Source: an archaeon (lineage in GTDB: Archaea > Micrarchaeota > Micrarchaeia > Norongarragalinales > UBA97). From it: 64,000 nucleotides of DNA. Under the pieces are notes generated by a model. The model saw only the letters and a program-made list of their open reading frames with translations, was not told the DNA's origin and made no database searches. The translations under genes were made by a program, and so were the position numbers. The stretch lies in contig JAGVFW010000004.1 of NCBI GenBank assembly GCA_020057405.1, forward strand, positions 96,001 through 160,000, given 5' to 3'. Of this stretch, positions 1-64,000 are shown piece by piece (positions within the stretch are counted from its first letter, which is position 1; every line of letters begins with the position of its first letter).

Positions 1-204
1 CTGGACAATCAACTGGCTGCCCAATACGAGTACGCGCGCTGAGGCTGGCGCGAAGCCCTTAAACTGCGTCGCGTCGGGCGTTGGCTGGCTGCCCGCCGCC
101 GCGTCGGCGGCGTTTGGGACGCTTAGAATGACGCTGAATAGTGAGATGCCGAATAGCAAGATGATTGCTACTGTAAAGTAGAACGTAGCGGGTCTTGCAG
201 CCAT
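1..204 (-). CDS. Hypothetical membrane/secreted protein, 5' part (runs off window)
   Basis: ATG at 204 with AGGTG SD upstream; reads MAARPATFYFTVAIILLFGISLFSVILSV... (N-terminal hydrophobic helix), open to position 1. Confidence 0.7.
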   Translation of the reverse strand, partial: MAARPATFYFTVAIILLFGISLFSVILSVPNAADAAAGSQPTPDATQFKGFAPASARVLVLGSQLIVQ

Positions 205-299
205 GGGAACTAAAGCACCTGTACAAGCAGTTGATGAACGGAAAGGCAAATAAAAGGTTCAGTAAAGCGAAGGAAAGCGGCTATTCAGTAAAGAGTTGA

Positions 300-348
300 A
301 GAAAAAAGAAGAAAGAAAAAGAGGGGGAGAGGCGTTTTACCGCCCCTC
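300..348 (-). terminator. Hairpin + U-tract after S-layer gene
   Basis: Minus strand GAGGGGCG-gtaaaa-CGCCTCTC stem followed by a long T-rich tract. Confidence 0.7.
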
Positions 349-361
349 AAAGCACTACGCC

Positions 362-3232
362 TTAGACGCCACGGACAGCATCGCGGTTCGTCGCCAACCA
401 ACCGATTAGCGCGTTAGCCGCATCCTGCGTGTCCTGAGCCGTGTAGCCAGCGACGATAACCTTACCGCCGATGACACGGACGATGGACGAACCGGGTGCG
501 TTGGTCGCCTCGGCAACGCCGGGGGTTCCAGCAGCAACGCTGTTCACCATCGGGCCGCCGACGACGATTACCTGCGCGGTCGAGCCGGCATCGGTGTCAA
601 GTACGACGAGCCTGTCCGACGCGGTGTTGAGCGGCGTGACAACTGCAGCCTTTGCAGGCGAGCAGGTGCCAGCACCACCAGAACCAGCGCCAGTGCAGAC
701 TGCGGTACCGCCGATGGCCGAAACCATGACCTTGTAGCCGCCGCCGAGCGAGTACTCCTCGCCTTCCTTAAGCGTAGTCGTCGAGACGATAGCACCGGAT
801 TCGGTGATGTTCACGTCAGAGGGCGCACCAAACTGCCAGCGAGCCTTCACCAGCTTCTTCGGGTACAAGACGGCAATCTCGTTGTTGCTCAACATCGAGA
901 GGACGCTTCCACCGGGCGTGATGTATCCCTGCTCAGCACCGAGGGTGCCGGTTGCGGGCATGTTCGTTATCGACGTGCCGGGCGAAGTCGTGGTCGTGTA
1001 CTGCGTAGTCAGGGTCGAGGTCGTCAACGTGCTGTTGAACAAGTACTGCGCATCGGTGTCAGTTCCACCAGGGAACATGTCGATGTTGAAGTAACCATTC
1101 AGGGCAGCGGTGTTGTCGATGATGGGCTCGTAGATGCGGAGCTTGATCGTCGCACCAGTGTTGTTGGCGAAGGGCAGAGTCTGTCCAATAACCTGGACGT
1201 TGACCTGCGCGCTTGCGTTGAAGCTCGTCGTCGTTGAAGGCAGAGTCGCCAACAGGAAATTACCTGTCGAGTTACCCATGTAGACCTTGAACGCCGCAGC
1301 GCCGTTTACTGGCAACCACGATAGGATAGGACCGCCCGCGAGTGCACCACCATCGTGGACACGAGTCTCTGCGCGTGCAATGGACTCAGAGCCTGACGAG
1401 GTGTTGTAGGTCACGAAGTACCTAGCCGACGTAGTCATGTTGAACGCGGCTGAACCGGGGTTGTAGGTTGCGGTGAAGCCAGCGGGGCCGGGCCTTGCGT
1501 TTGAGCTGACCAGCATGATACCAGCACTCGCCGTAGTCGACGGGTAGTAGTAGTCAAGCGTGTCGTCTGCTACGTCGCTCGGGGTAGTGTAGTTTGACTG
1601 CGTGCCCGAAGCATCGTAGACGATGAAGCGACCGTTGTACTTGTCGATCCACACGGTGTCGTAGGTCTTGCCGCCAACGAGAAACGCGTTGTTGTAGGCT
1701 GACTTGAGCTGAGTCACGTTGACATCGACGTTAGTGCCGAAGCCGAGCGTGCCGTCAGACTGCCTTGAGATGACGTTGACGAACGGGTCTGCCGTCGCGT
1801 TGTCACCAAGAGGCGACATCTTGCTCATGGTCGTCCTGCCGAGCGCCTTGATAGTCAAGGTGTCGTGGTCGGTTGGAACCTGGCCAAGGAAGGTCAAGCT
1901 CTTTGCCACAGGCTTCGCAATGAGGTTGAAAGACTTTCCAACTTTCACGCGAGTCGAGGTGGGGCCAGACAGCTTAATCTGCTTGAGCGACTTCTGCGCT
2001 TGGTCACCAACAGTCAACTGGTTGAACACGAGGTTCGCAACCCAGTTGGCATCCTGGTTCAGACGCGTAGACGCGTCGTCACCCTGGAACACGAGCTTGC
2101 TACCGTCCGTTAGGGTAATAGCGCTCGAGTAGACGGCAACCTCAGTGTATGAGGAGTCGCCGCCGCCCACGAAAACATCGCGGACGTGCAGGATGATGCC
2201 GTTCTTGTTGTAGTCTGAGGACGACTTGGACATCGAGAAGAAGTCCAGGCGGGTGCCCTCTGCGTCAGTTATCTCGAACGAGGAGAAAGGCTCGTTTCCA
2301 CCACCAGTGGCGATGGGTGAGATGCTGACCAGGCGGACTTCCTTGTCGCCGAGCTTGATGGACTCACCAGCCTTCATCTGCTTGAAGACTGCTGACTCAC
2401 CGAGGCTGAGCGTCGGGGTCGTCGTTGCGGTGCCGTTCTCAAAGTCAGTGATGACAAAGTCGCGGCCGAGGAACTTCACCTTGATGTTCCTGTTCTCCGT
2501 AATCTTGTCGTCATTGCTTGAGCGGCCTGAAGTGCTGCCGTTGACGATGTCGATGTGGTAGGGGACGGCATCAGTAAAGTTGCTGATGTATGCCATCTTG
2601 ATGCGGTCTGCCACAAGAGCGTCCTCAGTGAAGTCGTAGTAGTTCTGGCCAGAGACGTAGAAGCCGTCTTCCTGGGTAACAGTGTACGAGCCGAGGTTTG
2701 TAACAGCGCCCTTGAAGACAACGTCGGGGAAGAGCGTGTTTGACAGGTAGAAACCACCAGTGGTGATGCCGTTACCAACCAAGAGGCTGGCAGCGTCGTC
2801 GTCACGGGTCGTCGTGGCGGTCTTGATGTCGTTGTCAAGGAAGTCGTAGAGCTGCGTGTCGATGGTTGCAGTGCCGGTCTGGCCTGTTGCGCCTGCGGGC
2901 GAAGTAACCGAGAGGTCAACAGTCTTGTCGGCCACAGTGCCTGCGGGAAGTCCCGTAGGAGCGGGCGACGCGGTTGTGCCACCGAGCTGGGTGACATCAC
3001 GCTCGCTGTACGCGAGGTTGCCTACCATGGCGGCAATGTTGGCGGCAGCGACACCGTCCCAAATCTGGGCGTTGGAGCCGACGACAATCTTCACATTGGG
3101 CTCGCCATTGGTAAAGAAGTTATAGTTACCAAGGCTGCTTTCATCTACCGTGACAGCGCCAGCGAAGGCAGCCGCAAGGAGAGCTCCACCAGCAGCGGCG
3201 GAAGCGATTTTCTTCACATTCAAACTCTTCAC
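362..3232 (-). CDS. S-layer protein (Methanococcus/Thermococcus-type N- and C-terminal domains), 956 aa
   Basis: GTG at 3232 with GGGGTGA SD; signal peptide MKSLNVKKIASAAAGGALLAAAFAG; N-terminal motif VKIVVGSNA...D.VAAANIAA; C-terminal VIVVGGPMVNS...VIVAGYTAQDT; many N-x-S/T sequons. Confidence 0.9.
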   Translation of the reverse strand: MKSLNVKKIASAAAGGALLAAAFAGAVTVDESSLGNYNFFTNGEPNVKIVVGSNAQIWDGVAAANIAAMVGNLAYSERDVTQLGGTTASPAPTGLPAGTVADKTVDLSVTSPAGATGQTGTATIDTQLYDFLDNDIKTATTTRDDDAASLLVGNGITTGGFYLSNTLFPDVVFKGAVTNLGSYTVTQEDGFYVSGQNYYDFTEDALVADRIKMAYISNFTDAVPYHIDIVNGSTSGRSSNDDKITENRNIKVKFLGRDFVITDFENGTATTTPTLSLGESAVFKQMKAGESIKLGDKEVRLVSISPIATGGGNEPFSSFEITDAEGTRLDFFSMSKSSSDYNKNGIILHVRDVFVGGGDSSYTEVAVYSSAITLTDGSKLVFQGDDASTRLNQDANWVANLVFNQLTVGDQAQKSLKQIKLSGPTSTRVKVGKSFNLIAKPVAKSLTFLGQVPTDHDTLTIKALGRTTMSKMSPLGDNATADPFVNVISRQSDGTLGFGTNVDVNVTQLKSAYNNAFLVGGKTYDTVWIDKYNGRFIVYDASGTQSNYTTPSDVADDTLDYYYPSTTASAGIMLVSSNARPGPAGFTATYNPGSAAFNMTTSARYFVTYNTSSGSESIARAETRVHDGGALAGGPILSWLPVNGAAAFKVYMGNSTGNFLLATLPSTTTSFNASAQVNVQVIGQTLPFANNTGATIKLRIYEPIIDNTAALNGYFNIDMFPGGTDTDAQYLFNSTLTTSTLTTQYTTTTSPGTSITNMPATGTLGAEQGYITPGGSVLSMLSNNEIAVLYPKKLVKARWQFGAPSDVNITESGAIVSTTTLKEGEEYSLGGGYKVMVSAIGGTAVCTGAGSGGAGTCSPAKAAVVTPLNTASDRLVVLDTDAGSTAQVIVVGGPMVNSVAAGTPGVAEATNAPGSSIVRVIGGKVIVAGYTAQDTQDAANALIGWLATNRDAVRGV

Positions 3233-3309
3233 GAAATCACCCCGTACGAACCTTGTGGGTTCGGACAATGTCTTACAAAGACCTATGTTATACACCAACT
3301 TGACGCCGC

Positions 3310-3317
3310 TATTTAAA
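3310..3317 (-). promoter_or_regulatory. TATA box of S-layer gene
   Basis: TTTAAATA on minus strand ~80 nt upstream of start codon. Confidence 0.55.
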
Positions 3318-3565
3318 CCTTCGCGCCCCGACAACGGTTTTTTAAACCATCGCCAAGAAGCGATGCTTATACAGCACCAAGCTAGTGGAATACCCTTAAC
3401 ACTGGGTCGCTTTATAAGAGTTACGGGTAAAGTATTGCCTACTGACGATGATTTGGGGGACGGGAAGCGAATTTGGGCCCTTTTTCGCCGTAACCCCTTT
3501 CGACAAACATTAGACGCCTGACGAAGAAAACACAGCTTTAGAGTGCGCCAGATGGGAAAAACCAT

Positions 3566-3702
3566 GGACCGCCGCCACCAAAGACTCCCGGGGGGAACTA
3601 GCACCAAAAACCTAGCGCCTGCCTGCCAACCGCATCCGGCTACGCCGGCAGGGACAACCACCACACCCCCCATAGGCGGCACGGAGGTGACGCCAGGCGG
3701 CC
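3566..3702 (-). ncRNA. Candidate structured ncRNA (unassigned)
   Basis: Terminal stem GGCCGCC/GGCGGTC, internal stems CCTGCC/GGCAGG, CCGGC/GCCGG, GGGGGG/CCCCCC; G/U-rich strand; TATA-like tract 3724-3740 upstream; T5 tract downstream. Confidence 0.35.
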
Positions 3703-3752
3703 GGGACTTTTTGCGCCATTACCTTATACTATAATAGTACAAACCCGGTTTT

Positions 3753-3964
3753 GGGGCTAAAACGACTCCGAAGCCCCGCCCCCAACTTGGGGGGGTAGAG
3801 ATGCACGAGCAGTTTGACCAAGCAGAGCTAGGCTGGTCCGCGTGGAGCATAGCTCACGGGAGCCGTGAACGCGTCAAGCGTCCACCCGCTCCAGCAAACC
3901 CGTAGGGTTTAGCCCGGAACACCAAGCCGGGAGGCTCGCAGAACCGCGATGTCTCCCTCCCCCC
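3753..3964 (+). ncRNA. Candidate structured ncRNA (unassigned)
   Basis: Dense nested hairpins (GGGGCT/AGCCCC, GACCA/TGGTC, CGCGT/ACGCG, CACGG/CCGTG, AAACCC/GGGTTT, CCCGG/CCGGG, CGAGC/GCTCG) in a non-coding GC-rich intergenic block downstream of the TATA-like tract. Confidence 0.4.
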
Positions 3965-4072
3965 TAACTTAAACGAAAGTAAAATAAACTGTTGGGAACT
4001 ATTGGATAGTCAAGTAAAAGGGTTCTGCCGCTATTGTCGGCGCGGGCCATTGTGATTTTGGAGGGGGGTTTT

Positions 4073-4855
4073 GTGGAGAATATTAGGAACGGATTGTATG
4101 CTTTGGCCATTGCGGTCGTGGCGTCCACCATTATATTGAGCGTGAGCCTTGGCAGCGCTGCAGGCACCATTTCAGAGGGCTTGGCGCAAGTCAAGGTCGG
4201 CGTGCCAGTAGCAGTCGGCGGAAGCGGAACTGGGGCCCAGCCTACGGTTGGAGTCCAGCAGCAGCCTACTGCAGAGCCTACTACGGTCCAGCAGGCCCCT
4301 CGCGGCAAGCTTGACTTGAGCAACGCGGCCAGCGAAGGCAGCAAGGACGCCAAGATAGTGCTTGTCGAGTACAGCGACTTCCAGTGCCCGTTCTGCGGCA
4401 GGTTCTACACCGGTGCCGAGGTCGAGATCAAGAAGAACTACATTGACACGGGGAAAGTGAGGCTGGTTTACAAGAACTTCCCGCTTGACAGCATCCACCC
4501 GAACGCAAGGCCGGCGGCTATTGCCTTTGAATGCGCTCGCCAAGATGACGAGGCCAAGGCGTGGCTGTTCCGCAACAAGATGTTCGAAAACCAGGGATCG
4601 CTTAGCGACGCCAGCTACGCCCAGTGGATAAAGGACGTTGGGCTTGACTCAGCCAAGTTCAGCACGTGCTACACCACAAAGGCAAGCGAGCCGGTTGTGA
4701 ACGCGCAATTCCAGGAAGGCGCCAACAACGGCATCCAGGGCACTCCGGGCTTCCTCATCACTGACGCAAGCGGCAACATCGTGTTGCCCGAAATCAGCGG
4801 CGCCCAGCCCTACGCGGTCTTCCAAGCCGCACTCGAGCAGGCCCTCAACGCGTAA
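4073..4855 (+). CDS. DsbA-family thioredoxin-fold oxidoreductase, membrane anchored
   Basis: EYSDFQCPFC, FPL..HP.A..AA, GIQGTPGF and GAQPY motifs; N-terminal TM; GTG with GGAGG SD. Confidence 0.9.
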   Translation: MENIRNGLYALAIAVVASTIILSVSLGSAAGTISEGLAQVKVGVPVAVGGSGTGAQPTVGVQQQPTAEPTTVQQAPRGKLDLSNAASEGSKDAKIVLVEYSDFQCPFCGRFYTGAEVEIKKNYIDTGKVRLVYKNFPLDSIHPNARPAAIAFECARQDDEAKAWLFRNKMFENQGSLSDASYAQWIKDVGLDSAKFSTCYTTKASEPVVNAQFQEGANNGIQGTPGFLITDASGNIVLPEISGAQPYAVFQAALEQALNA

Positions 4856-4928
4856 GTAAAACGCCTTTTTCCCGCTAGGGGGGCTTCAACCCCCTTCTTT
4901 TATTTTACAGCCCTTACTTGTAGTTAGC

Positions 4929-5474
4929 ATGAACCAGACTAACCCGTTCTTTAGCGGTGCGCGAGCCGACCTGATGGTGGCTTTCGGCACGGTTTTCGCC
5001 AAAGAACACTACCGCCTCTTAGCCATTGGCGCTGCCTTCGCCGCCGCCTTTGCCTTCATCTGGGTTCCGGTAGCAACAACGCCGGGTAACGACTTTGCAT
5101 TCTACTTTCGCATCACGCCGTGGTGGAACTACGTCTTTTTGTTGCTTTTCGCCGCAGGGTTTGGCTTCATGCTGCCAATGCAGGTCTACCTCCTGCGCCA
5201 AAAAGCGCCCCCCGCCAAGGAAAAGGCCAAGGGCCTGGCGCCCGTTGTCTCAAGCGCGCTTGCCGGAATTTACGCAACCGCGGCCTGCGCGGGATGCGTG
5301 ACGACCGTCTTTAGCTTCTTTGGCTTTGGCGGCGTGCTCTTCCTTTTAGAGTACCGCCTGCCACTGCTTGCCGTAAGCCTTGCCTTGCTTGCCGCAAGCG
5401 TCTACTACACGGCACGCCAGATTGCCGGCCACTGCCCCGAGTGCGCAGTCGTCTCGCCAAACAGGCAGGTTTAA
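4929..5474 (+). CDS. Multi-pass membrane protein with CAGC and C-terminal CPEC motifs
   Basis: About 4 hydrophobic segments, two CxxC motifs, adjacent to the DsbA gene. Confidence 0.75.
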   Translation: MNQTNPFFSGARADLMVAFGTVFAKEHYRLLAIGAAFAAAFAFIWVPVATTPGNDFAFYFRITPWWNYVFLLLFAAGFGFMLPMQVYLLRQKAPPAKEKAKGLAPVVSSALAGIYATAACAGCVTTVFSFFGFGGVLFLLEYRLPLLAVSLALLAASVYYTARQIAGHCPECAVVSPNRQV

Positions 5475-5514
5475 ACTCTTTTTTCCACCTAAGTAGTTTC
5501 ACTAGTTCTGCGTT

Positions 5515-5587
5515 AGCCCCGTCGTCTAGTGGTCAAGGATAACAGGCTCTGAACCTGTGGACAGCGGTTCGAATCCGCTCGGGGCTA
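5515..5587 (+). tRNA. tRNA-Gln(CTG)
   Basis: AGCCCCG/CGGGGCT acceptor, ACAGG-CT CTG AA-CCTGT anticodon arm, TTCGAAT T-loop. Confidence 0.95.
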
Positions 5588-5619
5588 TTCTTAAATTCTT
5601 AGCGGCAGTCCACTGGCCT

Positions 5620-6003
5620 ATGAAGCCCGTCGTCAAGGAGCTGCTTAGCCGCCCGCTTTCCTGCGTCTTTTTCCACGGCCACCACCTGACTTTTTGCTTT
5701 GACGGCGAAAAGCATACTTACTTCATCAAGTTTGGCCACGCGAGGAACCATGTTGGCGAGTGGCACAGGCAACGGCCCGTGTTGTTCGTTGACGAGAAGC
5801 TAAAGGGCGACGACCGGCTCTCGATTGCCTTGCATGAGGCGATTGAGAAGCGAATGGCGCAAAAGTACGGCCTTGACGTCGATAGCGAGGCACACAAGGT
5901 CGCAGTCACCATCGAGCGAAAGTGGTACCGCATGCGGCACAAGAACTGGCGTTCCCACCAGATGAAGGTCTACTGGATTTGGAAAAAGCGGGGCGCGAAA
6001 TAG
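5620..6003 (+). CDS. Hypothetical protein with HExxE...AH putative metal-binding motif
   Basis: ATG 5620 after TTAAAT TATA; ALHEAIE...AHKVA. Confidence 0.65.
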   Translation: MKPVVKELLSRPLSCVFFHGHHLTFCFDGEKHTYFIKFGHARNHVGEWHRQRPVLFVDEKLKGDDRLSIALHEAIEKRMAQKYGLDVDSEAHKVAVTIERKWYRMRHKNWRSHQMKVYWIWKKRGAK

Positions 6004-6034
6004 GTTAAAGAACAGGACGGGGACAAAACTGCTT

Positions 6035-6793
6035 GTGACTGGAGAAAAACGCGGACTGGAGTTTCGGACCGTCGTCGAGTGGCCGTTTTTCACAACCGCC
6101 CTTGGCAAACACTTTGGCGGCCTGCCCACAAAACAGAAGCAGGAAGCAATCGACAGAATCACCGACGCCATGTTGCAAGTGATTGACGCCCACGAGGGCA
6201 AAAAACGCGAGAGCGGCGGGCCATACATCGAGGGCCACGACCTGCCCGTGACATACTTTTACATGCAACTCGCCGACATGGCTGGCATAACGAAAGCAGA
6301 GCAGCCGATGGGAATTCAGGCTTCGCTTTTGCACGACGTAATCGAGAACCCCACTGACAAGCGCCTTCGGGACAAGTATCGCGCCCGGATTGCGCAAAAC
6401 TATCACCCCGATGTTGTTAAGATAGTGGAAGCGCTGACGAAAAGGCCTTACGATGACTTTGCGGGAGGCAAGAAACTCCAGCGCATTGCCCGCACGCAAG
6501 CGCACTTACAGGCGATTGCCGAGCTGCCCGAGGAATTGCGCAGGCACGCGCTTTTAATCAAGCTTGCCGACCGCATTCACAACATCCTCACGCTGCAGTA
6601 TTCTACTCCAGGCAAGCAAACGCGCTATTCGCGCGAGACGCGTGACGTATTCCTGCCGTTCTTCCGCACGCACTTGGGCGACGAGCTCACCGGCCACCTC
6701 GAACACGCCCTCTCACTTCACGTCAACCGGCGCGCATTAGGTACTATGCTGAAGCAAAAAGCCCCGGCGAAAAGGCCGACTAAGCGACTGTGA
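6035..6793 (+). CDS. HD-domain hydrolase, RelA/SpoT-hydrolase (Mesh1)-like
   Basis: AH.G.KR.SG.PYI..H, LLHDVIE, IKLADRIHN motifs. Confidence 0.8.
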   Translation: MTGEKRGLEFRTVVEWPFFTTALGKHFGGLPTKQKQEAIDRITDAMLQVIDAHEGKKRESGGPYIEGHDLPVTYFYMQLADMAGITKAEQPMGIQASLLHDVIENPTDKRLRDKYRARIAQNYHPDVVKIVEALTKRPYDDFAGGKKLQRIARTQAHLQAIAELPEELRRHALLIKLADRIHNILTLQYSTPGKQTRYSRETRDVFLPFFRTHLGDELTGHLEHALSLHVNRRALGTMLKQKAPAKRPTKRL

Positions 6794-6890
6794 AGAAAAA
6801 GCGTTTCGGTTACCTTGCAAAGCGAAGCTTTGCGAGGCGCGGCAAGGCTTTGCCTTGCCTGCGAGCTTTTCGAGGCCTAGCGCCGAACTG

Positions 6891-6971
6891 TTTTTTGATT
6901 AACCTTTTTCGAGCGCGAGAAGCGAGCCGCCAACCGGGGGCGGGAGCCTCGCAGCGCTAGGAAAAAGGTTA
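6891..6971. repeat. Structured intergenic repeat, copy 1
   Basis: TTTTGATTAACCTTTTTCGAGCGCGAGAAGCGAGCCGCC...GGCGGGAGCCTCGCAGCGCTAGGAAAAAGGTT; homologous to 10407-10481. Confidence 0.75.
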
Positions 6972-6972
6972 G

Positions 6973-7045
6973 TGGGGTCGCCGCGATTTGAACGCGGATC
7001 GATAGCTCCCGAAGCTACCAGCATGCCAGGTTGGCCCACGACCCC
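6973..7045 (-). tRNA. tRNA-Pro(CGG)
   Basis: GGGGTCG/CGACCCC acceptor, anticodon loop TT CGG GA, TTCAAAT T-loop. Confidence 0.93.
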
Positions 7046-7087
7046 AGTGAAGTAATTGAGGGGCGTAAACGGTTTTAAGCCCCCAAC

Positions 7088-7762
7088 CTAAAGAGGATGA
7101 ATCCACTTCTGCCGCGAACGCCGCGGGTCGAATTCAACGCGCCGTTCGATATCCGCCTGGCGTAGGACGGCGTTGGAAAAATCCTCGGCCCACTGGCGGT
7201 TGGCAAACGTCACCCCGGCCCTGACCTTGGCAGCCCTCGCCCGTCCGGCTCCAACAAAATCCAGGTCGTAGCGGCCAATCGTCGTATCTCTTAACGTCGG
7301 GTTGACGTCAAGCTCCAAGTTTGCAGGCGTAACGAGGCGACGGGAACCGTCCTTGAGGCTCGCGCTCACTAAGTACGTTTCGAAATGGCTGTCTTGCGGC
7401 GGGACAAATTCTATGTACGCAGCGTGGCCTGCCGCAAGCCCGTGTCTAAGCTCTTCGTTTTCCATCACCAGCCGCTGGGCTTTCTCCTGAAGCTCGTCAA
7501 AGAACGGCTGATACTTCAGCTTTTCAACCTCGAAAGCGGATTGGTGCACGAAAATATCGGCGTCGCCTATAATGCGCTGCAGCTTGGGTGCTTCAGAGTG
7601 GGGCACGCGGAAGTTGAAGTTCAGACGGAAAGTATTGGCGTCTTCCTTAGTCAAGGCCAACTCCAGCCGCCGGCGCGCGTCACTGTCCAAAAGAGCCGAC
7701 TTGGCAGTTCGCGCCAGTACGCCGACGGCATGAATTAATTCCTCGTAATCATCGAATCGCAT
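7088..7762 (-). CDS. Hypothetical protein
   Basis: ORF fills the space between two tRNAs; ATG 7762 (the longer start overlaps tRNA-Arg). Confidence 0.7.
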   Translation of the reverse strand: MRFDDYEELIHAVGVLARTAKSALLDSDARRRLELALTKEDANTFRLNFNFRVPHSEAPKLQRIIGDADIFVHQSAFEVEKLKYQPFFDELQEKAQRLVMENEELRHGLAAGHAAYIEFVPPQDSHFETYLVSASLKDGSRRLVTPANLELDVNPTLRDTTIGRYDLDFVGAGRARAAKVRAGVTFANRQWAEDFSNAVLRQADIERRVEFDPRRSRQKWIHPL

Positions 7763-7797
7763 ACTGAACCTTGGGAAAACCAAAGAATAAAAGCAGG

Positions 7798-7872
7798 CGG
7801 GCCCGGTGGGATTTGAACCCACGGCATCCTGCTTAGAAGGCAGGCGCTCTGTCCAGGCTGAGCTACGGGCCC
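7798..7872 (-). tRNA. tRNA-Arg(TCT)
   Basis: GGGCCCG/CGGGCCC acceptor, CCTGC-CT TCT AA-GCAGG. Confidence 0.95.
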
Positions 7873-7926
7873 ACGATAATGTTGTGGAGGCGAGCGGTTT
7901 TATTCCCGCCCTCCCTTTCCTTATTC

Positions 7927-9210
7927 ATGAAAGCGGCAGGCCTGGAGTTCGACTTTACCCACTCTGGCATAACAAGCGCGAAAATAGCCCGGGCCAGCCG
8001 GCGCTTTGCGCCCATAGTCAAGTACGTCAACGGCACGATTGCAAAAAACGACTACTCAAACGACGCGGCCTCGCTCAACCTTCCCTCGGAAACGAAGTTC
8101 TTGCGCGAGTCGCGGTCGCTCGCGCGCGAGTTCTCGGGCGCTGATGCACTCGTCATGGTCGGCATAGGCGGCTCGAATCTCGGCACCTCGGCCGTTTTGC
8201 AGGCAGTCAAAGGCAGTTACTATAATCTCGAGAATCCCGACAAGCAAGTGTTTTTTGCCGACACTACTGACTCGCGCTCGATTGCTGCAATCGCCAGGCT
8301 GGTATCCTCAAAGAAGAAAGTCGTCATCAACGCAGTGTCAAAGTCCGGCTCTACTACCGAGACAATCGCCAATTTCCGAGTGCTGAAAAATCACTTGCCC
8401 AAAGCGAAAATCATCGTGACTACCGACGCGGGCTCGAAGTTCGAGGCGGCTGCCAAGGCAAATGGCTACCCCACGCTCGAAATCCCGTCCAAAGTCGGCG
8501 GCAGGTATTCCGTCTTCTCCAATGTCGGCCTCTTTCCGCTTGCCTGGGTGGGACTCGACTGCCACGCCCTGCTTGCAGGAGCCAAGGAAATGCGCGACTC
8601 TTGCCTCAGGAACGAAGAAAACCCGGCCTCTGCGATGGCCGTGCTCTTGCACGCAAACGCAATGGCAGGAAGGCGCATTCACGACCACTTCCTCTTCGCA
8701 AGCGACCTCGAAGGCGTCGGCAAGTGGTATCGCCAACTGCTTGGGGAAAGCATCGGGAAAGAGTGGGACTATTACGGCAAGCGCCGCGTGCGCACTGGCA
8801 TCACGCCAACAGTCTCAATTGGCTCTACTGACCTTCACTCTGTTGGCCAGCTCTATTTTGGCGGCCCGCGGGACAAGTTCTTCCGCGTCGTGAGCGTCGC
8901 TGGCGAGAAGACTTCTCCCAAAGTGCTTCCTGAGCGGGCTTTTGACAAGCTCGCGCCAGGCATTTCGGGCAAGTCGCTTGACAAGATAATGAACGCCATT
9001 GTCGAGGGGACGAAGGGCGCGATGAGAAAGCAGGGCCTGCCTTACGCAAGCGTGCAACTGCCCGACTTGAAGGAACACACAATCGGCGCGCTCTTGCAGG
9101 AAGAAATGCTCGAGACCATGCTCTTGGGCGAGCTTTTCGCCGTCAACCCGTTCGACCAGCCGGCAGTCGAAAGCTACAAGCAAGAGACACGGCGTCTGCT
9201 GTCAAGGTAA
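7927..9210 (+). CDS. pgi: Glucose-6-phosphate isomerase
   Basis: GIGGSNLG, SKSGSTTET, VGGRYSVFS.VGL, QLLGESIGK, NPFDQPAVESYK. Confidence 0.93.
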   Translation: MKAAGLEFDFTHSGITSAKIARASRRFAPIVKYVNGTIAKNDYSNDAASLNLPSETKFLRESRSLAREFSGADALVMVGIGGSNLGTSAVLQAVKGSYYNLENPDKQVFFADTTDSRSIAAIARLVSSKKKVVINAVSKSGSTTETIANFRVLKNHLPKAKIIVTTDAGSKFEAAAKANGYPTLEIPSKVGGRYSVFSNVGLFPLAWVGLDCHALLAGAKEMRDSCLRNEENPASAMAVLLHANAMAGRRIHDHFLFASDLEGVGKWYRQLLGESIGKEWDYYGKRRVRTGITPTVSIGSTDLHSVGQLYFGGPRDKFFRVVSVAGEKTSPKVLPERAFDKLAPGISGKSLDKIMNAIVEGTKGAMRKQGLPYASVQLPDLKEHTIGALLQEEMLETMLLGELFAVNPFDQPAVESYKQETRRLLSR

Positions 9211-9231
9211 ATAAGCTCTTGCGATACCTAT

Positions 9232-9870
9232 TTGCGCGAGGGACTCAAATTGCCTGAACGATTCTATTCCAAATCGCCGCAGACTGAATACACGCCTACG
9301 GTAAAGCACTTCATCGGCACCGTCTTTCCAGCGGAAGTTAGGGGCAAAGAGGACCTTGAGCAGCTGCTAGAAGCAGTCAAGCGGGAAATCCCGTTCAAGA
9401 AAGACCTGGCGGAAGTCGAGTCATTCAATCCGGAGCTCAACGAAAGCCTAGACATTGCGAAAGAAAACCGCGAGGACATGGAACACCCCGAAATCCACGC
9501 GCTTGTCCCAGGCGTGCGCAGCGCCGAAGAAATAATCGAAGACGGATTCGTAAGCCACTACTACCCCTGCACGGACTACAACACAGTAATCATGGCCGTG
9601 CTAAGGGCAAAGGGAATCAAATGCAGACTGACTCGCATCATTTCCCAAAAAGCCGTGCACCAAACTTGCTTCACCGAGCTTGAACTCGGCGAAAAACACT
9701 ATCGCGTTCATCCGGTCAAGGAAGGACTCACGGGCCCAGAAATCAAAGAAGGCCTGCTTCAGAAAGAAAGAGCGGAACAGCGCCTGATTACCTCCGAAGA
9801 CCACGAGACAAGCGGCATCAACCTGTACAACCTAATAACTGGCCTTAACCGCATTCGCGGTAAGCCGTGA
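9232..9870 (+). CDS. Transglutaminase-like hypothetical protein
   Basis: RSAEEII...CTDY......LRAKGIKCRL...H pattern; start uncertain. Confidence 0.55.
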   Translation: MREGLKLPERFYSKSPQTEYTPTVKHFIGTVFPAEVRGKEDLEQLLEAVKREIPFKKDLAEVESFNPELNESLDIAKENREDMEHPEIHALVPGVRSAEEIIEDGFVSHYYPCTDYNTVIMAVLRAKGIKCRLTRIISQKAVHQTCFTELELGEKHYRVHPVKEGLTGPEIKEGLLQKERAEQRLITSEDHETSGINLYNLITGLNRIRGKP

Positions 9871-9927
9871 AAAAGAAAACCATGCCCAGCTAGTTAAGTT
9901 AATTAATTCTTGAGGGCAGATTAGCGC

Positions 9928-10344
9928 ATGCCTGCCGAACCCATCCCGCATCCTGTGCTCATAGCACGACTCAAGGCGCCCGAAAAGCACTTTCCCAACG
10001 AAAGTGCCAATGTGCACGCCTTTTCAAGGCTCCTTGCCAGGCAATTCGAGCAAATATTTAAAGAAACTCCCGGGCACGTCAACCCAAAGACCTTCACCAC
10101 AAACGCAATTTTGCTCACCGGCCGGCTTGAAGCCATGCACGATTATGACCTTCAGGCAACGCTCGGAATCGAACCAACTGAGTTAGCTGACGCAAGAAAT
10201 CTCTTTGGCCTCGAACACGAAGACTTTGACGCAATAGTGAAAAGCATCCCCCGAGTCGCCGGGGCAGTAGCCTCCTCGGCCTTTGGGCAAGAAGTTCAAA
10301 AATATCTTAGCGACTACATCGAAAAAAGAAAGAAGCCGGGATAA
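9928..10344 (+). CDS. Hypothetical protein
   Basis: 138-aa ORF preceded by an AT-rich TATA tract. Confidence 0.65.
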   Translation: MPAEPIPHPVLIARLKAPEKHFPNESANVHAFSRLLARQFEQIFKETPGHVNPKTFTTNAILLTGRLEAMHDYDLQATLGIEPTELADARNLFGLEHEDFDAIVKSIPRVAGAVASSAFGQEVQKYLSDYIEKRKKPG

Positions 10345-10362
10345 GCGAATCGAAAGAAAGTA

Positions 10363-10396
10363 AAAAAAATCGGCCGTTCGCACGGCCGCTGTTTTT
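10363..10396. terminator. Bidirectional hairpin terminator-like element
   Basis: A7-CGGCCGT-tcgc-ACGGCCG-T5 between convergent genes. Confidence 0.6.
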
Positions 10397-10406
10397 AGAA
10401 AACGAG

Positions 10407-10481
10407 TTTTGGTGAAGCTTTTCGAGGGCGAGAAGCGAGCCGGCGACAAAGCCGGAAGCCTCGCAGCCCGAAGAAAAGGTT
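10407..10481. repeat. Structured intergenic repeat, copy 2
   Basis: TTTTGGTGAAGCTTTTCGAGGGCGAGAAGCGAGCCGGC...GCCGGAAGCCTCGCAGCCCGAAGAAAAGGTT; compensatory changes relative to copy 1. Confidence 0.75.
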
Positions 10482-10483
10482 CC

Positions 10484-12130
10484 CTACATGTCCATGCCGC
10501 CCATGCCACCGCCTTGCGGCATTTGGGGCTTGCCGCGGCTTGCGATGATGTCGTCGATGCGCAGGATGAGCTCGGTGACTTCGCTGCCGGACTGGATGGC
10601 CTGCTTCTTGACCTTCATGGGCTCGATGACGCCTAGCTTCTTCATGTCGTCAATCTTGCCGTGAAGCACGTCTACGCCGGCGACGTTGCCGGATTTCTCG
10701 TGCTTGGTTCGAAGGTCAACGAGCGTGTCGATGGCGTCCATGCCGCAGCTTTCAGCAAGCGTACGGGGGATGACTTCGAGTGCCTCGGCAAAAGCGGTGA
10801 TGGCAAGCTGCTCGCGTCCGCCCACTTCGATTGCGTACTTGCGCAAGCGCATGGCAAGCGCCATCTCGGTGCTTCCACCGCCTGTGACGTACTTGCCCTC
10901 TTCAAGGGCGCTGGTTACAGAGCCGATTGCGTCGGTAAGTGCGCGCTCGGCCTCGTCGACCACGTGCTCGGAACCGCCGCGCACCAGAATGGTGACGCTC
11001 TTCGGGTCCTTGCATTTCTCGACGAAAACCATGTGCTCGCCTGAAATCTTGCGCTCCTCGACTGCACCGGCCTTGCCCAGGTCGGCTGCGTTCAAGTCGT
11101 CAAGCGTTGTGACAATCTTCGAGCCGGTTGCGCGGACGAGCTTTTCCATGTCGCTCTTCTTCACGCGCCGTGCCGCGAGGATGCCGCGCTTGGCTAGGTA
11201 GTGCTGCGCGACATCGTCAATGCCCTTTTGGCAGAAGAGGACGTTTGCGCCCGTTGCTGCAACTTTCTCGACCATGTCCTTTAGGACCTTTTCCTCGTGC
11301 TCGAGGTAGGCGGTGAGTTGCTCTGGTGCGGTAATCTGGATGCGCGCGTCGGTCTCGGGCTTCTCGATCTCGAGTGCCACGTCGACGAGTGCAATCCTTG
11401 CGTTCTCGATGCGCTTTGGCATTCCCGGGTGCACGACTTCCTTATCGATGAGCACGCCGTTAATCACTTGAGTCTGCATGACGTCGCCGCCCTGCTTCTT
11501 TTCGAGTTTGATGTAGTCCTTGTCAATGATAATCTTGCCGTCGCGGGTTTCCGCAACCTGAACGACTGCGTTGACTACCATCTCGGCGAGCACGTCCTTT
11601 GCGGTGCCGTGACCGATGGTCTTGCTGCCCATGCTGATTGCGGCAATGCGCTGAAGCAACTTCTTCTCGTCCATGCCGATGGGCGTGCTGATTTGCCCTA
11701 GGATTTCGATTGACTTTTGCGCGGCTGCCTTGTAGCCGTTGATAATCGTGGAGGCGTGGATGCCCTGGTCGAGCAAGTCAACGCTGTTTTTGAGCATTTC
11801 GCCGGCGAGGACAACTGCGGTGGTCGTTCCGTCGCCGACTTCGTCGTCCTGCGTTTTCGCGATTTCGACCATCATCTTGCCGGCCGGGTGCTCGATGTTC
11901 ATTTCTTTCAGGATGGTGGCGCCGTCATTCGTGATGACGATATCGCCCATCTCGCTAACGAGCATCTTGTCCATGCCGCGTGGACCGAGAGTCGACTTTA
12001 CTGCGTTGGCAACTGCCACGCCGACTGCAATGTTTGAGCGCTGTGCGTCGCGACCGATAACGCGCGAGCTGCCTTCAGGCAAAATGAGTACCTGCTGACC
12101 GCCTATTTGACCCTGCTGAATTGATGCCAT
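10484..12130 (-). CDS. ths: Thermosome (group II chaperonin) subunit
   Basis: [35 protein letters not shown] tail; ATG 12130 with GGGGTGG SD. Confidence 0.97.
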
Positions 12131-12265
12131 AGAAACCACCCCAAAATAAAACACTGCTAAATGCAAGCTGGAAAGCCAACCAAGCAAAACCAGTACAATA
12201 TATAGAATGCCGAAAAGCATTTAAAAACACTTTTGCGGGGCACAGCCGGGATTCCGTAGCGCAAG

Positions 12266-14008
12266 TCAGGCTTTTGCCGGGGGTTTGCCAAGCGCGTCCG
12301 GCTTGAGCCTCGCTTCAAGGATTGCCTTGACTTTAGCCAGCTGCGCGGGGTCGACTTTCGTGAAAAGCGGCTTGATTTCCGCCATTGGCGCAATCTCGTG
12401 GCCCGCGGGCAGCTTTTGCTCAGCTGCTGAATTCCAGCTTGAGCCCTCGATTGAGCCGAGCTTTAGGTAGTCGAAAATCTTTTGCGAAGAGGACGGAATG
12501 AAGGGTTGCAGAACCACGGCAAGTGAGCGCACGGCTTGCAGAGTCATGAAAACGGTCGTCGCTGCTTTCCGCTTGCCTTCCTCGCCTTCCTTGACTTTCT
12601 TCCAAGGCTCGCCGTCGTTGAAGTACTTGTTAGACTCGTGGGCAATCTGCATGGCTTCGCGCAGCGCTTCCTGCCATCGGTAGGCGTAGAAGGACTCCTC
12701 GCTTGAGGCGACCTGTTTTTTGACTGCGCGCCAGAAATCGTTGTCGGCAGGTTGCAGCTCGCCCGGCGCAGGCACTTTTCCTTCAAAGTTCATGTGCGTG
12801 AAAGAAAGGCAGCGGTGCACTAGGTTACCTACGGCATCGGCCAGGTCCTTGTTGCTTTTTTGCATGAGTTCGTGCAGCGAAAAGTCCGCGTCGCCCTGCT
12901 CGGGCAGGATACTGCACAAGTAATACCGCCAGTAGTCGGCGGGGAACCACTCTAGCGCCTCGTCGGAGTTTATTCCCCAGTTGCGCGAGGTGGAAAACTT
13001 CTTGCCCTCGAGGTTTAGAAACTCTAGTGACTTGACTTGCGAGGGGAGGTCGGCATAACCGCTTGCCATAAGCATTGACGGCCAGATGACGGTGTGGAAG
13101 GCAAGATTGTCTTTTCCAAGGACGTTAACTATTTTGCAGTCGCGGTTCTTCCAGTAGTGCTCCCAAAGCGCGGAGTCGCCCTTTGTTCTTGCCCACTCTT
13201 TTGTGAACGACACGTAGCCGATGGGAGCGTCGAACCACACGTAGAAGACCTTGTCTTCGTACCCCGGCATCGGGACCTTGACGCCCCATGAGAGGTCGCG
13301 GGTGATGCACCGCTCGTGCAGGCCCTGCGCAATCCATTGCAGCGCGAAGTTGCGCGCATTTTGCGGCCACTGCTCCTGTTCAGTAATCCACGTTTTTAGT
13401 TGGCCGGATAGTTTTTGCAGCTGCAAAAACAAGTGCTTGGTCTTGCGGAACTCTATTTCGCTTTTCCCGCACACGTTGCAGTGGGGCTTCTTGAGGTCAA
13501 TTGGGTCAAGCACTTTTCCGCACTTCTCGCACTGGTCGCCGCGGGCGCCCTCAAAGCCGCAGTGCGGGCACGTGCCCTCAATGTACCGGTCGGGCAGGAA
13601 TCGCTTGTCGAACAGGCAGTAGGGCGTCTGCATTTCCTTCTCGATGACGTAGCCCTTGTCGTAAATTGCCTTGAAAATTTCTTGAGTCGTCGCGTGGTTC
13701 TCGCCGGAACTTGTGCGGCCGAAGTAGTCAAACGACAGGCCCCACTTTCCGTAAATCTCCTTTTGTTTCGCGTGGTACTTGTCGGCGAAAGCCTGCACGG
13801 GAACGCCGGCCTTGAGGGCCGCGACTTCGATTGTGGTGCCGTGCTCGTCGGTGCCGCAAACGTAAATCACGTCAGCGCCCTGGAGGCGCAGGAAGCGCGC
13901 GTAGACGTCGGCGGGAAGCAGGCTGCCGACCAGGTTGCCGATGTGCTTGACGCCGTTGGCGTACGGCAGGGCGCTTAACACGAGGTAAACTGGCTTGTCT
14001 TCTGGCAT
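12266..14008 (-). CDS. metG: Methionyl-tRNA synthetase (no C-terminal dimerisation domain)
   Basis: ALPYANG..HIGN, CGTDEHG, zinc knuckles, YVWFDA, GKDN..FH, KFSTS. Confidence 0.97.
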   Translation of the reverse strand: MPEDKPVYLVLSALPYANGVKHIGNLVGSLLPADVYARFLRLQGADVIYVCGTDEHGTTIEVAALKAGVPVQAFADKYHAKQKEIYGKWGLSFDYFGRTSSGENHATTQEIFKAIYDKGYVIEKEMQTPYCLFDKRFLPDRYIEGTCPHCGFEGARGDQCEKCGKVLDPIDLKKPHCNVCGKSEIEFRKTKHLFLQLQKLSGQLKTWITEQEQWPQNARNFALQWIAQGLHERCITRDLSWGVKVPMPGYEDKVFYVWFDAPIGYVSFTKEWARTKGDSALWEHYWKNRDCKIVNVLGKDNLAFHTVIWPSMLMASGYADLPSQVKSLEFLNLEGKKFSTSRNWGINSDEALEWFPADYWRYYLCSILPEQGDADFSLHELMQKSNKDLADAVGNLVHRCLSFTHMNFEGKVPAPGELQPADNDFWRAVKKQVASSEESFYAYRWQEALREAMQIAHESNKYFNDGEPWKKVKEGEEGKRKAATTVFMTLQAVRSLAVVLQPFIPSSSQKIFDYLKLGSIEGSSWNSAAEQKLPAGHEIAPMAEIKPLFTKVDPAQLAKVKAILEARLKPDALGKPPAKA

Positions 14009-14090
14009 CGGAATCACTCAAAAACTCTTGTGCCACCAACTATTATTTATAGCAATAGAAGCCCGAAATTACTAGAGAACTTATTCTGGC

Positions 14091-14165
14091 GCTCCAATCG
14101 TCTAGTCCGGTCAAGGACACTGGCCTTTCAAGCCAGCGACTCGGGTTCAAATCCCGATTGGAGCA
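14091..14165 (+). tRNA. tRNA-Glu(TTC)
   Basis: GCTCCAA/TTGGAGC acceptor, CTGGC-CT TTC AA-GCCAG. Confidence 0.95.
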
Positions 14166-14175
14166 CTTCAACTCC

Positions 14176-15162
14176 TCAAGAACAACGACTCTCGCACTCG
14201 CTAAACGTGCCGGGTCCGGCCTCGGGCGAGAAGTAAATGCAATAGGGCGGGAGTTTCGTCTGCGGGTTCTTGCAAATAGTTACGAAGGCATCGAAACTGC
14301 CGCACGATTGGATAGCGCCATAACCTCCGAAATCCAATAGGCGGAATTGTTTTGTCTCATCTGTGCAGGAAGTTTCTTGCAAGATTTTCTGGTCCACGAC
14401 GAAAATAATGTCGCCCGGGCTCACATTTGCTTCTGATAAGTAAGCACTGCGAGTCATGCCCCAGGTTTGCATCAGCTCACCTCGGCGGAAACTTAAGTTC
14501 ATTACGGCATTGGGTTTAGCGGTCCGCAAGTAGTCGCTCAAGGCGAGCTCCAGCTGACCCCAAGAATTTATCTGACCCCCGTCAGAAGGCGCGGCAGTAT
14601 TTGTGGTTGAAGTTGATTCGTCTGGCTTGCAGCCAGTTACCTTTGGACCCGTGTCTTTCGAGTCGATGCAAACTTTGTAGGCAGGCGGCTGTGATGAAGT
14701 GTCGCCGCAAACTACGAAAACTATTTGCGCTTCAGGCGACGAGAGCGCGGCAGAAACTAACTTAGCTCCATTCGTTCCGCCAACTGTCGAACCGCTGCCA
14801 ACCACCCCGGCAGCACCAGATTCGAACTTGAATTCGTCAGTGTCCCGGATGCTGACGATATCGCCGCGGATTTGTTTTGCGAAAATTGTGGTGCCGCGCT
14901 TGATGATTGCCTTTGTGGGCGGCGAGCAGCCGTAGCCCTGGGTGACCACGTCTTTGAGCTTGTCGTGCATGAGCTTGTCGGGTTCAAGCGAGTAGGTATG
15001 CACGGGAGAAGGAAAGAAGCCAATGAGAAGCAATACTACGATAACCGCGATAATTCCTGCAGCGAAGCTAAGCAACCCGCCCAGCATAGACCCGCCGGGG
15101 CTGCCGCCCTCGTTTTGGGACGCTCTCGCCTCGTTGGATTTGACTTTAGGCAACGAACCCAC
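14176..15162 (-). CDS. Membrane-anchored Cys-containing extracellular protein with two related domains
   Basis: N-terminal TM, Thr-rich linker, two ..VC...PP.Y..C segments; start uncertain. Confidence 0.65.
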   Translation of the reverse strand: MGSLPKVKSNEARASQNEGGSPGGSMLGGLLSFAAGIIAVIVVLLLIGFFPSPVHTYSLEPDKLMHDKLKDVVTQGYGCSPPTKAIIKRGTTIFAKQIRGDIVSIRDTDEFKFESGAAGVVGSGSTVGGTNGAKLVSAALSSPEAQIVFVVCGDTSSQPPAYKVCIDSKDTGPKVTGCKPDESTSTTNTAAPSDGGQINSWGQLELALSDYLRTAKPNAVMNLSFRRGELMQTWGMTRSAYLSEANVSPGDIIFVVDQKILQETSCTDETKQFRLLDFGGYGAIQSCGSFDAFVTICKNPQTKLPPYCIYFSPEAGPGTFSECESRCS

Positions 15163-15793
15163 CCCACTCCACTACGGTGAAGCCCTTGCGCTGCGGAGTC
15201 TCGGTTATCGGTGCTACCAGCTTCTCTTCTTCGGCTGTTGGCCGAAAGCCAATCAGAACCCGAATTACAGTGTCCGGCTTTGGAGAAACCGAAAGCCTGA
15301 GCTTAGAGTCAATTTCGCTCTGCGGAATTACGTAAACTGAATAATACGGCGAATACTGCAGCCGGGCAGTCCAGTACGCAAGAAATTCCTTGCGTTCGGC
15401 ATCGTTCAAGCCAAGCTGCTTGAGACGATAGTCCAGAACCGAAGGAAGCTGCCCGTAGGGAACCGACCAGCCGTAAGAAAGCGGAAACTTCCGGCCAAGG
15501 TAGGTAGTTTCGTAGAAAAGGTAAGGATACTGGCGCCCGCCTGCGACCAAAACCGAATCGGGATAAGCCGTAAACTTCCAAACTGCAGGGGACACCAATC
15601 CAACATCCGGTTCGGAAGCGATGAACAACTCGTCAGAAGAAACTGAAGCCGTGACTTGAGTTGGGAAAGTCGGGTAAAAATAGATGGCCGGCTTGGCTAT
15701 CATAAAGAATGAAAGGAAAAGGAAAATCGCTAGAATAATGCCCATGACAACGCCGACAACGAACAGTTTCTTGTCAAACCACGACGGCAGCAT
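15146..15793 (-). CDS. Conserved hypothetical membrane-anchored protein (KP.IY.YP ... VVEWGG type)
   Basis: KPAIYFYP, YPYLFYE, EF..YW, PKPDT.IRV, R.GFTVVEWGG. Confidence 0.8.
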   Translation of the reverse strand: MLPSWFDKKLFVVGVVMGIILAIFLFLSFFMIAKPAIYFYPTFPTQVTASVSSDELFIASEPDVGLVSPAVWKFTAYPDSVLVAGGRQYPYLFYETTYLGRKFPLSYGWSVPYGQLPSVLDYRLKQLGLNDAERKEFLAYWTARLQYSPYYSVYVIPQSEIDSKLRLSVSPKPDTVIRVLIGFRPTAEEEKLVAPITETPQRKGFTVVEWGGFVA

Positions 15794-15841
15794 ACAAAAG
15801 CCATTGGTTCCGGCTTCTTAAGCATATTGAAAGCCGCGCGG

Positions 15842-16333
15842 TTACGCGCGGTAACTCGCCTTCTTGATGACGATGTCCTTTGCCGGCCAGTCTTCGAAGA
15901 AGCCGCGGGTTGCGGTTTTTGTTTCGCCGATTTTCTTGACAACGTCAAGGCCGCTCGTCACTTTGCCGAAGACGGCGTAGCCGTCGTTTGAGGCGGAGTG
16001 GTTGAGAAAGTCGTTGTTCTTGAGGTTGATGAAGAACTGGGAAGTCGCGCTGCCGGGGTCGTTCGTGCGCGCCATCGCAATGGTGCCCAAGTCGTTCTTC
16101 AGGCCATTGTCGGCCTCAAAGGCAATCGGTGGTTTGGTTGGCTTTTCGTTGCCTGCAGAATTAAAGCCGCCGCCCTGGACCATGAAGTTCTTTATCACAC
16201 GGTGGAAAATGAGCCCGTCGTAAAAGCCGCTTTTCACGTACTGCACGAAATTCTCTACTGACGCGGGTGCGACCCTGCGGTTAAGCTCGATTTCGATGTT
16301 TCCTTCGCTAGTCTCTAGTACTACAATTTCCAC
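15842..16333 (-). CDS. ppiA: Cyclophilin-type peptidyl-prolyl isomerase
   Basis: FHRVIKNFMVQGGG, GTIAMART..P.SATSQFFIN, GYAVFGKV. Confidence 0.95.
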   Translation of the reverse strand: MEIVVLETSEGNIEIELNRRVAPASVENFVQYVKSGFYDGLIFHRVIKNFMVQGGGFNSAGNEKPTKPPIAFEADNGLKNDLGTIAMARTNDPGSATSQFFINLKNNDFLNHSASNDGYAVFGKVTSGLDVVKKIGETKTATRGFFEDWPAKDIVIKKASYRA

Positions 16334-16345
16334 TTAAAACCACCC

Positions 16346-16546
16346 TCAAGATTTGGCTGACTTTTCCTTATGCTTGTTGAATGCGAGCCTAAACCGCTCG
16401 AGACGTTCGAGGTAATGCCGCTCTTGCTCTGGAGTTCGTTCGAGCTGCGGGGTTTTTGCCAGAAACTCTTTGAACTTGCTTTTGTCCGCCGCTTCCTTCA
16501 CCGTCTTTTTGCGGTGCAGTTCTCGGATTTCCTCTTCCTCGTCCAT
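16346..16546 (-). CDS. Small charged hypothetical protein
   Basis: 66-aa ORF co-oriented directly upstream of ppiA; TTTAAA upstream. Confidence 0.6.
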   Translation of the reverse strand: MDEEEEIRELHRKKTVKEAADKSKFKEFLAKTPQLERTPEQERHYLERLERFRLAFNKHKEKSAKS

Positions 16547-16625
16547 CGGTAGTCAATTCACTCAAACCACGAATTTAAACTCTTGCAAAACGCTTTTAAG
16601 TTCGCTGAAGCCTACTCAAGTCATA

Positions 16626-17558
16626 ATGAAGTTGTTTGCCGCCGTGGTGGGCGTCTTATTTGCACTCCAGCTTGCAGCAGCCTATCCCCAGCTAGTCGTC
16701 ACTGTTGACGCGCCAAGGTACGCTTCGGCACTTGAGCCGATGCTCTCGGTGCCTGAACTCAAGGGATTCATTGGCGACTCGGCAACAATTCTGGTGCGCG
16801 CCGGGAGCGACCGCGCGTTCTTCAAGATAGAGGGCGGGAAGGCAACTTACTTGGCAACCGCCAACGGCGACGCCGACTTCACCGCTTCGGGCTCGATGGA
16901 TGCCTGGCTCACGCTCCTTAACGCGGTTGACAAGACACTCACGTTCAAGCGCCTGCTCGCAGCGCGTGCCATTGTAATCAGCGCGCGCGACGGGGTAAAG
17001 CAGGCTGCGATAAACGCCGGAATGTCAAGTGGTGCTCTTTCAGTTGATGCCATCAAGGACGGCGACTCAATGCGCTATGACGGCGAAGGGCGCATCCGCA
17101 TGGAAAACAACAGACCAATACTGCAAGTCGGCAACGACAACTTCCTGCTCAACCGCTTTGGCGGGATTGTCGGCGGCCTCCCGAAAGGCTACGACCGCTT
17201 TTCACAGCCGCCCGCAAAGCTCGGCCTCTATTTTGAAAAGCCCCCTGGCGTGCTCGCGCAGTTTCCCGGACTCATCTACGACACGGTCTCCAATCACCCG
17301 TCGCCCAACATGATGGGACCGTGGAATGTCTTCAAGATTAACCCGGGGCTCATTGGCCCGGACCAGATACTCAAGCTAAACCCGGGATTAATCGGGCCGG
17401 CAGACATGGCGCTCCTCAACCCGAACCTGCGTGGCCCTGCGGAATTCGCGCACATGATGGGCATCGGCGCGCACAGCCGCTCGGCGCAGGCGCTGCAGGA
17501 CCGGGGAATGCTTGGCAACTTTGACTTGTCAAACCACAATCGATGGGGACAACGCTAA
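16626..17558 (+). CDS. Secreted protein with SCP2-like segment and C-terminal NPGLIGP repeats
   Basis: Signal peptide MKLFAAVVGVLFALQLAAA; ADFTASGSMDAWLTLL; 14-aa periodic repeats. Confidence 0.7.
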   Translation: MKLFAAVVGVLFALQLAAAYPQLVVTVDAPRYASALEPMLSVPELKGFIGDSATILVRAGSDRAFFKIEGGKATYLATANGDADFTASGSMDAWLTLLNAVDKTLTFKRLLAARAIVISARDGVKQAAINAGMSSGALSVDAIKDGDSMRYDGEGRIRMENNRPILQVGNDNFLLNRFGGIVGGLPKGYDRFSQPPAKLGLYFEKPPGVLAQFPGLIYDTVSNHPSPNMMGPWNVFKINPGLIGPDQILKLNPGLIGPADMALLNPNLRGPAEFAHMMGIGAHSRSAQALQDRGMLGNFDLSNHNRWGQR

Positions 17559-18005
17559 ATGAAGCTCGGCACAATAATCATCGTCCTCTTCGTCTTGGCA
17601 CTAATCGCGGCAGGCGCATTCATCTTCCTCGCCTCAACGGGGGGAAGCGGTGAACCGCAGCCTTACGCCGAGGAAGTGAGCCTGGAGCAGCGCAGCGCGA
17701 ATGCGGGCGTGATTTCGGCCCTTGCGGCCGGCGGAATCGACAGTGCGATGGCCGACGTTAGCGCAAACCAAGTCTACATTGCATACGACTTGCCCGCCGG
17801 GACTGACGCGGACATAATGCAGCAGTTTGCGCTCGGCGTTGCCGGCAGCGCTGCTGAGAACTCCAAAAACATCGTTGTGCTCCAATACCAGGACGAGAAG
17901 CCCAAGACTGCCTGGACGGTCTCTGCCGCGGACTTTGACGCGTTCATGCGCAAGCAGATTACTGCAGAACAGCTGGACGCCAGGATTGCGAAGCAAAACT
18001 TCTAA
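17559..18005 (+). CDS. Membrane-anchored hypothetical protein
   Basis: Abuts upstream stop codon; N-terminal TM. Confidence 0.75.
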   Translation: MKLGTIIIVLFVLALIAAGAFIFLASTGGSGEPQPYAEEVSLEQRSANAGVISALAAGGIDSAMADVSANQVYIAYDLPAGTDADIMQQFALGVAGSAAENSKNIVVLQYQDEKPKTAWTVSAADFDAFMRKQITAEQLDARIAKQNF

Positions 18006-18086
18006 GCGCGCGAAATCCGCGGGCCCTAATTCCATTCCACCTAACTTACCGTATTTAATCCAAAGGCCGCCCTTAGTGTTATTGTC

Positions 18087-19664
18087 ATGAAACCAGTTGA
18101 AACTTCGTTGCCCCAGGGGTCTGCAGAAACATCCTCGGCCCTAAAGTCAGTCGTTAAGGGCGCGGGACTCGTGCTCGTCGGCCTGGCAATCTCAAAGGCA
18201 ATGTCTTACTTCCTTCGCCTAGTCTTAGCCAGGCTGGGTCCCGAGCAGTACGGCCTCTTCACACTCGGCCTCACGGTTTTTGACTTTGCCACGTTTCTCA
18301 CTTCACTGAGCCTCCTTACTGCGGTGCTGCGTTACGCGCCCGAGTACCACGCGCTTGGCAACAACAAGCGGCTCTTAGGCGTTTTTTCCGACTCGGTCAA
18401 GCTCATAATCGCCGCAGGCATCGCCGGCTCTGCAATCCTCTACTTTTCTGCAGACGCGATTTCAACAATCGTCTTTCACCAGCCCGCTCTTGCGGGCATC
18501 CTGCGCATAATGTCGTTTGCAATAGTGTTCTACAACCTCAGCGGCGTAGTCACGTCGCTTGCTCGCGCGCTTAACCGCGTGGAGTATGAAGTCGCGCTAA
18601 AGATGGTTGTCGAAAACGCATTCAAGCTCGCCTTGGCCGCAACGGCGGTTGCCATGGGCCTTGGTCTCGCGGGCGTCACGGCTGGATTCTCAATAGCCAT
18701 TTTCCTCACCTGCCTCGTTTCATTCTACGCAGTTGAAAAGAAGGTCTACCCGTTTGTTGCAAAGGCAACTTCGGGCGCCCCCATCGAAAGCACGGCAAGG
18801 CAGCTTCTGACGTTCTCGCTTCCCCTCACCGCGGACGGCCTGGTGTGGATGGTGGCGGCGTCGGCTGACATCATAGTCATAGGCATTTTCCTGGGCGCAG
18901 CACAAGTGGGCATCTACGGCACGGCGCTCCCGACCGCAGCGTTCCTGACCGTGATACCGCTTGCGCTGCAGACTATGTTCAAGCCACTCACCGTCGGGCT
19001 GCTTGCCAAGAAGAAGACCGAGGACGTCAAGCGAGTTTACTACACGCTTAGCAAGTGGGTATTCGCGGCCAACCTCGCGGTTCTTTTGCCGGTCGTCGTT
19101 TTCGCCACCCAGATAATCGCTATTCTCTTCGGCCGCGACTACGGCCCGGCGGCCCTGCCACTCTCGATACTCTCGACTGGCTTTTTCTTAAGCCAGCTCT
19201 TGCGCATTGGCGAGGAAATCGTGGTCGCATACGACAGAACCGTGTTTTTGCTTGCAAACGCGGTCGTGGCAGTTGCGATTGCTGGGCTTGCCCAATTGTT
19301 GCTCGTCCCGCATTACGGGATTGCTGGAGCTGCAGTCGGCGCGGCGCTGACTTGGCTCGCCATGGGCTTCGGCATTTGGTATAAGGCAAGGAGGCTCACC
19401 GGGTTTTCGCCTTTTGCCGCATCCAAGTACCTGCACATCACTCTTTCGGGCGGGATTGCCGTCGGTGCGTCCTACTTGCTCGCCAAGTACTTCCTTGCCG
19501 CCGACGTCTTTGGCGCAATCGTGATACTCGTTTCATTCGTAGCGGTTTACGCAATTTGCCTGCGCGGCCTTAAAGTCGCCGACGAGTATGACATCGAGGT
19601 CGGCGAGGCCATCACGCGCAAGCTCGGCATTAAAATCAACGTCAGGAAAATCCTGACAGCGTGA
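18087..19664 (+). CDS. Wzx/AglR-like oligosaccharide flippase (MOP superfamily)
   Basis: 12-14 TMs; LARLGPEQYG, DIIVIG.FLG...VGIY, L.P.YGI.GAA. Confidence 0.9.
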   Translation: MKPVETSLPQGSAETSSALKSVVKGAGLVLVGLAISKAMSYFLRLVLARLGPEQYGLFTLGLTVFDFATFLTSLSLLTAVLRYAPEYHALGNNKRLLGVFSDSVKLIIAAGIAGSAILYFSADAISTIVFHQPALAGILRIMSFAIVFYNLSGVVTSLARALNRVEYEVALKMVVENAFKLALAATAVAMGLGLAGVTAGFSIAIFLTCLVSFYAVEKKVYPFVAKATSGAPIESTARQLLTFSLPLTADGLVWMVAASADIIVIGIFLGAAQVGIYGTALPTAAFLTVIPLALQTMFKPLTVGLLAKKKTEDVKRVYYTLSKWVFAANLAVLLPVVVFATQIIAILFGRDYGPAALPLSILSTGFFLSQLLRIGEEIVVAYDRTVFLLANAVVAVAIAGLAQLLLVPHYGIAGAAVGAALTWLAMGFGIWYKARRLTGFSPFAASKYLHITLSGGIAVGASYLLAKYFLAADVFGAIVILVSFVAVYAICLRGLKVADEYDIEVGEAITRKLGIKINVRKILTA

Positions 19665-20770
19665 TGATAGTGGCTAACGCTATTCCGGAAAACCTGCGGC
19701 CTGACCGCGTCTCCCTAGTTGCAATCGACTTTCTTAACCGCTCAAGCAGCCTTTTTTTCAACTGCCTCCTTGACGGCCACCCCCAAATCATTCACGGCTT
19801 TGCGCAAAACTATCCTGCCGGGGCAAGCTCGCGGCAAGAAGCGGCCAGGGCCGCTTTTGAAAATCTTGCGTCTAGCATGATTTGGCATTACTCCCCCCGC
19901 GACTTTCCTTTCTCGTTTAGGGAGTTCGAACCGCTTTTCAACCAGTACGCCGACGAATTCGGCTTCTCGCAAAAAAGCGCGTTTGTCGCGGCGCACTACG
20001 CCTTGGCAAAACTGCTTGGAAAAGACTTAAAGAAAATCAAGTGGATTGCGTACCACCCGCACGGCCACTCAAATATCGGCAGTGTAATGCGCGCAAAGCG
20101 GGACTTTCCGAACCAAAAACTGATTCTCACGGTTCGCGACCCGCGCGCGGCCATTTGGGGAAACCTGCGGGCGGACAAAAAAGTGCCCCTCTACGAACTT
20201 TTGCCGCAGGCTCCGGCCTACTGGTGGGCTTACAAACGCATTTTTGCAAGGAACGAAATTAGGGTCGTGAGGCACGAGGACATTCACACTAATTATCCAC
20301 GCGAGCGGGTAGCCTTGACGGAATTTTTGCAGATTCACGACGAGGCTAGCCTTGACCAAGCCACGCTATTCGGCAAGCCCTGGGATGGGAGTGCGAAAAA
20401 CGCGGTCCTCTCGAACACTGGCCGCAAGTCAAGCAGGCCCGACCCGGCTTTTGTCACAGACGACTGGAAGCAGGGGCTCTCGCGTTTTGACTTGTTCTTG
20501 ATACAGGCGGCTCTTGCGGGTTTCATGCGCGAGTTTGGTTACTTGCCGTACAGCAAGCCCGACGGGAAGTGCAAGCAAGTCGAGCTTGACTATGGCGCGC
20601 TGTGGAATGAATTCACTGCAAAAACTGTTCCTGCCTCGCTTCGTCCCGCCCTTGGCGGCGTCGCCTCAACACCTTTTATAAGCGTGGTTCCAAAAACAAT
20701 TATTCACGCCATGATAGCGGCGCGGACGGCGCGCAATTACCTGGCGCTTTACTCCGCAGTCACAAGCTGA
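19661..20770 (+). CDS. Sulfotransferase-fold protein (candidate phosphoramidate transferase)
   Basis: RSSS.....LLDGHPQI 5'-PSB-like motif, FP..K.I..VRDPRA 3'-PB motif, VRHEDI. Confidence 0.75.
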   Translation: MMIVANAIPENLRPDRVSLVAIDFLNRSSSLFFNCLLDGHPQIIHGFAQNYPAGASSRQEAARAAFENLASSMIWHYSPRDFPFSFREFEPLFNQYADEFGFSQKSAFVAAHYALAKLLGKDLKKIKWIAYHPHGHSNIGSVMRAKRDFPNQKLILTVRDPRAAIWGNLRADKKVPLYELLPQAPAYWWAYKRIFARNEIRVVRHEDIHTNYPRERVALTEFLQIHDEASLDQATLFGKPWDGSAKNAVLSNTGRKSSRPDPAFVTDDWKQGLSRFDLFLIQAALAGFMREFGYLPYSKPDGKCKQVELDYGALWNEFTAKTVPASLRPALGGVASTPFISVVPKTIIHAMIAARTARNYLALYSAVTS

Positions 20771-20805
20771 TGGCGGCGTAGGGGAAACACGGAAGTTGGG
20801 ATTTA

Positions 20806-21588
20806 ATGAGCGAAAAACTTTACTCAAGCGAGTGGGACTACACGTCTCAGGCCAAGTTCTACGACAGGCGGCCCAACTACGCCCCAAAGGCGATTGAGCG
20901 CATTTGCAAGCACGTTGGCGCAAGCACTCACGGCAACTACGCTGTTGCAGACATCGGCGCCGGCACGGGTAACCTCACGCTCTTGCTTGCCAACAAAGCG
21001 GCTAAAGTAATTGCAATCGAGCCCAACGACGCCATGCGCGAGATAGGCAGGGGCAAGACAAAGGCGATGCCCAATGTCGAGTGGCGGGTGGGCAGCGGCG
21101 AGAAAACCGGATTGCCTTCAGGCGCGGTCGATTTGGCCGCTTTTGGCTCTTCGTTTAACACAACCGACAGGGACGCGTCACTGCGCGAGTCGCACCGCAT
21201 TCTCAAGCCGGAAGGCTTCTTCACCTGCATGTGGAACAACCGCGACCTGCAGGATGGGCCGCAAAAGCGCGTCGAGGAAATCATCCGCGAGTTCGTTCCA
21301 GACTACAGCCACGGCACGCGGCGCGAGCAGCAGGCCGACGTCATCATCGCAAGCCGCCTCTTCAACAACCTCTACTACCTGGAAGAACCACAGGCGGTCA
21401 AGATGAGTGTCGAGAATTTTGTCGACGGCTGGCGCTCGGTCAAGAACAAGTACTGGGACCCGGCGACCCCAGAGGGCAAGGAACTGCTTTCAAAGATTAT
21501 CGCCAGGATAGAGTCGGAGTTTGCGGACACCCCGGAACTGCAAATCACTTACGTCACCCGCGCGTGGACTGCAAAAAGAGAGGACTGA
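20806..21588 (+). CDS. Class I SAM methyltransferase, Cj1419-like
   Basis: VADIGAGTG, EPNDAMRE, FGSSFN, CMWN.RDL, W.SVKN.YWD. Confidence 0.88.
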   Translation: MSEKLYSSEWDYTSQAKFYDRRPNYAPKAIERICKHVGASTHGNYAVADIGAGTGNLTLLLANKAAKVIAIEPNDAMREIGRGKTKAMPNVEWRVGSGEKTGLPSGAVDLAAFGSSFNTTDRDASLRESHRILKPEGFFTCMWNNRDLQDGPQKRVEEIIREFVPDYSHGTRREQQADVIIASRLFNNLYYLEEPQAVKMSVENFVDGWRSVKNKYWDPATPEGKELLSKIIARIESEFADTPELQITYVTRAWTAKRED

Positions 21589-21596
21589 ACTTAGCC

Positions 21597-22388
21597 ATGG
21601 CCGGAGAGCGAAGCGAACTACAAGCGCTCGCCGGTGCCCTGCAAACGGCAGGCGATGCGATTCTAAAAGTGCGTTCGCGGGCATTCTCACTAAAGCGCGA
21701 CAAGAGTCCCGTCACGGCAGCCGACCTAGCCTCGTCAAAAATTCTTGAGCGCGAGCTGTCGAAGACGGGCATTCCGGTATGCTCGGAAGAGCGCCGCGTG
21801 AGGGCAGCCAAGGAAATGTGGTTCGTCGACCCGCTTGACGGCACGAAGAACTACATCGAAGGCAACCCCGGCTACTGCGTGATGGCAGGCCTTCTAAGGA
21901 ATGGGAAAATAGTCATTGCCGGAATTTACGTTCCAAGCACCCGCGAGCTTTACTACGCCGAGCTAGGCAAGGGCGCGTTCCTGCTTAAAGGCGGCAAGCG
22001 GACGCGCTTGAAGGCAAGCGGCAGGACGCGTCCGTCTCTTTTACGCGTAATCAAAAGCCGCCACCACCACACTGCAACCGACGAGGCCTTCATCAAGCGC
22101 GCTGGCCTGGGCCGCCAAATCGGGATTGGTAGCGCGGGCCTCAAGCTTTGCGCAATCGCGTCAGGCAAGGCGGAGCTTTACGTCAATTTCGACGGCCTTT
22201 GGGCCTGGGACATTGCCGGACCGCAGCTTGTGCTTGAGGAAGCGGGCGGCAGCGTCACCGACGCGACAGGCCACGCCCTGCGCTACCCGCCGGCTGGAAT
22301 GCGCTTTGCCGGAGGAATCATCGCGTTAAACAAGGCAAACGCCGAAATACTATCGCTTGCTAAAAAGCATTGGAAGGAAATTAAATGA
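21597..22388 (+). CDS. cysQ: CysQ-like 3'(2'),5'-bisphosphate nucleotidase (inositol monophosphatase family)
   Basis: K.DKSPVTAAD, SEE, WFVDPLDGTKNY, GSAGLK, WDIAG...VLEEAGG. Confidence 0.88.
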   Translation: MAGERSELQALAGALQTAGDAILKVRSRAFSLKRDKSPVTAADLASSKILERELSKTGIPVCSEERRVRAAKEMWFVDPLDGTKNYIEGNPGYCVMAGLLRNGKIVIAGIYVPSTRELYYAELGKGAFLLKGGKRTRLKASGRTRPSLLRVIKSRHHHTATDEAFIKRAGLGRQIGIGSAGLKLCAIASGKAELYVNFDGLWAWDIAGPQLVLEEAGGSVTDATGHALRYPPAGMRFAGGIIALNKANAEILSLAKKHWKEIK

Positions 22389-22900
22389 AGGGACTCCTAG
22401 TCTGGATTACAGGGCTCGCTGGATCCGGCAAGACTACGCTTGCGGCTATGGTTGAAAGCGGCCTTCGGGCCAAGGGCGTGCGCACGGTGCACGTCGACGG
22501 CGACGCTGTCCGCGAGATTTTTGGAAACGAGCTCGGCTTCCACCGGGAAGACCGGCTGAAAAACGCCTGGCGCATCGCCCGGCTCTGCAGTTTCCTCACA
22601 AGCCAGGGGTTTGCAGTCGTCTGCTCGACAGTGTCCCTCTTCCACGAAATCCACGGCTACAACCGCAAAACAAATTCAGGCTACCTTGAAGTCCACCTGG
22701 CAGTCAGCGCGGCCGAGCTTACCCGAAGGAACAAGAAGGGATTGTACGGCAAGGGCGGAAAGCAGGTTGTCGGCAGGGACATTGAACCCGAGTTTCCAAA
22801 GAAGCCCGACATGATGTTGGCAAACGACAACAAAACCCAGCTTGGGCAAAACGCCGGGGCAATAATTTCGAAAGCCGCGAAAATGGCTGCGGGCAAGTGA
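22385..22900 (+). CDS. APS-kinase-like P-loop kinase (Cj1415-like CDP-amidate 3'-kinase)
   Basis: WITGLAGSGKTT, DGDAVR, RN.KGLY, VVG.DI..EFP; clustered with Cj1416-18-like genes. Confidence 0.85.
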   Translation: MKGLLVWITGLAGSGKTTLAAMVESGLRAKGVRTVHVDGDAVREIFGNELGFHREDRLKNAWRIARLCSFLTSQGFAVVCSTVSLFHEIHGYNRKTNSGYLEVHLAVSAAELTRRNKKGLYGKGGKQVVGRDIEPEFPKKPDMMLANDNKTQLGQNAGAIISKAAKMAAGK

Positions 22901-25278
22901 GTCGAATGGTGCCGTTCAAGTTCTCTACAAAAGCCGAAACGCTCAAGCGGCTCGCGCCCCTGCTGAAAGTCGGCGCGGTGCTGCCGCAACACCACTTCAC
23001 GGTTGGCGAATGGAAGAAAAACAAGCCTGCGATTGCGGCCAAAACGCTAAAAGAATTGGCGGACGCCAAAAAACTCGCAGTGCGCTCAAGCGCAGTTAAT
23101 GAAGACTCGCACTCAAGCTCGATGGCAGGCAACTTCACAAGCTGCCTCAATGTGCAGCCCAATGGGGCGAGCCTTGAAAAAGCGGTTGAAACCGTAATCG
23201 CAAGCTATGGAAACGGCGGGCACGCAAGCGACGCCAACCAGGTCCTCGTGCAGCCGCAGATTGAGAACCTGGAAGTGAGCGGCGTCGCCTTCACCTGCGA
23301 CCTTGACACGGGCGCACCTTACTACATCGTCAACTACGACGACATTTCCGGCAAGACCGACGTCGTAACGTCAGGCACTAGCAACAAGGTCAAGATGTTC
23401 GTCTACAGCAAGTTTTACGGCCAAAAACCAACGAGCCCCAACCTCGCGCTCATCATCTCCGCAGTGCGAGAGCTTGAGAAGGCAACCGGAAGCGAAGCGA
23501 TTGACATTGAGTTCGCCGTGTCAAAAGGCAAGTTTTTTGTTTTGCAGGTGCGGCCGATTACTACCGCTGGCAGGAAGCGCAACTATTCGCAGGAAGCGCT
23601 AAAGCAGGAACTCGACAACATCAAACGCTTCATTCGCGAGAACAAAAGGTCGTTCCCCAACTTGTTCGGCAGTCGAAACGCCTACGGCATCATGCCCGAC
23701 TGGAACCCGGCGGAAATAGTTGGCGTCAACCCCAAGCCCCTGGCGCTCTCGATGTACAAGGAGATTATCACGGACTACATCTGGCCCCTAAGCAGAAAAG
23801 AAGTTGGGTACAAGGACGTCGGCTACCACCCGGGCCTCTGCTCGCTCTCCGGCAAGCCCTACATCGACATTCGCCTCAGCTTAAGCACGTTCCTTGCCGC
23901 AGACATTCCGGATGCGCTTGCGCAAAAGCTCGTAGACTTCCAGCTAAACAAGCTGCAGCTCAACCCCATGCTTCACGACAAAATCGAGTTCCAGATTGCC
24001 CACACTGCCTACAGCCTCAACTTCAAGCAATCGGCGGAGGAACTGCTCAAAAACGGCTTTTCAAAAGAGGAAGTCGAAATTCTACGAAAGTGCCTCCTAA
24101 AGCTTACGAACAACATCCTTGCAGAGCGGGTCACAAGCGTCGGCAGCCAGATGGCACTCGTTTCGCACCTCGATGCCAAGCGCAGGAAAATCAGGCTCTC
24201 CGACATTCCGATTGAAGTGAAAATAGCGCAACTCGTGCACGACTGCAAGTACTACGGCACCCTGCCGTTTTCCAAGCTCGCTCGCTTTGCATTCATCGCA
24301 AGCATTTTGATGCGCTCGCTTCGCGAGCGGGGAGTGATTACGCAGGCGCAGTACGACGGGTTCTTCAGCTCAATAGAGACGGTCGCGACCGAATTCGTCC
24401 GCGACATTGGCGAGATGAAGGCAGGCAAAATGACGCGAGCTGAATTCTTGAACCGCTACGGCCACCTGCGGCCGGGCACTTACGACATCACGTCACTCAC
24501 TTACGCTGAGAACCTTGAGAACTACATTGACCTCAAGCACTACGACTCTGGCAAGACACACGAGAAGTTCGCTTTCGACGCGGCGACCATAAGGCGCATT
24601 GACGGCGAGCTAAAGGCGCAAGGCGTCGAGGCAAACGCGCACGAGCTGCTTAAGTTCGTAGAGGAAGCGACAATCGGCCGCGAGAAGTCGAAACTTGAGT
24701 TCACCAAGAACCTTAGCCTCGCGCTTGACTACTGCACGCAATACCTCCACAGGTACGGAATCGACAGGGAGGACGCGGCGTTTCTGGAAATCGGCGACTT
24801 GCTTGCCGCAAGCCACGACAGCAAGCTCTCAACCGCTAAAGGAGACCTCGAGGCGAAGATTGGGAGCCACAAGGCAAGCTATGAGATGACGAAGGCAGTG
24901 CGCCTCCCGCCACTCATTTTCGACGAGAAGAATGTCGAGTACTTCCACTACCGCGATGACATGCCGAACTTCGTTTCCGACAAGCGGGTTAGCGCAGAAG
25001 CAGCCTACGTTGCCGCAAACACCACCGACGGCGCGTTGTTGGACGGAAAGATTGCACTCATCGAAAACGCCGACCCGGGCTTTGACTGGATATTCAGCCA
25101 CAACATCAAGGGGCTCGTCACGAAATTCGGCGGGGCCAACTCGCACATGGCAATCCGGTCCGCAGAGTTCGGCCTCCCTGCCGCAATCGGCTGCGGGCAA
25201 GTGCTTTTCGCCTACCTCAAGGACGCACGCAAGATAGAAATAGACTGCAGCGTCAAGCAAATAAGGAAAATACAATGA
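22897..25278 (+). CDS. L-glutamine kinase, Cj1418-like (PEP-utiliser/PPDK family)
   Basis: TKAETL, VRSSA..ED....S.AG ATP-grasp, MPDWNPAEIVG, YGHLRPGTYDI, ADPGFDWIF, ANSHMAIR phospho-His domain; no pyruvate-binding barrel. Confidence 0.88.
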   Translation: MSRMVPFKFSTKAETLKRLAPLLKVGAVLPQHHFTVGEWKKNKPAIAAKTLKELADAKKLAVRSSAVNEDSHSSSMAGNFTSCLNVQPNGASLEKAVETVIASYGNGGHASDANQVLVQPQIENLEVSGVAFTCDLDTGAPYYIVNYDDISGKTDVVTSGTSNKVKMFVYSKFYGQKPTSPNLALIISAVRELEKATGSEAIDIEFAVSKGKFFVLQVRPITTAGRKRNYSQEALKQELDNIKRFIRENKRSFPNLFGSRNAYGIMPDWNPAEIVGVNPKPLALSMYKEIITDYIWPLSRKEVGYKDVGYHPGLCSLSGKPYIDIRLSLSTFLAADIPDALAQKLVDFQLNKLQLNPMLHDKIEFQIAHTAYSLNFKQSAEELLKNGFSKEEVEILRKCLLKLTNNILAERVTSVGSQMALVSHLDAKRRKIRLSDIPIEVKIAQLVHDCKYYGTLPFSKLARFAFIASILMRSLRERGVITQAQYDGFFSSIETVATEFVRDIGEMKAGKMTRAEFLNRYGHLRPGTYDITSLTYAENLENYIDLKHYDSGKTHEKFAFDAATIRRIDGELKAQGVEANAHELLKFVEEATIGREKSKLEFTKNLSLALDYCTQYLHRYGIDREDAAFLEIGDLLAASHDSKLSTAKGDLEAKIGSHKASYEMTKAVRLPPLIFDEKNVEYFHYRDDMPNFVSDKRVSAEAAYVAANTTDGALLDGKIALIENADPGFDWIFSHNIKGLVTKFGGANSHMAIRSAEFGLPAAIGCGQVLFAYLKDARKIEIDCSVKQIRKIQ

Positions 25279-25919
25279 AAATGAAAATCGGCCTCTCGAT
25301 GCGGATGGTGCGCTGCCAAAAGCCCGGCCACACTACGGGGAAGGGCGAAGTGCGCCACGCCATTTCGCAGGATTGGATGACGCTTTTGCAAAAGCTGGGC
25401 TTTACTCCCGTTTTGTTGCCGTCTGACCTCAAGGACATTCCCCAAATTGACGGCGTGATTCTCACAAACGGCAACAACGTCGACCCGCGCGCCTACGGCG
25501 GGAAGCCCCTTGACGACGTTTTTGCCGAGCGCGATGCTTTTGAGGCAAGGCTCGCCAAGATGGCACTCGGCAAGAAAATCCCGATTCTTGGCGCGTGCCG
25601 GGGCAGCCAGATGCTAAACGTGTTTTTCGGCGGAAAGCTAAAGCAACACGTGGCGGGCCACAGCGGCACGACGCACGCCATTGCACTGCGGAACGGCAAG
25701 CGCGTGACAGTCAACTCTTACCACGACCACGGCATTGCCGCCGACGGGCTTGGCAATTACCTAGAACCGCTTGCGTTTAGCGACGACGGCTTCATTGAGG
25801 CGTTCGGCCACAAAAGCGTACCCGCCATGGGCATCATGTGGCACCCCGAGCGCGGGCCGACTGCGTTTAACGACAGTCTAGTCAAGAGATTTTTCACTCG
25901 CCGAGGAGAACTCATTTGA
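25275..25919 (+). CDS. Class I glutamine amidotransferase (peptidase C26), Cj1417-like gamma-glutamyl-CDP-amidate hydrolase
   Basis: PILGACRG.Q, VNSYH, MWHPER. Confidence 0.88.
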   Translation: MKMKIGLSMRMVRCQKPGHTTGKGEVRHAISQDWMTLLQKLGFTPVLLPSDLKDIPQIDGVILTNGNNVDPRAYGGKPLDDVFAERDAFEARLAKMALGKKIPILGACRGSQMLNVFFGGKLKQHVAGHSGTTHAIALRNGKRVTVNSYHDHGIAADGLGNYLEPLAFSDDGFIEAFGHKSVPAMGIMWHPERGPTAFNDSLVKRFFTRRGELI

Positions 25920-26713
25920 AGGCAATCATCCTTGCCGCAGGCAGGGGCACGCGCTTGGGCGATTACGCAAAAGGAATGCCGAAAGCCATGCTCGATTTTG
26001 CAGGCAAGCCCCTGCTTGCAACGCAGCTGAAGGTGCTCCGCGCTGCAGGCGTCAATGACATTACGGTCGTCACGGGTTTTGCCTCCAAAAAAATTGCCTT
26101 TGATGGCGTAAATTACGTCCATAACCCTGATTTTGCGACAACTAACATGGTGGAATCACTCATCGTTGCGCGCGATGAGCTAAAGGCCGGGGCACTCGTG
26201 TGCTATGGCGACATAATCTACGAGCCTAGGGTGCTAAAGGCAGTGATGAAGGCAAAGGCCGACGCCGTAGTTGCAGTTGACTACGACTATCTCGACTATT
26301 GGAAGGCAAGGCTTGGGGACGAATGGGAAAATGACACTGAATCCCTGCGGGTCGTAAACGGCAAAATTACCGAACTAGGCGGGTCAAACCCGTCGGCCAA
26401 GGAGCGGCAATGCCGTTACGTCGGGCTCCTCAAGTTCTCTGCAAACGGGGCAAAGTTGTTGCTTGAGACGTACTACGCTGAAAAGCGGCGCCATTGGGAA
26501 TCCGAGAAGCCTTGGCTTAACTCTCCGTCATTCAAGCAGGCATTCATGACCGACCTGCTAAACGCGTTTATCGCGCGGGGCAATGAAGTCAGGCCAGTGG
26601 AGATAGAGCGCGGGTGGATGGAGTTTGACACTGCTGATGACTATGAAAAGGCAAGCGCGTGGCTGGCTGATGGCAGCATCAAGCGCTTTTTCGACCCACG
26701 GACGCTGGCGTGA
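25916..26713 (+). CDS. LicC-family cytidylyltransferase, Cj1416-like
   Basis: AIILAAGRGTRL...PK, NP....TNMVESL, YGDIIY, WMEFDT..DY. Confidence 0.88.
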   Translation: MKAIILAAGRGTRLGDYAKGMPKAMLDFAGKPLLATQLKVLRAAGVNDITVVTGFASKKIAFDGVNYVHNPDFATTNMVESLIVARDELKAGALVCYGDIIYEPRVLKAVMKAKADAVVAVDYDYLDYWKARLGDEWENDTESLRVVNGKITELGGSNPSAKERQCRYVGLLKFSANGAKLLLETYYAEKRRHWESEKPWLNSPSFKQAFMTDLLNAFIARGNEVRPVEIERGWMEFDTADDYEKASAWLADGSIKRFFDPRTLA

Positions 26714-26758
26714 TAGGCTGGACGGGGTTTAAAAGGATTTTCTGGCCCAACTAAGTTT

Positions 26759-28489
26759 ATGAACATACTCGGCGTCTACCCCGTTTGGGGCCACGACACC
26801 TGCGCGGCAATAATCAAGGACGGCAGGCTAGTCGCGGCTGCGGAGGAAGAGCGCTTCACCCGCCACAAGCACGCCCTGCCGCGGCCCCATAGCATGACGA
26901 ACATGATTGACCAGTCCGTCGAGCCCTCGTTTCACTCAATAAAATTCTGCCTCGACTACGCGGGCCTCACCATGGACGACATTGACGCAATTGCAGTGCC
27001 TTGGAACCCCGACCTCATCGTCAAGCAAAACTTTACCAGCGGCTCAAGGCTCATTCCAGAACTCGCCGCAAAGGCGCTCATGCTGCCCGCGGGACGGCTT
27101 TGGCGCTACAAGAAACTCTTCCGCAAGGGCGCGTCACTAAAGCAGGCGCTCTACTACGACTTTTTCATGGAACCATCGCTCTCGGGATATTCGAGCCTTC
27201 CTGAAATAAGGTATTACGAGCACCACCGCGCCCACGCCGCGACCGCTTTCTACGCGTCAGGATTCGAGAACGCGGCGGTCGTGACTGCAGATGGAGCGGG
27301 AGAGTCAAACGCAACAGTCGCCTGGCACGGGAAGGGAAACACGCTAACTAAACTCCGCGAGAAAATGAAGGACCAGTCAATAGGCAATTTCTACACGCTC
27401 GCCACCGAATACCTCAACATGGGCTACGGTGCCGAAGGAAAGACAATGGGCCTCTCGCCCTACGGCAAGCCCAACGCCAAAATCAGGGAAAAACTCCTCC
27501 GCAGGCTTAACCCGGAAACGGGCGACTGGTACGAAGGCAAGCTTGAGACCCTAAACGAGGCTGAAATGGGCTTTCCAGCGCGCACCAACCAGGCGGTTAC
27601 TTCGCCGCCCTATAGCGACCTTGCCTACGAGGCAGAGGAGATTCTTGAGGCGGCGATGGTGAAAGTGGCCAAGTGGACGGTGGAGGCTACGGGAGAAAGC
27701 AAGGTCTGCGTGGCAGGCGGCGTCGGGTTAAGCTGCACGACAAACTCGCGCATCATCAACGCGGGCTTTGCAGACGACATATTCATCTTCCCGGCAGCAA
27801 ACGACGGCGGCACCGCAATTGGGGCGGCCCTTGAATGCGCCGCCGAAATGGGGGAGAAAGTCAAGTTCAAATTCGAGCACGCTTACTGGGGCCCCGAGTA
27901 CTCTGACGCGCAAATTGAAGTTGCGCTAAAGCAGAGCAACGCGAGGTTTGAAGAAACAACTGACCCCGGCGGGGCAGCTGCAGACCTGATTGCAAAAGGA
28001 AAAGTAATCGGCTGGTTCCAAGGCAGGATGGAAATCGGCCCCCGCGCGCTTGGGAACCGAAGCATCCTGGCAGACCCGACGCGCACAGACGCGTGGGAAA
28101 AAGTGAATGAAATCAAGCTGCGGGAAAGGTGGAGGCCGCTCGCTCCAAGCATGCTTTACGAGGCCAAAGACGAGTACCTGGAAAACGCGCGCGACTCACC
28201 CTTCATGATACTCGCATTCCAAGTACCGAAAGAAAAACACAAGGAAATCCCGGCGGTCGTACACGTCGACGGCAGCACCCGACCGCAAACCGTCAAGAAG
28301 ACGACCAACGAAAAATACTGGAACCTAATCAAAAAACTCGAGCAAAACAACGGCACGCCAGTCACACTGAACACCAGCTTCAATGTCGGGCCGGAACCAA
28401 TCGTCTGCACGCCAAAAGACGCGCTGCGAACGTTCTTCACATCCCAGCTTGACGCAATCGTAATCGGGAACTACGTGCTAGAAAAGTGA
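26759..28489 (+). CDS. NodU/CmcH-family O-carbamoyltransferase, paralogue 1
   Basis: HD, EEERF.R.KH, EHH.AHA, DG.GE, EGKTMGL, GPRALGNRSILA, RP.APS, HVDGS.RPQ, NTSFN. Confidence 0.95.
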   Translation: MNILGVYPVWGHDTCAAIIKDGRLVAAAEEERFTRHKHALPRPHSMTNMIDQSVEPSFHSIKFCLDYAGLTMDDIDAIAVPWNPDLIVKQNFTSGSRLIPELAAKALMLPAGRLWRYKKLFRKGASLKQALYYDFFMEPSLSGYSSLPEIRYYEHHRAHAATAFYASGFENAAVVTADGAGESNATVAWHGKGNTLTKLREKMKDQSIGNFYTLATEYLNMGYGAEGKTMGLSPYGKPNAKIREKLLRRLNPETGDWYEGKLETLNEAEMGFPARTNQAVTSPPYSDLAYEAEEILEAAMVKVAKWTVEATGESKVCVAGGVGLSCTTNSRIINAGFADDIFIFPAANDGGTAIGAALECAAEMGEKVKFKFEHAYWGPEYSDAQIEVALKQSNARFEETTDPGGAAADLIAKGKVIGWFQGRMEIGPRALGNRSILADPTRTDAWEKVNEIKLRERWRPLAPSMLYEAKDEYLENARDSPFMILAFQVPKEKHKEIPAVVHVDGSTRPQTVKKTTNEKYWNLIKKLEQNNGTPVTLNTSFNVGPEPIVCTPKDALRTFFTSQLDAIVIGNYVLEK

Positions 28490-28496
28490 TTTGAAA

Positions 28497-30170
28497 ATGG
28501 CTAACGTACTCGGCATTTGCGTTGCTTCGGAAGTCCAGGAACGGCATGATACTGGCGCCGCTCTAGTCAAGGACGGCAAGCTCATTGCGGCGGTTGAGGA
28601 AGAGCGCTTCACGCGCAAGAAGCACGAAACGGCCCCGCCCGTGCTCTCGGTAAAGTACTGCCTTGCGGCGGGTGGCCTGACGATGGATGACATCGACGGC
28701 ATTGCAATCATGTGGCGCGACGTGCAGGCGCCTTATGCGGATGTGCTAAACGCAGTTCTGCGCTACAACAAGGCCAAAAACGTGCTTTTGCGCAAGCTCG
28801 GCACTGACTTGAAGAAACTTGCTGGCGGCTACCGCGACCCGCAGCTTGACTTCCTGCGCGAATACAGCCGCTCGCCTCCAGTCACTTACTACGAACACCA
28901 CTTGACGCACGCCGCGACTGCTTTCTACCCGTCGGGCTTCAAAGACGCGGCGATAGTGACTGTCGACGGCACAGGCGAGTGGAACTCGACAGTCGCTTGG
29001 AAGGGCGGCGCCGACGGCATCACAAAACTAAAGGAAAAGCCCAACTCGCAGTCGCTCGGATTCTTTTACTCGGCAGTGACAAAGCACATCCGCATGGGAA
29101 GCCAGGCCGAAGGAAAGACCATGGGCCTGGCGCCGTACGGCAAGCACGACCCCGACATCTACTCGCGGCTTACCAACTTTATCAACCCGAACAAGGGCGA
29201 ATGGTACGAGGGCGCGACGACACGCGACATCAACCAGGCCGACCTCGGCTTTCCCCAACGGCTTGATTCTGAAAAAGCCACTAGCGAAAAGTACGCCAAC
29301 CTCGCCTACAACGCGCAGGAAATCCTAGAAGAGGCGCTCCTAAAAGTTTCCAAGTGGACGGTTGACGAAACCGGTTGCAAAAACATCTGCCTCTCTGGCG
29401 GAGTTGCGCTAAACTGCACGACGAACTCGCGCATCATCAACGCGGGCTTTGCGGATGACATTTTCATCTTCCCGGCAGCAAACGACGGCGGCACCGCAAT
29501 TGGGGCGGCGCTCCAGCTTGCTGAAGAACTTGGAGACAAGACGGCATTCCGGATGGAAAGCCCATACTGGGGCCCCGAATTCACCGACGAGCAAATTGAG
29601 GAAGCACTCAAGGAAAGCGGCGCGACCTTTGAAGAGACTGGCGACCCAAGTGGTTCTGCGGCGGACCTTATTGCAAAAGGCAAAATCATTTGCTGGTTCC
29701 AAGGCAGGATGGAAATCGGCCCCCGCGCGCTTGGGAACCGCAGCATCCTGGCAGACCCGACGCGCACAGACGTGTGGGAGCGCGTAAACGAGGTGAAGCT
29801 GCGCGAACAATGGCGGCCGCTCGCTCCAAGCATGCTCTACGAGGCCAAAGACGAGTACCTAGAAAACGCGCGCGACTCACCCTTCATGATACTCGCATTC
29901 CAAGTGCCAAAAAACAAGCACAAGGAAATCCCGGCGGTCGTACACGTCGACGGCAGCACCCGACCGCAAACCGTCAAGAAGACGACCAACGAAAAATACT
30001 GGAATCTCATCAAGAAACTCGAGCAAAACAACGGCACGCCGGTAACGATGAACACGAGCTTCAATGTCGGGCCGGAACCAATCGTCTGCACGCCAAAAGA
30101 CGCCATCCGGACGTTTAGGAACTCCAAGCTCGATGCCCTCGTCATCGGAAGCTATGTGCTGCAAAAGTAA
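28497..30170 (+). CDS. NodU/CmcH-family O-carbamoyltransferase, paralogue 2
   Basis: Same motif set; 3' half near-identical to paralogue 1. Confidence 0.95.
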   Translation: MANVLGICVASEVQERHDTGAALVKDGKLIAAVEEERFTRKKHETAPPVLSVKYCLAAGGLTMDDIDGIAIMWRDVQAPYADVLNAVLRYNKAKNVLLRKLGTDLKKLAGGYRDPQLDFLREYSRSPPVTYYEHHLTHAATAFYPSGFKDAAIVTVDGTGEWNSTVAWKGGADGITKLKEKPNSQSLGFFYSAVTKHIRMGSQAEGKTMGLAPYGKHDPDIYSRLTNFINPNKGEWYEGATTRDINQADLGFPQRLDSEKATSEKYANLAYNAQEILEEALLKVSKWTVDETGCKNICLSGGVALNCTTNSRIINAGFADDIFIFPAANDGGTAIGAALQLAEELGDKTAFRMESPYWGPEFTDEQIEEALKESGATFEETGDPSGSAADLIAKGKIICWFQGRMEIGPRALGNRSILADPTRTDVWERVNEVKLREQWRPLAPSMLYEAKDEYLENARDSPFMILAFQVPKNKHKEIPAVVHVDGSTRPQTVKKTTNEKYWNLIKKLEQNNGTPVTMNTSFNVGPEPIVCTPKDAIRTFRNSKLDALVIGSYVLQK

Positions 30171-30195
30171 GCTGCGCGTGACCGTTTCGCTTAAC

Positions 30196-31059
30196 TTAAC
30201 CTGAAAGACCGAGCGATAGCACAATTGCCAAAGGCACTAAGGCAAGAATGCCAACGGCGGCAGAAAAGTAGTGTGCGGGAATTCTCTCGGCGGCCCGGGT
30301 GATGACGTCCATGGTTCCAAGCGACACTGCGGCAGAAATTATGATGCCTAGCGCCGCGGCCTCGATTGAAATGCCCGAGAAGCCCTCGACAACGGCAAAC
30401 GCTGCAAAGGCGGCAAGAATCATCGGCGCGGCCATCAAAAAGCTGAGGCGAACGGCTTCGTCGGGCTTGAAACCCTGGGAAAGCAGGGCCGCCTGCGTGA
30501 TGCCGCTGCGGCTGATGCCCGGAAGCACGGCCAAGCCCTGGGCGAGGCCCGTAATGATTGAGGACTTTAGCGTGAGTCCTTCAGTCCGCTCAAGCGTTTC
30601 GGCCTCCGCTGGCGACGGGCCCTCGCGCGAGGCCCACATTATCACGGACATGGTAATCAAGAGAAGGCCGGCGGCTGCCAGGAGCCACTCGCCCTGAAGG
30701 CCGGCTAAGAAGTTCTTTGAAAGAAAGTAAAGCGGGAGGGCCAGGACTGCGGTTGCGGCAATTGAGACGAAAAGAAACGAGTGCTCCTTGTCGGGATAGT
30801 CGCGTGAGGAAAAATCAAGCAGGGAATAAGGGTTTGCGGCTGCCGACTTGACGGCGTTAAGGTACTCGTCGCGGTAGCGGTAGACTGCAGCGGCAAAGTC
30901 CCCCAAGTGCAGCATTAGGGCAAAGGCAAGCGCGTCCTTAAACGAAATGCCGAAAAGCCAGTTGCCTGCGAGGATGACTTGCGTCTTGCTGCTTACGGGA
31001 ATCCACGCGGTAATGCCCTGCACGACGGCCAAAACCGCCGCCTGGATTAAATCCACCAT
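30196..31059 (-). CDS. uppP: Undecaprenyl-diphosphate phosphatase (BacA/UppP family)
   Basis: VQGIT.WIPVSS, HLG, AQGLAVLPGISRSG, LSFLMA.P; note A in place of the usual catalytic E. Confidence 0.85.
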   Translation of the reverse strand: MVDLIQAAVLAVVQGITAWIPVSSKTQVILAGNWLFGISFKDALAFALMLHLGDFAAAVYRYRDEYLNAVKSAAANPYSLLDFSSRDYPDKEHSFLFVSIAATAVLALPLYFLSKNFLAGLQGEWLLAAAGLLLITMSVIMWASREGPSPAEAETLERTEGLTLKSSIITGLAQGLAVLPGISRSGITQAALLSQGFKPDEAVRLSFLMAAPMILAAFAAFAVVEGFSGISIEAAALGIIISAAVSLGTMDVITRAAERIPAHYFSAAVGILALVPLAIVLSLGLSG

Positions 31060-31109
31060 AAGTCGGGTTAACAGCTACTGAATAAAAACAGTGACGGAAT
31101 TACCCTTGC

Positions 31110-32165
31110 ATGGCGAAAATCGCGTTCTTCGACCTCGAGCCATGGGAAGAGGCGCACTTGAGAAAAAGGCTGGCCAAGCACACGCTTCACTTCATTGAAG
31201 GAACGCCAGCTAACGCTGCCCTTGCTGGGGCGGCAAACGACGAGATAATTGCCGCATTCGGCCACTACCCGCTTGACGGAGCTGCGCTTAAGCGCTTTGC
31301 CAAGCTCAAGCTCGTTGCGACGATGTCAACGGGATTCGACCACATCGACTTTCGCGAATGCAGCCGCAGGAAGATTATAGTGTGCAGCGTGCCGGCCTAT
31401 GGCGACAACACCGTTGCCGAACACACTTTCGCGCTTTTGCTCGCAATATCCCGAAACCTGCTCCCGTCAATCGAGCGCGCCAAAAGCGGCCGATTCACTC
31501 CCCACGGGCTGACCGGATTCGACTTGAAGGGAAAGACAATCGGCATCATCGGCACGGGCAGGATTGGCGCTTGGGCCGCGCACATCGCCCACGGGTTCGG
31601 CATGAACGTAATAGCATTTGACAAGCGAAAGAACCCGGACTTGGAAAAAGAGCTTGCAGTGCGTTACCAACGCTCTCTTTCCGCACTGCTTGCAAAGTCG
31701 GACATCATAGCCATTTTTGCGCCACTCACCCCCCAAACGCACCACATGATTGGGGAAAAGCAGTTTAGGCAAATGAAGAAAGGCGTTGTTTTGCTTAACA
31801 CAAGCCGCGGGGGCCTGGTTGACACCGACGCGCTAGTAAAGGCCATCGGCAACGGCACGGTTGCCCACGCTGGCCTCGACGTGCTTGAAGAGGAGGCTTT
31901 CATCCGCGAGGAACGCGAGCTTCTCGCAAAGCACCTGCAAAAACGATTTGACCTGAGAACTGCCCTGGAAAACCACGAGCTGCTCAACCACCCTGCGGTG
32001 CTTGTCACGCCACACAACGCGTTTAACTCAAAGGAAGCGCTGCAGCGGATTCTTGATACAACAGCAGAAAACATCACGGCGTTTCTAGCTGGCCGGCCCG
32101 TAAACTTAGTCTCATTAAAAGCACCGGCGGCGACAAAATCGCGCAGAAAACGCTTAGGGGCTTAG
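31110..32165 (+). CDS. D-2-hydroxyacid (D-lactate-like) dehydrogenase
   Basis: STGFDHID, VAEHTFAL, GIIGTGRIG, NTSRG, GLDVLEEE, TPHNAF. Confidence 0.92.
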   Translation: MAKIAFFDLEPWEEAHLRKRLAKHTLHFIEGTPANAALAGAANDEIIAAFGHYPLDGAALKRFAKLKLVATMSTGFDHIDFRECSRRKIIVCSVPAYGDNTVAEHTFALLLAISRNLLPSIERAKSGRFTPHGLTGFDLKGKTIGIIGTGRIGAWAAHIAHGFGMNVIAFDKRKNPDLEKELAVRYQRSLSALLAKSDIIAIFAPLTPQTHHMIGEKQFRQMKKGVVLLNTSRGGLVDTDALVKAIGNGTVAHAGLDVLEEEAFIREERELLAKHLQKRFDLRTALENHELLNHPAVLVTPHNAFNSKEALQRILDTTAENITAFLAGRPVNLVSLKAPAATKSRRKRLGA

Positions 32166-32800
32166 AGGACGCCGGCGGCAACGCCGCTCTTTATGACCGC
32201 AGCCTTCACACGGACGGCAACCTGCTCCCTTGACCCGCGGCCGTTGATTACGACAATGCGGTCTTTTGGAAACTGCTTCGGCAGGCGCAGGTAAAGGCTG
32301 CGCAGCCGCGCCATGAACTCAAGCCGCTCGAACTTCTCGTTTCCTTTCACATTGCGCTTTGAAAGGCGGCCGAAAGCCTCTTTTGCGGGCAAGTCGATGA
32401 GGAGCACTAAATCCGGCCGCGCTACCCCCGCGTGCATCTGCACAATGCGCTTTAGCGCAATGCCTTGGGTCTGCTGGAAGGCGTAAGAAGAATGCATGAA
32501 CCTGTCGCACAGCACAAGCTTGCCTGCCTTTAGCGCGGGAACAATTTCTTTAGCGCAGTGCTCTTTCCTGTCGGCAACATAGAGTTTTAGGAACCGTTCG
32601 GCGCCCGCGTAAGGGTCTTTTTCCGAATGAAGGAACCTTCGCAGGCGCCTGCCGTAGGTTCCCCAAGTGGGCTCGCGCGTGCAAACGATGCTAGTGAATT
32701 TCTTGCTTGTTGAAAAGAGCCACTGGGCGAGACGGAAGACCTGTTCGGTCTTGCCGCTCCCGTCGATGCCCTCAAATGCGATGAAAAATCCTTTAGCCAT
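32162..32800 (-). CDS. tmk: Thymidylate kinase
   Basis: FEGIDGSGKT, TREP, DRF..SS.AFQ. Confidence 0.93.
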   Translation of the reverse strand: MAKGFFIAFEGIDGSGKTEQVFRLAQWLFSTSKKFTSIVCTREPTWGTYGRRLRRFLHSEKDPYAGAERFLKLYVADRKEHCAKEIVPALKAGKLVLCDRFMHSSYAFQQTQGIALKRIVQMHAGVARPDLVLLIDLPAKEAFGRLSKRNVKGNEKFERLEFMARLRSLYLRLPKQFPKDRIVVINGRGSREQVAVRVKAAVIKSGVAAGVL

Positions 32801-32801
32801 G

Positions 32802-33380
32802 CTAAACCACTCCGAGGACTGGGGCGTAGAACGCAATGCCAAGCGCGGCTGCCGGAATCAAGAGGTTGTCGTCAATCCCGACGTCAATGCTCTCAATAGC
32901 GGCGAGGGCAACTGCGTAAAAGAAAGCCGAATAGAGGCCGATTAATGGGAAAGCAGCTGCGGTGCCAAAGGCCACAAAAGATAGCGTGCCGGCCCAGGTC
33001 TTGCTGGGATGCCACTCGAGCTTGCTCCCGCCCAAGTGGATGCCTGCAATGGTCGCCACCCCGTCGGCCACCGCCAGAATGGCGAGAATCGCAAGGGCGA
33101 GCTTAAACGACTGCGCAAACGACACGAGGAGAAGCGCGCCCGTAAAGTAAAAGAGGGCGCCCTTTCCAGGCAAGCCAGAGTCGCGCCGCTCGAAATTGGC
33201 TAAAACCCAGTCAACTGCAGCGACGCTTGTGCCAACGAGCTTTAGTTGGATGAGAAGCAAGCCAATTACCACAGCTGCAATCAAAAGCTCGACTAGCGCG
33301 GTCTTGCCAAACACGGCGCCGAAGGCTACAAAGCCAAGGCCGAAGAAAATGTGGATTAACTGCCTGCCAAGCTCGTTCAA
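32802..33380 (-). CDS. Dolichol/phytol kinase-like (CTP-dependent) membrane protein
   Basis: RQLIHI, ADG.AT..G, KTW.G, DDNLLIP. Confidence 0.85.
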   Translation of the reverse strand: MNELGRQLIHIFFGLGFVAFGAVFGKTALVELLIAAVVIGLLLIQLKLVGTSVAAVDWVLANFERRDSGLPGKGALFYFTGALLLVSFAQSFKLALAILAILAVADGVATIAGIHLGGSKLEWHPSKTWAGTLSFVAFGTAAAFPLIGLYSAFFYAVALAAIESIDVGIDDNLLIPAAALGIAFYAPVLGVV

Positions 33381-33943
33381 CGCTTTCTCCTCCTGGCGCG
33401 TCCGGCCTTTCGCCTGACTGGCGCTGCTGGTTTTCGCCTGTAGCTCGCAGTAAGAATGGCGGCGGCGGGGTCTACACCCTCCTTTCGAACATCGGAATCT
33501 TCCTTGCGGTCAAGGACTTCAACCAGCCATGCGGAAAACGCGTAAAGCGCAATTCCAAGCGCAATGCCGCCGGCCACCTGCGATGGCGAGTGCACGTTTA
33601 GGTAAACGCGGGAGCCGCTTGCTGCTATTGCAAAGGCGGCAAAGGGCCAGAACCAAACGCTGCCAAGCGCGGCCATCATGAAAACGGTTGAGGAAACAGC
33701 GTGGAAGGACGGCAGGCCGTAGTCGGGCGGGCAATCGCCTTGGAAGGACTCGCTAAAGCACGGCCGGTCTTCGTGGAACGCCTCCTTTAGCACTGGGACT
33801 ACAAGCACGACTAGCAAAAGCGCTAGGAGAAGCACTTTTCGCCTGCGGAGCAGAAGCGCACCCGCAACTAATGCAGCAGGCAAAAGCAGCGCGTAGTACT
33901 TGTCAAACACTAGCGACAGGGCCAGCAGAACTTCTTCGAGCAT
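33377..33943 (-). CDS. PAP2-family phosphatase
   Basis: K......RP, PSFH, SRVYL.VH motifs; longer start overlaps tRNA-Met. Confidence 0.85.
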   Translation of the reverse strand: MLEEVLLALSLVFDKYYALLLPAALVAGALLLRRRKVLLLALLLVVLVVPVLKEAFHEDRPCFSESFQGDCPPDYGLPSFHAVSSTVFMMAALGSVWFWPFAAFAIAASGSRVYLNVHSPSQVAGGIALGIALYAFSAWLVEVLDRKEDSDVRKEGVDPAAAILTASYRRKPAAPVRRKAGRARRRKR

Positions 33944-34000
33944 AACAAGTGGTAGCCAAACAACTCTTTTATTACTTTTCAACCGCCCAATTCCTATTGT

Positions 34001-34151
34001 GCCGGGGTGGCTCAGCCTGGAGGCTGGCCTGAAAGCCGGGTAATAGAGCACCAGACTCATAAGAGCCCACTGCAATCGCTGCAGTGGTCTACAAAACTCA
34101 AACGTGCTCTGCGCCATCTGGGTGTCGCGGGTTCAAATCCCGCTCCCGGCA
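34001..34151 (+). tRNA. tRNA-Met(CAT), elongator type, with two introns (34021-34043 in D-loop; 34062-34115 at canonical 37/38)
   Basis: Removing both gives GCCGGGG TG GCTC AGCCTGGTA GAGC A CCAGA CTCATAA TCTGG ... TTCAAAT ... TCCCGGC A; both junctions form BHB-like motifs. Confidence 0.9.
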
Positions 34152-34159
34152 CTTTACAA

Positions 34160-36808
34160 CTAGCCTAGCTTGCCGCGCGCAAACTTTGGCGAGCCGCCGC
34201 CCTTTGCGCCCGTTGATTGAAGTAGCTTGACTGCGTCAGAGCCGCTTTCGGGATTGCATGCAACTGCGATGAAGCCGCTAGAGTTGGAGGCTATTGCAGA
34301 GAGGCCCTTCTCTTCTGCAACGCGCAAGACGATTTTCTCAACCAACTCTTGCGCCAAGTCAAGCCCTTTGGCTTCGACGATGCCCTTGCCATCCGCCCGC
34401 GCTTGGGAGATTAGTTTTTCTCCAAGCAATTGCGCCAGCTGCTCGTCGGCCTTCAAAAGCTTCTTGCCGCGCTCTTTCCACTCGTCGTAGAGCTTGTGCT
34501 CTGCGGAGACAAGCTCGTTTCCGGGAACGCTGAAGACGGCGCTTGCATCCTCGACAACCGCGTGTTCCTTCTGCATCCACTTGACCGCTTCGGCGCCGGC
34601 GACATAGCGCAGGCGCACCATGCCGTCCTGGATGCCCTCGCTGCCAATAATTTTGATTGCGCCGATTAGTGAAGTGTTGGCCATGTGCAGGCCGCCGCAC
34701 GCCTGCGTGTCAAAGCCTTCGACTTCGATGATGCGAAGCGTCTTTCCAATTGCCCCGCCGCCCTGGTAGAGGCGGAAGCCGTACTTGCGCTCCGCCTCGC
34801 CGCGGTCCATCCACTTGAAGTTTATTGGCACTGCCTCGAGAACCTTCTGGTTGGCAAGCTCCTCGATGGCCTCCCTGTCCTCGCGTGAAAGCTTCTTGTA
34901 GTGCGTGATGTCAACGTGCGCCTCATCGACCTCTTTTCGGGAGCCGAATTGCCAGACGTGCTTGCCTAACACGCGTTGGGCACTCTGGATGACTAGGTGG
35001 GTTGCAGAGTGGTGGCGCATGAGTGCCAAACGCCGGTCCTTGTCGACGACGAGCTTGACTACGCTGCCTTCGGCAATGCCACTCGCGTCAGTGAGCTCGT
35101 GGACGATGACGTCGTCGACGTGGTCGACGAAAATGACTTCACGGCTGGCAATGAGGCCCTTGTCGGTCGCCTGCCCGCCGCCCTCGGGATAGAAAATCGT
35201 GGAGTCAAGCGCGACGCGGTTGCCCCTAACTGCAAGCACACGCGCGTGCAACTCTGTCAGGAGCGGCTTTTCGTAGTAGACGCGTTTTGTCGGCGCCACG
35301 CCCTCAAAAGCCTTGGCAAACGGCTTTGCCTCTTTGACACGCGAAGAGTGCTTGTCGGTCAGCAGGCGGTAGAATTCCGTCGGCACCTCGACTTTCTTGC
35401 CCTCCGACTTGGCGACTTTTTCAAGAAGTTCCGGGGTGACGCCGTGGCTCTCGTAGAGCACCTGCATTTCCTTCGTCGTGATTGGCTTGTTGCTTGAAAT
35501 CGTCTGTGACGCGACGCGCCTGCCCTTGTCTAGGCTCTCGGCGAACTTGCGCTTCTCGTGCGAAAGAATGTCAGAAATGCCGTCGAGGTTCTCGGAGAGC
35601 TCTGGGAAAAGCCCGCGTAGGTCGGCCGCCTGCAGGCGCATGAGGTCGATGAGCTCGAAGTCAAAGCCGTACTCGTCAATGAAGCCGAGCGAGCGGCGAA
35701 GAAGCACGCGCAGGTTGTAGCCGCCAGCGGCGTTTGAAGGCAGGGCGCCATCTGTGAGGGCGAACAAGAGTGCGCGCGAGTGGTCGGCAATGGCGTAAAT
35801 CGCCTGCATTGGCGCAATGGTTTTTTCAAGTTCCTCTAGAGAAATCTCGAGCGTGCGCGCAATCTTCTCCTTCTCGGCGCGCATGTTGATGGCGCTCTCG
35901 ACATCAAGGCCGGACGCGAGCCGCGAGTATCGTCGCGCCAGGTCTTCGGGCGGCTCGAAGCTCGCGCGCCGCTTCATGTACTCGATTTCTTTCGGGAAGA
36001 CCGCGTCATAGGCACTCGGCGAGCCATTGTAGTACCACAAGAGGCGCTCGAAGCCCCAGCCCACGTCGATGACCTTCATGTCAAGCGGTTGGATGAGGTC
36101 GTTGTCGCCGCGGCGGAATTCGGTAAACACGCTGTTGACCAGTTCGCTGCCGCGCGAGAAGCTCTCGATGCACGGGCCGAAGCTGGAGAAGTCGGGAATG
36201 CTCCAGATGTCCTCGCCATAGGTGATTTCCTCCTTCGGGATTTCCATCACCTGGGTTAGAAAGTCGAAATTGTGCTGGATGCACTCGTCCTTCCAGTAGC
36301 CTCCCTTGCTCTTGTCGTCGCAGTCGAAAGAATGCTGGCCGGCCATCATGAAGCAGCTTAAGTGCCGACCGGTGACGCCGACGTTCGCGATGTCATTGAA
36401 GCGAAGGCACATCTGGGGAACGACTAGGGGATTTGCGGGATATTCGAAAACGGTCTTGCCGTGCTCGAGGCGCTGAAAATCTACGATTGAGGCGATTGTG
36501 AAGTAGAGGTCGTCGCGCCAGCGTGACAGGACGGGATAGCGGGGGATGATGGTGTGGCCGCGCTTTTTCCAGAAGTCCTCGTACTTTTTCCAAAAGCCAA
36601 CGTAAGTCTCTTGCCGGGGCTTTTCCTTGATGAAAGAGTAAGGCTCGTGAATTGAGTCGCCGCAGTTGGGCCGCTCGACGAGGCTCCAGTAGCCCTTGCC
36701 GCACTGGCACACGTAGCGCTTGAAGCCTTCATGCCTGAAGAGCTCGACCTCGTAGTGCTTTGCGTACTCGTCCGAGAACTTCTTCTTCAGGAACTCTTTG
36801 GAGAACAT
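34160..36808 (-). CDS. alaS: Alanyl-tRNA synthetase (archaeal type)
   Basis: RWRDDLYFTIASI, VGVTGRH, IDVGWGFER, ADH, FYPEGGGQ, HHSATH and CGG.H editing motifs. Confidence 0.97.
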   Translation of the reverse strand: MFSKEFLKKKFSDEYAKHYEVELFRHEGFKRYVCQCGKGYWSLVERPNCGDSIHEPYSFIKEKPRQETYVGFWKKYEDFWKKRGHTIIPRYPVLSRWRDDLYFTIASIVDFQRLEHGKTVFEYPANPLVVPQMCLRFNDIANVGVTGRHLSCFMMAGQHSFDCDDKSKGGYWKDECIQHNFDFLTQVMEIPKEEITYGEDIWSIPDFSSFGPCIESFSRGSELVNSVFTEFRRGDNDLIQPLDMKVIDVGWGFERLLWYYNGSPSAYDAVFPKEIEYMKRRASFEPPEDLARRYSRLASGLDVESAINMRAEKEKIARTLEISLEELEKTIAPMQAIYAIADHSRALLFALTDGALPSNAAGGYNLRVLLRRSLGFIDEYGFDFELIDLMRLQAADLRGLFPELSENLDGISDILSHEKRKFAESLDKGRRVASQTISSNKPITTKEMQVLYESHGVTPELLEKVAKSEGKKVEVPTEFYRLLTDKHSSRVKEAKPFAKAFEGVAPTKRVYYEKPLLTELHARVLAVRGNRVALDSTIFYPEGGGQATDKGLIASREVIFVDHVDDVIVHELTDASGIAEGSVVKLVVDKDRRLALMRHHSATHLVIQSAQRVLGKHVWQFGSRKEVDEAHVDITHYKKLSREDREAIEELANQKVLEAVPINFKWMDRGEAERKYGFRLYQGGGAIGKTLRIIEVEGFDTQACGGLHMANTSLIGAIKIIGSEGIQDGMVRLRYVAGAEAVKWMQKEHAVVEDASAVFSVPGNELVSAEHKLYDEWKERGKKLLKADEQLAQLLGEKLISQARADGKGIVEAKGLDLAQELVEKIVLRVAEEKGLSAIASNSSGFIAVACNPESGSDAVKLLQSTGAKGGGSPKFARGKLG

Positions 36809-36844
36809 CGAAGAAAGTAAGGGAGTGGGAAATTAATAAAAGAG

Positions 36845-37115
36845 GGGTGGCGGGTTGTACTCCGCTTTCTGTTGTCCACGGCATTGGACTGATGCGGCCC
36901 TAAGCCTTGCACCGAACGCGGCGCGTTTCATTCCCGTTCCGGCCAAAGTCGCGCGGGTTCATCCTGCGACCGGCGGGATTCGTTTCTGTTCCGCGTTCTC
37001 GCCTGAAGCGAGGGCGCTTTACGCGCCGGAACTGCATTGCTGCAGGGTGAGCGGAAGTTCCTCAGCTGCGTCCCCTGTGAGGGGAACGCTACCGACAGCC
37101 GTGCGCCCACCACCC
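36845..37115 (-). ncRNA. rnpB: RNase P RNA (compact)
   Basis: GAGGAACTTCCGCTCACC, AACAGAAAC, TGAAAC, GGTGCAAG and AACAGAAAGCGGAGTA conserved regions; P1, P2 (CACGGC/GCCGTG) and P4 pairings intact; TTTTAA ~27 nt upstream. Confidence 0.92.
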
Positions 37116-37238
37116 TTACATAGTATAGTGTAGAAGGGAGGTTAAAAACGGTTTGGAAAATGAGAAAAAGAAAGGGGAGAAACAAAAGCGAGCTCCCCGG
37201 AAGGAGAATGGTGCAATCCACGGAATGCTATTCCGAGA

Positions 37239-37268
37239 TTACTTCTTCTTTTTCTTCTTTGCTGCCAT
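37239..37268 (-). CDS. Micro-ORF MAAKKKKKK
   Basis: GGTGA SD 7 nt before ATG, TATA-like tracts upstream, hairpins + T-tract downstream. Confidence 0.5.
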   Translation of the reverse strand: MAAKKKKKK

Positions 37269-37337
37269 TCCGTTTTCACCCGCGTTCTTGTGAAATATTT
37301 TAATCGATTAACAGATAACCTAATTTAAACCTTAGCA

Positions 37338-38123
37338 ATGGGAGAAAACATGCAACAAGACGATGATTTTTCCAAACATATTTTCGCAGACGAGCACGAC
37401 ATGCACGCGGCGCTCCTCTCGGCATGCTCGCTTCTAGAGGTAAATTCGCAAAACGCGTCTGCGAAATTCTACAAGTACACCATGCTTAGGGCAACCGCGA
37501 CGCTTGAGAAAGGGGAAATCAAGCTCCGCGCGAGCGACGGCTTTCGAAGCGCGTCAAACGAAGTGCTACTCGGACTCTGCCTCTACCTCGTTGCGAAGCT
37601 CTTTAGAAGAAAAATCCGGGGCGACGGCGAAAGGTACGTTCGCGCTTATGGGGAATTCACCTCAAGCGAGGGAAGCAGGAAACTAAGCAATTCCATGCGC
37701 GTGCTTCGCGGAAGAAAAAGGCAAACGAACCCCAAGGGAGAATTCTTCGACCTCAACGCGTCAATCGCGCGCGTTGCTGCCGAGTACTGGCAAGAGCTTG
37801 ACGGCATCGAACTGCCAACCCCGACTTGGGGGGACAGCCGTAGCACGCGGGTCCTCGGCTACTACGACGACGCGTTTAACGAAATCGTGATTAACAAGGC
37901 TTTAGACGACAGGCGCGTGCCCGAGTTCGTGCTCGACTACGTAGTCTACCACGAGCTGCTTCACGCAAAACATTCACCGCATTACGGCCGGGGAAAGTCG
38001 CTTCGGACAACCGTGCACACAACCGCCTTCAAGCGCGACGAGGAGAAATACCCGCGCCTGGAGGAGGCGCAGGCGTGGGTTGGCAAAAACCGCAGACTTT
38101 TCTACGAAATTCGTATTTTATGA
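37338..38123 (+). CDS. YgjP/SprT-like zinc metallopeptidase-fold protein
   Basis: LGYY, I.IN..LD...VP.FVLDYVVYHELLH, H...F. Confidence 0.85.
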   Translation: MGENMQQDDDFSKHIFADEHDMHAALLSACSLLEVNSQNASAKFYKYTMLRATATLEKGEIKLRASDGFRSASNEVLLGLCLYLVAKLFRRKIRGDGERYVRAYGEFTSSEGSRKLSNSMRVLRGRKRQTNPKGEFFDLNASIARVAAEYWQELDGIELPTPTWGDSRSTRVLGYYDDAFNEIVINKALDDRRVPEFVLDYVVYHELLHAKHSPHYGRGKSLRTTVHTTAFKRDEEKYPRLEEAQAWVGKNRRLFYEIRIL

Positions 38124-38199
38124 GCAGTTTTATATAGTTTTTCGTAGAAAAATTGTGTTGGAAGGCAACTCTCCCAAGGAGGCCATCCGCTAAGGTGTT

Positions 38200-38619
38200 A
38201 TGTGCGTGGACTCTCTTGACCGGGCGATTGTTGCTAGGCTCAAGAGGGACGCGCGCACGCCTTTTCTTAAGATTGCGAAAGACACTGGCGTCAGCGAAGG
38301 CACCATTCGCAACCGCGTGGGCGATTTGCTGAAAACTGGCACTATTGCCAAATTCACAGTAGAAACTGGAGGAAACAATTATGTCTCTGCACTCGTCGGG
38401 ATAAAGGCAGATGCCAAGCGCAGGTCACCCGACACTGCAGGCGCAATAGCTAAAATCAACGGGATCGCTAGCATTTTCGAGGTAAGCGGCGATTTTGACA
38501 TGTTCGCAATAATCGAGGCGGAGAACTTGCCCCAGCTAAACGCGATAGTCGACAAAGCAAGGACAATGCAGGGAGTGCGCGAAACTCAGACGTTCATGGT
38601 AATGAACCGCATTCGGTAA
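38200..38619 (+). CDS. Lrp/AsnC transcriptional regulator (GTG 38206 may be the true start)
   Basis: D..D..I...L..DARTP...IA...GVSEGTIRNRV, EVSGDFD. Confidence 0.92.
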   Translation: MCVDSLDRAIVARLKRDARTPFLKIAKDTGVSEGTIRNRVGDLLKTGTIAKFTVETGGNNYVSALVGIKADAKRRSPDTAGAIAKINGIASIFEVSGDFDMFAIIEAENLPQLNAIVDKARTMQGVRETQTFMVMNRIR

Positions 38620-38651
38620 GCTTTTTATCTAGCATCGCCGGCAAACTACTT

Positions 38652-39077
38652 ATGCGGCCAACGCACTACGCAATCTACAAAGCCAGTTCGATTTCACTCG
38701 AAGGAGGCGAAAGAATTAGCGAAATCAGCCACTACGTTGTGCACGCGGGCATCAAGCACAATTTTGCCGAAGCCTATTCTCAGGCAATAATCAACGGCTA
38801 CCCGAGAGATTACGTTAAAATTGCGGCAGGACCACTGCCGAAAGAACTGGCTAATTCAATTACGCTGGAAAGAAGCGAAGAAAACCCGCACGAAGCTCCA
38901 ATAATGGCGTTCTATCAGCTCATCAAAGCCGGAAACAAAGCCAAAGTGGCGATCAAAGAAGTCATTGGATCGGCAGACGATGGATTAAGACAAAAGTTTT
39001 TCGAGTTTTTTGAAGATGCCATTAAGGCCGATCTCCGTAAACGCGGCCTCAAGCTCGAACAAGCTAGCGGAGAATGA
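38652..39077 (+). CDS. Hypothetical protein
   Basis: 141-aa ORF; TTTTAT TATA ~25 nt upstream (leaderless pattern). Confidence 0.65.
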   Translation: MRPTHYAIYKASSISLEGGERISEISHYVVHAGIKHNFAEAYSQAIINGYPRDYVKIAAGPLPKELANSITLERSEENPHEAPIMAFYQLIKAGNKAKVAIKEVIGSADDGLRQKFFEFFEDAIKADLRKRGLKLEQASGE

Positions 39078-39366
39078 AGAAAAACCGGTTCAAGTCGACC
39101 TTACCGTTAACGACGGCAATGCCCTCTTTCCTCAGGAGATTCCCTTTTGCAGCCTGACCGCTGGCGAACCCACCCACTTCCCCATTAGAGCGAATGACGC
39201 GATGGCACGGGCAGAACGGCATTCCGGGGCTCTTGTTGAGCGCGTTGCCAACTGCCCTTGCGGCACCAGGGTCGCCAATTGCTTTTGCAACTGCCCCGTA
39301 AGTGCTCACTTTTCCGCGCGGAATGCGCTTGGCTGCGGCAAACACGTTTTCTTGAAAAGAAGTCAA
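39064..39366 (-). CDS. ogt: O6-alkylguanine-DNA alkyltransferase (C-terminal domain only)
   Basis: IP.GKV.TYG, RAVG.AL, PCHRVI active site. Confidence 0.9.
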   Translation of the reverse strand: MTSFQENVFAAAKRIPRGKVSTYGAVAKAIGDPGAARAVGNALNKSPGMPFCPCHRVIRSNGEVGGFASGQAAKGNLLRKEGIAVVNGKVDLNRFFFILR

Positions 39367-39372
39367 AAGCTC

Positions 39373-39693
39373 TCACGCTGATTCTGGAATATACCAAACG
39401 TGATAATTTCCGCCATTGCTCCACTCGAACTTAACGCGAACATTCGCACCCATGTACTTGAAGTGCTTACCTGCAGGAAGAGAAATTTCAACTGCCGAAT
39501 TTGGCATAAACTCCCGTTCAGGAAAAACAACAATATGCTCCGGACGGACCGACGAGTCAATCATCTTAAGGCCAGTTAAGACCGCGTGGGCATGCTCGGC
39601 AAAGGCCTCTTGCTTTCTGTGAATTGGCAGTGAAAAACGTATTTCAGAAGACGAAAATCGTGCTGATGATAACGGATGCTTTGCCCAACTCAC
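39373..39693 (-). CDS. Hypothetical protein (106 aa)
   Basis: GTG 39693 with AGGTGA SD. Confidence 0.6.
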   Translation of the reverse strand: MSWAKHPLSSARFSSSEIRFSLPIHRKQEAFAEHAHAVLTGLKMIDSSVRPEHIVVFPEREFMPNSAVEISLPAGKHFKYMGANVRVKFEWSNGGNYHVWYIPESA

Positions 39694-40136
39694 TAAAATC
39701 ACCTTTCGTGAGAAATAGCGACGGCAACCACTTAAATTACTTTGCTCAAAGCTACTGCTAGCAAGCGAAGTCGTATGCGCTTTGTTGGCGAGAGCCGATT
39801 TGCTGGGTTTCAGCAGAGGCTGTGAAAGTGTAAGGAAGTTTTTAGTGTTGCTACCGAGCATTTGAGACTACTCCTTGTCTTTTTTTAATTGCGTTGCAAT
39901 TAGTGTGAAAAGACAAAGATTATGACCTTTAGTAGCGGTTGACTCACATCTCGCCTTGCGGCTTGATGCTTACATCTCCGCCCTATCAAACCCGTCTGCT
40001 ACGGGCGGTCTAAGCCGTCTCGTTTTGGGCACTGCTTCGTCCTTAGATGCTTTCAGGACTTATCAGTTAGCGCATGGCTACGCGGCTCGCGTTGACACGA
40101 CCGCTAGACCAGAGGCGCCGGTTCCCCGTTCCTCTC

Positions 40137-40275
40137 TTAAGCTGAAGACTCGGCATGGAAAAATTTGAAATGGACCTGCTCGCTTGTTGGACATTCTTTC
40201 ATTGCAACATATTGCCCAGGAAAGGCGTTGCTAAGATAGTCATCCAGCGAGTGGGTCCCTAAGCCAAGTTTCCAT
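40137..40275 (-). other. 23S intron, 139 nt, in the sarcin-ricin loop
   Basis: Splits AGUAC|GAGAGGAAC; BHB with helix AAGU/GCUU and bulges AC^A, AA^G. Confidence 0.9.
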
Positions 40276-40457
40276 GTACTTAGAGAACCTTACCCTCAGA
40301 CGGCCAAACACTTCTAGGAGATGCCACCGAACTGTCTCGCGACGTTCTGAACCCAACTAACGTGGGACTTTAACGGATGAACAACCCGACCCTTGGTGGC
40401 TCCTGCACCACCAGGATGTCCCGAGCCGATAGCGATGTATCAAACCGCGCCGTCGAT

Positions 40458-40585
40458 GAATTCCTCTGCGGAAAACATTCTCATGACGGGCGTTAACCTT
40501 TTCCTATTTTGCATTCCCTGCAAGCTAAAAGCTTGCGCTGGGAAAATCGAAGACCGAAAAAGTAACGCGTCGTTTTCCAGAGAGT
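40458..40585 (-). other. 23S intron, 128 nt, helix 89
   Basis: Splits GAGUUCAU|AUCGAC; BHB helix GUUC/GAAU, bulges AU^A, UC^A. Confidence 0.88.
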
Positions 40586-40755
40586 ATGAACTCTCGGGCG
40601 CGACGAACCTGTTACCCCCGGGGTAGCTTGTCTGTCAGAAGAAGGCCTCATTAAAAGGCACATTCTTGTTCGTTAAGCCCTGCTTTCGCACCTGCATCCC
40701 ATTTTGTTAAGGATACAGTCAGCCCAACATTTGTCTTTGACCCTCTACGACGCAT

Positions 40756-41127
40756 GTACAGCCCGCAATCCACACACAAAAACTAGCTAAGCGATAACTC
40801 GACAACCTGCACTTCCTGCCCGCGCGAGATTTCAACGTATTTCTTGACGTTGACCCGACGGGCCTTAGCAGTCTTTTCGAGCTCCTCAATGACGCCATAC
40901 GCATTGCGCAATTGGTCAGTCGGAACGACTAACGCGTTTCCGCGTATGTCCGAACTGACGTTCTTCTGCTTTAGAATCCGCTGGTACTTCTCGAGCAAAA
41001 AAGTCACGAGAGCCAGAGGTTGCAAAAGAGCGCGGATGCGCGATACAATGTCATCAAGGAAGCTTGCCATGCCAAAACCCGCACTGATTAGTGCGGGGTG
41101 GCTTTAAAATTGTGTGGAGTGCGCGGT
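40756..41127 (-). other. 23S intron, 372 nt, helix 84 loop, ORF-containing
   Basis: Splicing restores GGCGCG-UCAGAAA-UGCGUC; relaxed BHB UCAG/CUGU, bulges AA^A, AC^A. Confidence 0.85.
40783..41070 (-). CDS. Intron-encoded 95-aa protein of unknown function
   Basis: Complete ATG-TAG ORF filling the intron loop on the rRNA-sense strand; TTTTAAA ~33 nt upstream. Confidence 0.65.
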   Translation of the reverse strand: MASFLDDIVSRIRALLQPLALVTFLLEKYQRILKQKNVSSDIRGNALVVPTDQLRNAYGVIEELEKTAKARRVNVKKYVEISRGQEVQVVELSLS

Positions 41128-41520
41128 TTCTGACGCGCCTGAGTTGAGCTTTGGGCGCCTTTGTTTTTTTATCGAAGGCGTGCCGCCCCAGCCAAACCAC
41201 CCATCTGTAGCTGTCTTACGTCTTTTGGACGCAATAAGCAATGCAGTCATCAAATAGCAGTGTTACATCGTTGCCTATTCCGCCCCCGCGAGGACGGACA
41301 TAGCGGCTCCTGCTTACGCTACGAATTAACAACCGAATTACAACAACAGACTGTGGTTAAGCTCCACGGGGTCTTCGTTTCCCCCTAGAAGTCCTCGGCA
41401 TGTTCACCGAGTAGTAGGTTCGCCAGGTCTAAGACAGGGACAGCGGGACGCTCGTTACGCCATTCATGCAAGCCGCCAATTAAGCGGCGAGGTATTACGC
41501 TACCTTAAGAGTCTCAGAGT

Positions 41521-41563
41521 GTGGCCCTGAGACTTTGCTTGCTGATGTGCGGCAAAGTCCAGA
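41521..41563 (-). other. 23S intron, 43 nt, helix 69 loop
   Basis: Splicing restores GGGUCU-AACUCUG-AGACUC; BHB GGUC/GGCC, bulges UA^U, AC^A. Confidence 0.88.
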
Positions 41564-41702
41564 TAGACCCGCTCTTTAGCAGCCCTTTGCTCCCTTGAAA
41601 AGGAGTTTGAGGTACTGCCAGTGAGCAGGCGTCAACCTCCGTGCACAACGTTTCCGTCTTGCGGAGATTTGTGTTTTTGCTAAACAGTCGACGTCCCCAG
41701 TT

Positions 41703-41843
41703 TTGCAGCCAACGATGAGCAAATGATTTTGCGCTAGGACGCTATCAACCACATCACAGAATTGCCGGTAGGTACCGGCGTCAGAGGTTGTTCTCTTTTC
41801 CTCAACGCGCAAAAAGGTTCTTGTTTGAATGCCCATCGCGGGT
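41703..41843 (-). other. 23S intron, 141 nt, domain IV
   Basis: Splits GGUCGCAGUG|AACUGGGG; BHB GCAG/CUGC, bulges UG^A, AA^A. Confidence 0.88.
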
Positions 41844-41889
41844 CACTGCGACCTACGAGTCCCCACTTCAACTTGCGTCTAGTGGAGAA

Positions 41890-41921
<32 letters not shown>

Positions 41922-43847
41922 CCAATATGCCGAATTCCCTTGCCTTAGTTCACCTGCCACGCCTTAGTATTTTCTACCTGAGCACCTGTACTGGTTCTTG
42001 GTACGGACTCTCTACAGGATTGCAACACCGTTTTCAAGGGCCATTGGACTCAACCCACCTTGCGGTTTTCAGAACTTAAGCTCGTGCTCCTCTTAACGAG
42101 ACTTCCGAGCCCTGGTTTCTTTAAATGCCCTCTCGGGCACTGGGCCTATCCACTGGCGTCCGATGTTACCTTGTGTTACCACGCTCCGTAAAGAGGCAAG
42201 AGATTATTAACTCCTTTCCCTGATTTCGACCTACGCGATTACGCTTGGTCTTAGGACCGGCTTACTCTAGCTCGACTAGCGTTGGCTAGAAACCCTTGCT
42301 CTTTCGGCGTCCGGGATTCTCGCCCGGAATAGATGCTACTAGCACCAGGATCTTCATTACTACCCGCTCCACAAGACCTCACGGCCTTGCTTCTGGGCAA
42401 GCAGTACGCCCTCCTACTCAATCCCGCGGCTCTGCCGCGGTTGCTGCAGTATCGGTGATATACTTAGTCCCGGAAGTTTACGATGCCACAAACCTTGACG
42501 GGTCCGCTGTTACGCGTTGTTTAACGGATGGCAGCTTCTGTTCCTACCGCCCCGCTGTCTATGGAATATGACATCTTGATGAGTAACACTCAGTATATGC
42601 TTAGGGACCTTAACTGCAGTAGGGGTCGTTCCCCTCTCGCCGTCCGCGCTTAACTCGGACTGGCCAACTCCCAATGTCTACAGCAACCATGGCTTCGGAG
42701 TTGGACAAGAAAGTGAGGATTTTACTCCCCGTTCTTTCGAATCCGTCGCTCTACCCATGGTCCGCCTCGATCGGGGCTGTACTGCGGTACACTTCGGAGG
42801 GAACCCGCTATCGCCGGGCTCGTATGGACTTTCACCCCTACACGCAAATCACCCAAGAAGATATACTATCACTGGATGCGGGCTTCCACCGTCCGGGAGG
42901 ACGGTTTCACCCTGTTCGCGCGTAGTTCGTTCCGGCTTCGGGTCTGTAAAAAGTGACTAAACGCGAGTTACCACGTCTTCCCTGGGACCTTACGGCCTTG
43001 CGGAATTTCGCTTTCGCTATGCACAATGCTCGCCACTCCCTACAACTCCCTGGCTCTTGCTTCAAGAAGGATGACTGGACGCCGTTGCCTTGCGGCCCTT
43101 TATCGCCCAATCTTCTTGTGGCCAACCAGTTTCAGGCACTTTTAACTAGCCTTTCGGCTTGCTTTTCAACTTTCGCTCACGCTACTCAATACGCTATCGG
43201 TTTCAGATTATATTTAGGGTTACAAGTCAATGACTCGCATCTTCACACCACCTTCTCAAGCGATGCTACTCTGGAACTCGGCTCACCCAATGAACTACTG
43301 CCTACGCGGCTGTCACGCTTTATCGCGCCCTTTTCCAAGGGTCTTCGGCTAAGAACACTGGTGTTAAACGCCGGTCCGAACACCACATCCGAGCCTCTGT
43401 TACCAAAGGCCGTTCGGTTTGCCCTATTCCGCGTTCGATCGCTCTACTGACGGAATCTCAGTTGATTTATTTTCCTCCGCTTACTAAGATATTTCAATTC
43501 AGCGGGTCTTCGCTTCTTCCGAAGCAATTCGGGAATCCCGGGTTAAATGGCTGGATGCGCCTACCCCGGGCTTTTCGCAGCTTCCCACGCCCTTCGTCGC
43601 TATCTGAACCTAGTCATCCACTGGCTGGCTATAGCTAGTAGCCTCAAATGCTCTACTACAATCCGATATCTCGGATATAATGTGAACACTAAAAGGCTTC
43701 CTTACACCTACACAGCCTCATAAGCTGCCCGGTGCCTTGCGGCACACGAGCAAATCGGCACTTCGTTGCGAACACCGGCGGCCAGCCGGACTTACTCCGC
43801 AAGCGCATAACGCCCAAAACGGTTTTGACGCCGTCAACGGGCACGAA

Positions 43848-43956
43848 TGGACTCGGTGGGACTTTCCCCAACCTGCTCTTGCCAGAAGAGCCGGAGGCTT
43901 TGAACCCACGACCTCCTGCTTGCAAAGCAGGCGCGCTACCACTGCGCTACGAGCCC
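43848..43956 (-). tRNA. tRNA-Ala(TGC) in the ITS, with a 37-nt T-loop intron (43862-43898, position 59/60)
   Basis: GGGCTCG...CCTGC TT TGC AA GCAGG...GTGGG TTCAAA[intron]T CCCAC CGAGTCC A. Confidence 0.92.
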
Positions 43957-44071
43957 ACGCTAAACTAACACCGGCGCCCTCTTTCGAGAGCGCCTGAATG
44001 TTGACAGGTTCTAATTTGGTAGAGTGCTTTTGAAACTTCTACCCTCCAGCACTTAGGTCTTGCTGCCTATT

Positions 44072-45592
<1,521 letters not shown>

Positions 45593-45908
45593 TGGCGCGC
45601 CTCCGAAGAGGCGCGCGCTTGGTCGCAAGATCTAAGCACTATCTTACCTTAGAACCTGTCGTCGCAGCCCAAAGACATTCTAGCGCGTGGGAGCGCATGA
45701 AAGCTTACTTGAGTGCCCATGACTGCTATAGTGGAATAAAGTGGATTTTTCATGCCAGCAACAGACTCACGCGCGCCCATTCATTGCAGAAATAGGCTAA
45801 TAGACGCCGTATGAACCTGTAAAACTGCTGTCGAATCCGCCGGGACTACAGCAAAACGCGACACTTCAGTCTCACCCTGAAATGCCTACTGTATAACGCC
45901 TCCCGAGG

Positions 45909-45916
45909 TATTTAAA
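45909..45916 (-). promoter_or_regulatory. TATA box, probable rRNA operon promoter
   Basis: TTTAAATA ~320 nt upstream of 16S. Confidence 0.55.
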
Positions 45917-45984
45917 GGTGTCGATAATCAACGATTGAAACGGTTTTAAGAAAAAAGAGTGCCGGCAAAAGCCGGCTAAAGAAC

Positions 45985-46404
45985 TTACGCGCGAAGCTTG
46001 GGCACGGCGTTCGACGCCTTGGGCCTTAGGCTTGAGACCTTGGGCTTAATGCTCGACGGCACCGGTTTTTTGCCAAACGCGAAAAGCTTGGGCTTTGCCG
46101 AAGACACTTTGGGCGTTATGCTGGATGCCCTGGGCTTCACCGTCGAGGCGACGGGCTTGATTGCCGAAGGAACTGGCCTGCCAATCACGTAAGGCTTGGG
46201 CACGACGTTAGACGCCTTGGGCTTGACGCTTGAGGCAACGGGCTTGACGTTCGACGGCAGGGGCTTTTCCGCAAACGGCGTGGGAACATCCATGAAAGCC
46301 TTGGGCACCATCGAGGACGGCACGGGCTGCAGCGCACTTGCAAAGGCGGGAGTCAGGATGAAACCCAACAGCGCGAAGGCGAGCGCGAATTTACCAACAT
46401 TCAT
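45985..46404 (-). CDS. Secreted basic Pro/Lys/Ser-rich heptad-repeat protein
   Basis: AGGTGA SD; signal peptide; repeats like KPVASSV/KPKASNV; GCCGGC hairpin + T-tract downstream. Confidence 0.8.
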   Translation of the reverse strand: MNVGKFALAFALLGFILTPAFASALQPVPSSMVPKAFMDVPTPFAEKPLPSNVKPVASSVKPKASNVVPKPYVIGRPVPSAIKPVASTVKPRASSITPKVSSAKPKLFAFGKKPVPSSIKPKVSSLRPKASNAVPKLRA

Positions 46405-46522
46405 TTCAAATCACCTGATAGTGATTCTGGCGGGGCGGCTAGATATCCAAGCGCAAATTGTTAGGCCACAGGCTAATCCAAGAAAACAAGCTTAAGAACA
46501 AAAACGCGGATTTCGTCAGCAA

Positions 46523-46837
46523 CTAGTAGACGCCAAAACTTGCTAGCTCGCCCTCGACTTTCTCCATGTCCTCGAGGAGCTCGCGCAGGAGCTTTTTCGT
46601 GAGGATGCGGTTCTTGTTCTTCGTAGCGAGCTTGATGCGGATGTCGGCGACCTGCGAGCGCATACGCGTGCGGTCCTCAATCAGGCGCATCACGCGGTCC
46701 GACTGTCCTGCAGCAACGGCCTGCCTGCTCTCGCCGACGATGAATTTGCGGTAAAGCAGGTAGAGCAGCACGAAGACTAGGATGACGATGATTGCGTCGA
46801 GAACCAAGCTCAGCTCTGCGTTAACGGCCATTGCCAA
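46523..46837 (-). CDS. Small TM + coiled-coil protein
   Basis: One TM followed by a charged helical region. Confidence 0.7.
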   Translation of the reverse strand: MAMAVNAELSLVLDAIIVILVFVLLYLLYRKFIVGESRQAVAAGQSDRVMRLIEDRTRMRSQVADIRIKLATKNKNRILTKKLLRELLEDMEKVEGELASFGVY

Positions 46838-46904
46838 GGCATTACGCAGGTCGGGTTAAAAAGGTTAAAGAAGGGTTCTGCCGACAGTCTAGCAGGTGAT
46901 ACTT

Positions 46905-47300
46905 ATGTCAGATGAAAACGAAGAAGTTGATTTTCCCGAAGAGTCGCCAGGCCGGAGGAAAGGTAGTGGAAAGAGCGCTGCAGACCGGACAGCCGAGGCC
47001 TTGCTGACTAAGTTCATGCTAACGCTTACTAACAAGGGCGTCGTCCACCAGCCAATTAAGGACCAGCATCGCGTGTCCCTCGGCCCTTCAAACCGCACGC
47101 CCCTTACTAGCATCGCGAATGAAATGGAAATCGCCGTGCATAAGTCGGACCTAGGAGCGCAGCGGACGGCCTACCTTAGTGGATTGAAAGCGCTTGCGGT
47201 ACAACACGCGAAAAGCTCGACGCACAAGATTAAGATTACGCGCGGACATACCGGCCCAGGGCAATACCACGCGGACATCTCCCTCGTTAGGCGGAGATAG
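46905..47300 (+). CDS. Hypothetical protein
   Basis: AGGTGA SD before ATG 46905. Confidence 0.65.
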   Translation: MSDENEEVDFPEESPGRRKGSGKSAADRTAEALLTKFMLTLTNKGVVHQPIKDQHRVSLGPSNRTPLTSIANEMEIAVHKSDLGAQRTAYLSGLKALAVQHAKSSTHKIKITRGHTGPGQYHADISLVRRR

Positions 47301-47337
47301 GCGCCGGGTATTTTGCAATCATACCGTTGGGTGCAAG

Positions 47338-50133
47338 CTAGCCGCGTTCGAGAACGGTCTGGCCGGCAACCGGATCGAGGTTGTAGAGGTCGTAGCCAAC
47401 CCCGTTGTTCACGTCGCGGTTTCCTTGGAAGATGTTGCCTCGCATGCCTAGTATGTTGAAATTCAAGTCGCCAGAATAGTATCCCTGCAGGGCATAGTTG
47501 AGCCGATAGCCTTGCCTGCGTTCGTCTCCGTTTTGGTAGGTTGAACCGGATTGGCCGCACTCGGCATACGCCCGGTTGGACACGTAGTTCGGGTCGACAT
47601 AAACAGTCTGCAGATAGTTCCGACGAACTTCGTTACCAAGCACCTGGTTTTCGTTCCATTGCCTGAAGTACTCGTTCAGAGCTAGTTGCATTACAGCGCA
47701 ATACTTGCCGTTGGTGTTAGTTATTGAATTGTCGGCCAAGTAGTTTCGCATCACTGGCTGATAGAAGAACGGATTTCTTAGCGGGTCGTTAAAGCTCGTT
47801 GCGTCGATTGCGGGCGACCTCATGATAATCGGACCAGTTTCAGCAAGCGTGTTTGAGGCGTACACGACGTCATAAGCGCCGTTGTAAAGGTAGAGCGGCA
47901 GCATCACGTTCGAAAGCTGGTTGTTGTAGATTATGTTTTGGTAGGCGGAGTACGGCACGAGCGTGTAGAAGCTGCCGGCGGCGGGCGGGATGTCCCAAGG
48001 CTTGTCGACAGTCAACTGGCTGTTGGAACGCGAAGTCACTATCCGCACTTGGCCCGCTCCCTGGCCTGAAAGTATCGTCACGGCAGTCCGCGAGTTGAAG
48101 CCGGTCTTGCCCACCCAGTTCTTTGTGGAATCGGTCAGGTAGGTGGCGCCACCGCCTGTTGCAGTGCCGTAATCTTGAATCTGTTCAGTGTCCTCTCGCG
48201 CCTGTTGCGTCATGAACTCTTCTCCATCATTGCGGAATTGATCGTCGTTCTGCGGCCGCTCGCCAATGTTCTGAATACGGTTGTTGATTATCGCTGCGCC
48301 GGGGTCGAAAGAAAATTCTAGGCCGCCGGTTTCGGTCCGGTCGTTCTTGCGGATGCTGTTGTTCAATATGAAGGTGTTGCCGTCGAAGACCGCGTACTTG
48401 AAGTCGGTAAAGAGAATCCGGCCTGCCTCCCGGTCAAAGGTGTTTCCGCGGACAGTCAGGTACTTTCCGTATAATCCCCAAATGGGATACCACCTGCGGC
48501 CGGGATAACGGTAGTTTACGCCCGAAAGCAGTAGGTAATCCGAGTTGACGAAATTCATTGACTTGGAGGAAAGCGCGTTGATGTACAGGTTCTTGAGGAT
48601 AATTTTGGAGGCATAAACGCTGCAGTAGGGCGTCTGGCAGCCGCCGCCCGAATCGGTCCTAATTGAGTGCTCAAGGGCATCACCGCGGTCGGGCGCTTCG
48701 GAGTAATTAACGTTAATCAGAGACAAGTCCATCGCGCCAACTCGCGTGGCGCCGTTCCTAAACGTGATTGCGCCATCGCAGCAGTTGCTGATGTTGTAGT
48801 TGACTTTAGTGAGCAGCGGACCGTCTCCCTTGAGAACCACGTTTGAAGGCAACCAAATGCCGCTGCGGATAAGGTAATCGCCCGTAGGAACGTAAACCGT
48901 ACCGCCGCCAGCAGCTGAAGCGGCAGCAATGGCCGCGTTGAAAGCAGGAATTTCATTCACCAAACCACTGCCTTGAGCGCCATAATCACGCACGTTAAAC
49001 GTCCTTGACGCGATTTGCGCAAACTCGCCAGCCCAGAACACGTCAAGGCCCCAGGGGTCTGAAGAAACGGACGCGCCCCTAACAACGTCGTCTGAAAACG
49101 CGTCGCCAAAGGACCCTCCGAGACCGTTGTTGACCTTCACGCGGTAGTTAACACCTTGGGCAAGTGAAGGGGCAGTCAAGGCGAGGTAATAGGGCGTCGA
49201 CTCCGAACTTAGCACGCTTGCCGCAATCGTGTTGTTCTGGGAATCAACAAACCAAGCTGAAGGCGAGTGACCCGAAACCTGCATGTTTCGACCGAACACC
49301 CTTACCTTGACTCCAGCGTAGGCATACTCCGCGTCAACCATAGTAACGCGCGGCTTGTTCGCAAACCACTCGTTGCTCCGGCCGCCTGACTGGTCCTCAA
49401 GCCAAATAGCATACAATCCAGCTGGCGTCGCTTGTGGAACTCGGCCCTGAAGCACAACGCTCGAATAACTCACGAACTGTATCTGAACTGCAGCGTCACG
49501 AACACCCGTGTCCGAAACACGCTGAACCATCAGCTTGGCTTGAGATTGCGGCGTAAACTTACCGCCAACGAGGTTGAACGCGTCGTCGGGGTTAAGCGAC
49601 TCGCTCCCGTAATAAATTCTGGCGCCCGAATCGCCGGGCTCGGGGGTCGGGCTGGGTGACGGAGATGAAGATGGAGTTGGGGATGGCGAACCGCTTGGCG
49701 TCGGCGAGGGAGAACTGTTTGAAGCGGGACTTGGCGAGCCAATGGGCGTCGGAGACGGCGAAACTGAAGGACCGGGCGTAGGCACAGGCGTAACGACCGC
49801 ACCGCCGACGCAGTAAACTGGATCAACCAAAGTCACCCCGGTACAGGCGGCGAGACACTCATTCCAATAAGTACGGGCGTCAGAAGCGCACACGGGACGG
49901 TAAACCCCGCTGCAACCACAATTAACCGGAATCGGCGCAGGCGTCGGATTCACAGACGGGCTAGGCGACACCTCAGGTTGGGGTGTCGGGGTCGCGCCAA
50001 CATCGCGAGTAGAATTCGTTATCCGGCGGATCAAGTCTGCTGCGTCGTGGAGACCCACGAACGCAAGGCCTAGAATAACGATGCCGAGCACGGTAAAGCC
50101 GATGAAAAGCAAAGCTGGCCGGTCCAAATCCAC
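47338..50133 (-). CDS. Membrane-anchored surface protein: Kazal-like domain, Pro/Ser/Thr linker, Ig-like region, pectate-lyase-3-like beta-helix
   Basis: C.C..VYRPVCASD.RTYWNECLAAC; FNVRDYGA.G.G......FNAAI.......GGGTVYVP.G.Y. Confidence 0.85.
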   Translation of the reverse strand: MDLDRPALLFIGFTVLGIVILGLAFVGLHDAADLIRRITNSTRDVGATPTPQPEVSPSPSVNPTPAPIPVNCGCSGVYRPVCASDARTYWNECLAACTGVTLVDPVYCVGGAVVTPVPTPGPSVSPSPTPIGSPSPASNSSPSPTPSGSPSPTPSSSPSPSPTPEPGDSGARIYYGSESLNPDDAFNLVGGKFTPQSQAKLMVQRVSDTGVRDAAVQIQFVSYSSVVLQGRVPQATPAGLYAIWLEDQSGGRSNEWFANKPRVTMVDAEYAYAGVKVRVFGRNMQVSGHSPSAWFVDSQNNTIAASVLSSESTPYYLALTAPSLAQGVNYRVKVNNGLGGSFGDAFSDDVVRGASVSSDPWGLDVFWAGEFAQIASRTFNVRDYGAQGSGLVNEIPAFNAAIAAASAAGGGTVYVPTGDYLIRSGIWLPSNVVLKGDGPLLTKVNYNISNCCDGAITFRNGATRVGAMDLSLINVNYSEAPDRGDALEHSIRTDSGGGCQTPYCSVYASKIILKNLYINALSSKSMNFVNSDYLLLSGVNYRYPGRRWYPIWGLYGKYLTVRGNTFDREAGRILFTDFKYAVFDGNTFILNNSIRKNDRTETGGLEFSFDPGAAIINNRIQNIGERPQNDDQFRNDGEEFMTQQAREDTEQIQDYGTATGGGATYLTDSTKNWVGKTGFNSRTAVTILSGQGAGQVRIVTSRSNSQLTVDKPWDIPPAAGSFYTLVPYSAYQNIIYNNQLSNVMLPLYLYNGAYDVVYASNTLAETGPIIMRSPAIDATSFNDPLRNPFFYQPVMRNYLADNSITNTNGKYCAVMQLALNEYFRQWNENQVLGNEVRRNYLQTVYVDPNYVSNRAYAECGQSGSTYQNGDERRQGYRLNYALQGYYSGDLNFNILGMRGNIFQGNRDVNNGVGYDLYNLDPVAGQTVLERG

Positions 50134-50190
50134 GAAAAAGTAACTGCAGAACACTATATTTATCTTCACAAGCGGTTTGTCTTACTGCAC

Positions 50191-51036
50191 ATGGCAATAG
50201 GGGAAATCGCGGGCTCGCTTGCGGCACTAGGCAGTGCCGGCAGCTCGCTCATCCAACGAAAAGTATTGCGCCATGACCGGACAAGCCACTTGAGCTACGC
50301 AGTGCTCTACAACTTCGGAGGCGCCCTCGTGCTCTTGCCGTTCCTCTACTATTACCCGCCCATTCCCACCAACCCGGCAGGATGGCTTTACGCAGGGATT
50401 GCAACCACGCTTTGGGCAATCATCGGCGTGCTGGGGTTTTTTAACACAAAGAAAGTCGAAGCACCTAAACTGATTGTCCTCAAGCGCTTCAAGGTCGTCG
50501 CAATCGCGGCAATGAGCGTATTTTTCCTAGGTGAAGTACTCTCGCCGCAAAAAATTGGTGCGCTCCTGCTCATAATCGCAAGCGCGCTCTTGCTCACTTA
50601 CGATGGAAAGAAACTCAAGCTAGACCGCCAGTCACTCTTGGTGCTCTTCACGGCGTTTCTTACGGCAGGCGTGGTAATTGCGGACAAGGCCGCGCTTGCG
50701 TACTTCCCCCTGACTGCCTACGCGTTCATCGTTTTTCTCGTGCCTGGCCTCCTGGTCTTCGGCTACGCGAAAACGAGCTTCAACGCGCACTTGACCAACT
50801 TAAGCGGGCTCAAAAGGTGGGTTGCCGCCGACGTGCTCGTCGACGCGGCCACCTATTTGCTCATCCTCTTCGCGCTCCAAAACCTGTCCGCAACTTCAGT
50901 CGTGCTTTTGCAGGAACTATCGCTGCCCCTAGTCGCAGTAGGCGGGATAGTCCTGCTTCGGGAAAAGCGCGACTTGAAGAAAGTGGCCATGGCAGTCGCG
51001 CTTGCCCTCGCAGGCAGCGTGCTGCTCGTCATCTAG
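50191..51036 (+). CDS. EamA/DMT family transporter
   Basis: About 10 TMs in two repeats, FLGE / LLRE motifs. Confidence 0.85.
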   Translation: MAIGEIAGSLAALGSAGSSLIQRKVLRHDRTSHLSYAVLYNFGGALVLLPFLYYYPPIPTNPAGWLYAGIATTLWAIIGVLGFFNTKKVEAPKLIVLKRFKVVAIAAMSVFFLGEVLSPQKIGALLLIIASALLLTYDGKKLKLDRQSLLVLFTAFLTAGVVIADKAALAYFPLTAYAFIVFLVPGLLVFGYAKTSFNAHLTNLSGLKRWVAADVLVDAATYLLILFALQNLSATSVVLLQELSLPLVAVGGIVLLREKRDLKKVAMAVALALAGSVLLVI

Positions 51037-51074
51037 AAGGTTTAATTCACTATTCCCCACACAAGAATACTGAC

Positions 51075-51159
51075 GCAGGGGTGGCAGAGCCTGGCCAAAT
51101 GCGATGGGTTTAGGGCCCATTCCCTTAGGGGTTCGAGAGTTCAAATCTCTCCCCCTGCA
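51075..51159 (+). tRNA. tRNA-Leu(TAG)
   Basis: GCAGGGG/CCCCTGC acceptor, ATGGG-TT TAG GG-CCCAT, long variable arm. Confidence 0.95.
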
Positions 51160-51165
51160 TAGTGT

Positions 51166-51192
51166 AACTTACTAGAGTCTTCCCTCTCCAGC
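51166..51192 (+). repeat. att-like site 1 (degenerate, right half)
   Basis: AACTTACTAGAGTC-TTCCCTCTCCAG vs site 2 AACATACTAGAGTC-ACTCCCCCTGCA. Confidence 0.65.
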
Positions 51193-51251
51193 TTAGGCAG
51201 TCGCCTCAACGCGCCTAGTTGCGAGCAGTACGAGGATAATACTATTTAAAT

Positions 51252-51267
51252 ATTAGAATTTTCTAAT
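51252..51267. promoter_or_regulatory. Palindromic operator (likely ArsR autoregulation) just downstream of TATA
   Basis: ATTAGAA-tt-TTCTAAT between TTTAAA (51245-51250) and ATG 51275. Confidence 0.65.
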
Positions 51268-51274
51268 GTGTTAG

Positions 51275-51589
51275 ATGGACAAGGAGCTTTACAAGATTCA
51301 TGCGGATGTTTGCAAGGTTTTTTCCAACCCGGCGAGGCTGGAAATCCTTGACTTGCTTAGGGGCAAGGGAATGTCCGTTTCCGAACTCACCAGGCGGACG
51401 GGGTTGAGTCAAGCAAACGTTTCGCAGCACTTGTCGGTAATGAAGTCCAAGGGCATCGTGTCTTACAGGCGGAAGGGAAAGAACGTCTATTACTCGCTTT
51501 CAAACCCGAAGGTAGTTAAGGCATTCGACTTGATGCGCGAAGCGCTGGTAGAAAACCTCGCCAAGCGCTTTAAAGGAGGGCGGAACTGA
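51275..51589 (+). CDS. ArsR/SmtB family regulator
   Basis: NPARLEIL..L, SVSEL, SQ.NVSQHL, R.GK.VYYSL. Confidence 0.93.
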   Translation: MDKELYKIHADVCKVFSNPARLEILDLLRGKGMSVSELTRRTGLSQANVSQHLSVMKSKGIVSYRRKGKNVYYSLSNPKVVKAFDLMREALVENLAKRFKGGRN

Positions 51590-51590
51590 A

Positions 51591-51905
51591 ATGGCGAAAC
51601 TGGCGGTAGTTATCAGTTCCAACGAGCCGGAAAAGGCGTGGAACGCTTTCAGGTTCTCAACCCTGGCGCTTGGGAAAAAAGACGAAGTAAGCGTTTTTCT
51701 CATGAATAGTGGCGTCGAATGCCTTGTTGACTCGGAAAAATACGACGTCAAGGCGCTTTCGGACAAATTCGAGCAGAACGGGGGGAAGGTGCTCGCCTGC
51801 GGCACCTGCGTGAAAAACAGGAGCATGGGAAACGTCTGCGAGATTTCAAACATGGAAACGTTCTACAACCTCGTCACCGAGAGCGATAGGGCAATTTACT
51901 TCTAA
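51591..51905 (+). CDS. DsrE/DsrF-like sulfur-relay/redox protein
   Basis: V.VFLM..GV, LACGTC...R. Confidence 0.88.
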   Translation: MAKLAVVISSNEPEKAWNAFRFSTLALGKKDEVSVFLMNSGVECLVDSEKYDVKALSDKFEQNGGKVLACGTCVKNRSMGNVCEISNMETFYNLVTESDRAIYF

Positions 51906-51916
51906 AACCAACCCGC

Positions 51917-51957
51917 GCTTCAGACTCTAGAAACATACTAGAGTCACTCCCCCTGCA
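51917..51957 (+). repeat. att-like site 2
   Basis: GCTTCA-GACTCTAG-aaacata-CTAGAGTC-A-CTCCCCCTGCA. Confidence 0.85.
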
Positions 51958-51969
51958 TGTTCTATCTTT

Positions 51970-52557
51970 CTATAGTCTGCGCTGAAAAAGAATAGATTTC
52001 ACTCGACTGCCCAGCCACGTGTGAAAATATGATTTAACCGGGGTGAATCCGTCGCGAAGAAATTGACTAATTCTAGGCTTGTTCGCGGCATGTGTATCGC
52101 TAAGTGCGTACGTACAACCAATAGAGCGAGCATGCGACAATCGGGCGTCAGTAAGCATGGTGGAGATTTTTTCTCGACGAAAGTCTCTATCTACGAATAC
52201 TCCGTGCAAATGATAGTAGTTTCCAGGCTCAAGTAACTTATCGAATCGATGATTGTGATATTCGGGATCATAGCGCTCGCCCAATGCCATTCCAACAATA
52301 CGGTTTCTCGAATTCCTTGCAACGAGAAGAATGGCACTGTCGCCACGTTTTTCACGCAAGGCCACCATCATCTTGGCTAATTTGGTTGCGTCCCCTCGTT
52401 TTTTCAATACCTTTTCGTGAGGGGGCTCAGTGTAACACTGAAAGAAAATGTCTCCGATTCTTCGCATATCTGTTCTTGAAGGATTCCGCCCAAGTTCGTG
52501 GATCGTGAATGTCAGTTGACTAGCACCAGCCATCGTGGGAACACCTGTAGATACCAT
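51970..52557 (-). CDS. GNAT acetyltransferase
   Basis: L.GVFV..DFRR.KI...L, N.P......R.GF; visibly more AT-rich than core genes. Confidence 0.85.
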   Translation of the reverse strand: MVSTGVPTMAGASQLTFTIHELGRNPSRTDMRRIGDIFFQCYTEPPHEKVLKKRGDATKLAKMMVALREKRGDSAILLVARNSRNRIVGMALGERYDPEYHNHRFDKLLEPGNYYHLHGVFVDRDFRREKISTMLTDARLSHARSIGCTYALSDTHAANKPRISQFLRDGFTPVKSYFHTWLGSRVKSILFQRRL

Positions 52558-52606
52558 GACATCTGGCCATTAAAAATATCACATTCAACGAAAATCCCGA
52601 GCACAC

Positions 52607-52646
52607 CTTCAGACTCTAGTACGTTTCTAGAGTTACTCCCCCTGCA
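52607..52646 (+). repeat. att-like site 3
   Basis: CTTCA-GACTCTAG-tacgttt-CTAGAGTT-A-CTCCCCCTGCA. Confidence 0.85.
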
Positions 52647-52725
52647 GCTCGTATCTTTCCAAAGTCTTACGGTTCGCGCCAGTAGGCATATATAGCTGAA
52701 TTACGTCTATTTACATGGTGATTGC

Positions 52726-52974
52726 ATGCGAACTACACTTGAATTCGGGGGTTTGCCCGAGGCTATCCTCCAGAAGGCTGTTGAGTTGGGCATAGCGCGG
52801 TCCAAGACTGCTGCGCTCAGGATGGGAATTTTCTCTTTAAACAAGGAATTTCATCTCGTGGAAAATCCCGAGGCTGAACTCGTTTCACGCAAGCTGGCCG
52901 AAGAAGAGAAGGAAATGAAGAAAAACAAAGTCAAGTATTTGAGCGAGAAGGAAGCTCTTTCAAAGTACAGGTGA
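52726..52974 (+). CDS. Putative ribbon-helix-helix antitoxin
   Basis: GGTGA SD; beta-helix-helix N-terminus (G..RSKT.A.R.G), charged C-terminus; precedes toxin-like ORF. Confidence 0.7.
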   Translation: MRTTLEFGGLPEAILQKAVELGIARSKTAALRMGIFSLNKEFHLVENPEAELVSRKLAEEEKEMKKNKVKYLSEKEALSKYR

Positions 52975-52980
52975 GGCTCT

Positions 52981-53253
52981 TTGGACTTAACGCCTTACCG
53001 TCTCGACTTCAAGCCCGGTTGGGACCGCCACTTCAAGGACTTCGACAAGAGCGTACAGCAACTAATTCTGAAAAAGCTCGAGCACATGAAACAACCATTG
53101 CAAGCGAGAGGATTGCACAGCTCGCGTTACCGCGTAGAAGAAGCGGGAGGCTATAGGATCGCCCTCATTCAAGACGACGAAAACAGAATCAAACACATTC
53201 ATTTTGTCGGCAACCACCCGCAATACGAAAAATGGTATTCCGGAAAGGAATAG
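52981..53253 (+). CDS. RelE/ParE-like toxin
   Basis: Y.L.F...W...FK..DKS.Q..I.KKL, G.YRI, FVG.H..YE. Confidence 0.75.
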   Translation: MDLTPYRLDFKPGWDRHFKDFDKSVQQLILKKLEHMKQPLQARGLHSSRYRVEEAGGYRIALIQDDENRIKHIHFVGNHPQYEKWYSGKE

Positions 53254-53282
53254 CTTCAGACTCTAGTCGCTCCCCCCCTGCA
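53253..53282 (+). repeat. att-like site 4 (collapsed hairpin)
   Basis: GCTTCA-GACTCT-AGTC-GCTCCCCCCCTGCA; spacer and part of the arms deleted. Confidence 0.8.
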
Positions 53283-53332
53283 CTCGCTTAAACGGCAGGC
53301 ATAAATCCCCTAGTTCGATAATCGATGCGCAC

Positions 53333-54526
53333 ATGGCTACGGATTACTTCGGCAAGTCAGTTGAACTGCACAAGAAGCTAAAGGGCAAGATTTCGGTAGA
53401 GCCAAAAATCCGCATCAAGACACGCGAGGACTTGAGCCTCGTCTACACGCCCGGCGTGGCACAGCCATGCAAGGACATTGCAAAGAACCCCGAGCTCGCC
53501 TTCGACTACACGATTAAGGGAAATTCAGTCGCCGTGGTAAGCGACGGAAGTGCAGTCCTGGGGCTAGGCAACATTGGCGCCAAGGCAGCAATTCCAGTAA
53601 TGGAAGGCAAGGCGCTGTTGTTCAAGGAATTTGCCGACATCGATGCTTTCCCATTGTGCCTTGACACGCAGGATGCAGAGAAAATCATCGAGACAGTCAA
53701 GGCAATTGCACCCGTATTCGGCGGAATCAACCTCGAGGACATTGCCGCACCAAAGTGCTTTTTTGTTGAAGAGTCGCTCCAGGAATTAGGCATCCCGGTG
53801 ATGCACGACGACCAACACGGCACTGCTATCGTCGTTCTCGCTGGATTGTTTAACGCGACCAAAGTGAGCGGCAAGCCCCTCGAGGCAATGAAGATTGTCA
53901 TCAGCGGAAGCGGCGCTGCAGGAACTGCAATCGCCCGCATACTCTCCTGCTACGGCGACTTTGACAAGACCTGCAAGAGCGTCAAGGACATAATCGTGGT
54001 TGACAGCAAGGGCATCGTCGTGACCGGCAGGCCGGACTTAAACCACGCCAAGCTCGAGCTGTCCACGCACACTAACGAGGAAAATGTCGAGGGAACGCTT
54101 AACGACGCCCTCGTTGGCGCGGATGTCTTTATCGGAGTCAGTGCGCCGGGAGTGCTTAAAGCAAGCCACGTTAAACTAATGGCGAAAAACCCAATCATCT
54201 TCGCACTCGCAAACCCTGTTCCCGAAATCATGCCCGACGAGGCCAAGGCGGCGGGCGCAGCCATCGTCGCTACGGGCAGAAGCGATTTTCCAAACCAAGT
54301 CAACAACGCACTCGCGTTCCCGGGCGTCTTCCGCGGCGCACTTGACGCAAAGGCCGTGCGCATCACCGACGGCATGAAAGTCGCAGCTGCACGGGCAATT
54401 GCCGCCTGCGTGAAAAAGCCATCAACCGAGGAGATAATTCCGGCAGTGCTTGACAGGAATGTTGCAAAGAAAGTTGCCGAAGCAGTGAAGGCCGCCGCAA
54501 TCAAGGAAGGCGTAGTGCGCCACTAA
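53333..54526 (+). CDS. NAD(P)-dependent malic enzyme
   Basis: YTPGVA, DGSAVLGLG, MEGK, GGINLEDI, HDDQHGTA, TGRSDFPNQVNN. Confidence 0.95.
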   Translation: MATDYFGKSVELHKKLKGKISVEPKIRIKTREDLSLVYTPGVAQPCKDIAKNPELAFDYTIKGNSVAVVSDGSAVLGLGNIGAKAAIPVMEGKALLFKEFADIDAFPLCLDTQDAEKIIETVKAIAPVFGGINLEDIAAPKCFFVEESLQELGIPVMHDDQHGTAIVVLAGLFNATKVSGKPLEAMKIVISGSGAAGTAIARILSCYGDFDKTCKSVKDIIVVDSKGIVVTGRPDLNHAKLELSTHTNEENVEGTLNDALVGADVFIGVSAPGVLKASHVKLMAKNPIIFALANPVPEIMPDEAKAAGAAIVATGRSDFPNQVNNALAFPGVFRGALDAKAVRITDGMKVAAARAIAACVKKPSTEEIIPAVLDRNVAKKVAEAVKAAAIKEGVVRH

Positions 54527-54540
54527 GGCAATATCGGACG

Positions 54541-55260
54541 CTAAGGACTGGCCTGCATTGGCACTTCAATTAGCACTAACTCGCAGGGCGCGATGGTCTC
54601 GAAAACTATTTCGTCAGCGCTAGTAATTTCAGCCGAATCACCTTTCTTTAGCTCCTTGCCGTCCACTTTTGCCCCGCCGTGAACCAGGAAGGCAAAGAGG
54701 CCGCTTGAGCCACCGCGCATTTTGTACGCAAACTTTTTGCCTGCGTCAAAAGAGCCAAGCGAAAAAAAGGCAGTTTGGTGCATTGAAAGCGAGCCGTCCC
54801 GACCGTCAGGCGAAACTATGAGTTGGAGCTTGTTTTTCCGGTCGGCGGGGTCAAAGCGCTTTTGCTCGTATGATGGCGCGATTCCTTCCTTTGAGGGGAG
54901 AACCCACACTTGCAAAAAGTGCCCGGGCTCTTCAGTAGACGCGTTCATTTCAGAGTGCACGATGCCGGAACCTGCGCTCATGCGCTGCACTTCGCCGGCT
55001 GAAATCACGCCCGCGTTGCCCATGCTGTCGGCGTGGCGAAGCGACCCCTCAAGGACGATTGAAACGATTTCGGCGTCCGCGTGGGGGTGGCTCCCAAAGC
55101 CCCTTCCGCCCGCGATGACGTCGTCATTAAACACGATTAGCGTGCCAAAATTCCTTCTGTCGGGGTCAAAATACTCGCCAAAGCTAAACGAATGGCGGCT
55201 AGTCAGCCAGCCCAATTGCGTCAAGCCCCGCTTTTGCGAGGAGTGGATTGAAACATGCAT
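54541..55260 (-). CDS. Pirin-family protein (YhhW-like)
   Basis: HSFSFG.Y, N.D, GFG.HPH...E, H.DSMG, MSAGSGI.HSE.N, LQVW. Confidence 0.93.
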   Translation of the reverse strand: MHVSIHSSQKRGLTQLGWLTSRHSFSFGEYFDPDRRNFGTLIVFNDDVIAGGRGFGSHPHADAEIVSIVLEGSLRHADSMGNAGVISAGEVQRMSAGSGIVHSEMNASTEEPGHFLQVWVLPSKEGIAPSYEQKRFDPADRKNKLQLIVSPDGRDGSLSMHQTAFFSLGSFDAGKKFAYKMRGGSSGLFAFLVHGGAKVDGKELKKGDSAEITSADEIVFETIAPCELVLIEVPMQASP

Positions 55261-55530
55261 AGCAATTGGTTTACGTGGTTGCGTTTTCTTAACTCTTCGC
55301 AATGACAAGGCTTATTAGCAACCGGCGGCACAAAGGATATTATAGACAAAATGACGCTTTAGTTTGCATTGCTCACCGCGCTTGCCGCGGTTTGTGCGAG
55401 CCACTTCTTCTTCGAAGATTGGGGCTCTCTTGCATTAAGGGCTTTAACACCCAAACTGCAAATGAGCAATCAACTCAAGAGTCTAGTTTTTGCCCGCTTT
55501 TAGAACAACAAGCGGCGCGGTGAACCCAAA

Positions 55531-56928
55531 ATGAAATTCAATGAGTTGAACCTCCTCCCGGAGACCCTAAAGGCAATCGAAGAGAAAGGATTCGTAGACA
55601 CTACGCCAATCCAGGCGCGCGCCATTCCGCTCCTCATGCAGGGAAGCGACGTTGTCGCCCAAGCAAGGACGGGCAGCGGAAAAACTGCGGCATTCGGCAT
55701 CCCCCTCCTAGAGACGATAAAGCGCAATCACTCGAACGAAAAAGGCATTTTCGCAATCGTCCTGACCCCCACCCGCGAACTCGCGCTGCAAGTGCAGGCA
55801 GAGCTAAGCGAACTCGGCAAGCACCTGCACGTGCGGGGCTGCACAGTCTACGGCGGAGTTGCAATCAACCCGCAAATGCAGGAAATCAGCCACAGCCGCT
55901 ACGTAGTCGGCACTCCCGGCCGCATCATCGACCACATCCAGCGCGGCAGCCTCAACCTCTCGACAGTGAAGATGGTAATCCTCGACGAGGGCGACCGCAT
56001 GCTCGACATGGGCTTCGTCGACGATGTTGAATTCATCCTCTCAAAAACCGCGGCACACAGGCAAACCGCGCTCTTTAGCGCAACCATGCCGCCAGAAATC
56101 CTCTCGCTTGCGAGAAAATACCTGCACACGCCCGAGGAAGTGCGCGAGTCTGAAGACGAGCTTAACGTCAAGGAAATTACGCACCTCTACATCAGCGTGG
56201 CTGCAGAACGCAAACTTGACGCCATCGCCAACCTGCTCAAGCAGCGCTGCACCGAGCGAACAATAGTCTTTGCAAGAACAAAGCACGGCTGCGACAAGCT
56301 CGCCGGATTCCTCCACCGCTTCGGCTTCGAGGCACTGGCAATCCACGGCGACCTGTCGCAAAACCGCCGCGAGCAGGTGCTCCAGGACTTCCGCGACAAC
56401 AGGATTCGGGTCCTGGTCGCAACCGACGTTGCCGCGCGCGGCCTCGACATCGAGGACGTCGAGCACGTCATCAACTACAACCTGCCGGAAGACGAGAAGA
56501 CCTACGTGCACCGCATCGGCCGCACTGGCCGCATGGGCAAGAAGGGCGAAGCAATCTCCTTTGGCACCAACTTAGAGGAAATCCGACTCCTGCAGGCATT
56601 CGGCAGGCGCATTGACACTGAAATAAACGAGCTTAAGATGGACATGCCGCACGTCGAGTTCGTCCGAAACGCTCCCCACGCTCACGAAAGCGCAAGGCCG
56701 AGCGGACGCGGAGGCAGGTTCGGCGGTGACCGCGGACGCGGCGGCGGGCGGGGATTCTCGCGCGGCGGGGACCGGGGAAGCAGCAGCCACAGCGGCGGCT
56801 CAAGGAGTTCCGGCGGACGCGATGGCGGAGGACGCTCTGAAGGCGGCTTCGGGCGCGGTTCGCGCGGCAGCTTCGGTGCAAAGCCGGCAAGCCGCGGCGC
56901 GTTTGGCCACAGGCGCACTTCAGGGTAA
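55531..56928 (+). CDS. DEAD-box RNA helicase with RGG-rich tail
   Basis: Q motif, TGSGKT, PTRELA, TPGR, DEGD, SAT, ARGLD, HRIGRTGR. Confidence 0.96.
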   Translation: MKFNELNLLPETLKAIEEKGFVDTTPIQARAIPLLMQGSDVVAQARTGSGKTAAFGIPLLETIKRNHSNEKGIFAIVLTPTRELALQVQAELSELGKHLHVRGCTVYGGVAINPQMQEISHSRYVVGTPGRIIDHIQRGSLNLSTVKMVILDEGDRMLDMGFVDDVEFILSKTAAHRQTALFSATMPPEILSLARKYLHTPEEVRESEDELNVKEITHLYISVAAERKLDAIANLLKQRCTERTIVFARTKHGCDKLAGFLHRFGFEALAIHGDLSQNRREQVLQDFRDNRIRVLVATDVAARGLDIEDVEHVINYNLPEDEKTYVHRIGRTGRMGKKGEAISFGTNLEEIRLLQAFGRRIDTEINELKMDMPHVEFVRNAPHAHESARPSGRGGRFGGDRGRGGGRGFSRGGDRGSSSHSGGSRSSGGRDGGGRSEGGFGRGSRGSFGAKPASRGAFGHRRTSG

Positions 56929-56933
56929 CTTGA

Positions 56934-57347
56934 ATGAAAATCGCCATTTGCGCGAGCATGGTTTTTACCGAAAAAATGCTTGAGGCAAAGGCGACCCTGG
57001 AGCAGATGGGCCACGATGTCTTCGTTTCGCAGTTTGCCGCCGGCTATGTCGGCAAGAGCGATGCGGAAAAAGAGGCCCTGACTTTACACAACAAGAACAA
57101 CAACGACGCCATTCGCGCGTTTTGGGAAAAGATTAGGGCAAGCGACGCGATTCTGGTTCTAAACTACGACAGGCGCGGCATTGCCAACTACATTGGCGGC
57201 AACACCTTGATGGAAATCGGGTTTGCCCACGTGCTTGGCAAGAAAATCTTCCTCCTTAACCCTGTGCCCGAAATTGAGTTCTACAAGAGCGAGATTGAGG
57301 CCTGCAAGCCGGCTATCATCAACGGCGACTTCTCGCTCATCAAATGA
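56934..57347 (+). CDS. Nucleoside 2-deoxyribosyltransferase-like protein
   Basis: SDAILVLN, YIG.NT..EIG.A....K.IF.LN. Confidence 0.7.
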   Translation: MKIAICASMVFTEKMLEAKATLEQMGHDVFVSQFAAGYVGKSDAEKEALTLHNKNNNDAIRAFWEKIRASDAILVLNYDRRGIANYIGGNTLMEIGFAHVLGKKIFLLNPVPEIEFYKSEIEACKPAIINGDFSLIK

Positions 57348-57381
57348 CGCCGTGCGCCGGCAAAGAAATCCCCGCGTCCGT

Positions 57382-58107
57382 TTAGGCGTACATCGGGTTT
57401 TGTTCCATTTCCTTGTAGTCGGCGTGCAGGTCGTGCATTTTCTCCATCGCGTCTTTAAGGCGCGTCTCTATCTTCTCGCCTTCGGAAATCAGGTCATGCG
57501 TGTCAATAGGCACGCCGATGATTTTTGCAACCGCGTCGAGGAGCCGGGCTGACGACTTGGGGTCAAGCGAGAGCGAAGTCTGCACCATGAGGTTGGCTGC
57601 GGGGAACTTTTCGCTTGCGCACTCTGCAATCAGAACACCACTAACCCCCTGGGTGGCGCCCTCCTTAATCAACTGGACGCCGGACTTAACGAGGTTTGCA
57701 GACACTGCCGGGGTGCTTGCAATGCCGTAAATCTTGTCGTCAGGCTGCTGGCTGGCAACGCCGGCGAGGCTGTAAATCATCTTCGCCTTCTTTTCCTTCG
57801 AATAGTCGATTATGGTCTGCGAGAGGGCGAAGACAATGTTTGAGGGAATGACGAACTCGGAAAACAGCACGATGAGCTGGTGCTTTTCGCTTGCGTAAAT
57901 TCTTGCCGGCGAGACGGGCTTGTAGTCGTGGATTGCGGCAATGGGCGGAAAGTGGGAGCTTGCGAAATAGCCCGCGAGCTTCATGTCAAGCTTCTCGGCC
58001 AAGTATGAGGCGCCAATGGTGCCAATCATGCCGATGCCTGGAAAGCCTTCAATTATTGTTGGACGGTCGAGCTTGACTTTCTCGACTTCCTTAATCTCGA
58101 CTATCAC
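57382..58107 (-). CDS. PAC2-family proteasome assembly chaperone
   Basis: IEGFPG.G..G.I, P.RIY, G..G.L, DP....L, C-terminal MYA (HbYX). Confidence 0.9.
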   Translation of the reverse strand: MIVEIKEVEKVKLDRPTIIEGFPGIGMIGTIGASYLAEKLDMKLAGYFASSHFPPIAAIHDYKPVSPARIYASEKHQLIVLFSEFVIPSNIVFALSQTIIDYSKEKKAKMIYSLAGVASQQPDDKIYGIASTPAVSANLVKSGVQLIKEGATQGVSGVLIAECASEKFPAANLMVQTSLSLDPKSSARLLDAVAKIIGVPIDTHDLISEGEKIETRLKDAMEKMHDLHADYKEMEQNPMYA

Positions 58108-58178
58108 AAAACCACCTGCAGGAATTAGGCGCGCTTCTTTTAAAACAACGCGTGCGAAGAGAGGCAGCGAAAGGCGGG

Positions 58179-58544
58179 CTAAGCGCGTTTGGCGCGCTCT
58201 AGCGAAAGCAAGTCGCCTACCTTGACGCGGGCAGACTCTCCCGGCGCAACTTCAAGAACAAGCTTGCAGGGCATTGCGGGCACGATTAGCAGGCGGTTTG
58301 GCTTCACGCGCGCCTGCACGTCAACCACCCTGCCGCTTGCGTCGAGGAAAATCGCGTCGAAGACAGGACAAAAGAGGGAATGCAGCGCATTTCTCCGCCT
58401 GCCGGTTGTGGGGAAGGGGATGGCGAGCGGAATTGAAGCGCTGCCCTTGAACATCAGGCCGCTTGCGCGCTCGCCGGGCGTCTCAAGCAAGAGGCACTTT
58501 GGCCACAAAACACGCTTTTTGGAAACGATTTTGACGCGCTTCAT
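58179..58544 (-). CDS. DUF192-family protein
   Basis: GLMF, H..F, D.IFLD..G.VV, VLE. Confidence 0.8.
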   Translation of the reverse strand: MKRVKIVSKKRVLWPKCLLLETPGERASGLMFKGSASIPLAIPFPTTGRRRNALHSLFCPVFDAIFLDASGRVVDVQARVKPNRLLIVPAMPCKLVLEVAPGESARVKVGDLLSLERAKRA

Positions 58545-58648
58545 GAACTCCCTCTAGAATCAGGCTGCAAGCATTACCCAATCTGCTTTATAAAAAGCTT
58601 TTTATTGGCTGAACGGGTTTAAAGACTTGATACGGCTTTTAGAATACA

Positions 58649-59362
58649 GTGGTGGAAAGAGTGAAATCCCTTGCAATAATCCCCGACGGCAACCGCAGGT
58701 ACGCAAAGAAGCACGGCCTGCCCCTAGAAGTCGCCTACCGGGACGGGTTTAAGAAAGTCGGAAAGGCCATGGAATGGGCCCGCGACTACCGCGTGGAATC
58801 CATGAGCTTCTGGGCGCTCTCGCTTGAGAACTTCCAAAACCGGTCCGCGCTTGAACTGCGCACGATATTCAGCCTCATGCAAAAGCAGCTTGCCGAGGCA
58901 ATGGTAAAAGAAGACCAGGTAAACGAGCAGCAGGCCCAAGTCAAGTTCTTCGGCCGCACCGAACTACTGCCAAAGCAACTTCGGGAATCAATGGCGGCAC
59001 TAGAGCGCAAGACAGAAGGCAACAAGAAACTTTTGCTCAACGTCGGGGTCGCCTACAGCGGCCAGGACGAACTCGTGCGCGCAAGCACCCTATTGGCAGC
59101 GGACATGAAAGCCGGCAAGGTTGACGAGCGCGCACTCGCCAGTGACGGCGGCAAGATTTTCTCAAACTACCTCTTCACCAAGACTGCGCCCGACCTCATC
59201 ATACGCACGGGCGACGTGCAGCGGCTCTCCGGCTTCCTGCCGTACCAAAGCGCCTACAGCGAGTACTACTTTTCAAGAAAACTCTGGCCAGAGTTCACGC
59301 GGGCGGACTTCGCAAAGGCACTCGAGTACTACGACGGCACGCAGCGAAGGTTCGGGCGTTGA
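58649..59362 (+). CDS. uppS: cis-prenyltransferase (undecaprenyl-diphosphate synthase family)
   Basis: AIIPDGNRRYA, S.EN..R, PDLIIRTG..RLSGFL.YQ, RRFGR. Confidence 0.95.
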   Translation: MVERVKSLAIIPDGNRRYAKKHGLPLEVAYRDGFKKVGKAMEWARDYRVESMSFWALSLENFQNRSALELRTIFSLMQKQLAEAMVKEDQVNEQQAQVKFFGRTELLPKQLRESMAALERKTEGNKKLLLNVGVAYSGQDELVRASTLLAADMKAGKVDERALASDGGKIFSNYLFTKTAPDLIIRTGDVQRLSGFLPYQSAYSEYYFSRKLWPEFTRADFAKALEYYDGTQRRFGR

Positions 59363-59373
59363 AAGGTAGCCGG

Positions 59374-59730
59374 ATGAGCGAGTGGAAAGCGCCAACCGGA
59401 ATGCTCAAAGCCTATGTAGACCACGGGTTGCTTTCAGAAGCTCACCTAAAGCTGCTGGCGCTGGGCTATCACCACCCTCAGGTTAAGGAACAACCGCTTG
59501 CTAAAGCACGATTGAATGAAGTCGTCAAAACACTACAGAAAGCAGCGGACGCCGGACTGGTGTACGGCATTAAATCAGCTAGCCTGCTCCAGGCCATTAA
59601 CGCACAACTCAATCCCTTCAAGGGCCATAAAGTCCCAAAAAAGCTGGATCCACACCTAAAAAAGTACTACGAACAAAACAAGGAATCTGACGAAGCTCTT
59701 TGTATGACAGGAAAACTCCTTAAAAAGTAA
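59374..59730 (+). CDS. Hypothetical protein
   Basis: ORF directly following uppS with AGGT SD. Confidence 0.6.
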   Translation: MSEWKAPTGMLKAYVDHGLLSEAHLKLLALGYHHPQVKEQPLAKARLNEVVKTLQKAADAGLVYGIKSASLLQAINAQLNPFKGHKVPKKLDPHLKKYYEQNKESDEALCMTGKLLKK

Positions 59731-59747
59731 TTGCGCGGAAAAAACAC

Positions 59748-60869
59748 CTAGCTCACTATGAAGTCCATGTCCCCTTTAGCCGAGAGGAAGCCAGGCAGGC
59801 CAATCGCATTGCCGACTGCAAGACTGGCCTTTAGCACACTGCCGTTGTCGAACCCTTCAGCAAAATTGTAGGCCGCGCGAATGAAATTGTGCGCCTTAAG
59901 CACGCCCCCGTACTTTTCACGCCAGCGCCGTTCGTAGTTGATTGGCGTGCCTGAAGAAAAGTGGTTTGCAATCTCGTCAGCTGCGATAAAGGCGCACTTG
60001 CCCCCGAATACCACGCCCCCGCCGGTCGTCGCCTTCACCTGGCCGGCTGAATCGCCGCACAGCATGGCGTTGCCGGCCTGCGTGGCAGCGCGAGGCTTGA
60101 TGGGTATGACGTAGTTGAATTCCCGCACGCACTCGCAGGAGGCGCTCCCCGTTGGGCCCAGTACTTCCTGCACGGGGGCCAGGTTAAGGAAGGCTTGTTT
60201 TGCTTCGCGCACTTTTGGAAAATCGGCGGATGCAAAGCCGATTCGGGCACGGTCTTCGCTTACGGGAATGAGCCAGCCGAAAAACCCCTTGCAGATTGAC
60301 GGCTCCAGGTAAATGTGGACAAGCCGCGGATCGCTCACGCGGCAGCCGGAAAACTCGCCTTCCCATGCGAGGACGAAGTCCCGCGCTTCGATTGGCGGAA
60401 AGCCCAGAGTGCGGGCGACAGTGCTGTTTGCCCCGTCGCAGCCCACTAGCACTTTAGACGAAAAGGAATCTGAGGGAGTCGAAACGGTGAAGCCGCCATC
60501 GTGCGATGAAACTTTCTCCACACGCGCGTTTAGCACGAGTTTTGCCCCTGCCTCCTGCGCCTCTTGCGCGCAGCGCTCGTCGTAAGCCTGCCTGTCGATG
60601 ACGACGCCTTTTGTGGAGGAAGCCTCGAATTTTAGTTCAGTGCCGCCGGCAAAGACGCGCGCGCCGCGCACTTCGTTTAGCGTGCATTCCTTGATGCTAA
60701 CGCCAAGCGACTCGAGGCCCGCTTTTGACATGATGCCGCTGCACTTGTGGAACTTGCCGGGCTTGAAGTTCTCTTCCAAAACGAGGGTTTCGACGCCGTG
60801 GTTCGCTAGTGCCTTTGCGCACACGCCCCCAACAGCGCTTGAACCAACCACTATTGCCTTCGCTTCCAC
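59748..60869 (-). CDS. Geranylgeranyl reductase family flavoprotein
   Basis: N-terminal FAD motif, KCSG, VIDR..YD, GCDG..S, F.W.IP, GDSAGQVK.TTGGG. Confidence 0.88.
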   Translation of the reverse strand: MEAKAIVVGSSAVGGVCAKALANHGVETLVLEENFKPGKFHKCSGIMSKAGLESLGVSIKECTLNEVRGARVFAGGTELKFEASSTKGVVIDRQAYDERCAQEAQEAGAKLVLNARVEKVSSHDGGFTVSTPSDSFSSKVLVGCDGANSTVARTLGFPPIEARDFVLAWEGEFSGCRVSDPRLVHIYLEPSICKGFFGWLIPVSEDRARIGFASADFPKVREAKQAFLNLAPVQEVLGPTGSASCECVREFNYVIPIKPRAATQAGNAMLCGDSAGQVKATTGGGVVFGGKCAFIAADEIANHFSSGTPINYERRWREKYGGVLKAHNFIRAAYNFAEGFDNGSVLKASLAVGNAIGLPGFLSAKGDMDFIVS

Positions 60870-60951
60870 TTCGTCCCCCCTTCAGCAAATAGTGTTAGCC
60901 GTGAAATGGGTTAAAAAGCGGCGAGGTGGTTTAATTCGTTAGGCGTGCGGA

Positions 60952-61839
60952 TTGAAGATACCAAAATGGCTTTTGCCCCTCGTTTCAATAGCGCTCATTG
61001 GCTTTTTGCTCTCGCAAATCGACCTTAAGGCAACTGCAGGCGTGCTCTCGCGGGCGGACTTGGGTCTCGTCGCCCTCGCAATCTGCTTCACTACAATCTC
61101 GCTTGCGCTAAAGACGGTCAGGTGGCAAATCCTGCTCTCAGAAAAGCAGGCGATTCCGTTTAAGGAACTCTTTCCCATCCAGGTGGCGGGCATTGCGACA
61201 AGCAACTTTTCCCCTGGAAAAATGCTCGAGGCACTTAAAGTCGTGCCCCTAAAGCAGCGAGGCTTGACGTACAGCTACTCGATGCTCACCGTGTTTTGGG
61301 AAAGGGGATTCGACCTCGTCGTGCTCTTCGGCTTTTCGTTTTCGGTAATTTCCCTCCTTGACCCGGCAGTCGGCACGGTCTTAACGGCAATATTTATCGC
61401 ACTTGTCGCTGCGATGCTGCTCATGTTCCGCCACTTCGAAAAGATCCTCACGTTTGTCAAAAAGCACGTCAAGCTCGCCGTGCTTGAGGAAGTAAAACCG
61501 CATTCGTTCAAGAAACGCACGCTCTTTGCCGCATTTCTAGTCACCGCAGTCGCGTGGCTTGCTGACGCAGGTGTAATGTTCGCTTCCTTTCGGGCAGTAG
61601 GCCTTGACTACGAGTTCATGCGCATCCTAAGCGCCTACGCGGCAAGCATCATCGTCGGCGTAGTGTCATTCCTGCCGGGGGGCATCGGCAGCACCGAAGC
61701 AGCATTCTTGCTATTACTGGGCACTACAAAAGCAGTATTGCCGCAGGTCTTCGGCGCAATCCTACTCGGCCGCCTCGCAAGCCTGGGCTTCAGCTCACTT
61801 TTGGGATTCGCCTTGCTGCCGCTTGTGAAGAAAAACTAG
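60952..61839 (+). CDS. Lysylphosphatidylglycerol-synthase TM / AglD2-like flippase domain protein
   Basis: RW..LL, NF.PGK..E, ER..D, LPGGIG.TE, R. Confidence 0.85.
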   Translation: MKIPKWLLPLVSIALIGFLLSQIDLKATAGVLSRADLGLVALAICFTTISLALKTVRWQILLSEKQAIPFKELFPIQVAGIATSNFSPGKMLEALKVVPLKQRGLTYSYSMLTVFWERGFDLVVLFGFSFSVISLLDPAVGTVLTAIFIALVAAMLLMFRHFEKILTFVKKHVKLAVLEEVKPHSFKKRTLFAAFLVTAVAWLADAGVMFASFRAVGLDYEFMRILSAYAASIIVGVVSFLPGGIGSTEAAFLLLLGTTKAVLPQVFGAILLGRLASLGFSSLLGFALLPLVKKN

Positions 61840-63224
61840 AAGCCTGCCTTTACTTCCTTATAGCGCAAGAGCGCACGTCTGAAAACGCCTTGGATGCGTT
61901 TAAGTGCCGCAGGCGTCTTTCCTTCAAAGCGAAGCGAGAGCTCGGGCTCGTTTTTGCTAAAGCGCACGAGGCCCCAGCCGTCCGAAAAGAGCACGCGGGC
62001 ACCGTCAATGTCGATTACCCGGTTAGTCTTCTTGAAGGCACGGGTGAGCTCAGCCACGATCTCCGCTTTTCGAGTTTCGGCTCCTTCGCCGGTCACGTGA
62101 AGGCGGTATTCCTGCGAGGAATAGTATTTTGGCGCGTCGGAAATCAAGTCTTTGATGGATTTTCCCGAATCACTAACGAGCTTGCACAGCCGGTTCGAGG
62201 CGTAAATTGCGTCGCTAAGCCAGGCGCGTTTTTCCATGAAGTAAAAGTGGCCGCTCATCTCGGCACCGACGCGAGCGCCCTCCTTGGCCATGAGCTTCTC
62301 AACATTCGTGTAGCCCGTGCGGCTAAGAATTGGCTTTCCGCCCCTCGACCTCACGTCGTCGATGACAGACTGCGAGCACTTGATTTCAACTACGATTTTG
62401 GCGCCCTTGCGCACCGCCACTTCCCTTCGGGCGAAGAGCAGGAGTAGCATGTCGGGCCAGATGATGTTGCCATTGGCGTCAACTGCGGCCACGCGATCGC
62501 CGTCGCCGTCGAGCATCAGGCCCAAGTCGGCTTTTTGTTTTCGCACTTGCGCAATCAGCCACGGGAAGTTCTCAGGCTTGACGGGATTGGGCGAGTGGTT
62601 TGGAAAGCGCGGGTCTGGCTTGCAGAAAAGGGCAGTGACTGAAGCGCCGATTGCGCGAAGCGCCGGGACGACGAACGGGCCGGCAGTGCCGTTGCCGCAG
62701 TCGACGACGACTTTGAACTTGCCGCGCAATTTGTTACCGGAAGAAACTGCCTTGAGGTAGTTTGAAAAAATGTTTTTCGAACTTGCTTTGCCGGAACCGG
62801 TTGCGAACTTTCCACTAACGACGTAATCTTTGAGGTCAAGGCCGCTTACGGGAAGCATCTTGAAACGCATTTTGAGGCCGTTGTATTGGGGCGGGTTGTG
62901 GCTCGCGGTTACTGAAGCCGCACCAGTGGTGTGCAGAAACTCGTTGGCAAAGTATGCCATCGGCGTGGTCACTTGCCCAATGCGCACGACGTCACAGCCG
63001 GTTGAGCGCAGGCCCTTGACAAAAGCGCGTTCGTAAGAAGGCGACGAGGCGCGGTTGTCGCGGCCGACTGCGCAGGAGGGTCTTTTGCCGCCATTGCGCT
63101 TGGCAAGCAGGGTGCCAAAAGCCTTTCCGAATAGCTCGTAAGAGGCAGGCGAGAGTTCTTTTTGCGCCAGGCCCCGCACGTCGTACTCTCTAAAGACATG
63201 AAGTGGTGGCGAATTGCCCATCAT
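61836..63224 (-). CDS. Phosphomannomutase/phosphoglucomutase
   Basis: FREYDVRG, TASHNP, DGDGDR, EMSGH. Confidence 0.95.
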   Translation of the reverse strand: MMGNSPPLHVFREYDVRGLAQKELSPASYELFGKAFGTLLAKRNGGKRPSCAVGRDNRASSPSYERAFVKGLRSTGCDVVRIGQVTTPMAYFANEFLHTTGAASVTASHNPPQYNGLKMRFKMLPVSGLDLKDYVVSGKFATGSGKASSKNIFSNYLKAVSSGNKLRGKFKVVVDCGNGTAGPFVVPALRAIGASVTALFCKPDPRFPNHSPNPVKPENFPWLIAQVRKQKADLGLMLDGDGDRVAAVDANGNIIWPDMLLLLFARREVAVRKGAKIVVEIKCSQSVIDDVRSRGGKPILSRTGYTNVEKLMAKEGARVGAEMSGHFYFMEKRAWLSDAIYASNRLCKLVSDSGKSIKDLISDAPKYYSSQEYRLHVTGEGAETRKAEIVAELTRAFKKTNRVIDIDGARVLFSDGWGLVRFSKNEPELSLRFEGKTPAALKRIQGVFRRALLRYKEVKAGF

Positions 63225-63271
63225 AACCGCTTTAAATCACTCTGTGTTTTTAATCAGGTAGGTGTTCAAAA

Positions 63272-64000
63272 ACGACGGCTAATAGCGGCACAAAGGCCCT
63301 TCTTCTCGCAGGCGGTTATGGCACGCGGCTCTTTCCGTTAAGCCTCCGCATCCCAAAGGCAATGGTGCCGGTTGCGGGAAAACCGGTTCTCGAGCACCTG
63401 GTGCGCGTCTGCGTCTCTGCGGGCATTCACGACATCGTCATTTCACTTAACACTAACCAGCGCGTGATTGAGGAGTACTTTGGCGACGGGAACCGCTTTG
63501 GCGCACGCATTTCATACGCTTACGAGACTACAGCGAATGACGAGGACAAGCTTGGCGCAATCGGCGCCATCCAATACGCCCTCGAGAAGACGGGCGGGCC
63601 TGCCGAGTGCATCATCCTTGGCGGGGACAACGTATTTTACGGCCTTGATGTAAAGGCAATGCGCGAGGCGCATAAAAAGCGCGGCGCGGTTGCAAGCATC
63701 GCGCTATTTTCTCTTTCCGACCCGCGCGACGCGCCCCAGTACGGCATCGCGAAAGTCGACGCGTCAGGCAGGCTCACGCGATTTAAGGAAAAGCCCGCAC
63801 CGGAGGAAGTGTTTTCGGACAAAGTGGCAACTGCTGCGTACTACCTCGAGGAGTCGTTCGTGCGCGAGTACTTGCCCGCTTACGTCGAGCGGCTAAAGGC
63901 CCAGGGGCAGAAGGCCGACAAGCTTGGCGACTTGTGGGCGCACTTTGTGAAGGAACTGCCGCTCTACGGCCACGCCTTCCAAGGAATGTGGGGCGATACG
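63272..64000 (+). CDS. Sugar-phosphate nucleotidyltransferase (partial); apparent ACG start
   Basis: KALLLAGGYGTRLFPLS...PKAMVPVAGKP.LEH, YG......., F.EKP; no ATG/GTG/TTG between in-frame TAA 63251 and the motif. Confidence 0.85.

Follow-up and report, generated by a model that had tools for sequence, protein, structure and literature searches.

To our knowledge, O-methyl phosphoramidate (MeOPN) has been demonstrated chemically in Campylobacter only, and we know of no report of P-N groups on archaeal surface glycans. The MeOPN genes of C. jejuni NCTC 11168 specify an L-glutamine kinase (Cj1418), a cytidylyltransferase (Cj1416), a hydrolase (Cj1417) and a 3′-kinase (Cj1415), together with two methyltransferases (Cj1419 and Cj1420) and two transferases (Cj1421 and Cj1422). 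The donor is CDP-phosphoramidate 3′-phosphate, its enzymology being set out in sections of two papers (PMC11800397, PMC6429109). Part of a 2022 review called the glutamine kinase C. jejuni-specific (PMC9561416), while the transfer and methylation steps were described as open in passages of 2025 accounts (PMC12409886, PMC11800397). A second system of interest is PAPS-dependent sulfation, among whose members are the APS kinase CysC, the sulfotransferases TPST1/2, the CurM ST domain, StaL and the PAP phosphatase CysQ. Finally, the Borg elements of Methanoperedens carry, in a glycan-decoration region, structure-predicted relatives of Cj1416, Cj1417 and Cj1418; in the excerpts available of the preprint, the cluster has four genes, and a 3′-kinase, a methyltransferase, a sulfotransferase-fold protein and a CysQ-like partner go unmentioned (bioRxiv 10.1101/2024.11.05.622173).

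The locus analysed here comes from a tiny, uncultured archaeon and lies in a stretch of 64,000 nucleotides (the window). A preliminary description had assigned positions 20806..26713 to a Campylobacter-type MeOPN pathway encoded by six gene types in a translationally coupled run next to a flippase. All six were found on the + strand by Pfam and NCBIfam matches. The features of the region are:

18087..19664, + strand, MOP-family (Wzx-like) flippase, 525 aa, about 12 hydrophobic segments (Pfam Polysacc_synt, E 1.5e-21; 12 TM-like windows)
19661..20770, + strand, sulfotransferase-fold protein ST369, 369 aa, soluble; candidate phosphoramidate transferase (AlphaFold/Foldseek)
20806..21588, + strand, SAM-dependent methyltransferase, Cj1419-position type (Methyltransf_11, E 5e-16)
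21597..22388, + strand, CysQ-like 3′-phosphonucleotide phosphatase; candidate cytidine 3′,5′-bisphosphate phosphatase (Pfam Inositol_P, E 1.7e-46)
22385..22900, + strand, Cj1415-type kinase, predicted cytidine diphosphoramidate 3′-kinase (NF004041, 158.4 bits)
22897..25278, + strand, predicted Cj1418-type L-glutamine kinase, 793 aa; ATP-grasp and phosphohistidine swivel (NF004508, 888 bits)
25275..25919, + strand, predicted Cj1417-type gamma-glutamyl-CDP-amidate hydrolase, class I amidotransferase / Peptidase_C26 (NF045546 best, 112.6 bits)
25916..26713, + strand, Cj1416-type, predicted CTP:phosphoglutamine cytidylyltransferase (NTP_transf_3, E 4e-19)
26759-28489 and 28491-30170, + strand, two NodU/CmcH-type carbamoyltransferases in tandem (Carbam_trans_N/Carbam_trans_C, E 1e-46 to 1e-68)
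30196..31059, - strand, BacA/UppP-type polyprenyl-diphosphate phosphatase (lipid-carrier recycling; Pfam BacA, E 2.7e-42)

The archaeal cassette thus shares with C. jejuni the four donor-enzyme families, the methyltransferase of the Cj1419 position and the predicted product. It differs in having one methyltransferase rather than two, another gene order, two additional proteins (ST369 and the CysQ-like phosphatase) and no detected transferase of the Cj1421/Cj1422 type, and in its host, an archaeon that lacks a bacterial-type capsule. With the Borg genes it has the archaeal setting in common; unlike them, it is chromosomal and resides in a DPANN archaeon.

The genes of the cassette (19661-26713, + strand) follow closely on one another on an archaeal contig, with all frames intact. 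The coupling proposed in the preliminary description holds at four junctions, where start and stop overlap by 4 bases (CysQ-like/kinase, kinase/793-aa protein, 793-aa protein/amidotransferase and amidotransferase/cytidylyltransferase), while the junctions at 20770/20806 and 21588/21597 are short gaps. The flippase is indeed nearby, but it is separated from the methyltransferase by the ST369 gene, whose first 4 bases overlap the end of the flippase gene. This 369-aa gene belongs to the module; it is the most informative of its genes, and the range first described omits it. A flippase also adjoins the cassette in two related loci, L006 (28% identical) and L007, and in L006 so does a carbamoyltransferase relative (33–35% identical). 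Whether the BacA/UppP-type phosphatase is a module member is uncertain.

A Campylobacterales cluster (G423), in which the MeOPN transferase scores 750 bits (cut-off 600) and the hydrolase is an equivalog, served as reference; its gene order is transferase, methyltransferase (MTa), methyltransferase (MTb), kinase, hydrolase, cytidylyltransferase, 3′-kinase. The reciprocal search suggested in the preliminary description supported the relationship: reciprocal best hits link the four donor enzymes and the methyltransferase to this cluster (28–49% identical), all five G423 pathway proteins picking cassette genes as their best hits in the archaeon's own genome. The 793-aa protein scores 888 bits against NF004508 (cut-off 501, passed by none of 14 control genomes), spanning positions 6–788 of 789, and is 35.6% identical to the G423 enzyme. 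Its Pfam domains are PPDK_N and the PEP-utilizers mobile domain, with no PEP/pyruvate domain; the His of its SHMAIR motif is invariant in all 12 aligned relatives and matches the phosphohistidine region in alignments with proteins of the PEP synthase type. The model's own description is 'hypothetical protein', and it also goes by PRK05849; we take it to represent the Cj1418 type, given the presence of a 1096-bit member beside the true MeOPN transferase in G423.

The cytidylyltransferase has LicC (1jyk; E 9.5e-12) as its best PDB relative and is 28% identical to its G423 counterpart; there was no dedicated NCBIfam model among the best 25 of its 35 matches. For the hydrolase, NF045546 was the best NCBIfam match (112.6 bits), but the score stays short of the equivalog cut-off of 250, which the G423 protein exceeds (324.8 bits). 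This cut-off is narrow, as proteins from clear cassettes of Arcobacteraceae (189.8) and Helicobacter (237) also fall below it. The catalytic triad (Cys of CRG, His and Glu of WHxE) is kept in 5 of 5 aligned sequences. The 3′-kinase, with conserved P-loop and DGD motifs, matches Pfam APS_kinase, and exceeds the cut-off of NF004041 only (PRK05541 subfamily; 158.4 bits, cut-off 127); against canonical apsK (TIGR00455) it reaches 102.8 bits, under the cut-off of 138.7. The G423 kinase, 34–35% identical to it, scores 272 bits with NF004041. The cassette's 3′-kinase is the sole strong APS_kinase-family match in the archaeon's genome (103.3 bits); a second frame lies barely above the cut-off, across 42 positions. 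The preliminary description had raised the possibility that these proteins would group with true CysC or PEP synthase. Instead, in the NCBIfam scan the kinase falls in NF004041 rather than canonical apsK, and the 793-aa protein in NF004508 rather than PEP synthase. The donor pathway is well supported.

The label 'Campylobacter-type' proved too narrow. The glutamine kinase family is encoded in at least 781 species genomes, and in a tree the archaeal protein sits in a separate DPANN clade (SH-like support 99). Among 80 related loci, the cytidylyltransferase was present in 70, the hydrolase in 68, the 3′-kinase in 58 and a full-length methyltransferase in 49. Within the phylum the kinase is rare (2 of 301 sampled genomes, this one included), and the methyltransferase shares 49% identity with bacterial copies but 33% with its counterparts in two other DPANN loci. 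Both observations would fit bacterial contamination, or a cassette recently acquired from bacteria and without function in the archaeon. Such an origin is very improbable. The window also bears archaeal LSU rRNA (39910-43650), SSU rRNA (44071-45592) and RNase P RNA (36846-37114), the GC content of the cluster (0.56–0.57) is within the window's range (0.49–0.59), and the tightly packed frames are undamaged. Besides the DPANN clade, the other kinase-bearing genome of the phylum sample, from the same class (G229), carries all seven of these genes, rearranged.

ST369 is confidently predicted to fold as a PAPS-type sulfotransferase. In its AlphaFold model (pLDDT 93.3, pTM 0.91), all of the 46 Foldseek matches listed (ranks 1–50) were PAPS sulfotransferases or PAP-bound enzymes of the same fold, the best being TPST1 (5wrj; E 2e-8), with a probability of 1.00 and target-normalised TM values of up to 0.59. 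The protein has the strand-loop-helix at its start, an RDPR motif and no TM-like windows, and its Pfam Sulfotransfer_3 score (19.9 bits) is below the cut-off of 27. A family HMM matched one of the 5592 frames in the archaeon's genome, ST369 itself. In the 80 loci, this HMM found ORFs in 25 (19 with E <1e-10 and six weak, E 4.7e-8 to 3e-4), tblastn recovering relatives in just 4. An ST369 relative adjoins the core in all four archaeal loci with context, and in the sole gammaproteobacterial locus inspected by Pfam (L010) a Sulfotransfer_1 gene lies between the methyltransferase and the kinase.

These features raise the question of whether the kinase, the CysQ-like phosphatase and ST369 might form an ordinary PAPS sulfation module that happens to adjoin a donor cassette whose transferase is elsewhere or of another kind. 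The fold, the strand-loop-helix and the RDPR motif would all fit, as would the kinase's APS_kinase match, the usual action of CysQ-like enzymes on PAP, and the match of distant ST369 relatives to the NoeE sulfotransferase model. We nevertheless regard such a mixed cluster as improbable. No ATP sulfurylase of Sat or CysD type was found in the archaeon's genome (90.6% complete, a figure that applies to every absence in it), and therefore no PAPS route is visible; the only cut-off that the kinase passes is that of NF004041, the family of the 3′-kinase in G423; and genes for the 3′-kinase and for ST369-like proteins accompany that of the glutamine kinase (in 58 and 25 of the 80 loci). ST369 could still be an ordinary sulfotransferase were PAPS obtained otherwise, given the incompleteness of the genome and the fact that DPANN archaea depend on hosts, to which they live attached. 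The parallel with sulfation lies in the 3′-phosphorylation of a nucleoside diphospho donor by an APS-kinase fold, a transferase of sulfotransferase fold and a CysQ-like phosphatase for the by-product. The points of difference are the missing ATP sulfurylase, the NF004041 kinase, an ST369 score under the Pfam cut-off, the linkage to glutamine kinase and, by prediction, a phosphoramidate as the group and cytidine as the nucleotide.

The model for the known MeOPN transferases (NF058596, CJJ1420_fam; Cj1421/Cj1422 type), which does detect its family in Campylobacterales, had no match in the archaeon's genome at E 0.01, nor in any of the 14 control genomes, and three transferase-like proteins of G423 gave no tblastn hits in the archaeon's genome (90.6% complete) at that same threshold. 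ST369 itself did not match NF058596 at E 10 (hmmscan), and hhalign gave probabilities of 0.2% and 1.3% for its comparison with the known family, i.e. no sequence relationship. As a weak hint, sulfotransferases ranked first with two aligners for a low-confidence model of a Campylobacterales transferase.

CysQ-like enzymes classically hydrolyse PAP. The listed ORF of the cassette's CysQ-like protein (21231-22388) overlaps the methyltransferase, and its start is likely the ATG at 21597. It scores 159 bits with Pfam Inositol_P (cut-off 27), shows DPLDGT and WD motifs, and has TIGR01331, the model for CysQ 3′(2′),5′-bisphosphate nucleotidase, as its best family (149.1 bits, below the equivalog cut-off of 228.8). 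A second Inositol_P gene is present elsewhere in the genome. CysQ-like genes occur in 10 of the 80 loci, 9 of which also have the 3′-kinase; in 4 of the 10 the gene is located between those of the hydrolase and the cytidylyltransferase. One protein, P0197, is a fusion of CysQ-like and sulfotransferase-like domains.

The methyltransferase, with a conserved GAGTG motif, is 49% identical over 258 aa to MTb of G423, which is encoded directly upstream of the glutamine kinase (reciprocal best hits), as against 33% to MTa. The resemblance to Cj1419 that had been suggested in the preliminary description is thus upheld, provided that the MTb and MTa positions are those of Cj1419 and Cj1420, as we assume from published gene order. 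That order implies that cj1420 is downstream of cj1421 and cj1422, and cj1415 downstream of cj1416 (PMC3907429). According to sections of one paper, Cj1419 and Cj1420 are without assigned function in C. jejuni, and the capsules of knockouts were unchanged (PMC11800397); O-methylation of the product is therefore no more than inferred here.

Overall, the cassette probably encodes a sulfation-like "phosphoramidation" system that places a glutamine-derived activated phosphoramidate on a glycan. The steps from the kinase to the 3′-phospho donor are proposed from homology to characterised enzymes, and those of transfer, clean-up, methylation and export from fold and gene linkage only. The cytidylyltransferase would join the kinase product to CMP from CTP, yielding CDP-L-glutamine, from which the amidotransferase-fold hydrolase would take off glutamate to leave cytidine diphosphoramidate. 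The APS-kinase-like enzyme would then add a 3′-phosphate, making 3′-phospho-CDP-amidate, the cytidine analogue of PAPS. In the cytoplasm, soluble ST369 would pass the phosphoramidate to a sugar hydroxyl with release of cytidine 3′,5′-bisphosphate, which the CysQ-like phosphatase would convert to CMP, by analogy with the action of CysQ on PAP. The Cj1419-type methyltransferase would O-methylate the phosphoramidate group, and the neighbouring flippase would export the lipid-linked glycan, which the tandem carbamoyltransferases probably tailor further. We infer that a surface glycan is the target, and the S-layer glycan may be the one concerned.

A different CDP-activated product (for example a CDP-amino acid, or a phosphoramidate that is unmethylated or N-substituted) destined for a small molecule or a lipid would be compatible with several observations. 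The archaeal kinase, whose substrate might not be L-glutamine, shares only some 36% identity with its Campylobacterales counterpart and lies in a separate clade; the hydrolase does not reach the cut-off of its equivalog; and Pfam annotation revealed no glycosyltransferase in the cluster. Direct use of CDP-amino acids is possible: according to part of a preprint, CDP-threonine serves as a donor when C. difficile builds its flagellar glycan (bioRxiv 10.64898/2026.02.12.704994). Such a product is unlikely, however, because the full four-enzyme set is kept; the conserved Cys-His-Glu triad and the 3′-kinase fit hydrolysis to CDP-amidate followed by 3′-phosphorylation, and the genes are flanked by those for the flippase, the carbamoyltransferases and the polyprenyl-diphosphate phosphatase.

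Returning to phosphoramidation, a broader proposal can be made tentatively, its chances falling a little short of even: that ST369-type enzymes are phosphoramidyl transferases acting on 3′-phospho-CDP-amidate with a dedicated CysQ-like clean-up, in parallel to sulfation, that they are widespread in bacteria and DPANN archaea, that P-N groups occur on archaeal surface glycans, and that the Campylobacter transferases are perhaps a version of the same fold with a long N-terminus. The family is widely distributed, and automatic 'glutamine kinase' labels and the Borg preprint precede this account. What the present locus offers is a compact, intact archaeal module in which a donor pathway accompanies a small soluble ST369 and a CysQ-like protein, i.e. 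testable candidates for the missing transfer chemistry, which should be easier to handle than the phase-variable Campylobacter transferases of ~600 aa. If the proposal is true, P-N glycan chemistry extends to archaea, and a second group-transfer reaction has taken over the logic of PAPS, sulfotransferase and CysQ; an unusual surface decoration of this kind in DPANN archaea might influence cell-cell contact or virus recognition.

An uninterrupted run of genes was found on the plus strand of the window (18087-30170), with 4-base overlaps at five of its junctions. Family matches and coordinates confirmed the run noticed in the preliminary description, whose range (20806..26713) holds the donor-enzyme genes and the methyltransferase but stops short of ST369, a sulfotransferase-fold protein of 369 aa that is our candidate phosphoramidate transferase. 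The genes are as follows:

18087-19664, plus strand: MOP-type flippase
19661-20770, plus strand: ST369, 369 aa, matching Sulfotransfer_3 below threshold only
20806-21588, plus strand: SAM methyltransferase
21597 (probable start)-22388, plus strand: CysQ-like Inositol_P phosphatase
22385-22900, plus strand: APS-kinase-like kinase (3′-kinase)
22897-25278, plus strand: 793-aa protein with PPDK_N and a phosphohistidine mobile domain, without the pyruvate domain
25275-25919, plus strand: class I amidotransferase (C26 protein; hydrolase)
25916-26713, plus strand: LicC-like nucleotidyltransferase (cytidylyltransferase)
26759-28489 and 28491-30170, plus strand: two tandem paralogous NodU/CmcH-type carbamoyltransferases, directly 3′ of the cassette

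Archaeal 16S and 23S rRNA and an archaeal RNase P RNA lie in the same window as the cluster, over which GC content is uniform; the genome comprises 1.22 Mb in 17 contigs and is 90.6% complete. The archaeal LSU rRNA match (39910-43650, minus strand) spans 3741 bases against 2987 positions of the model, so the 23S gene, overlapped only by short ORFs (91-165 aa), holds ∼750 surplus bases, an intron or insertion. The gene run is headed by a 362-aa and a 148-aa ORF (16470-17558 and 17559-18005, plus strand), each with one hydrophobic segment; neither matched any family. A separate 2-Hacid_dh gene (31110-32165, plus strand) lies ∼4.4 kb 3′ of the cytidylyltransferase gene, just beyond the carbamoyltransferases and BacA, and a Nanoarchaeota locus (L007, 860-2503, minus strand) encodes a 547-aa protein that joins a CysQ-like domain to a D-2-hydroxyacid dehydrogenase; a functional tie between the CysQ-like and 2-Hacid_dh genes is possible.

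From sequence comparison, a donor pathway as in C. jejuni, where the synthesis of O-methyl phosphoramidate (MeOPN) involves Cj1418 (glutamine kinase), Cj1416 (cytidylyltransferase), Cj1417 (hydrolase) and Cj1415 (3′-kinase), is strongly supported. The 793-aa protein scored 888 bits with NF004508, the Cj1418-type kinase family (cut-off 501, passed by none of 14 control genomes), and the 3′-kinase scored 158 bits with NF004041, the Cj1415-type family (cut-off 127), while staying under the canonical apsK cut-off. For the amidotransferase, the best NCBIfam family was that of the gamma-glutamyl-CDP-amidate hydrolase (NF045546), at 112.6 bits, under the cut-off of 250. PDB sequence searches with the four donor enzymes returned no Cj1415-Cj1418 entries, the matches being only PEP synthases, APS kinases, C26/GATase proteins and LicC-type enzymes. 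A reference cluster was chosen by searching 301 Campylobacterales genomes with the MeOPN transferase model NF058596, which left three above cut-off, G423 among them. Genes 1 to 8 of the G423 cluster encode, in turn, a transferase (NF058596, 750 bits), methyltransferases a and b, an NF004508 protein (1096 bits), an NF045546 protein (324.8 bits, above cut-off), a nucleotidyltransferase, a second transferase-like gene product and an NF004041 kinase (272 bits). The window proteins were 35.6% (793-aa kinase), 34.5% (hydrolase), 33.5% (3′-kinase) and 28% (cytidylyltransferase) identical to their counterparts in it. In the reverse search, all five G423 pathway proteins picked the window's gene as their best match in its genome, and the alignments kept the catalytic His, the Cys-His-Glu triad, the P-loop, the nucleotidyltransferase signature and the SAM motif. 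The donor-pathway reading of the preliminary description was right. ISP and FTGI motifs are typical of canonical APS kinases; at what would be the corresponding positions, the five aligned cassette kinases have S-L/M and V-V/I-G.

The window methyltransferase, likened earlier to Cj1419, was 49% identical to G423 methyltransferase b versus 33% to methyltransferase a, and the gene order presented in PMC3907429 places b at the Cj1419 position, so the likeness held. Cj1419 and Cj1420 are treated as being without assigned function in PMC11800397. The C. jejuni enzymology is taken here from published accounts (PMC11800397, PMC6429109, PMC3907429, PMC9561416); for the transfer step, this literature describes loss of MeOPN on deletion of Cj1421 or Cj1422. 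The G423 cluster (locus L102) has three NF058596-related genes (6346-8178, 8266-10104 and 15401-16705), one above cut-off, one whose C-terminal end matches just the N-terminal 120 positions of the model, and one without the initial ∼175 positions; a further full copy is found 17 kb away.

No match to the Campylobacter transferase family was found among the proteins of the archaeal cluster or of its 90.6% complete genome. The ST369 model was of high quality (pLDDT 93.3, pTM 0.91), and all 46 Foldseek matches listed (ranks 1-50) were PAPS sulfotransferases or PAP-bound enzymes of that fold, including TPST1/2, the CurM ST domain and SULTs. The ST369 family has few members, with 246 representatives at E ≤ 0.001 and 32 at E ≤ 1e-30. 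Conserved among them are an RDPR motif, an invariant His and, following strand one, a GRSSS-type loop; no membrane segment was found in ST369, the sole family member among 5592 frames of the genome. A sulfotransferase fold might mean ordinary sulfation from PAPS made by a true CysC. This was rejected as the main reading, since a search of the 90.6% complete genome found no ATP sulfurylase of the Sat or CysD type and the cluster kinase falls under the apsK cut-off; as that kinase is also the only strong APS-kinase-family match, no PAPS route is visible in the genome. The cluster itself should make the 3′-phosphorylated cytidine donor that ST369 is proposed to use.

Gene linkage was assessed in 80 related loci around glutamine-kinase homologues. 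An HMM of the ST369 family gave ORF matches in 25 of them, 19 with E < 1e-10, and phmmer with the G423 transferase proteins gave ORF matches in one only (L050, from Helicobacter). A relative of ST369 adjoins the core in all four archaeal loci with context (the window, L103, Woesearchaeota L006 and Nanoarchaeota L007), and one is present in the short locus L005 too. In a gammaproteobacterial locus (L010), a 428-aa Sulfotransfer_1 protein (6549-7835, plus strand; E 1.6e-21) separates the methyltransferase from the glutamine kinase; the same locus additionally has an ST369-like gene upstream, on the opposite strand.

Kinship between ST369 and the Campylobacter-type transferases was sought by several routes. 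With hmmscan, ST369 and the NF058596-type transferase did not match, and hhalign gave probabilities of 0.2% against one Helicobacter transferase and 1.3% against a 7-sequence transferase alignment. The G423 transferase model, made from this shallow alignment, was poor (pLDDT 50.6), and with it Foldseek returned nothing at E 0.001 or better; most of its top ranks were sulfotransferases, at E 0.16-1.2. With VIA-align the top 10 were all sulfotransferases (Z 6.2-7.5, rmsd 4.5-5.2, 165-207 residues), values in the middling range of the tool. Both aligners thus placed PAPS sulfotransferases first, over residues ∼235-590, and the 7-sequence alignment has an invariant RD pair in an RDP-like motif. 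This hints at a shared fold: behind a long helical N-terminus, the Campylobacter transferases may have that of ST369.

The other partner genes were counted with tblastn.

Loci with relatives of each window protein (tblastn, 80 related loci; lower bounds, several loci being short contigs)
Glutamine kinase: 80 of 80
Cytidylyltransferase: at least 70
Hydrolase: at least 68
3′-kinase: at least 58
Methyltransferase: at least 49
CysQ-like phosphatase: at least 10
ST369: at least 4
Carbamoyltransferases: at least 2
Flippase: at least 1
Two upstream orphan ORFs: 0

Nine of the 10 CysQ-positive loci have the 3′-kinase too. The CysQ-like gene separates the hydrolase gene from the cytidylyltransferase gene in L012, L025, L026 and L045, and directly follows the cytidylyltransferase in the Helicobacter locus; in a database protein of 657 aa (P0197), a CysQ-like Inositol_P domain (residues 13-241) is fused to a sulfotransferase-like domain (281-532). 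Another Inositol_P gene lies elsewhere in the archaeal genome, which makes the cluster copy an extra one. The only other kinase-positive genome in the phylum sample, G229, of the same class, has the same seven genes in another order (kinase, cytidylyltransferase, hydrolase, CysQ-like, 3′-kinase, methyltransferase, ST369), at 33-60% identity to those of the window. That the set has been kept despite rearrangement argues for a joint function of the seven genes.

The kinase family is scarce in this phylum (2 of 301 sampled genomes, including the present one). When one genome per species was scanned by pattern, at least 791 stretches came up, with at least 781 confirmed relatives in many bacterial phyla and DPANN archaea. 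Of 8000 candidates scored in a protein search, at least 3957 matched at E ≤ 1e-10. Many relatives, of ∼1000-1050 aa (about 1017), have an extra NTP_transf_3 domain; these cytidylyltransferase-kinase fusions are common in metagenomes. For a few relatives, one source already gives the annotation 'glutamine kinase'. Those closest to the 793-aa protein came from Micrarchaeia and other DPANN archaea (47-53% identity); together with the archaeal RNAs, this points to a small DPANN-type host, probably a member of the Micrarchaeota. In a FastTree phylogeny of 87 sequences (SH-like supports, midpoint rooting), the window kinase fell in a clade of 11 rows, 10 of them DPANN archaea by name; one Woesearchaeota sequence lay outside. 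Because this clade (SH-like support 99) is remote from the Campylobacterales enzymes, the archaeal module is an established DPANN lineage and no recent loan from Campylobacter. The reciprocal search and phylogeny proposed in the preliminary description thus gave reciprocal best matches and a separate DPANN clade; its designation of the pathway as Campylobacter-type proved too narrow, the kinase family being present in at least 781 species genomes.

Based on fold and gene linkage, ST369 would transfer phosphoramidate in the cytoplasm, releasing cytidine 3′,5′-bisphosphate, a by-product that the CysQ-like enzyme would remove; the methyltransferase would add the O-methyl group, the flippase would export the lipid-linked glycan, and the carbamoyltransferases may decorate it further. 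The position of the latter next to the cassette suggests O-carbamoylation of the same glycan; a carbamoyltransferase relative adjoins the cassette in L006 as well (2761-4527). No glycosyltransferase was found within the cluster. The minus strand 16 kb upstream of the module (362-3682) encodes a 1106-aa protein that has S-layer-like domains (S_layer_C, E 1.7e-17) and is conceivable as the glycan acceptor.

In the literature searched on phosphoramidate or MeOPN in archaea or DPANN, the only relevant item was a preprint on Borgs (bioRxiv 10.1101/2024.11.05.622173), which reports Cj1416-Cj1418-like genes on these elements, assigned by structure prediction; no listed title or abstract suggested a sulfotransferase-fold phosphoramidate transferase. 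The cassette adds one more member to a family that is widespread and chemically unstudied, and is no Campylobacter import. What it specifically offers is an intact seven-gene archaeal module with a sulfotransferase-fold and CysQ-like pair, in a genome where a PAPS route was not found, the set being conserved in a second genome.

What the first reader, a model, noticed from the sequence alone, without database searches (positions are those of the whole stretch)
51075..53282. Integrase-less, integron-like cassette array anchored on tRNA-Leu
Seen: four related sites follow tRNA-Leu(TAG). The intact ones read (G)CTTCA-GACTCTAG-N7-CTAGAGT(C/T)-A-CTCCCCCTGCA, an 8-bp inverted repeat around a 7-bp spacer fused to the last 11 nt of the tRNA. 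They delimit three tightly packed units of ~725, ~650 and ~607 bp: ArsR+DsrE, a reverse-oriented AT-rich GNAT, and an RHH/RelE-like toxin-antitoxin pair. Stop codons lie 0-12 nt from a site and each unit has its own TATA-like box. No recombinase is encoded in or near the array. Established: tyrosine recombinases use inverted arms around 6-8 bp spacers and often target tRNA 3' ends; GNATs and TA pairs are typical integron and pdif-module cargo. Inference: a trans-mobilised mini-cassette capture system that accretes genes in tandem at a tRNA, distinct from attC integrons and from integrase-bearing islands.
Basis: partly seen in the sequence, partly recalled or inferred. Interest (0 to 1): 0.88.

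Follow-up and report, generated by a model that had tools for sequence, protein, structure and literature searches.

The report
tRNA-Leu-anchored array of integrase-less gene cassettes
Three small gene packets behind a tRNA-Leu gene of a tiny archaeon are each bounded by a copy of the tRNA's last 11 bases, which in related archaea is the docking site of a dedicated integrase, so the array looks like serial docking of mini mobile elements that have no integrase of their own.

Summary
tRNA-Leu(TAG) (51075-51159) is followed by three cassettes (ArsR+DsrE; reverse GNAT; a small ORF plus a RelE-fold toxin). They are bounded by two intact sites and one degenerate site that repeat the tRNA's last 11 nt, CTCCCCCTGCA.

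The array is not a stand-alone, recombinase-independent system. The 11-mer occurs 18 times in this 1.22-Mb genome. Seventeen copies have recognisable arms or tRNA sequence, at five loci, with two arm types (A, as in the window; B, a palindrome around CTCCCCC).

In related genomes, whose closest named records are titled Ca. Micrarchaeota, the same arms lie directly beside genes of one clade of about 400-aa tyrosine integrases with a zinc ribbon. These sit downstream of tRNA-Leu genes. In one record an integrase-bearing unit and an integrase-less cassette stand in tandem and share only about 32 and 35 terminal nt.

The window's toxin cassette recurs in another genus in a different array, and in a groundwater contig whose homology stops at the sites.

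This genome's assembly (90.6% complete) has no integrase of that clade.

Best reading: tandem accretion of integrase-less mini integrative elements, integron-like in effect. This is a new variant of a known kind. Recombination itself was not shown.

The parts
51075..51159 (+). tRNA-Leu(TAG), intact. Its last 11 nt (51149-51159, CTCCCCCTGCA, ending at the discriminator base) are the shared core of all sites
   Evidence: ARAGORN; sequence; 11-mer matches
51160..51183 (+). Type-A right arm of cassette 1 (TAGTGTAACTTACTAGAGTCTTCC). By my count 21 of 25 nt match the arm that precedes an integrase gene behind tRNA-Leu(CAG) in locus L075
   Evidence: Homology of a relative's contig stops at 51160/51161
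51275..51905 (+). Cassette 1 cargo: ArsR-type regulator (51275-51589) and DsrE-like protein (51591-51905), with a TATA-like box at about 51243-51254
   Evidence: Pfam; ORFs; reading
51918..51981 (+). Site 2: left arm CTTCAGACTCTAG-N7-CTAGAGTCA (51918-51946), core 51947-51957, and the right arm of cassette 2 (51958-51981)
51970..52557 (-). Cassette 2 cargo: GNAT acetyltransferase in reverse orientation, GC about 0.46. Its stop codon lies inside the right arm
52607..52670 (+). Site 3: left arm (52607-52635), core 52636-52646, and the right arm of cassette 3 (52647-52670)
52726..53253 (+). Cassette 3 cargo: an 82-aa putative antitoxin (52726-52974, family unverified) and a 90-aa RelE-fold toxin (52981-53253)
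   Evidence: Homologues at 85% and 78% aa identity lie in another array of genome G005. A 1401-nt groundwater contig is homologous only over 52651-53246
53254..53282 (+). Site 4, degenerate terminal site. The type-A left half is kept, the spacer and right half are missing, and the core has two extra C. It equals the contig C6 site at 79620 minus 13 nt
   Evidence: Homology of malic-enzyme-side contigs begins at 53273

Best explanation
The array is a tandem accretion of integrase-less mini integrative elements at the attachment site of a tRNA-Leu-specific tyrosine integrase clade that is common in this lineage. The closest named records are titled Ca. Micrarchaeota.

Each unit carries a compact att site of about 60 bp:
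- a left (end) arm, CAGACTCTAG-N7-CTWGAGYY;
- the 11-nt core CTCCCCCTGCA, which restores the tRNA's 3' end;
- a right (start) arm with CTAGAGTC 12 nt after the core.

Inferred steps. The integrase exchanges strands inside the shared core, probably in CTCCCCC. Integration at the tRNA or at an existing site rebuilds the tRNA end and leaves another core copy at the far end of the insert, so repeated events stack units. A unit without an integrase gene keeps both arms. An integrase supplied by a related element could therefore cut it out as a circle and re-insert it.

The effect resembles an integron array without its integrase. The parts differ: the cassettes carry their own promoters, lie in either orientation, and use a tRNA-type att site.

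Shown here: the anatomy of the sites, their presence at several loci of this genome and in related genomes, their adjacency to the integrase clade in relatives, and the same cassette in different arrays. Inferred: the crossover position, mobilisation in trans, and whether the array is still active in this genome.
For: 1. 18 exact CTCCCCCTGCA copies in 1.22 Mb. About 0.6 are expected for an 11-mer on both strands (my arithmetic). Of these, 17 carry arms or tRNA sequence: behind tRNA-Leu(TAG), behind an intron-bearing tRNA that I read as Leu(CAA), and behind tRNA 3' fragments on contig C6.

2. Arms travel with cassettes. Hybrid sites occur: left B/right A at C16:54533 and left A/right B at C6:79620. 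'Empty' units of 21 nt and about 103 nt exist. Type-B cassettes share only 88-113 nt at the start and 56-78 nt at the end, with unrelated cargo between.

3. The type-B site is an imperfect palindrome around CTCCCCC: GTCTAAG(C/T)GCA | CTCCCCC | TGCACTTAGAC (13 distinct sites).

4. Relatives place the arms beside integrase genes. G007 has a tRNA fragment, the core and a type-A right arm, then a 413-aa integrase, twice. G020 has tRNA-Leu followed by an integrase, twice, once as an 11.9-kb unit with a second core copy. The integrases are 43-60% identical to each other and carry Phage_integrase plus a zinc ribbon.

5. Genome contigs holds 255 relatives of this integrase, and most of the 78 listed records are titled Micrarchaeota. 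Of 22 loci with an integrase at least 69% identical to the G007 one, 11 have a type-A right arm within 330 nt upstream and none has type B. Of the 56 at 61% or less, 9 have B-like arms and 1 has A.

6. L080 reads tRNA-Leu(TAA), a 3.29-kb integrase unit, a site, a 0.95-kb integrase-less NYN cassette, a site. The two units share only the first 32 nt (100%) and the last 35 nt (97%).

7. The type-A site occurs in 11 of 68 genomes of the order and 9 of 35 genera; the reversed-pattern control gives 0. It also occurs in 17 metagenome contigs, including arrays without an integrase, such as L159 with a tRNA-Leu and four cassettes.

8. Census of DNA fetched outside this genome: 33 distinct site-bounded units. 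Seven hold an integrase (3.3-6.6 kb). Twenty-six do not (13 bp to 4.4 kb, median about 1.0 kb).

9. Cassette 3 recurs in a different array in G005, and contig homology breaks at the sites.

10. GC drops inside the array.
Against: - No integrase of the cognate clade is in this assembly. The single tyrosine recombinase belongs to a 5.3-kb element at tRNA-Phe with its own 21-bp repeat.
- No excision product, circle or empty site was seen. No public run holds more than 6% of the stretch's words, and those laid were relatives' contigs.
- Site 4 is degenerate.
- The same-genus genome G001 has the toxin pair without recognisable sites.
- The ArsR homologue in G002 has at most a degenerate site upstream.
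- A Fic gene 77% identical to one in this genome's C6 array lies in L159 between different arms, so arms and cargo do not always travel together.
- The arm-to-integrase association used motifs that I wrote after seeing the data.
- The loci in the census were fetched by site or by integrase, so the sample is biased.
Confidence: 0.72

Rival explanations
1. Fossil array. The units are what deletion has left of once larger integrase-bearing elements, and they are no longer mobile singly or in trans. The repeats are scars only.
For: No cognate integrase in the assembly. Site 4 is truncated. G005's copy of the RelE gene has an in-frame stop. G001's copy lacks sites. Type-B arms resemble the integrase-proximal regions of L109 and L142, including the palindrome GAGACACAATTGTGTCTC. 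A truncated integrase fragment lies in L160.
Against: Across 40 distinct type-A sites the left half is 95-100% conserved. Most units keep both arms. The same cassette occurs in different arrays. An integrase-less unit carries arms nearly identical to those of its integrase-bearing neighbour.
Confidence: 0.17
2. This is a dedicated cassette-capture platform of its own kind, served by a host recombinase such as XerA and unrelated to integrase-bearing islands.
For: No integrase in or near any of this genome's arrays. Cassettes are very small, with compact arms.
Against: The same arms stand directly beside integrase genes in relatives. No XerA-grade match exists in the assembly: the only PF00589 protein scores 86 bits against a cut-off of 220 for NCBIfam XerA and sits in a tRNA-Phe element.
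Confidence: 0.06
3. A single-strand hairpin mechanism, either attC-like folding or an HUH/IS200-type enzyme, in which the 8-7-8 inverted repeat is the substrate.
For: The inverted repeat is perfect or nearly so in the window. On average 7.0 of 8 positions can pair across 40 sites, counting G-T pairs.
Against: No Y1 HUH transposase match and no serine recombinase above cut-off. All 8 pairs form in only 17 of 40 sites. A T-T mismatch sits at one pair in 21 of 40. The left half stays fixed while the right half varies, so I saw no clear compensatory changes, only two sites with a one-sided change that restores a pair. The core is not GTTRRRY.
Confidence: 0.04
4. A non-recombinational repeat, such as a terminator, an RNA-processing signal that mimics the tRNA 3' half, or a MITE.
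For: A hairpin followed by the acceptor 3' strand faintly resembles a T-arm plus acceptor end (reading).
Against: No 5' acceptor strand and no T-run. Cassette genes face both ways. The copies sit at five loci with tRNA sequence or arms rather than being scattered through the genome. They co-occur with integrases in relatives.
Confidence: 0.01

Closest known systems
CIMEs (cis-mobilizable elements) and tandem accretion at tRNA att sites, described for ICESt1-type elements of streptococci
   Same: Units keep attL and attR but lack integrase genes and stack by site-specific integration at the 3' end of a target gene. This is the definition in PMC5704250, of which I read passages.
   Different: These are archaeal units of about 0.5-3 kb, mostly one gene or operon. 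Up to five or six stand in a row, at several loci in a 1.2-Mb genome. The att site is compact at about 60 bp. No conjugation context is present.
Tycheposons of Prochlorococcus
   Same: A streamlined genome with islands beside tRNA genes, repeated integrations separated by partial tRNA copies, remnants and extra partial tRNAs. From bioRxiv 10.1101/2020.12.28.424599, passages read.
   Different: In the passages I read, the tycheposons screened carry an integrase and are larger. Here most units lack an integrase, all use one tRNA-Leu core, and the host is a DPANN-type archaeon.
Integrons and CALINs (attC clusters lacking an integrase), including the archaeal ones
   Same: Arrays of short accessory-gene cassettes separated by recombination sites, often without a local integrase and mobilisable in trans. 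From PMC9668308, passages read.
   Different: There is no IntI, attI or attC. The core is a tRNA 3' end. Cassettes carry their own promoters and lie in either orientation. That paper's text contains neither 'Micrarchaeota' nor 'tRNA'.
tDNA genomic islands as catalogued by Islander
   Same: A tyrosine integrase, an intact tRNA at one end and a displaced 3' fragment at the other, and sometimes tandem arrays. From PMC4383910, passages read.
   Different: Islander requires an integrase in every array member. It lists 125 tandems of at least 2 and 4 tandems of at least 3 among 3919 islands, so integrase-less stacks like this one are filtered out by design.
pdif modules of Acinetobacter plasmids (recalled, not checked in any call)
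   Same: Small modules, often toxin-antitoxin or resistance genes, bounded by recombinase sites and lacking their own recombinase.
   Different: Those use host XerC/D dif-like sites in alternating orientation on plasmids. Here the sites are direct repeats of a tRNA end on the chromosome, and the recombinase is element-encoded in relatives.

Membership tests
Integron | IntI-type integrase adjacent to the array | tested here: not met
   The only tyrosine recombinase in the genome is on C17. It scores 32.5 bits against a cut-off of 265 for TIGR02249.
Integron | attC sites (R''-L''...L'-R' with a GTTRRRY core) between cassettes | tested here: not met
   The sites have the core CTCCCCCTGCA, equal to a tRNA end. 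The attC features are recalled, and no attC model was run.
Integron | Promoterless, co-oriented cassettes read from a common promoter | tested here: not met
   The GNAT gene is on the opposite strand, and each unit has its own TATA-like box by reading.
tRNA-targeting tyrosine-integrase integrative element | Intact tRNA at one end and direct repeats of its 3' part bounding the insert | tested here: met
tRNA-targeting tyrosine-integrase integrative element | Element-encoded cognate integrase | tested here: not met
   Absent from the window and from the assembly, which is 90.6% complete. Present beside the same arms in relatives.
CIME-like integrase-less element in a tandem accretion | Retains both att sites and lacks integration genes | tested here: met
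   Cassettes 1-3 each lie between two sites and hold no recombinase.
CIME-like integrase-less element in a tandem accretion | Arms cognate to those of an integrase-bearing element | tested here: met
   In L080 the neighbouring units share 32 and 35 terminal nt. The window's site-1 arm matches the L075 arm at 21 of 25 nt (my count).
CIME-like integrase-less element in a tandem accretion | Excision or integration by an integrase supplied in cis or trans | not testable with these tools
   No run holds the stretch. This needs a bench assay or deep reads.
Xer/dif-type module (pdif-like) | Host Xer recombinase and dif-like 11-6-11 sites | tested here: not met
   No XerA-grade protein is present. The sites are tRNA-derived direct repeats.
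IS200/IS605 or other HUH hairpin elements | Y1 HUH transposase | tested here: not met
   PF01797 gives 0 matches in the genome.
RelE/ParE toxin (cargo of cassette 3) | RelE fold | tested here: met
   The AlphaFold model (pLDDT 71) has RelE, YoeB and HigB chains as its top Foldseek hits, with TM about 0.6. The sequence profile test was not met: no Pfam match.

The most novel reading that the evidence does not exclude
In Micrarchaeota-like DPANN archaea, a clade of zinc-ribbon tyrosine integrases together with a compact att site of about 60 bp built on the tRNA-Leu 3' end forms a true gene-cassette economy. Promoter-bearing single-gene cassettes (toxin-antitoxin pairs, Fic, AbiEii, GNAT, regulators) would be cut out as circles and re-inserted in trans at any of several tRNA-Leu-derived sites. 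This would be a functional analogue of integrons that arose independently in archaea with very small genomes.
Probability: 0.35. Interest if true: 0.75.

Novelty: new variant of a known kind. Interest (0 to 1): 0.6.

Why it matters
DPANN archaea have very small genomes, and little is known about how they gain and swap accessory genes. Here about 13 kb of a 1.2-Mb genome is organised as site-bounded cassettes carrying toxin-antitoxin, Fic and other accessory genes. All of them are built on one 11-nt tRNA-Leu core, and the same site types occur across an order-level group.

If the cassettes move in trans, this is a compact archaeal counterpart of integron and CIME gene exchange. It would also offer a short, well-defined att site and a new integrase clade to test.

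It has a practical side as well. Island finders that require an integrase in every array member would miss such arrays, and the repeats break metagenome assemblies at these loci.

Tried and rejected
1. Empty-site comparison of the tRNA-Leu(TAG) to malic-enzyme interval. In G002, G003 and G004 the malic enzyme gene (60-64% aa identity) is not beside a tRNA-Leu or a site in the loci fetched. G001 (73% complete) gave no malic enzyme match. Synteny is not kept, so no clean empty site could be shown.

2. Public reads. Only two groundwater runs hold 6% of the sampled words. What I laid were contigs of relatives, so they give no depth, circles or joints for this organism. The two listed 'joints' inside the RelE gene come from a divergent contig and I give them no weight.

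3. Viral link. There were 0 type-A sites in viral contigs, and only 5 integrase relatives, four at 38-41% and one at 28% identity. Nothing suggests a virus.

4. Serine recombinase and HUH transposase searches found nothing above cut-off.

5. Sequence-level naming of the two cassette-3 proteins failed in Pfam, NCBIfam and PDB. Only the fold of the toxin gave a result.

6. A tRNA-minihelix or RNA-processing reading was considered and dropped, because there is no 5' acceptor strand and the genes lie on both strands.

7. The C17 integrase as the array's enzyme. It belongs to a tRNA-Phe element with its own 21-bp repeat and is only 30-35% identical to the Leu clade. This is not excluded, but nothing supports it.

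8. Literature. Searches of the held library listed no paper whose title or abstract start describes this system. 'Micrarchaeota' together with 'tRNA-Leu' gave 0 papers. Of the papers listed I opened five, by passages only. Supplements were not opened.

Full report
**What is in the window.**
ARAGORN finds tRNA-Leu(TAG) at 51075-51159. Three gene units follow it:
- ArsR (51275-51589) plus DsrE (51591-51905);
- a GNAT acetyltransferase on the opposite strand (51970-52557);
- an 82-aa ORF plus a 90-aa ORF (52726-53253).

After that comes the malic enzyme gene (53333-54526).

Between the units lie sites of the form CTTCAGACTCTAG-N7-CTAGAGT(C/T)-A-CTCCCCCTGCA, at 51918-51957 and 52607-52646. A truncated copy lies at 53254-53282. 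The 11-mer is the last 11 nt of the tRNA and ends at the discriminator base.

The motifs are far above chance. There are 4 matches against 0.07 expected for the inverted repeat, 6 against 1.19 for the 11-mer with one mismatch, and 3 against 0.06 for the left half.

GC falls to 0.45-0.51 inside the array, against 0.53-0.58 beside it.

The 90-aa protein has no Pfam match and only chance-level PDB sequence matches. Its AlphaFold model (pLDDT 71) has RelE structures as its best Foldseek hits.

**The array is one of several in this genome.**
The window lies in a genome of 1.22 Mb in 17 contigs, estimated 90.6% complete. The exact 11-mer occurs 18 times. About 0.6 would be expected (my arithmetic).

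Seventeen copies have recognisable arms or tRNA sequence:
- four on this contig, three in the window and one at C11:90744;
- six on C6;
- five on C16;
- two on C1.

The C16 set includes the end of an intron-bearing tRNA. ARAGORN calls it Val, but from the anticodon loop and the long variable arm I read it as Leu(CAA). The C6 array starts at a 32-nt tRNA 3' fragment.

There are two arm types:
- Type A is the window's.
- Type B reads CTTCTAGAC-N3-GTCTAAG-(C/T)GCA | CTCCCCC | TGCA-CTTAGAC-N3-GTCTAGAAG. This is an imperfect palindrome with 11-bp inner arms around a 7-bp centre. That layout is typical of core sites of tyrosine recombinases (established knowledge, recalled).

Hybrid sites show that the left arm belongs to the preceding unit and the right arm to the following one: left B/right A at C16:54533, and left A/right B at C6:79620. 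Two 'empty' units consist of arms only, 21 nt and about 103 nt long.

Type-B units share only 88-113 nt at the start and 56-78 nt at the end, with unrelated cargo between.

Cargo in the other arrays includes two Fic proteins, TauE, a 923-aa Kazal/beta-helix protein, PIN with an AbrB-type partner, a PolyA_pol-type nucleotidyltransferase and several unknowns.

**Which recombinase.**
The genome has one PF00589 match, a 382-aa protein on C17. It has no Y1 HUH transposase and no serine recombinase above cut-off.

The C17 gene lies in a 5.3-kb insert behind tRNA-Phe, bounded by a 21-bp repeat of that tRNA's end. It is therefore the integrase of another element.

Related genomes settle the question.
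- In G007 a tRNA fragment, the 11-mer and a type-A right arm are followed directly by a 413-aa integrase gene. This occurs twice.
- In G020 two tRNA-Leu genes are each followed by an integrase. One case is an 11.9-kb unit with type I restriction-modification genes and a second 11-mer copy at its far end.

These integrases are 43-60% identical to one another but only 30-35% identical to the C17 protein. They carry a Phage_integrase domain and a C-terminal zinc ribbon. tblastn with them finds nothing else in this genome.

A scan of genome contigs gave 255 relatives, and most of the 78 listed records are titled Candidatus Micrarchaeota. This suggests the phylum of the window's organism.
- Of 22 loci whose integrase is at least 69% identical to the G007 one, 11 have a type-A right arm within 330 nt upstream and none has type B.
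- Of the 56 at 61% or less, 9 have B-like arms and 1 has A. I wrote these motifs after seeing the data, so this is an indication rather than a test.

In L075 the arm behind tRNA-Leu(CAG) and before the integrase matches the window's site-1 arm at 21 of 25 positions (my count).

**Integrase-less units beside integrase-bearing ones.**
L080 reads tRNA-Leu(TAA), a 3.29-kb unit with an integrase, a site, a 0.95-kb unit with only a NYN-domain gene, and a site. The two units share just the first 32 nt (100%) and the last 35 nt (97%). The functional site is therefore compact at about 60 bp, and small units carry the same arms as their integrase-bearing neighbour.

The type-A site, allowing one mismatch, occurs in 11 of 68 genomes of the order and in 9 of 35 genera. 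The reversed-pattern control gives none.

A metagenome scan gave 17 contigs. They include arrays without an integrase, such as L159 (a tRNA-Leu and four units of 545-1811 bp) and L160. Their cargo includes Fic, AbiEii, a beta-lactamase-family protein and others.

In all fetched DNA outside this genome I counted 33 distinct site-bounded units. Seven contain an integrase (3.3-6.6 kb). Twenty-six do not (13 bp to 4.4 kb, median about 1.0 kb). The loci were fetched by site or by integrase, so this is not an unbiased sample.

**Do cassettes move as units?**

In favour:
- The window's third cassette has homologues (85% and 78% aa identity) in G005, a different genus. There it follows a degenerate site beside a membrane-protein gene and ends at an intact type-A left arm. 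Another toxin-antitoxin cassette follows it, not the malic enzyme gene.
- Contigs of relatives in two groundwater runs are homologous to the window only up to 51160/51161 (the tRNA ends at 51159), only from 53273 onward (site 4), or, for one 1401-nt contig, only over 52651-53246, which is cassette 3 alone.
- A Fic gene of this genome's C6 array has an 80%-identical homologue in the same G005 island that holds the RelE cassette, about 1.7 kb past its last recognisable site.

Against:
- G001 (same genus) has the toxin pair without sites.
- G002 has the ArsR gene (89% aa) with at most a degenerate site upstream.
- The L159 Fic homologue sits between different arms.
- Site 4 is truncated.
- G005's RelE copy has an in-frame stop.
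- No excision product was seen, and none could be sought, because no run holds this organism.

**Where the crossover probably lies.**
The only sequence common to the tRNA genes and to all sites is the 11-mer. The 7-nt spacer of the type-A repeat differs from site to site and is absent from the tRNA. It therefore cannot be the overlap region, which must match between the partners of a tyrosine recombinase (established knowledge, recalled).

Across 40 distinct type-A sites the left half CAGACTCTAG is 95-100% conserved, while the right half is 57-100% conserved. All eight positions can pair in 17 of 40 sites, and one pair is T-T in 21 of 40. This fits protein-binding half-sites better than a conserved hairpin, but it does not exclude a hairpin.

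**Comparison with known systems.**
The nearest are:
- CIMEs and tandem accretion (PMC5704250, passages);
- tycheposons (bioRxiv 10.1101/2020.12.28.424599, passages);
- integron arrays lacking an integrase, or CALINs, including archaeal ones (PMC9668308, passages);
- tDNA islands as catalogued by Islander, which requires an integrase in every member and lists only 4 tandems of three or more among 3919 islands (PMC4383910, passages).

It is not an integron. There is no IntI or attC, the cassettes have their own promoters, and one cassette is inverted. It works like a CIME stack.

What I did not find in the library searches is any description of these features together: the small size and number of units, their spread over several loci of a 1.2-Mb archaeal genome, the compact site, and the lineage-wide integrase clade.

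**Verdict.**
This is a real feature. It is an integrase-less stack of mini integrative elements at a tRNA-Leu att site, belonging to a family whose integrase is encoded elsewhere in the lineage. Mobilisation in trans is plausible but unproven. Novelty: a new variant of a known kind. Interest: 0.6.

Noticed in passing
G000 contig C17:33521-38934 (outside the window; loci L006, L162): A 5.3-kb integrated element behind tRNA-Phe, bounded by a 21-bp direct repeat of the tRNA end. It carries the genome's only tyrosine recombinase (382 aa), which is 51% identical to an integrase beside tRNA-Asn in G005.
   Followed up: partly
whole genome G000: No XerA-grade recombinase was found. The single PF00589 protein scores 86 bits against a cut-off of 220 for NCBIfam XerA. 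The assembly is 90.6% complete, so absence is not shown.
   Followed up: partly
G000 contig C16:53558-54460 (L021:2559-3461): One cassette carries a PolyA_pol-type (class II CCA-adding or poly(A) polymerase family) nucleotidyltransferase, which is unusual cargo for an archaeon.
   Followed up: no
window 47338-50169 (-): A 943-aa secreted-looking protein with proline/serine/threonine-rich linkers lies upstream of the array. It shares a 46%-identical 52-aa stretch with the 923-aa Kazal/beta-helix protein that sits inside a cassette of the C6 array, and that stretch overlaps the latter's Kazal domain.
   Followed up: partly
G000 contig C16:59045-59171; also L030 and L045: ARAGORN calls intron-bearing tRNAs with a long variable arm Val(cac) or Asp(atc). 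By the anticodon loop CTCAAGG and the variable arm I read the C16 one as Leu(CAA). Contig C16 ends 200 nt after it, inside a repeated arm, so the assembly probably broke on the repeat.
   Followed up: partly
L039 (G020:C1:566500-582500): An 11.9-kb unit behind an intron-bearing tRNA-Leu(TAA). It has a 1032-aa open frame whose first ~360 aa are the integrase, followed by type I restriction-modification-like genes, and it ends at a second 11-mer copy.
   Followed up: partly
type-B arms, e.g. G000 C6:86783 and C16:54533; L109, L142: A perfect 18-bp palindrome, GAGACACAATTGTGTCTC, sits in type-B left arms. In L109 and L142 it lies just upstream of the TATA-like box of an integrase gene, so it may be an operator or an arm-type site.
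   Followed up: no
L159:3180-4109 (metagenome contig): A beta-lactamase-family (Beta-lactamase2, 1e-20) gene is cassette cargo in an environmental array of the same kind.
   Followed up: no
L024 about 8100 (G005:C34): The G005 copy of the RelE-like gene has an in-frame TAG, and the neighbouring cassette's toxin-like gene also has an internal stop. These toxin genes may be decaying.
   Followed up: no
window sites 2 and 3 (51931-51937 and 52620-52626): The spacer of site 3 (TACGTTT) is the reverse complement of the site-2 spacer (AAACATA) with one change, as if the repeat-spacer unit were inverted between the two sites. I have no explanation.
   Followed up: no
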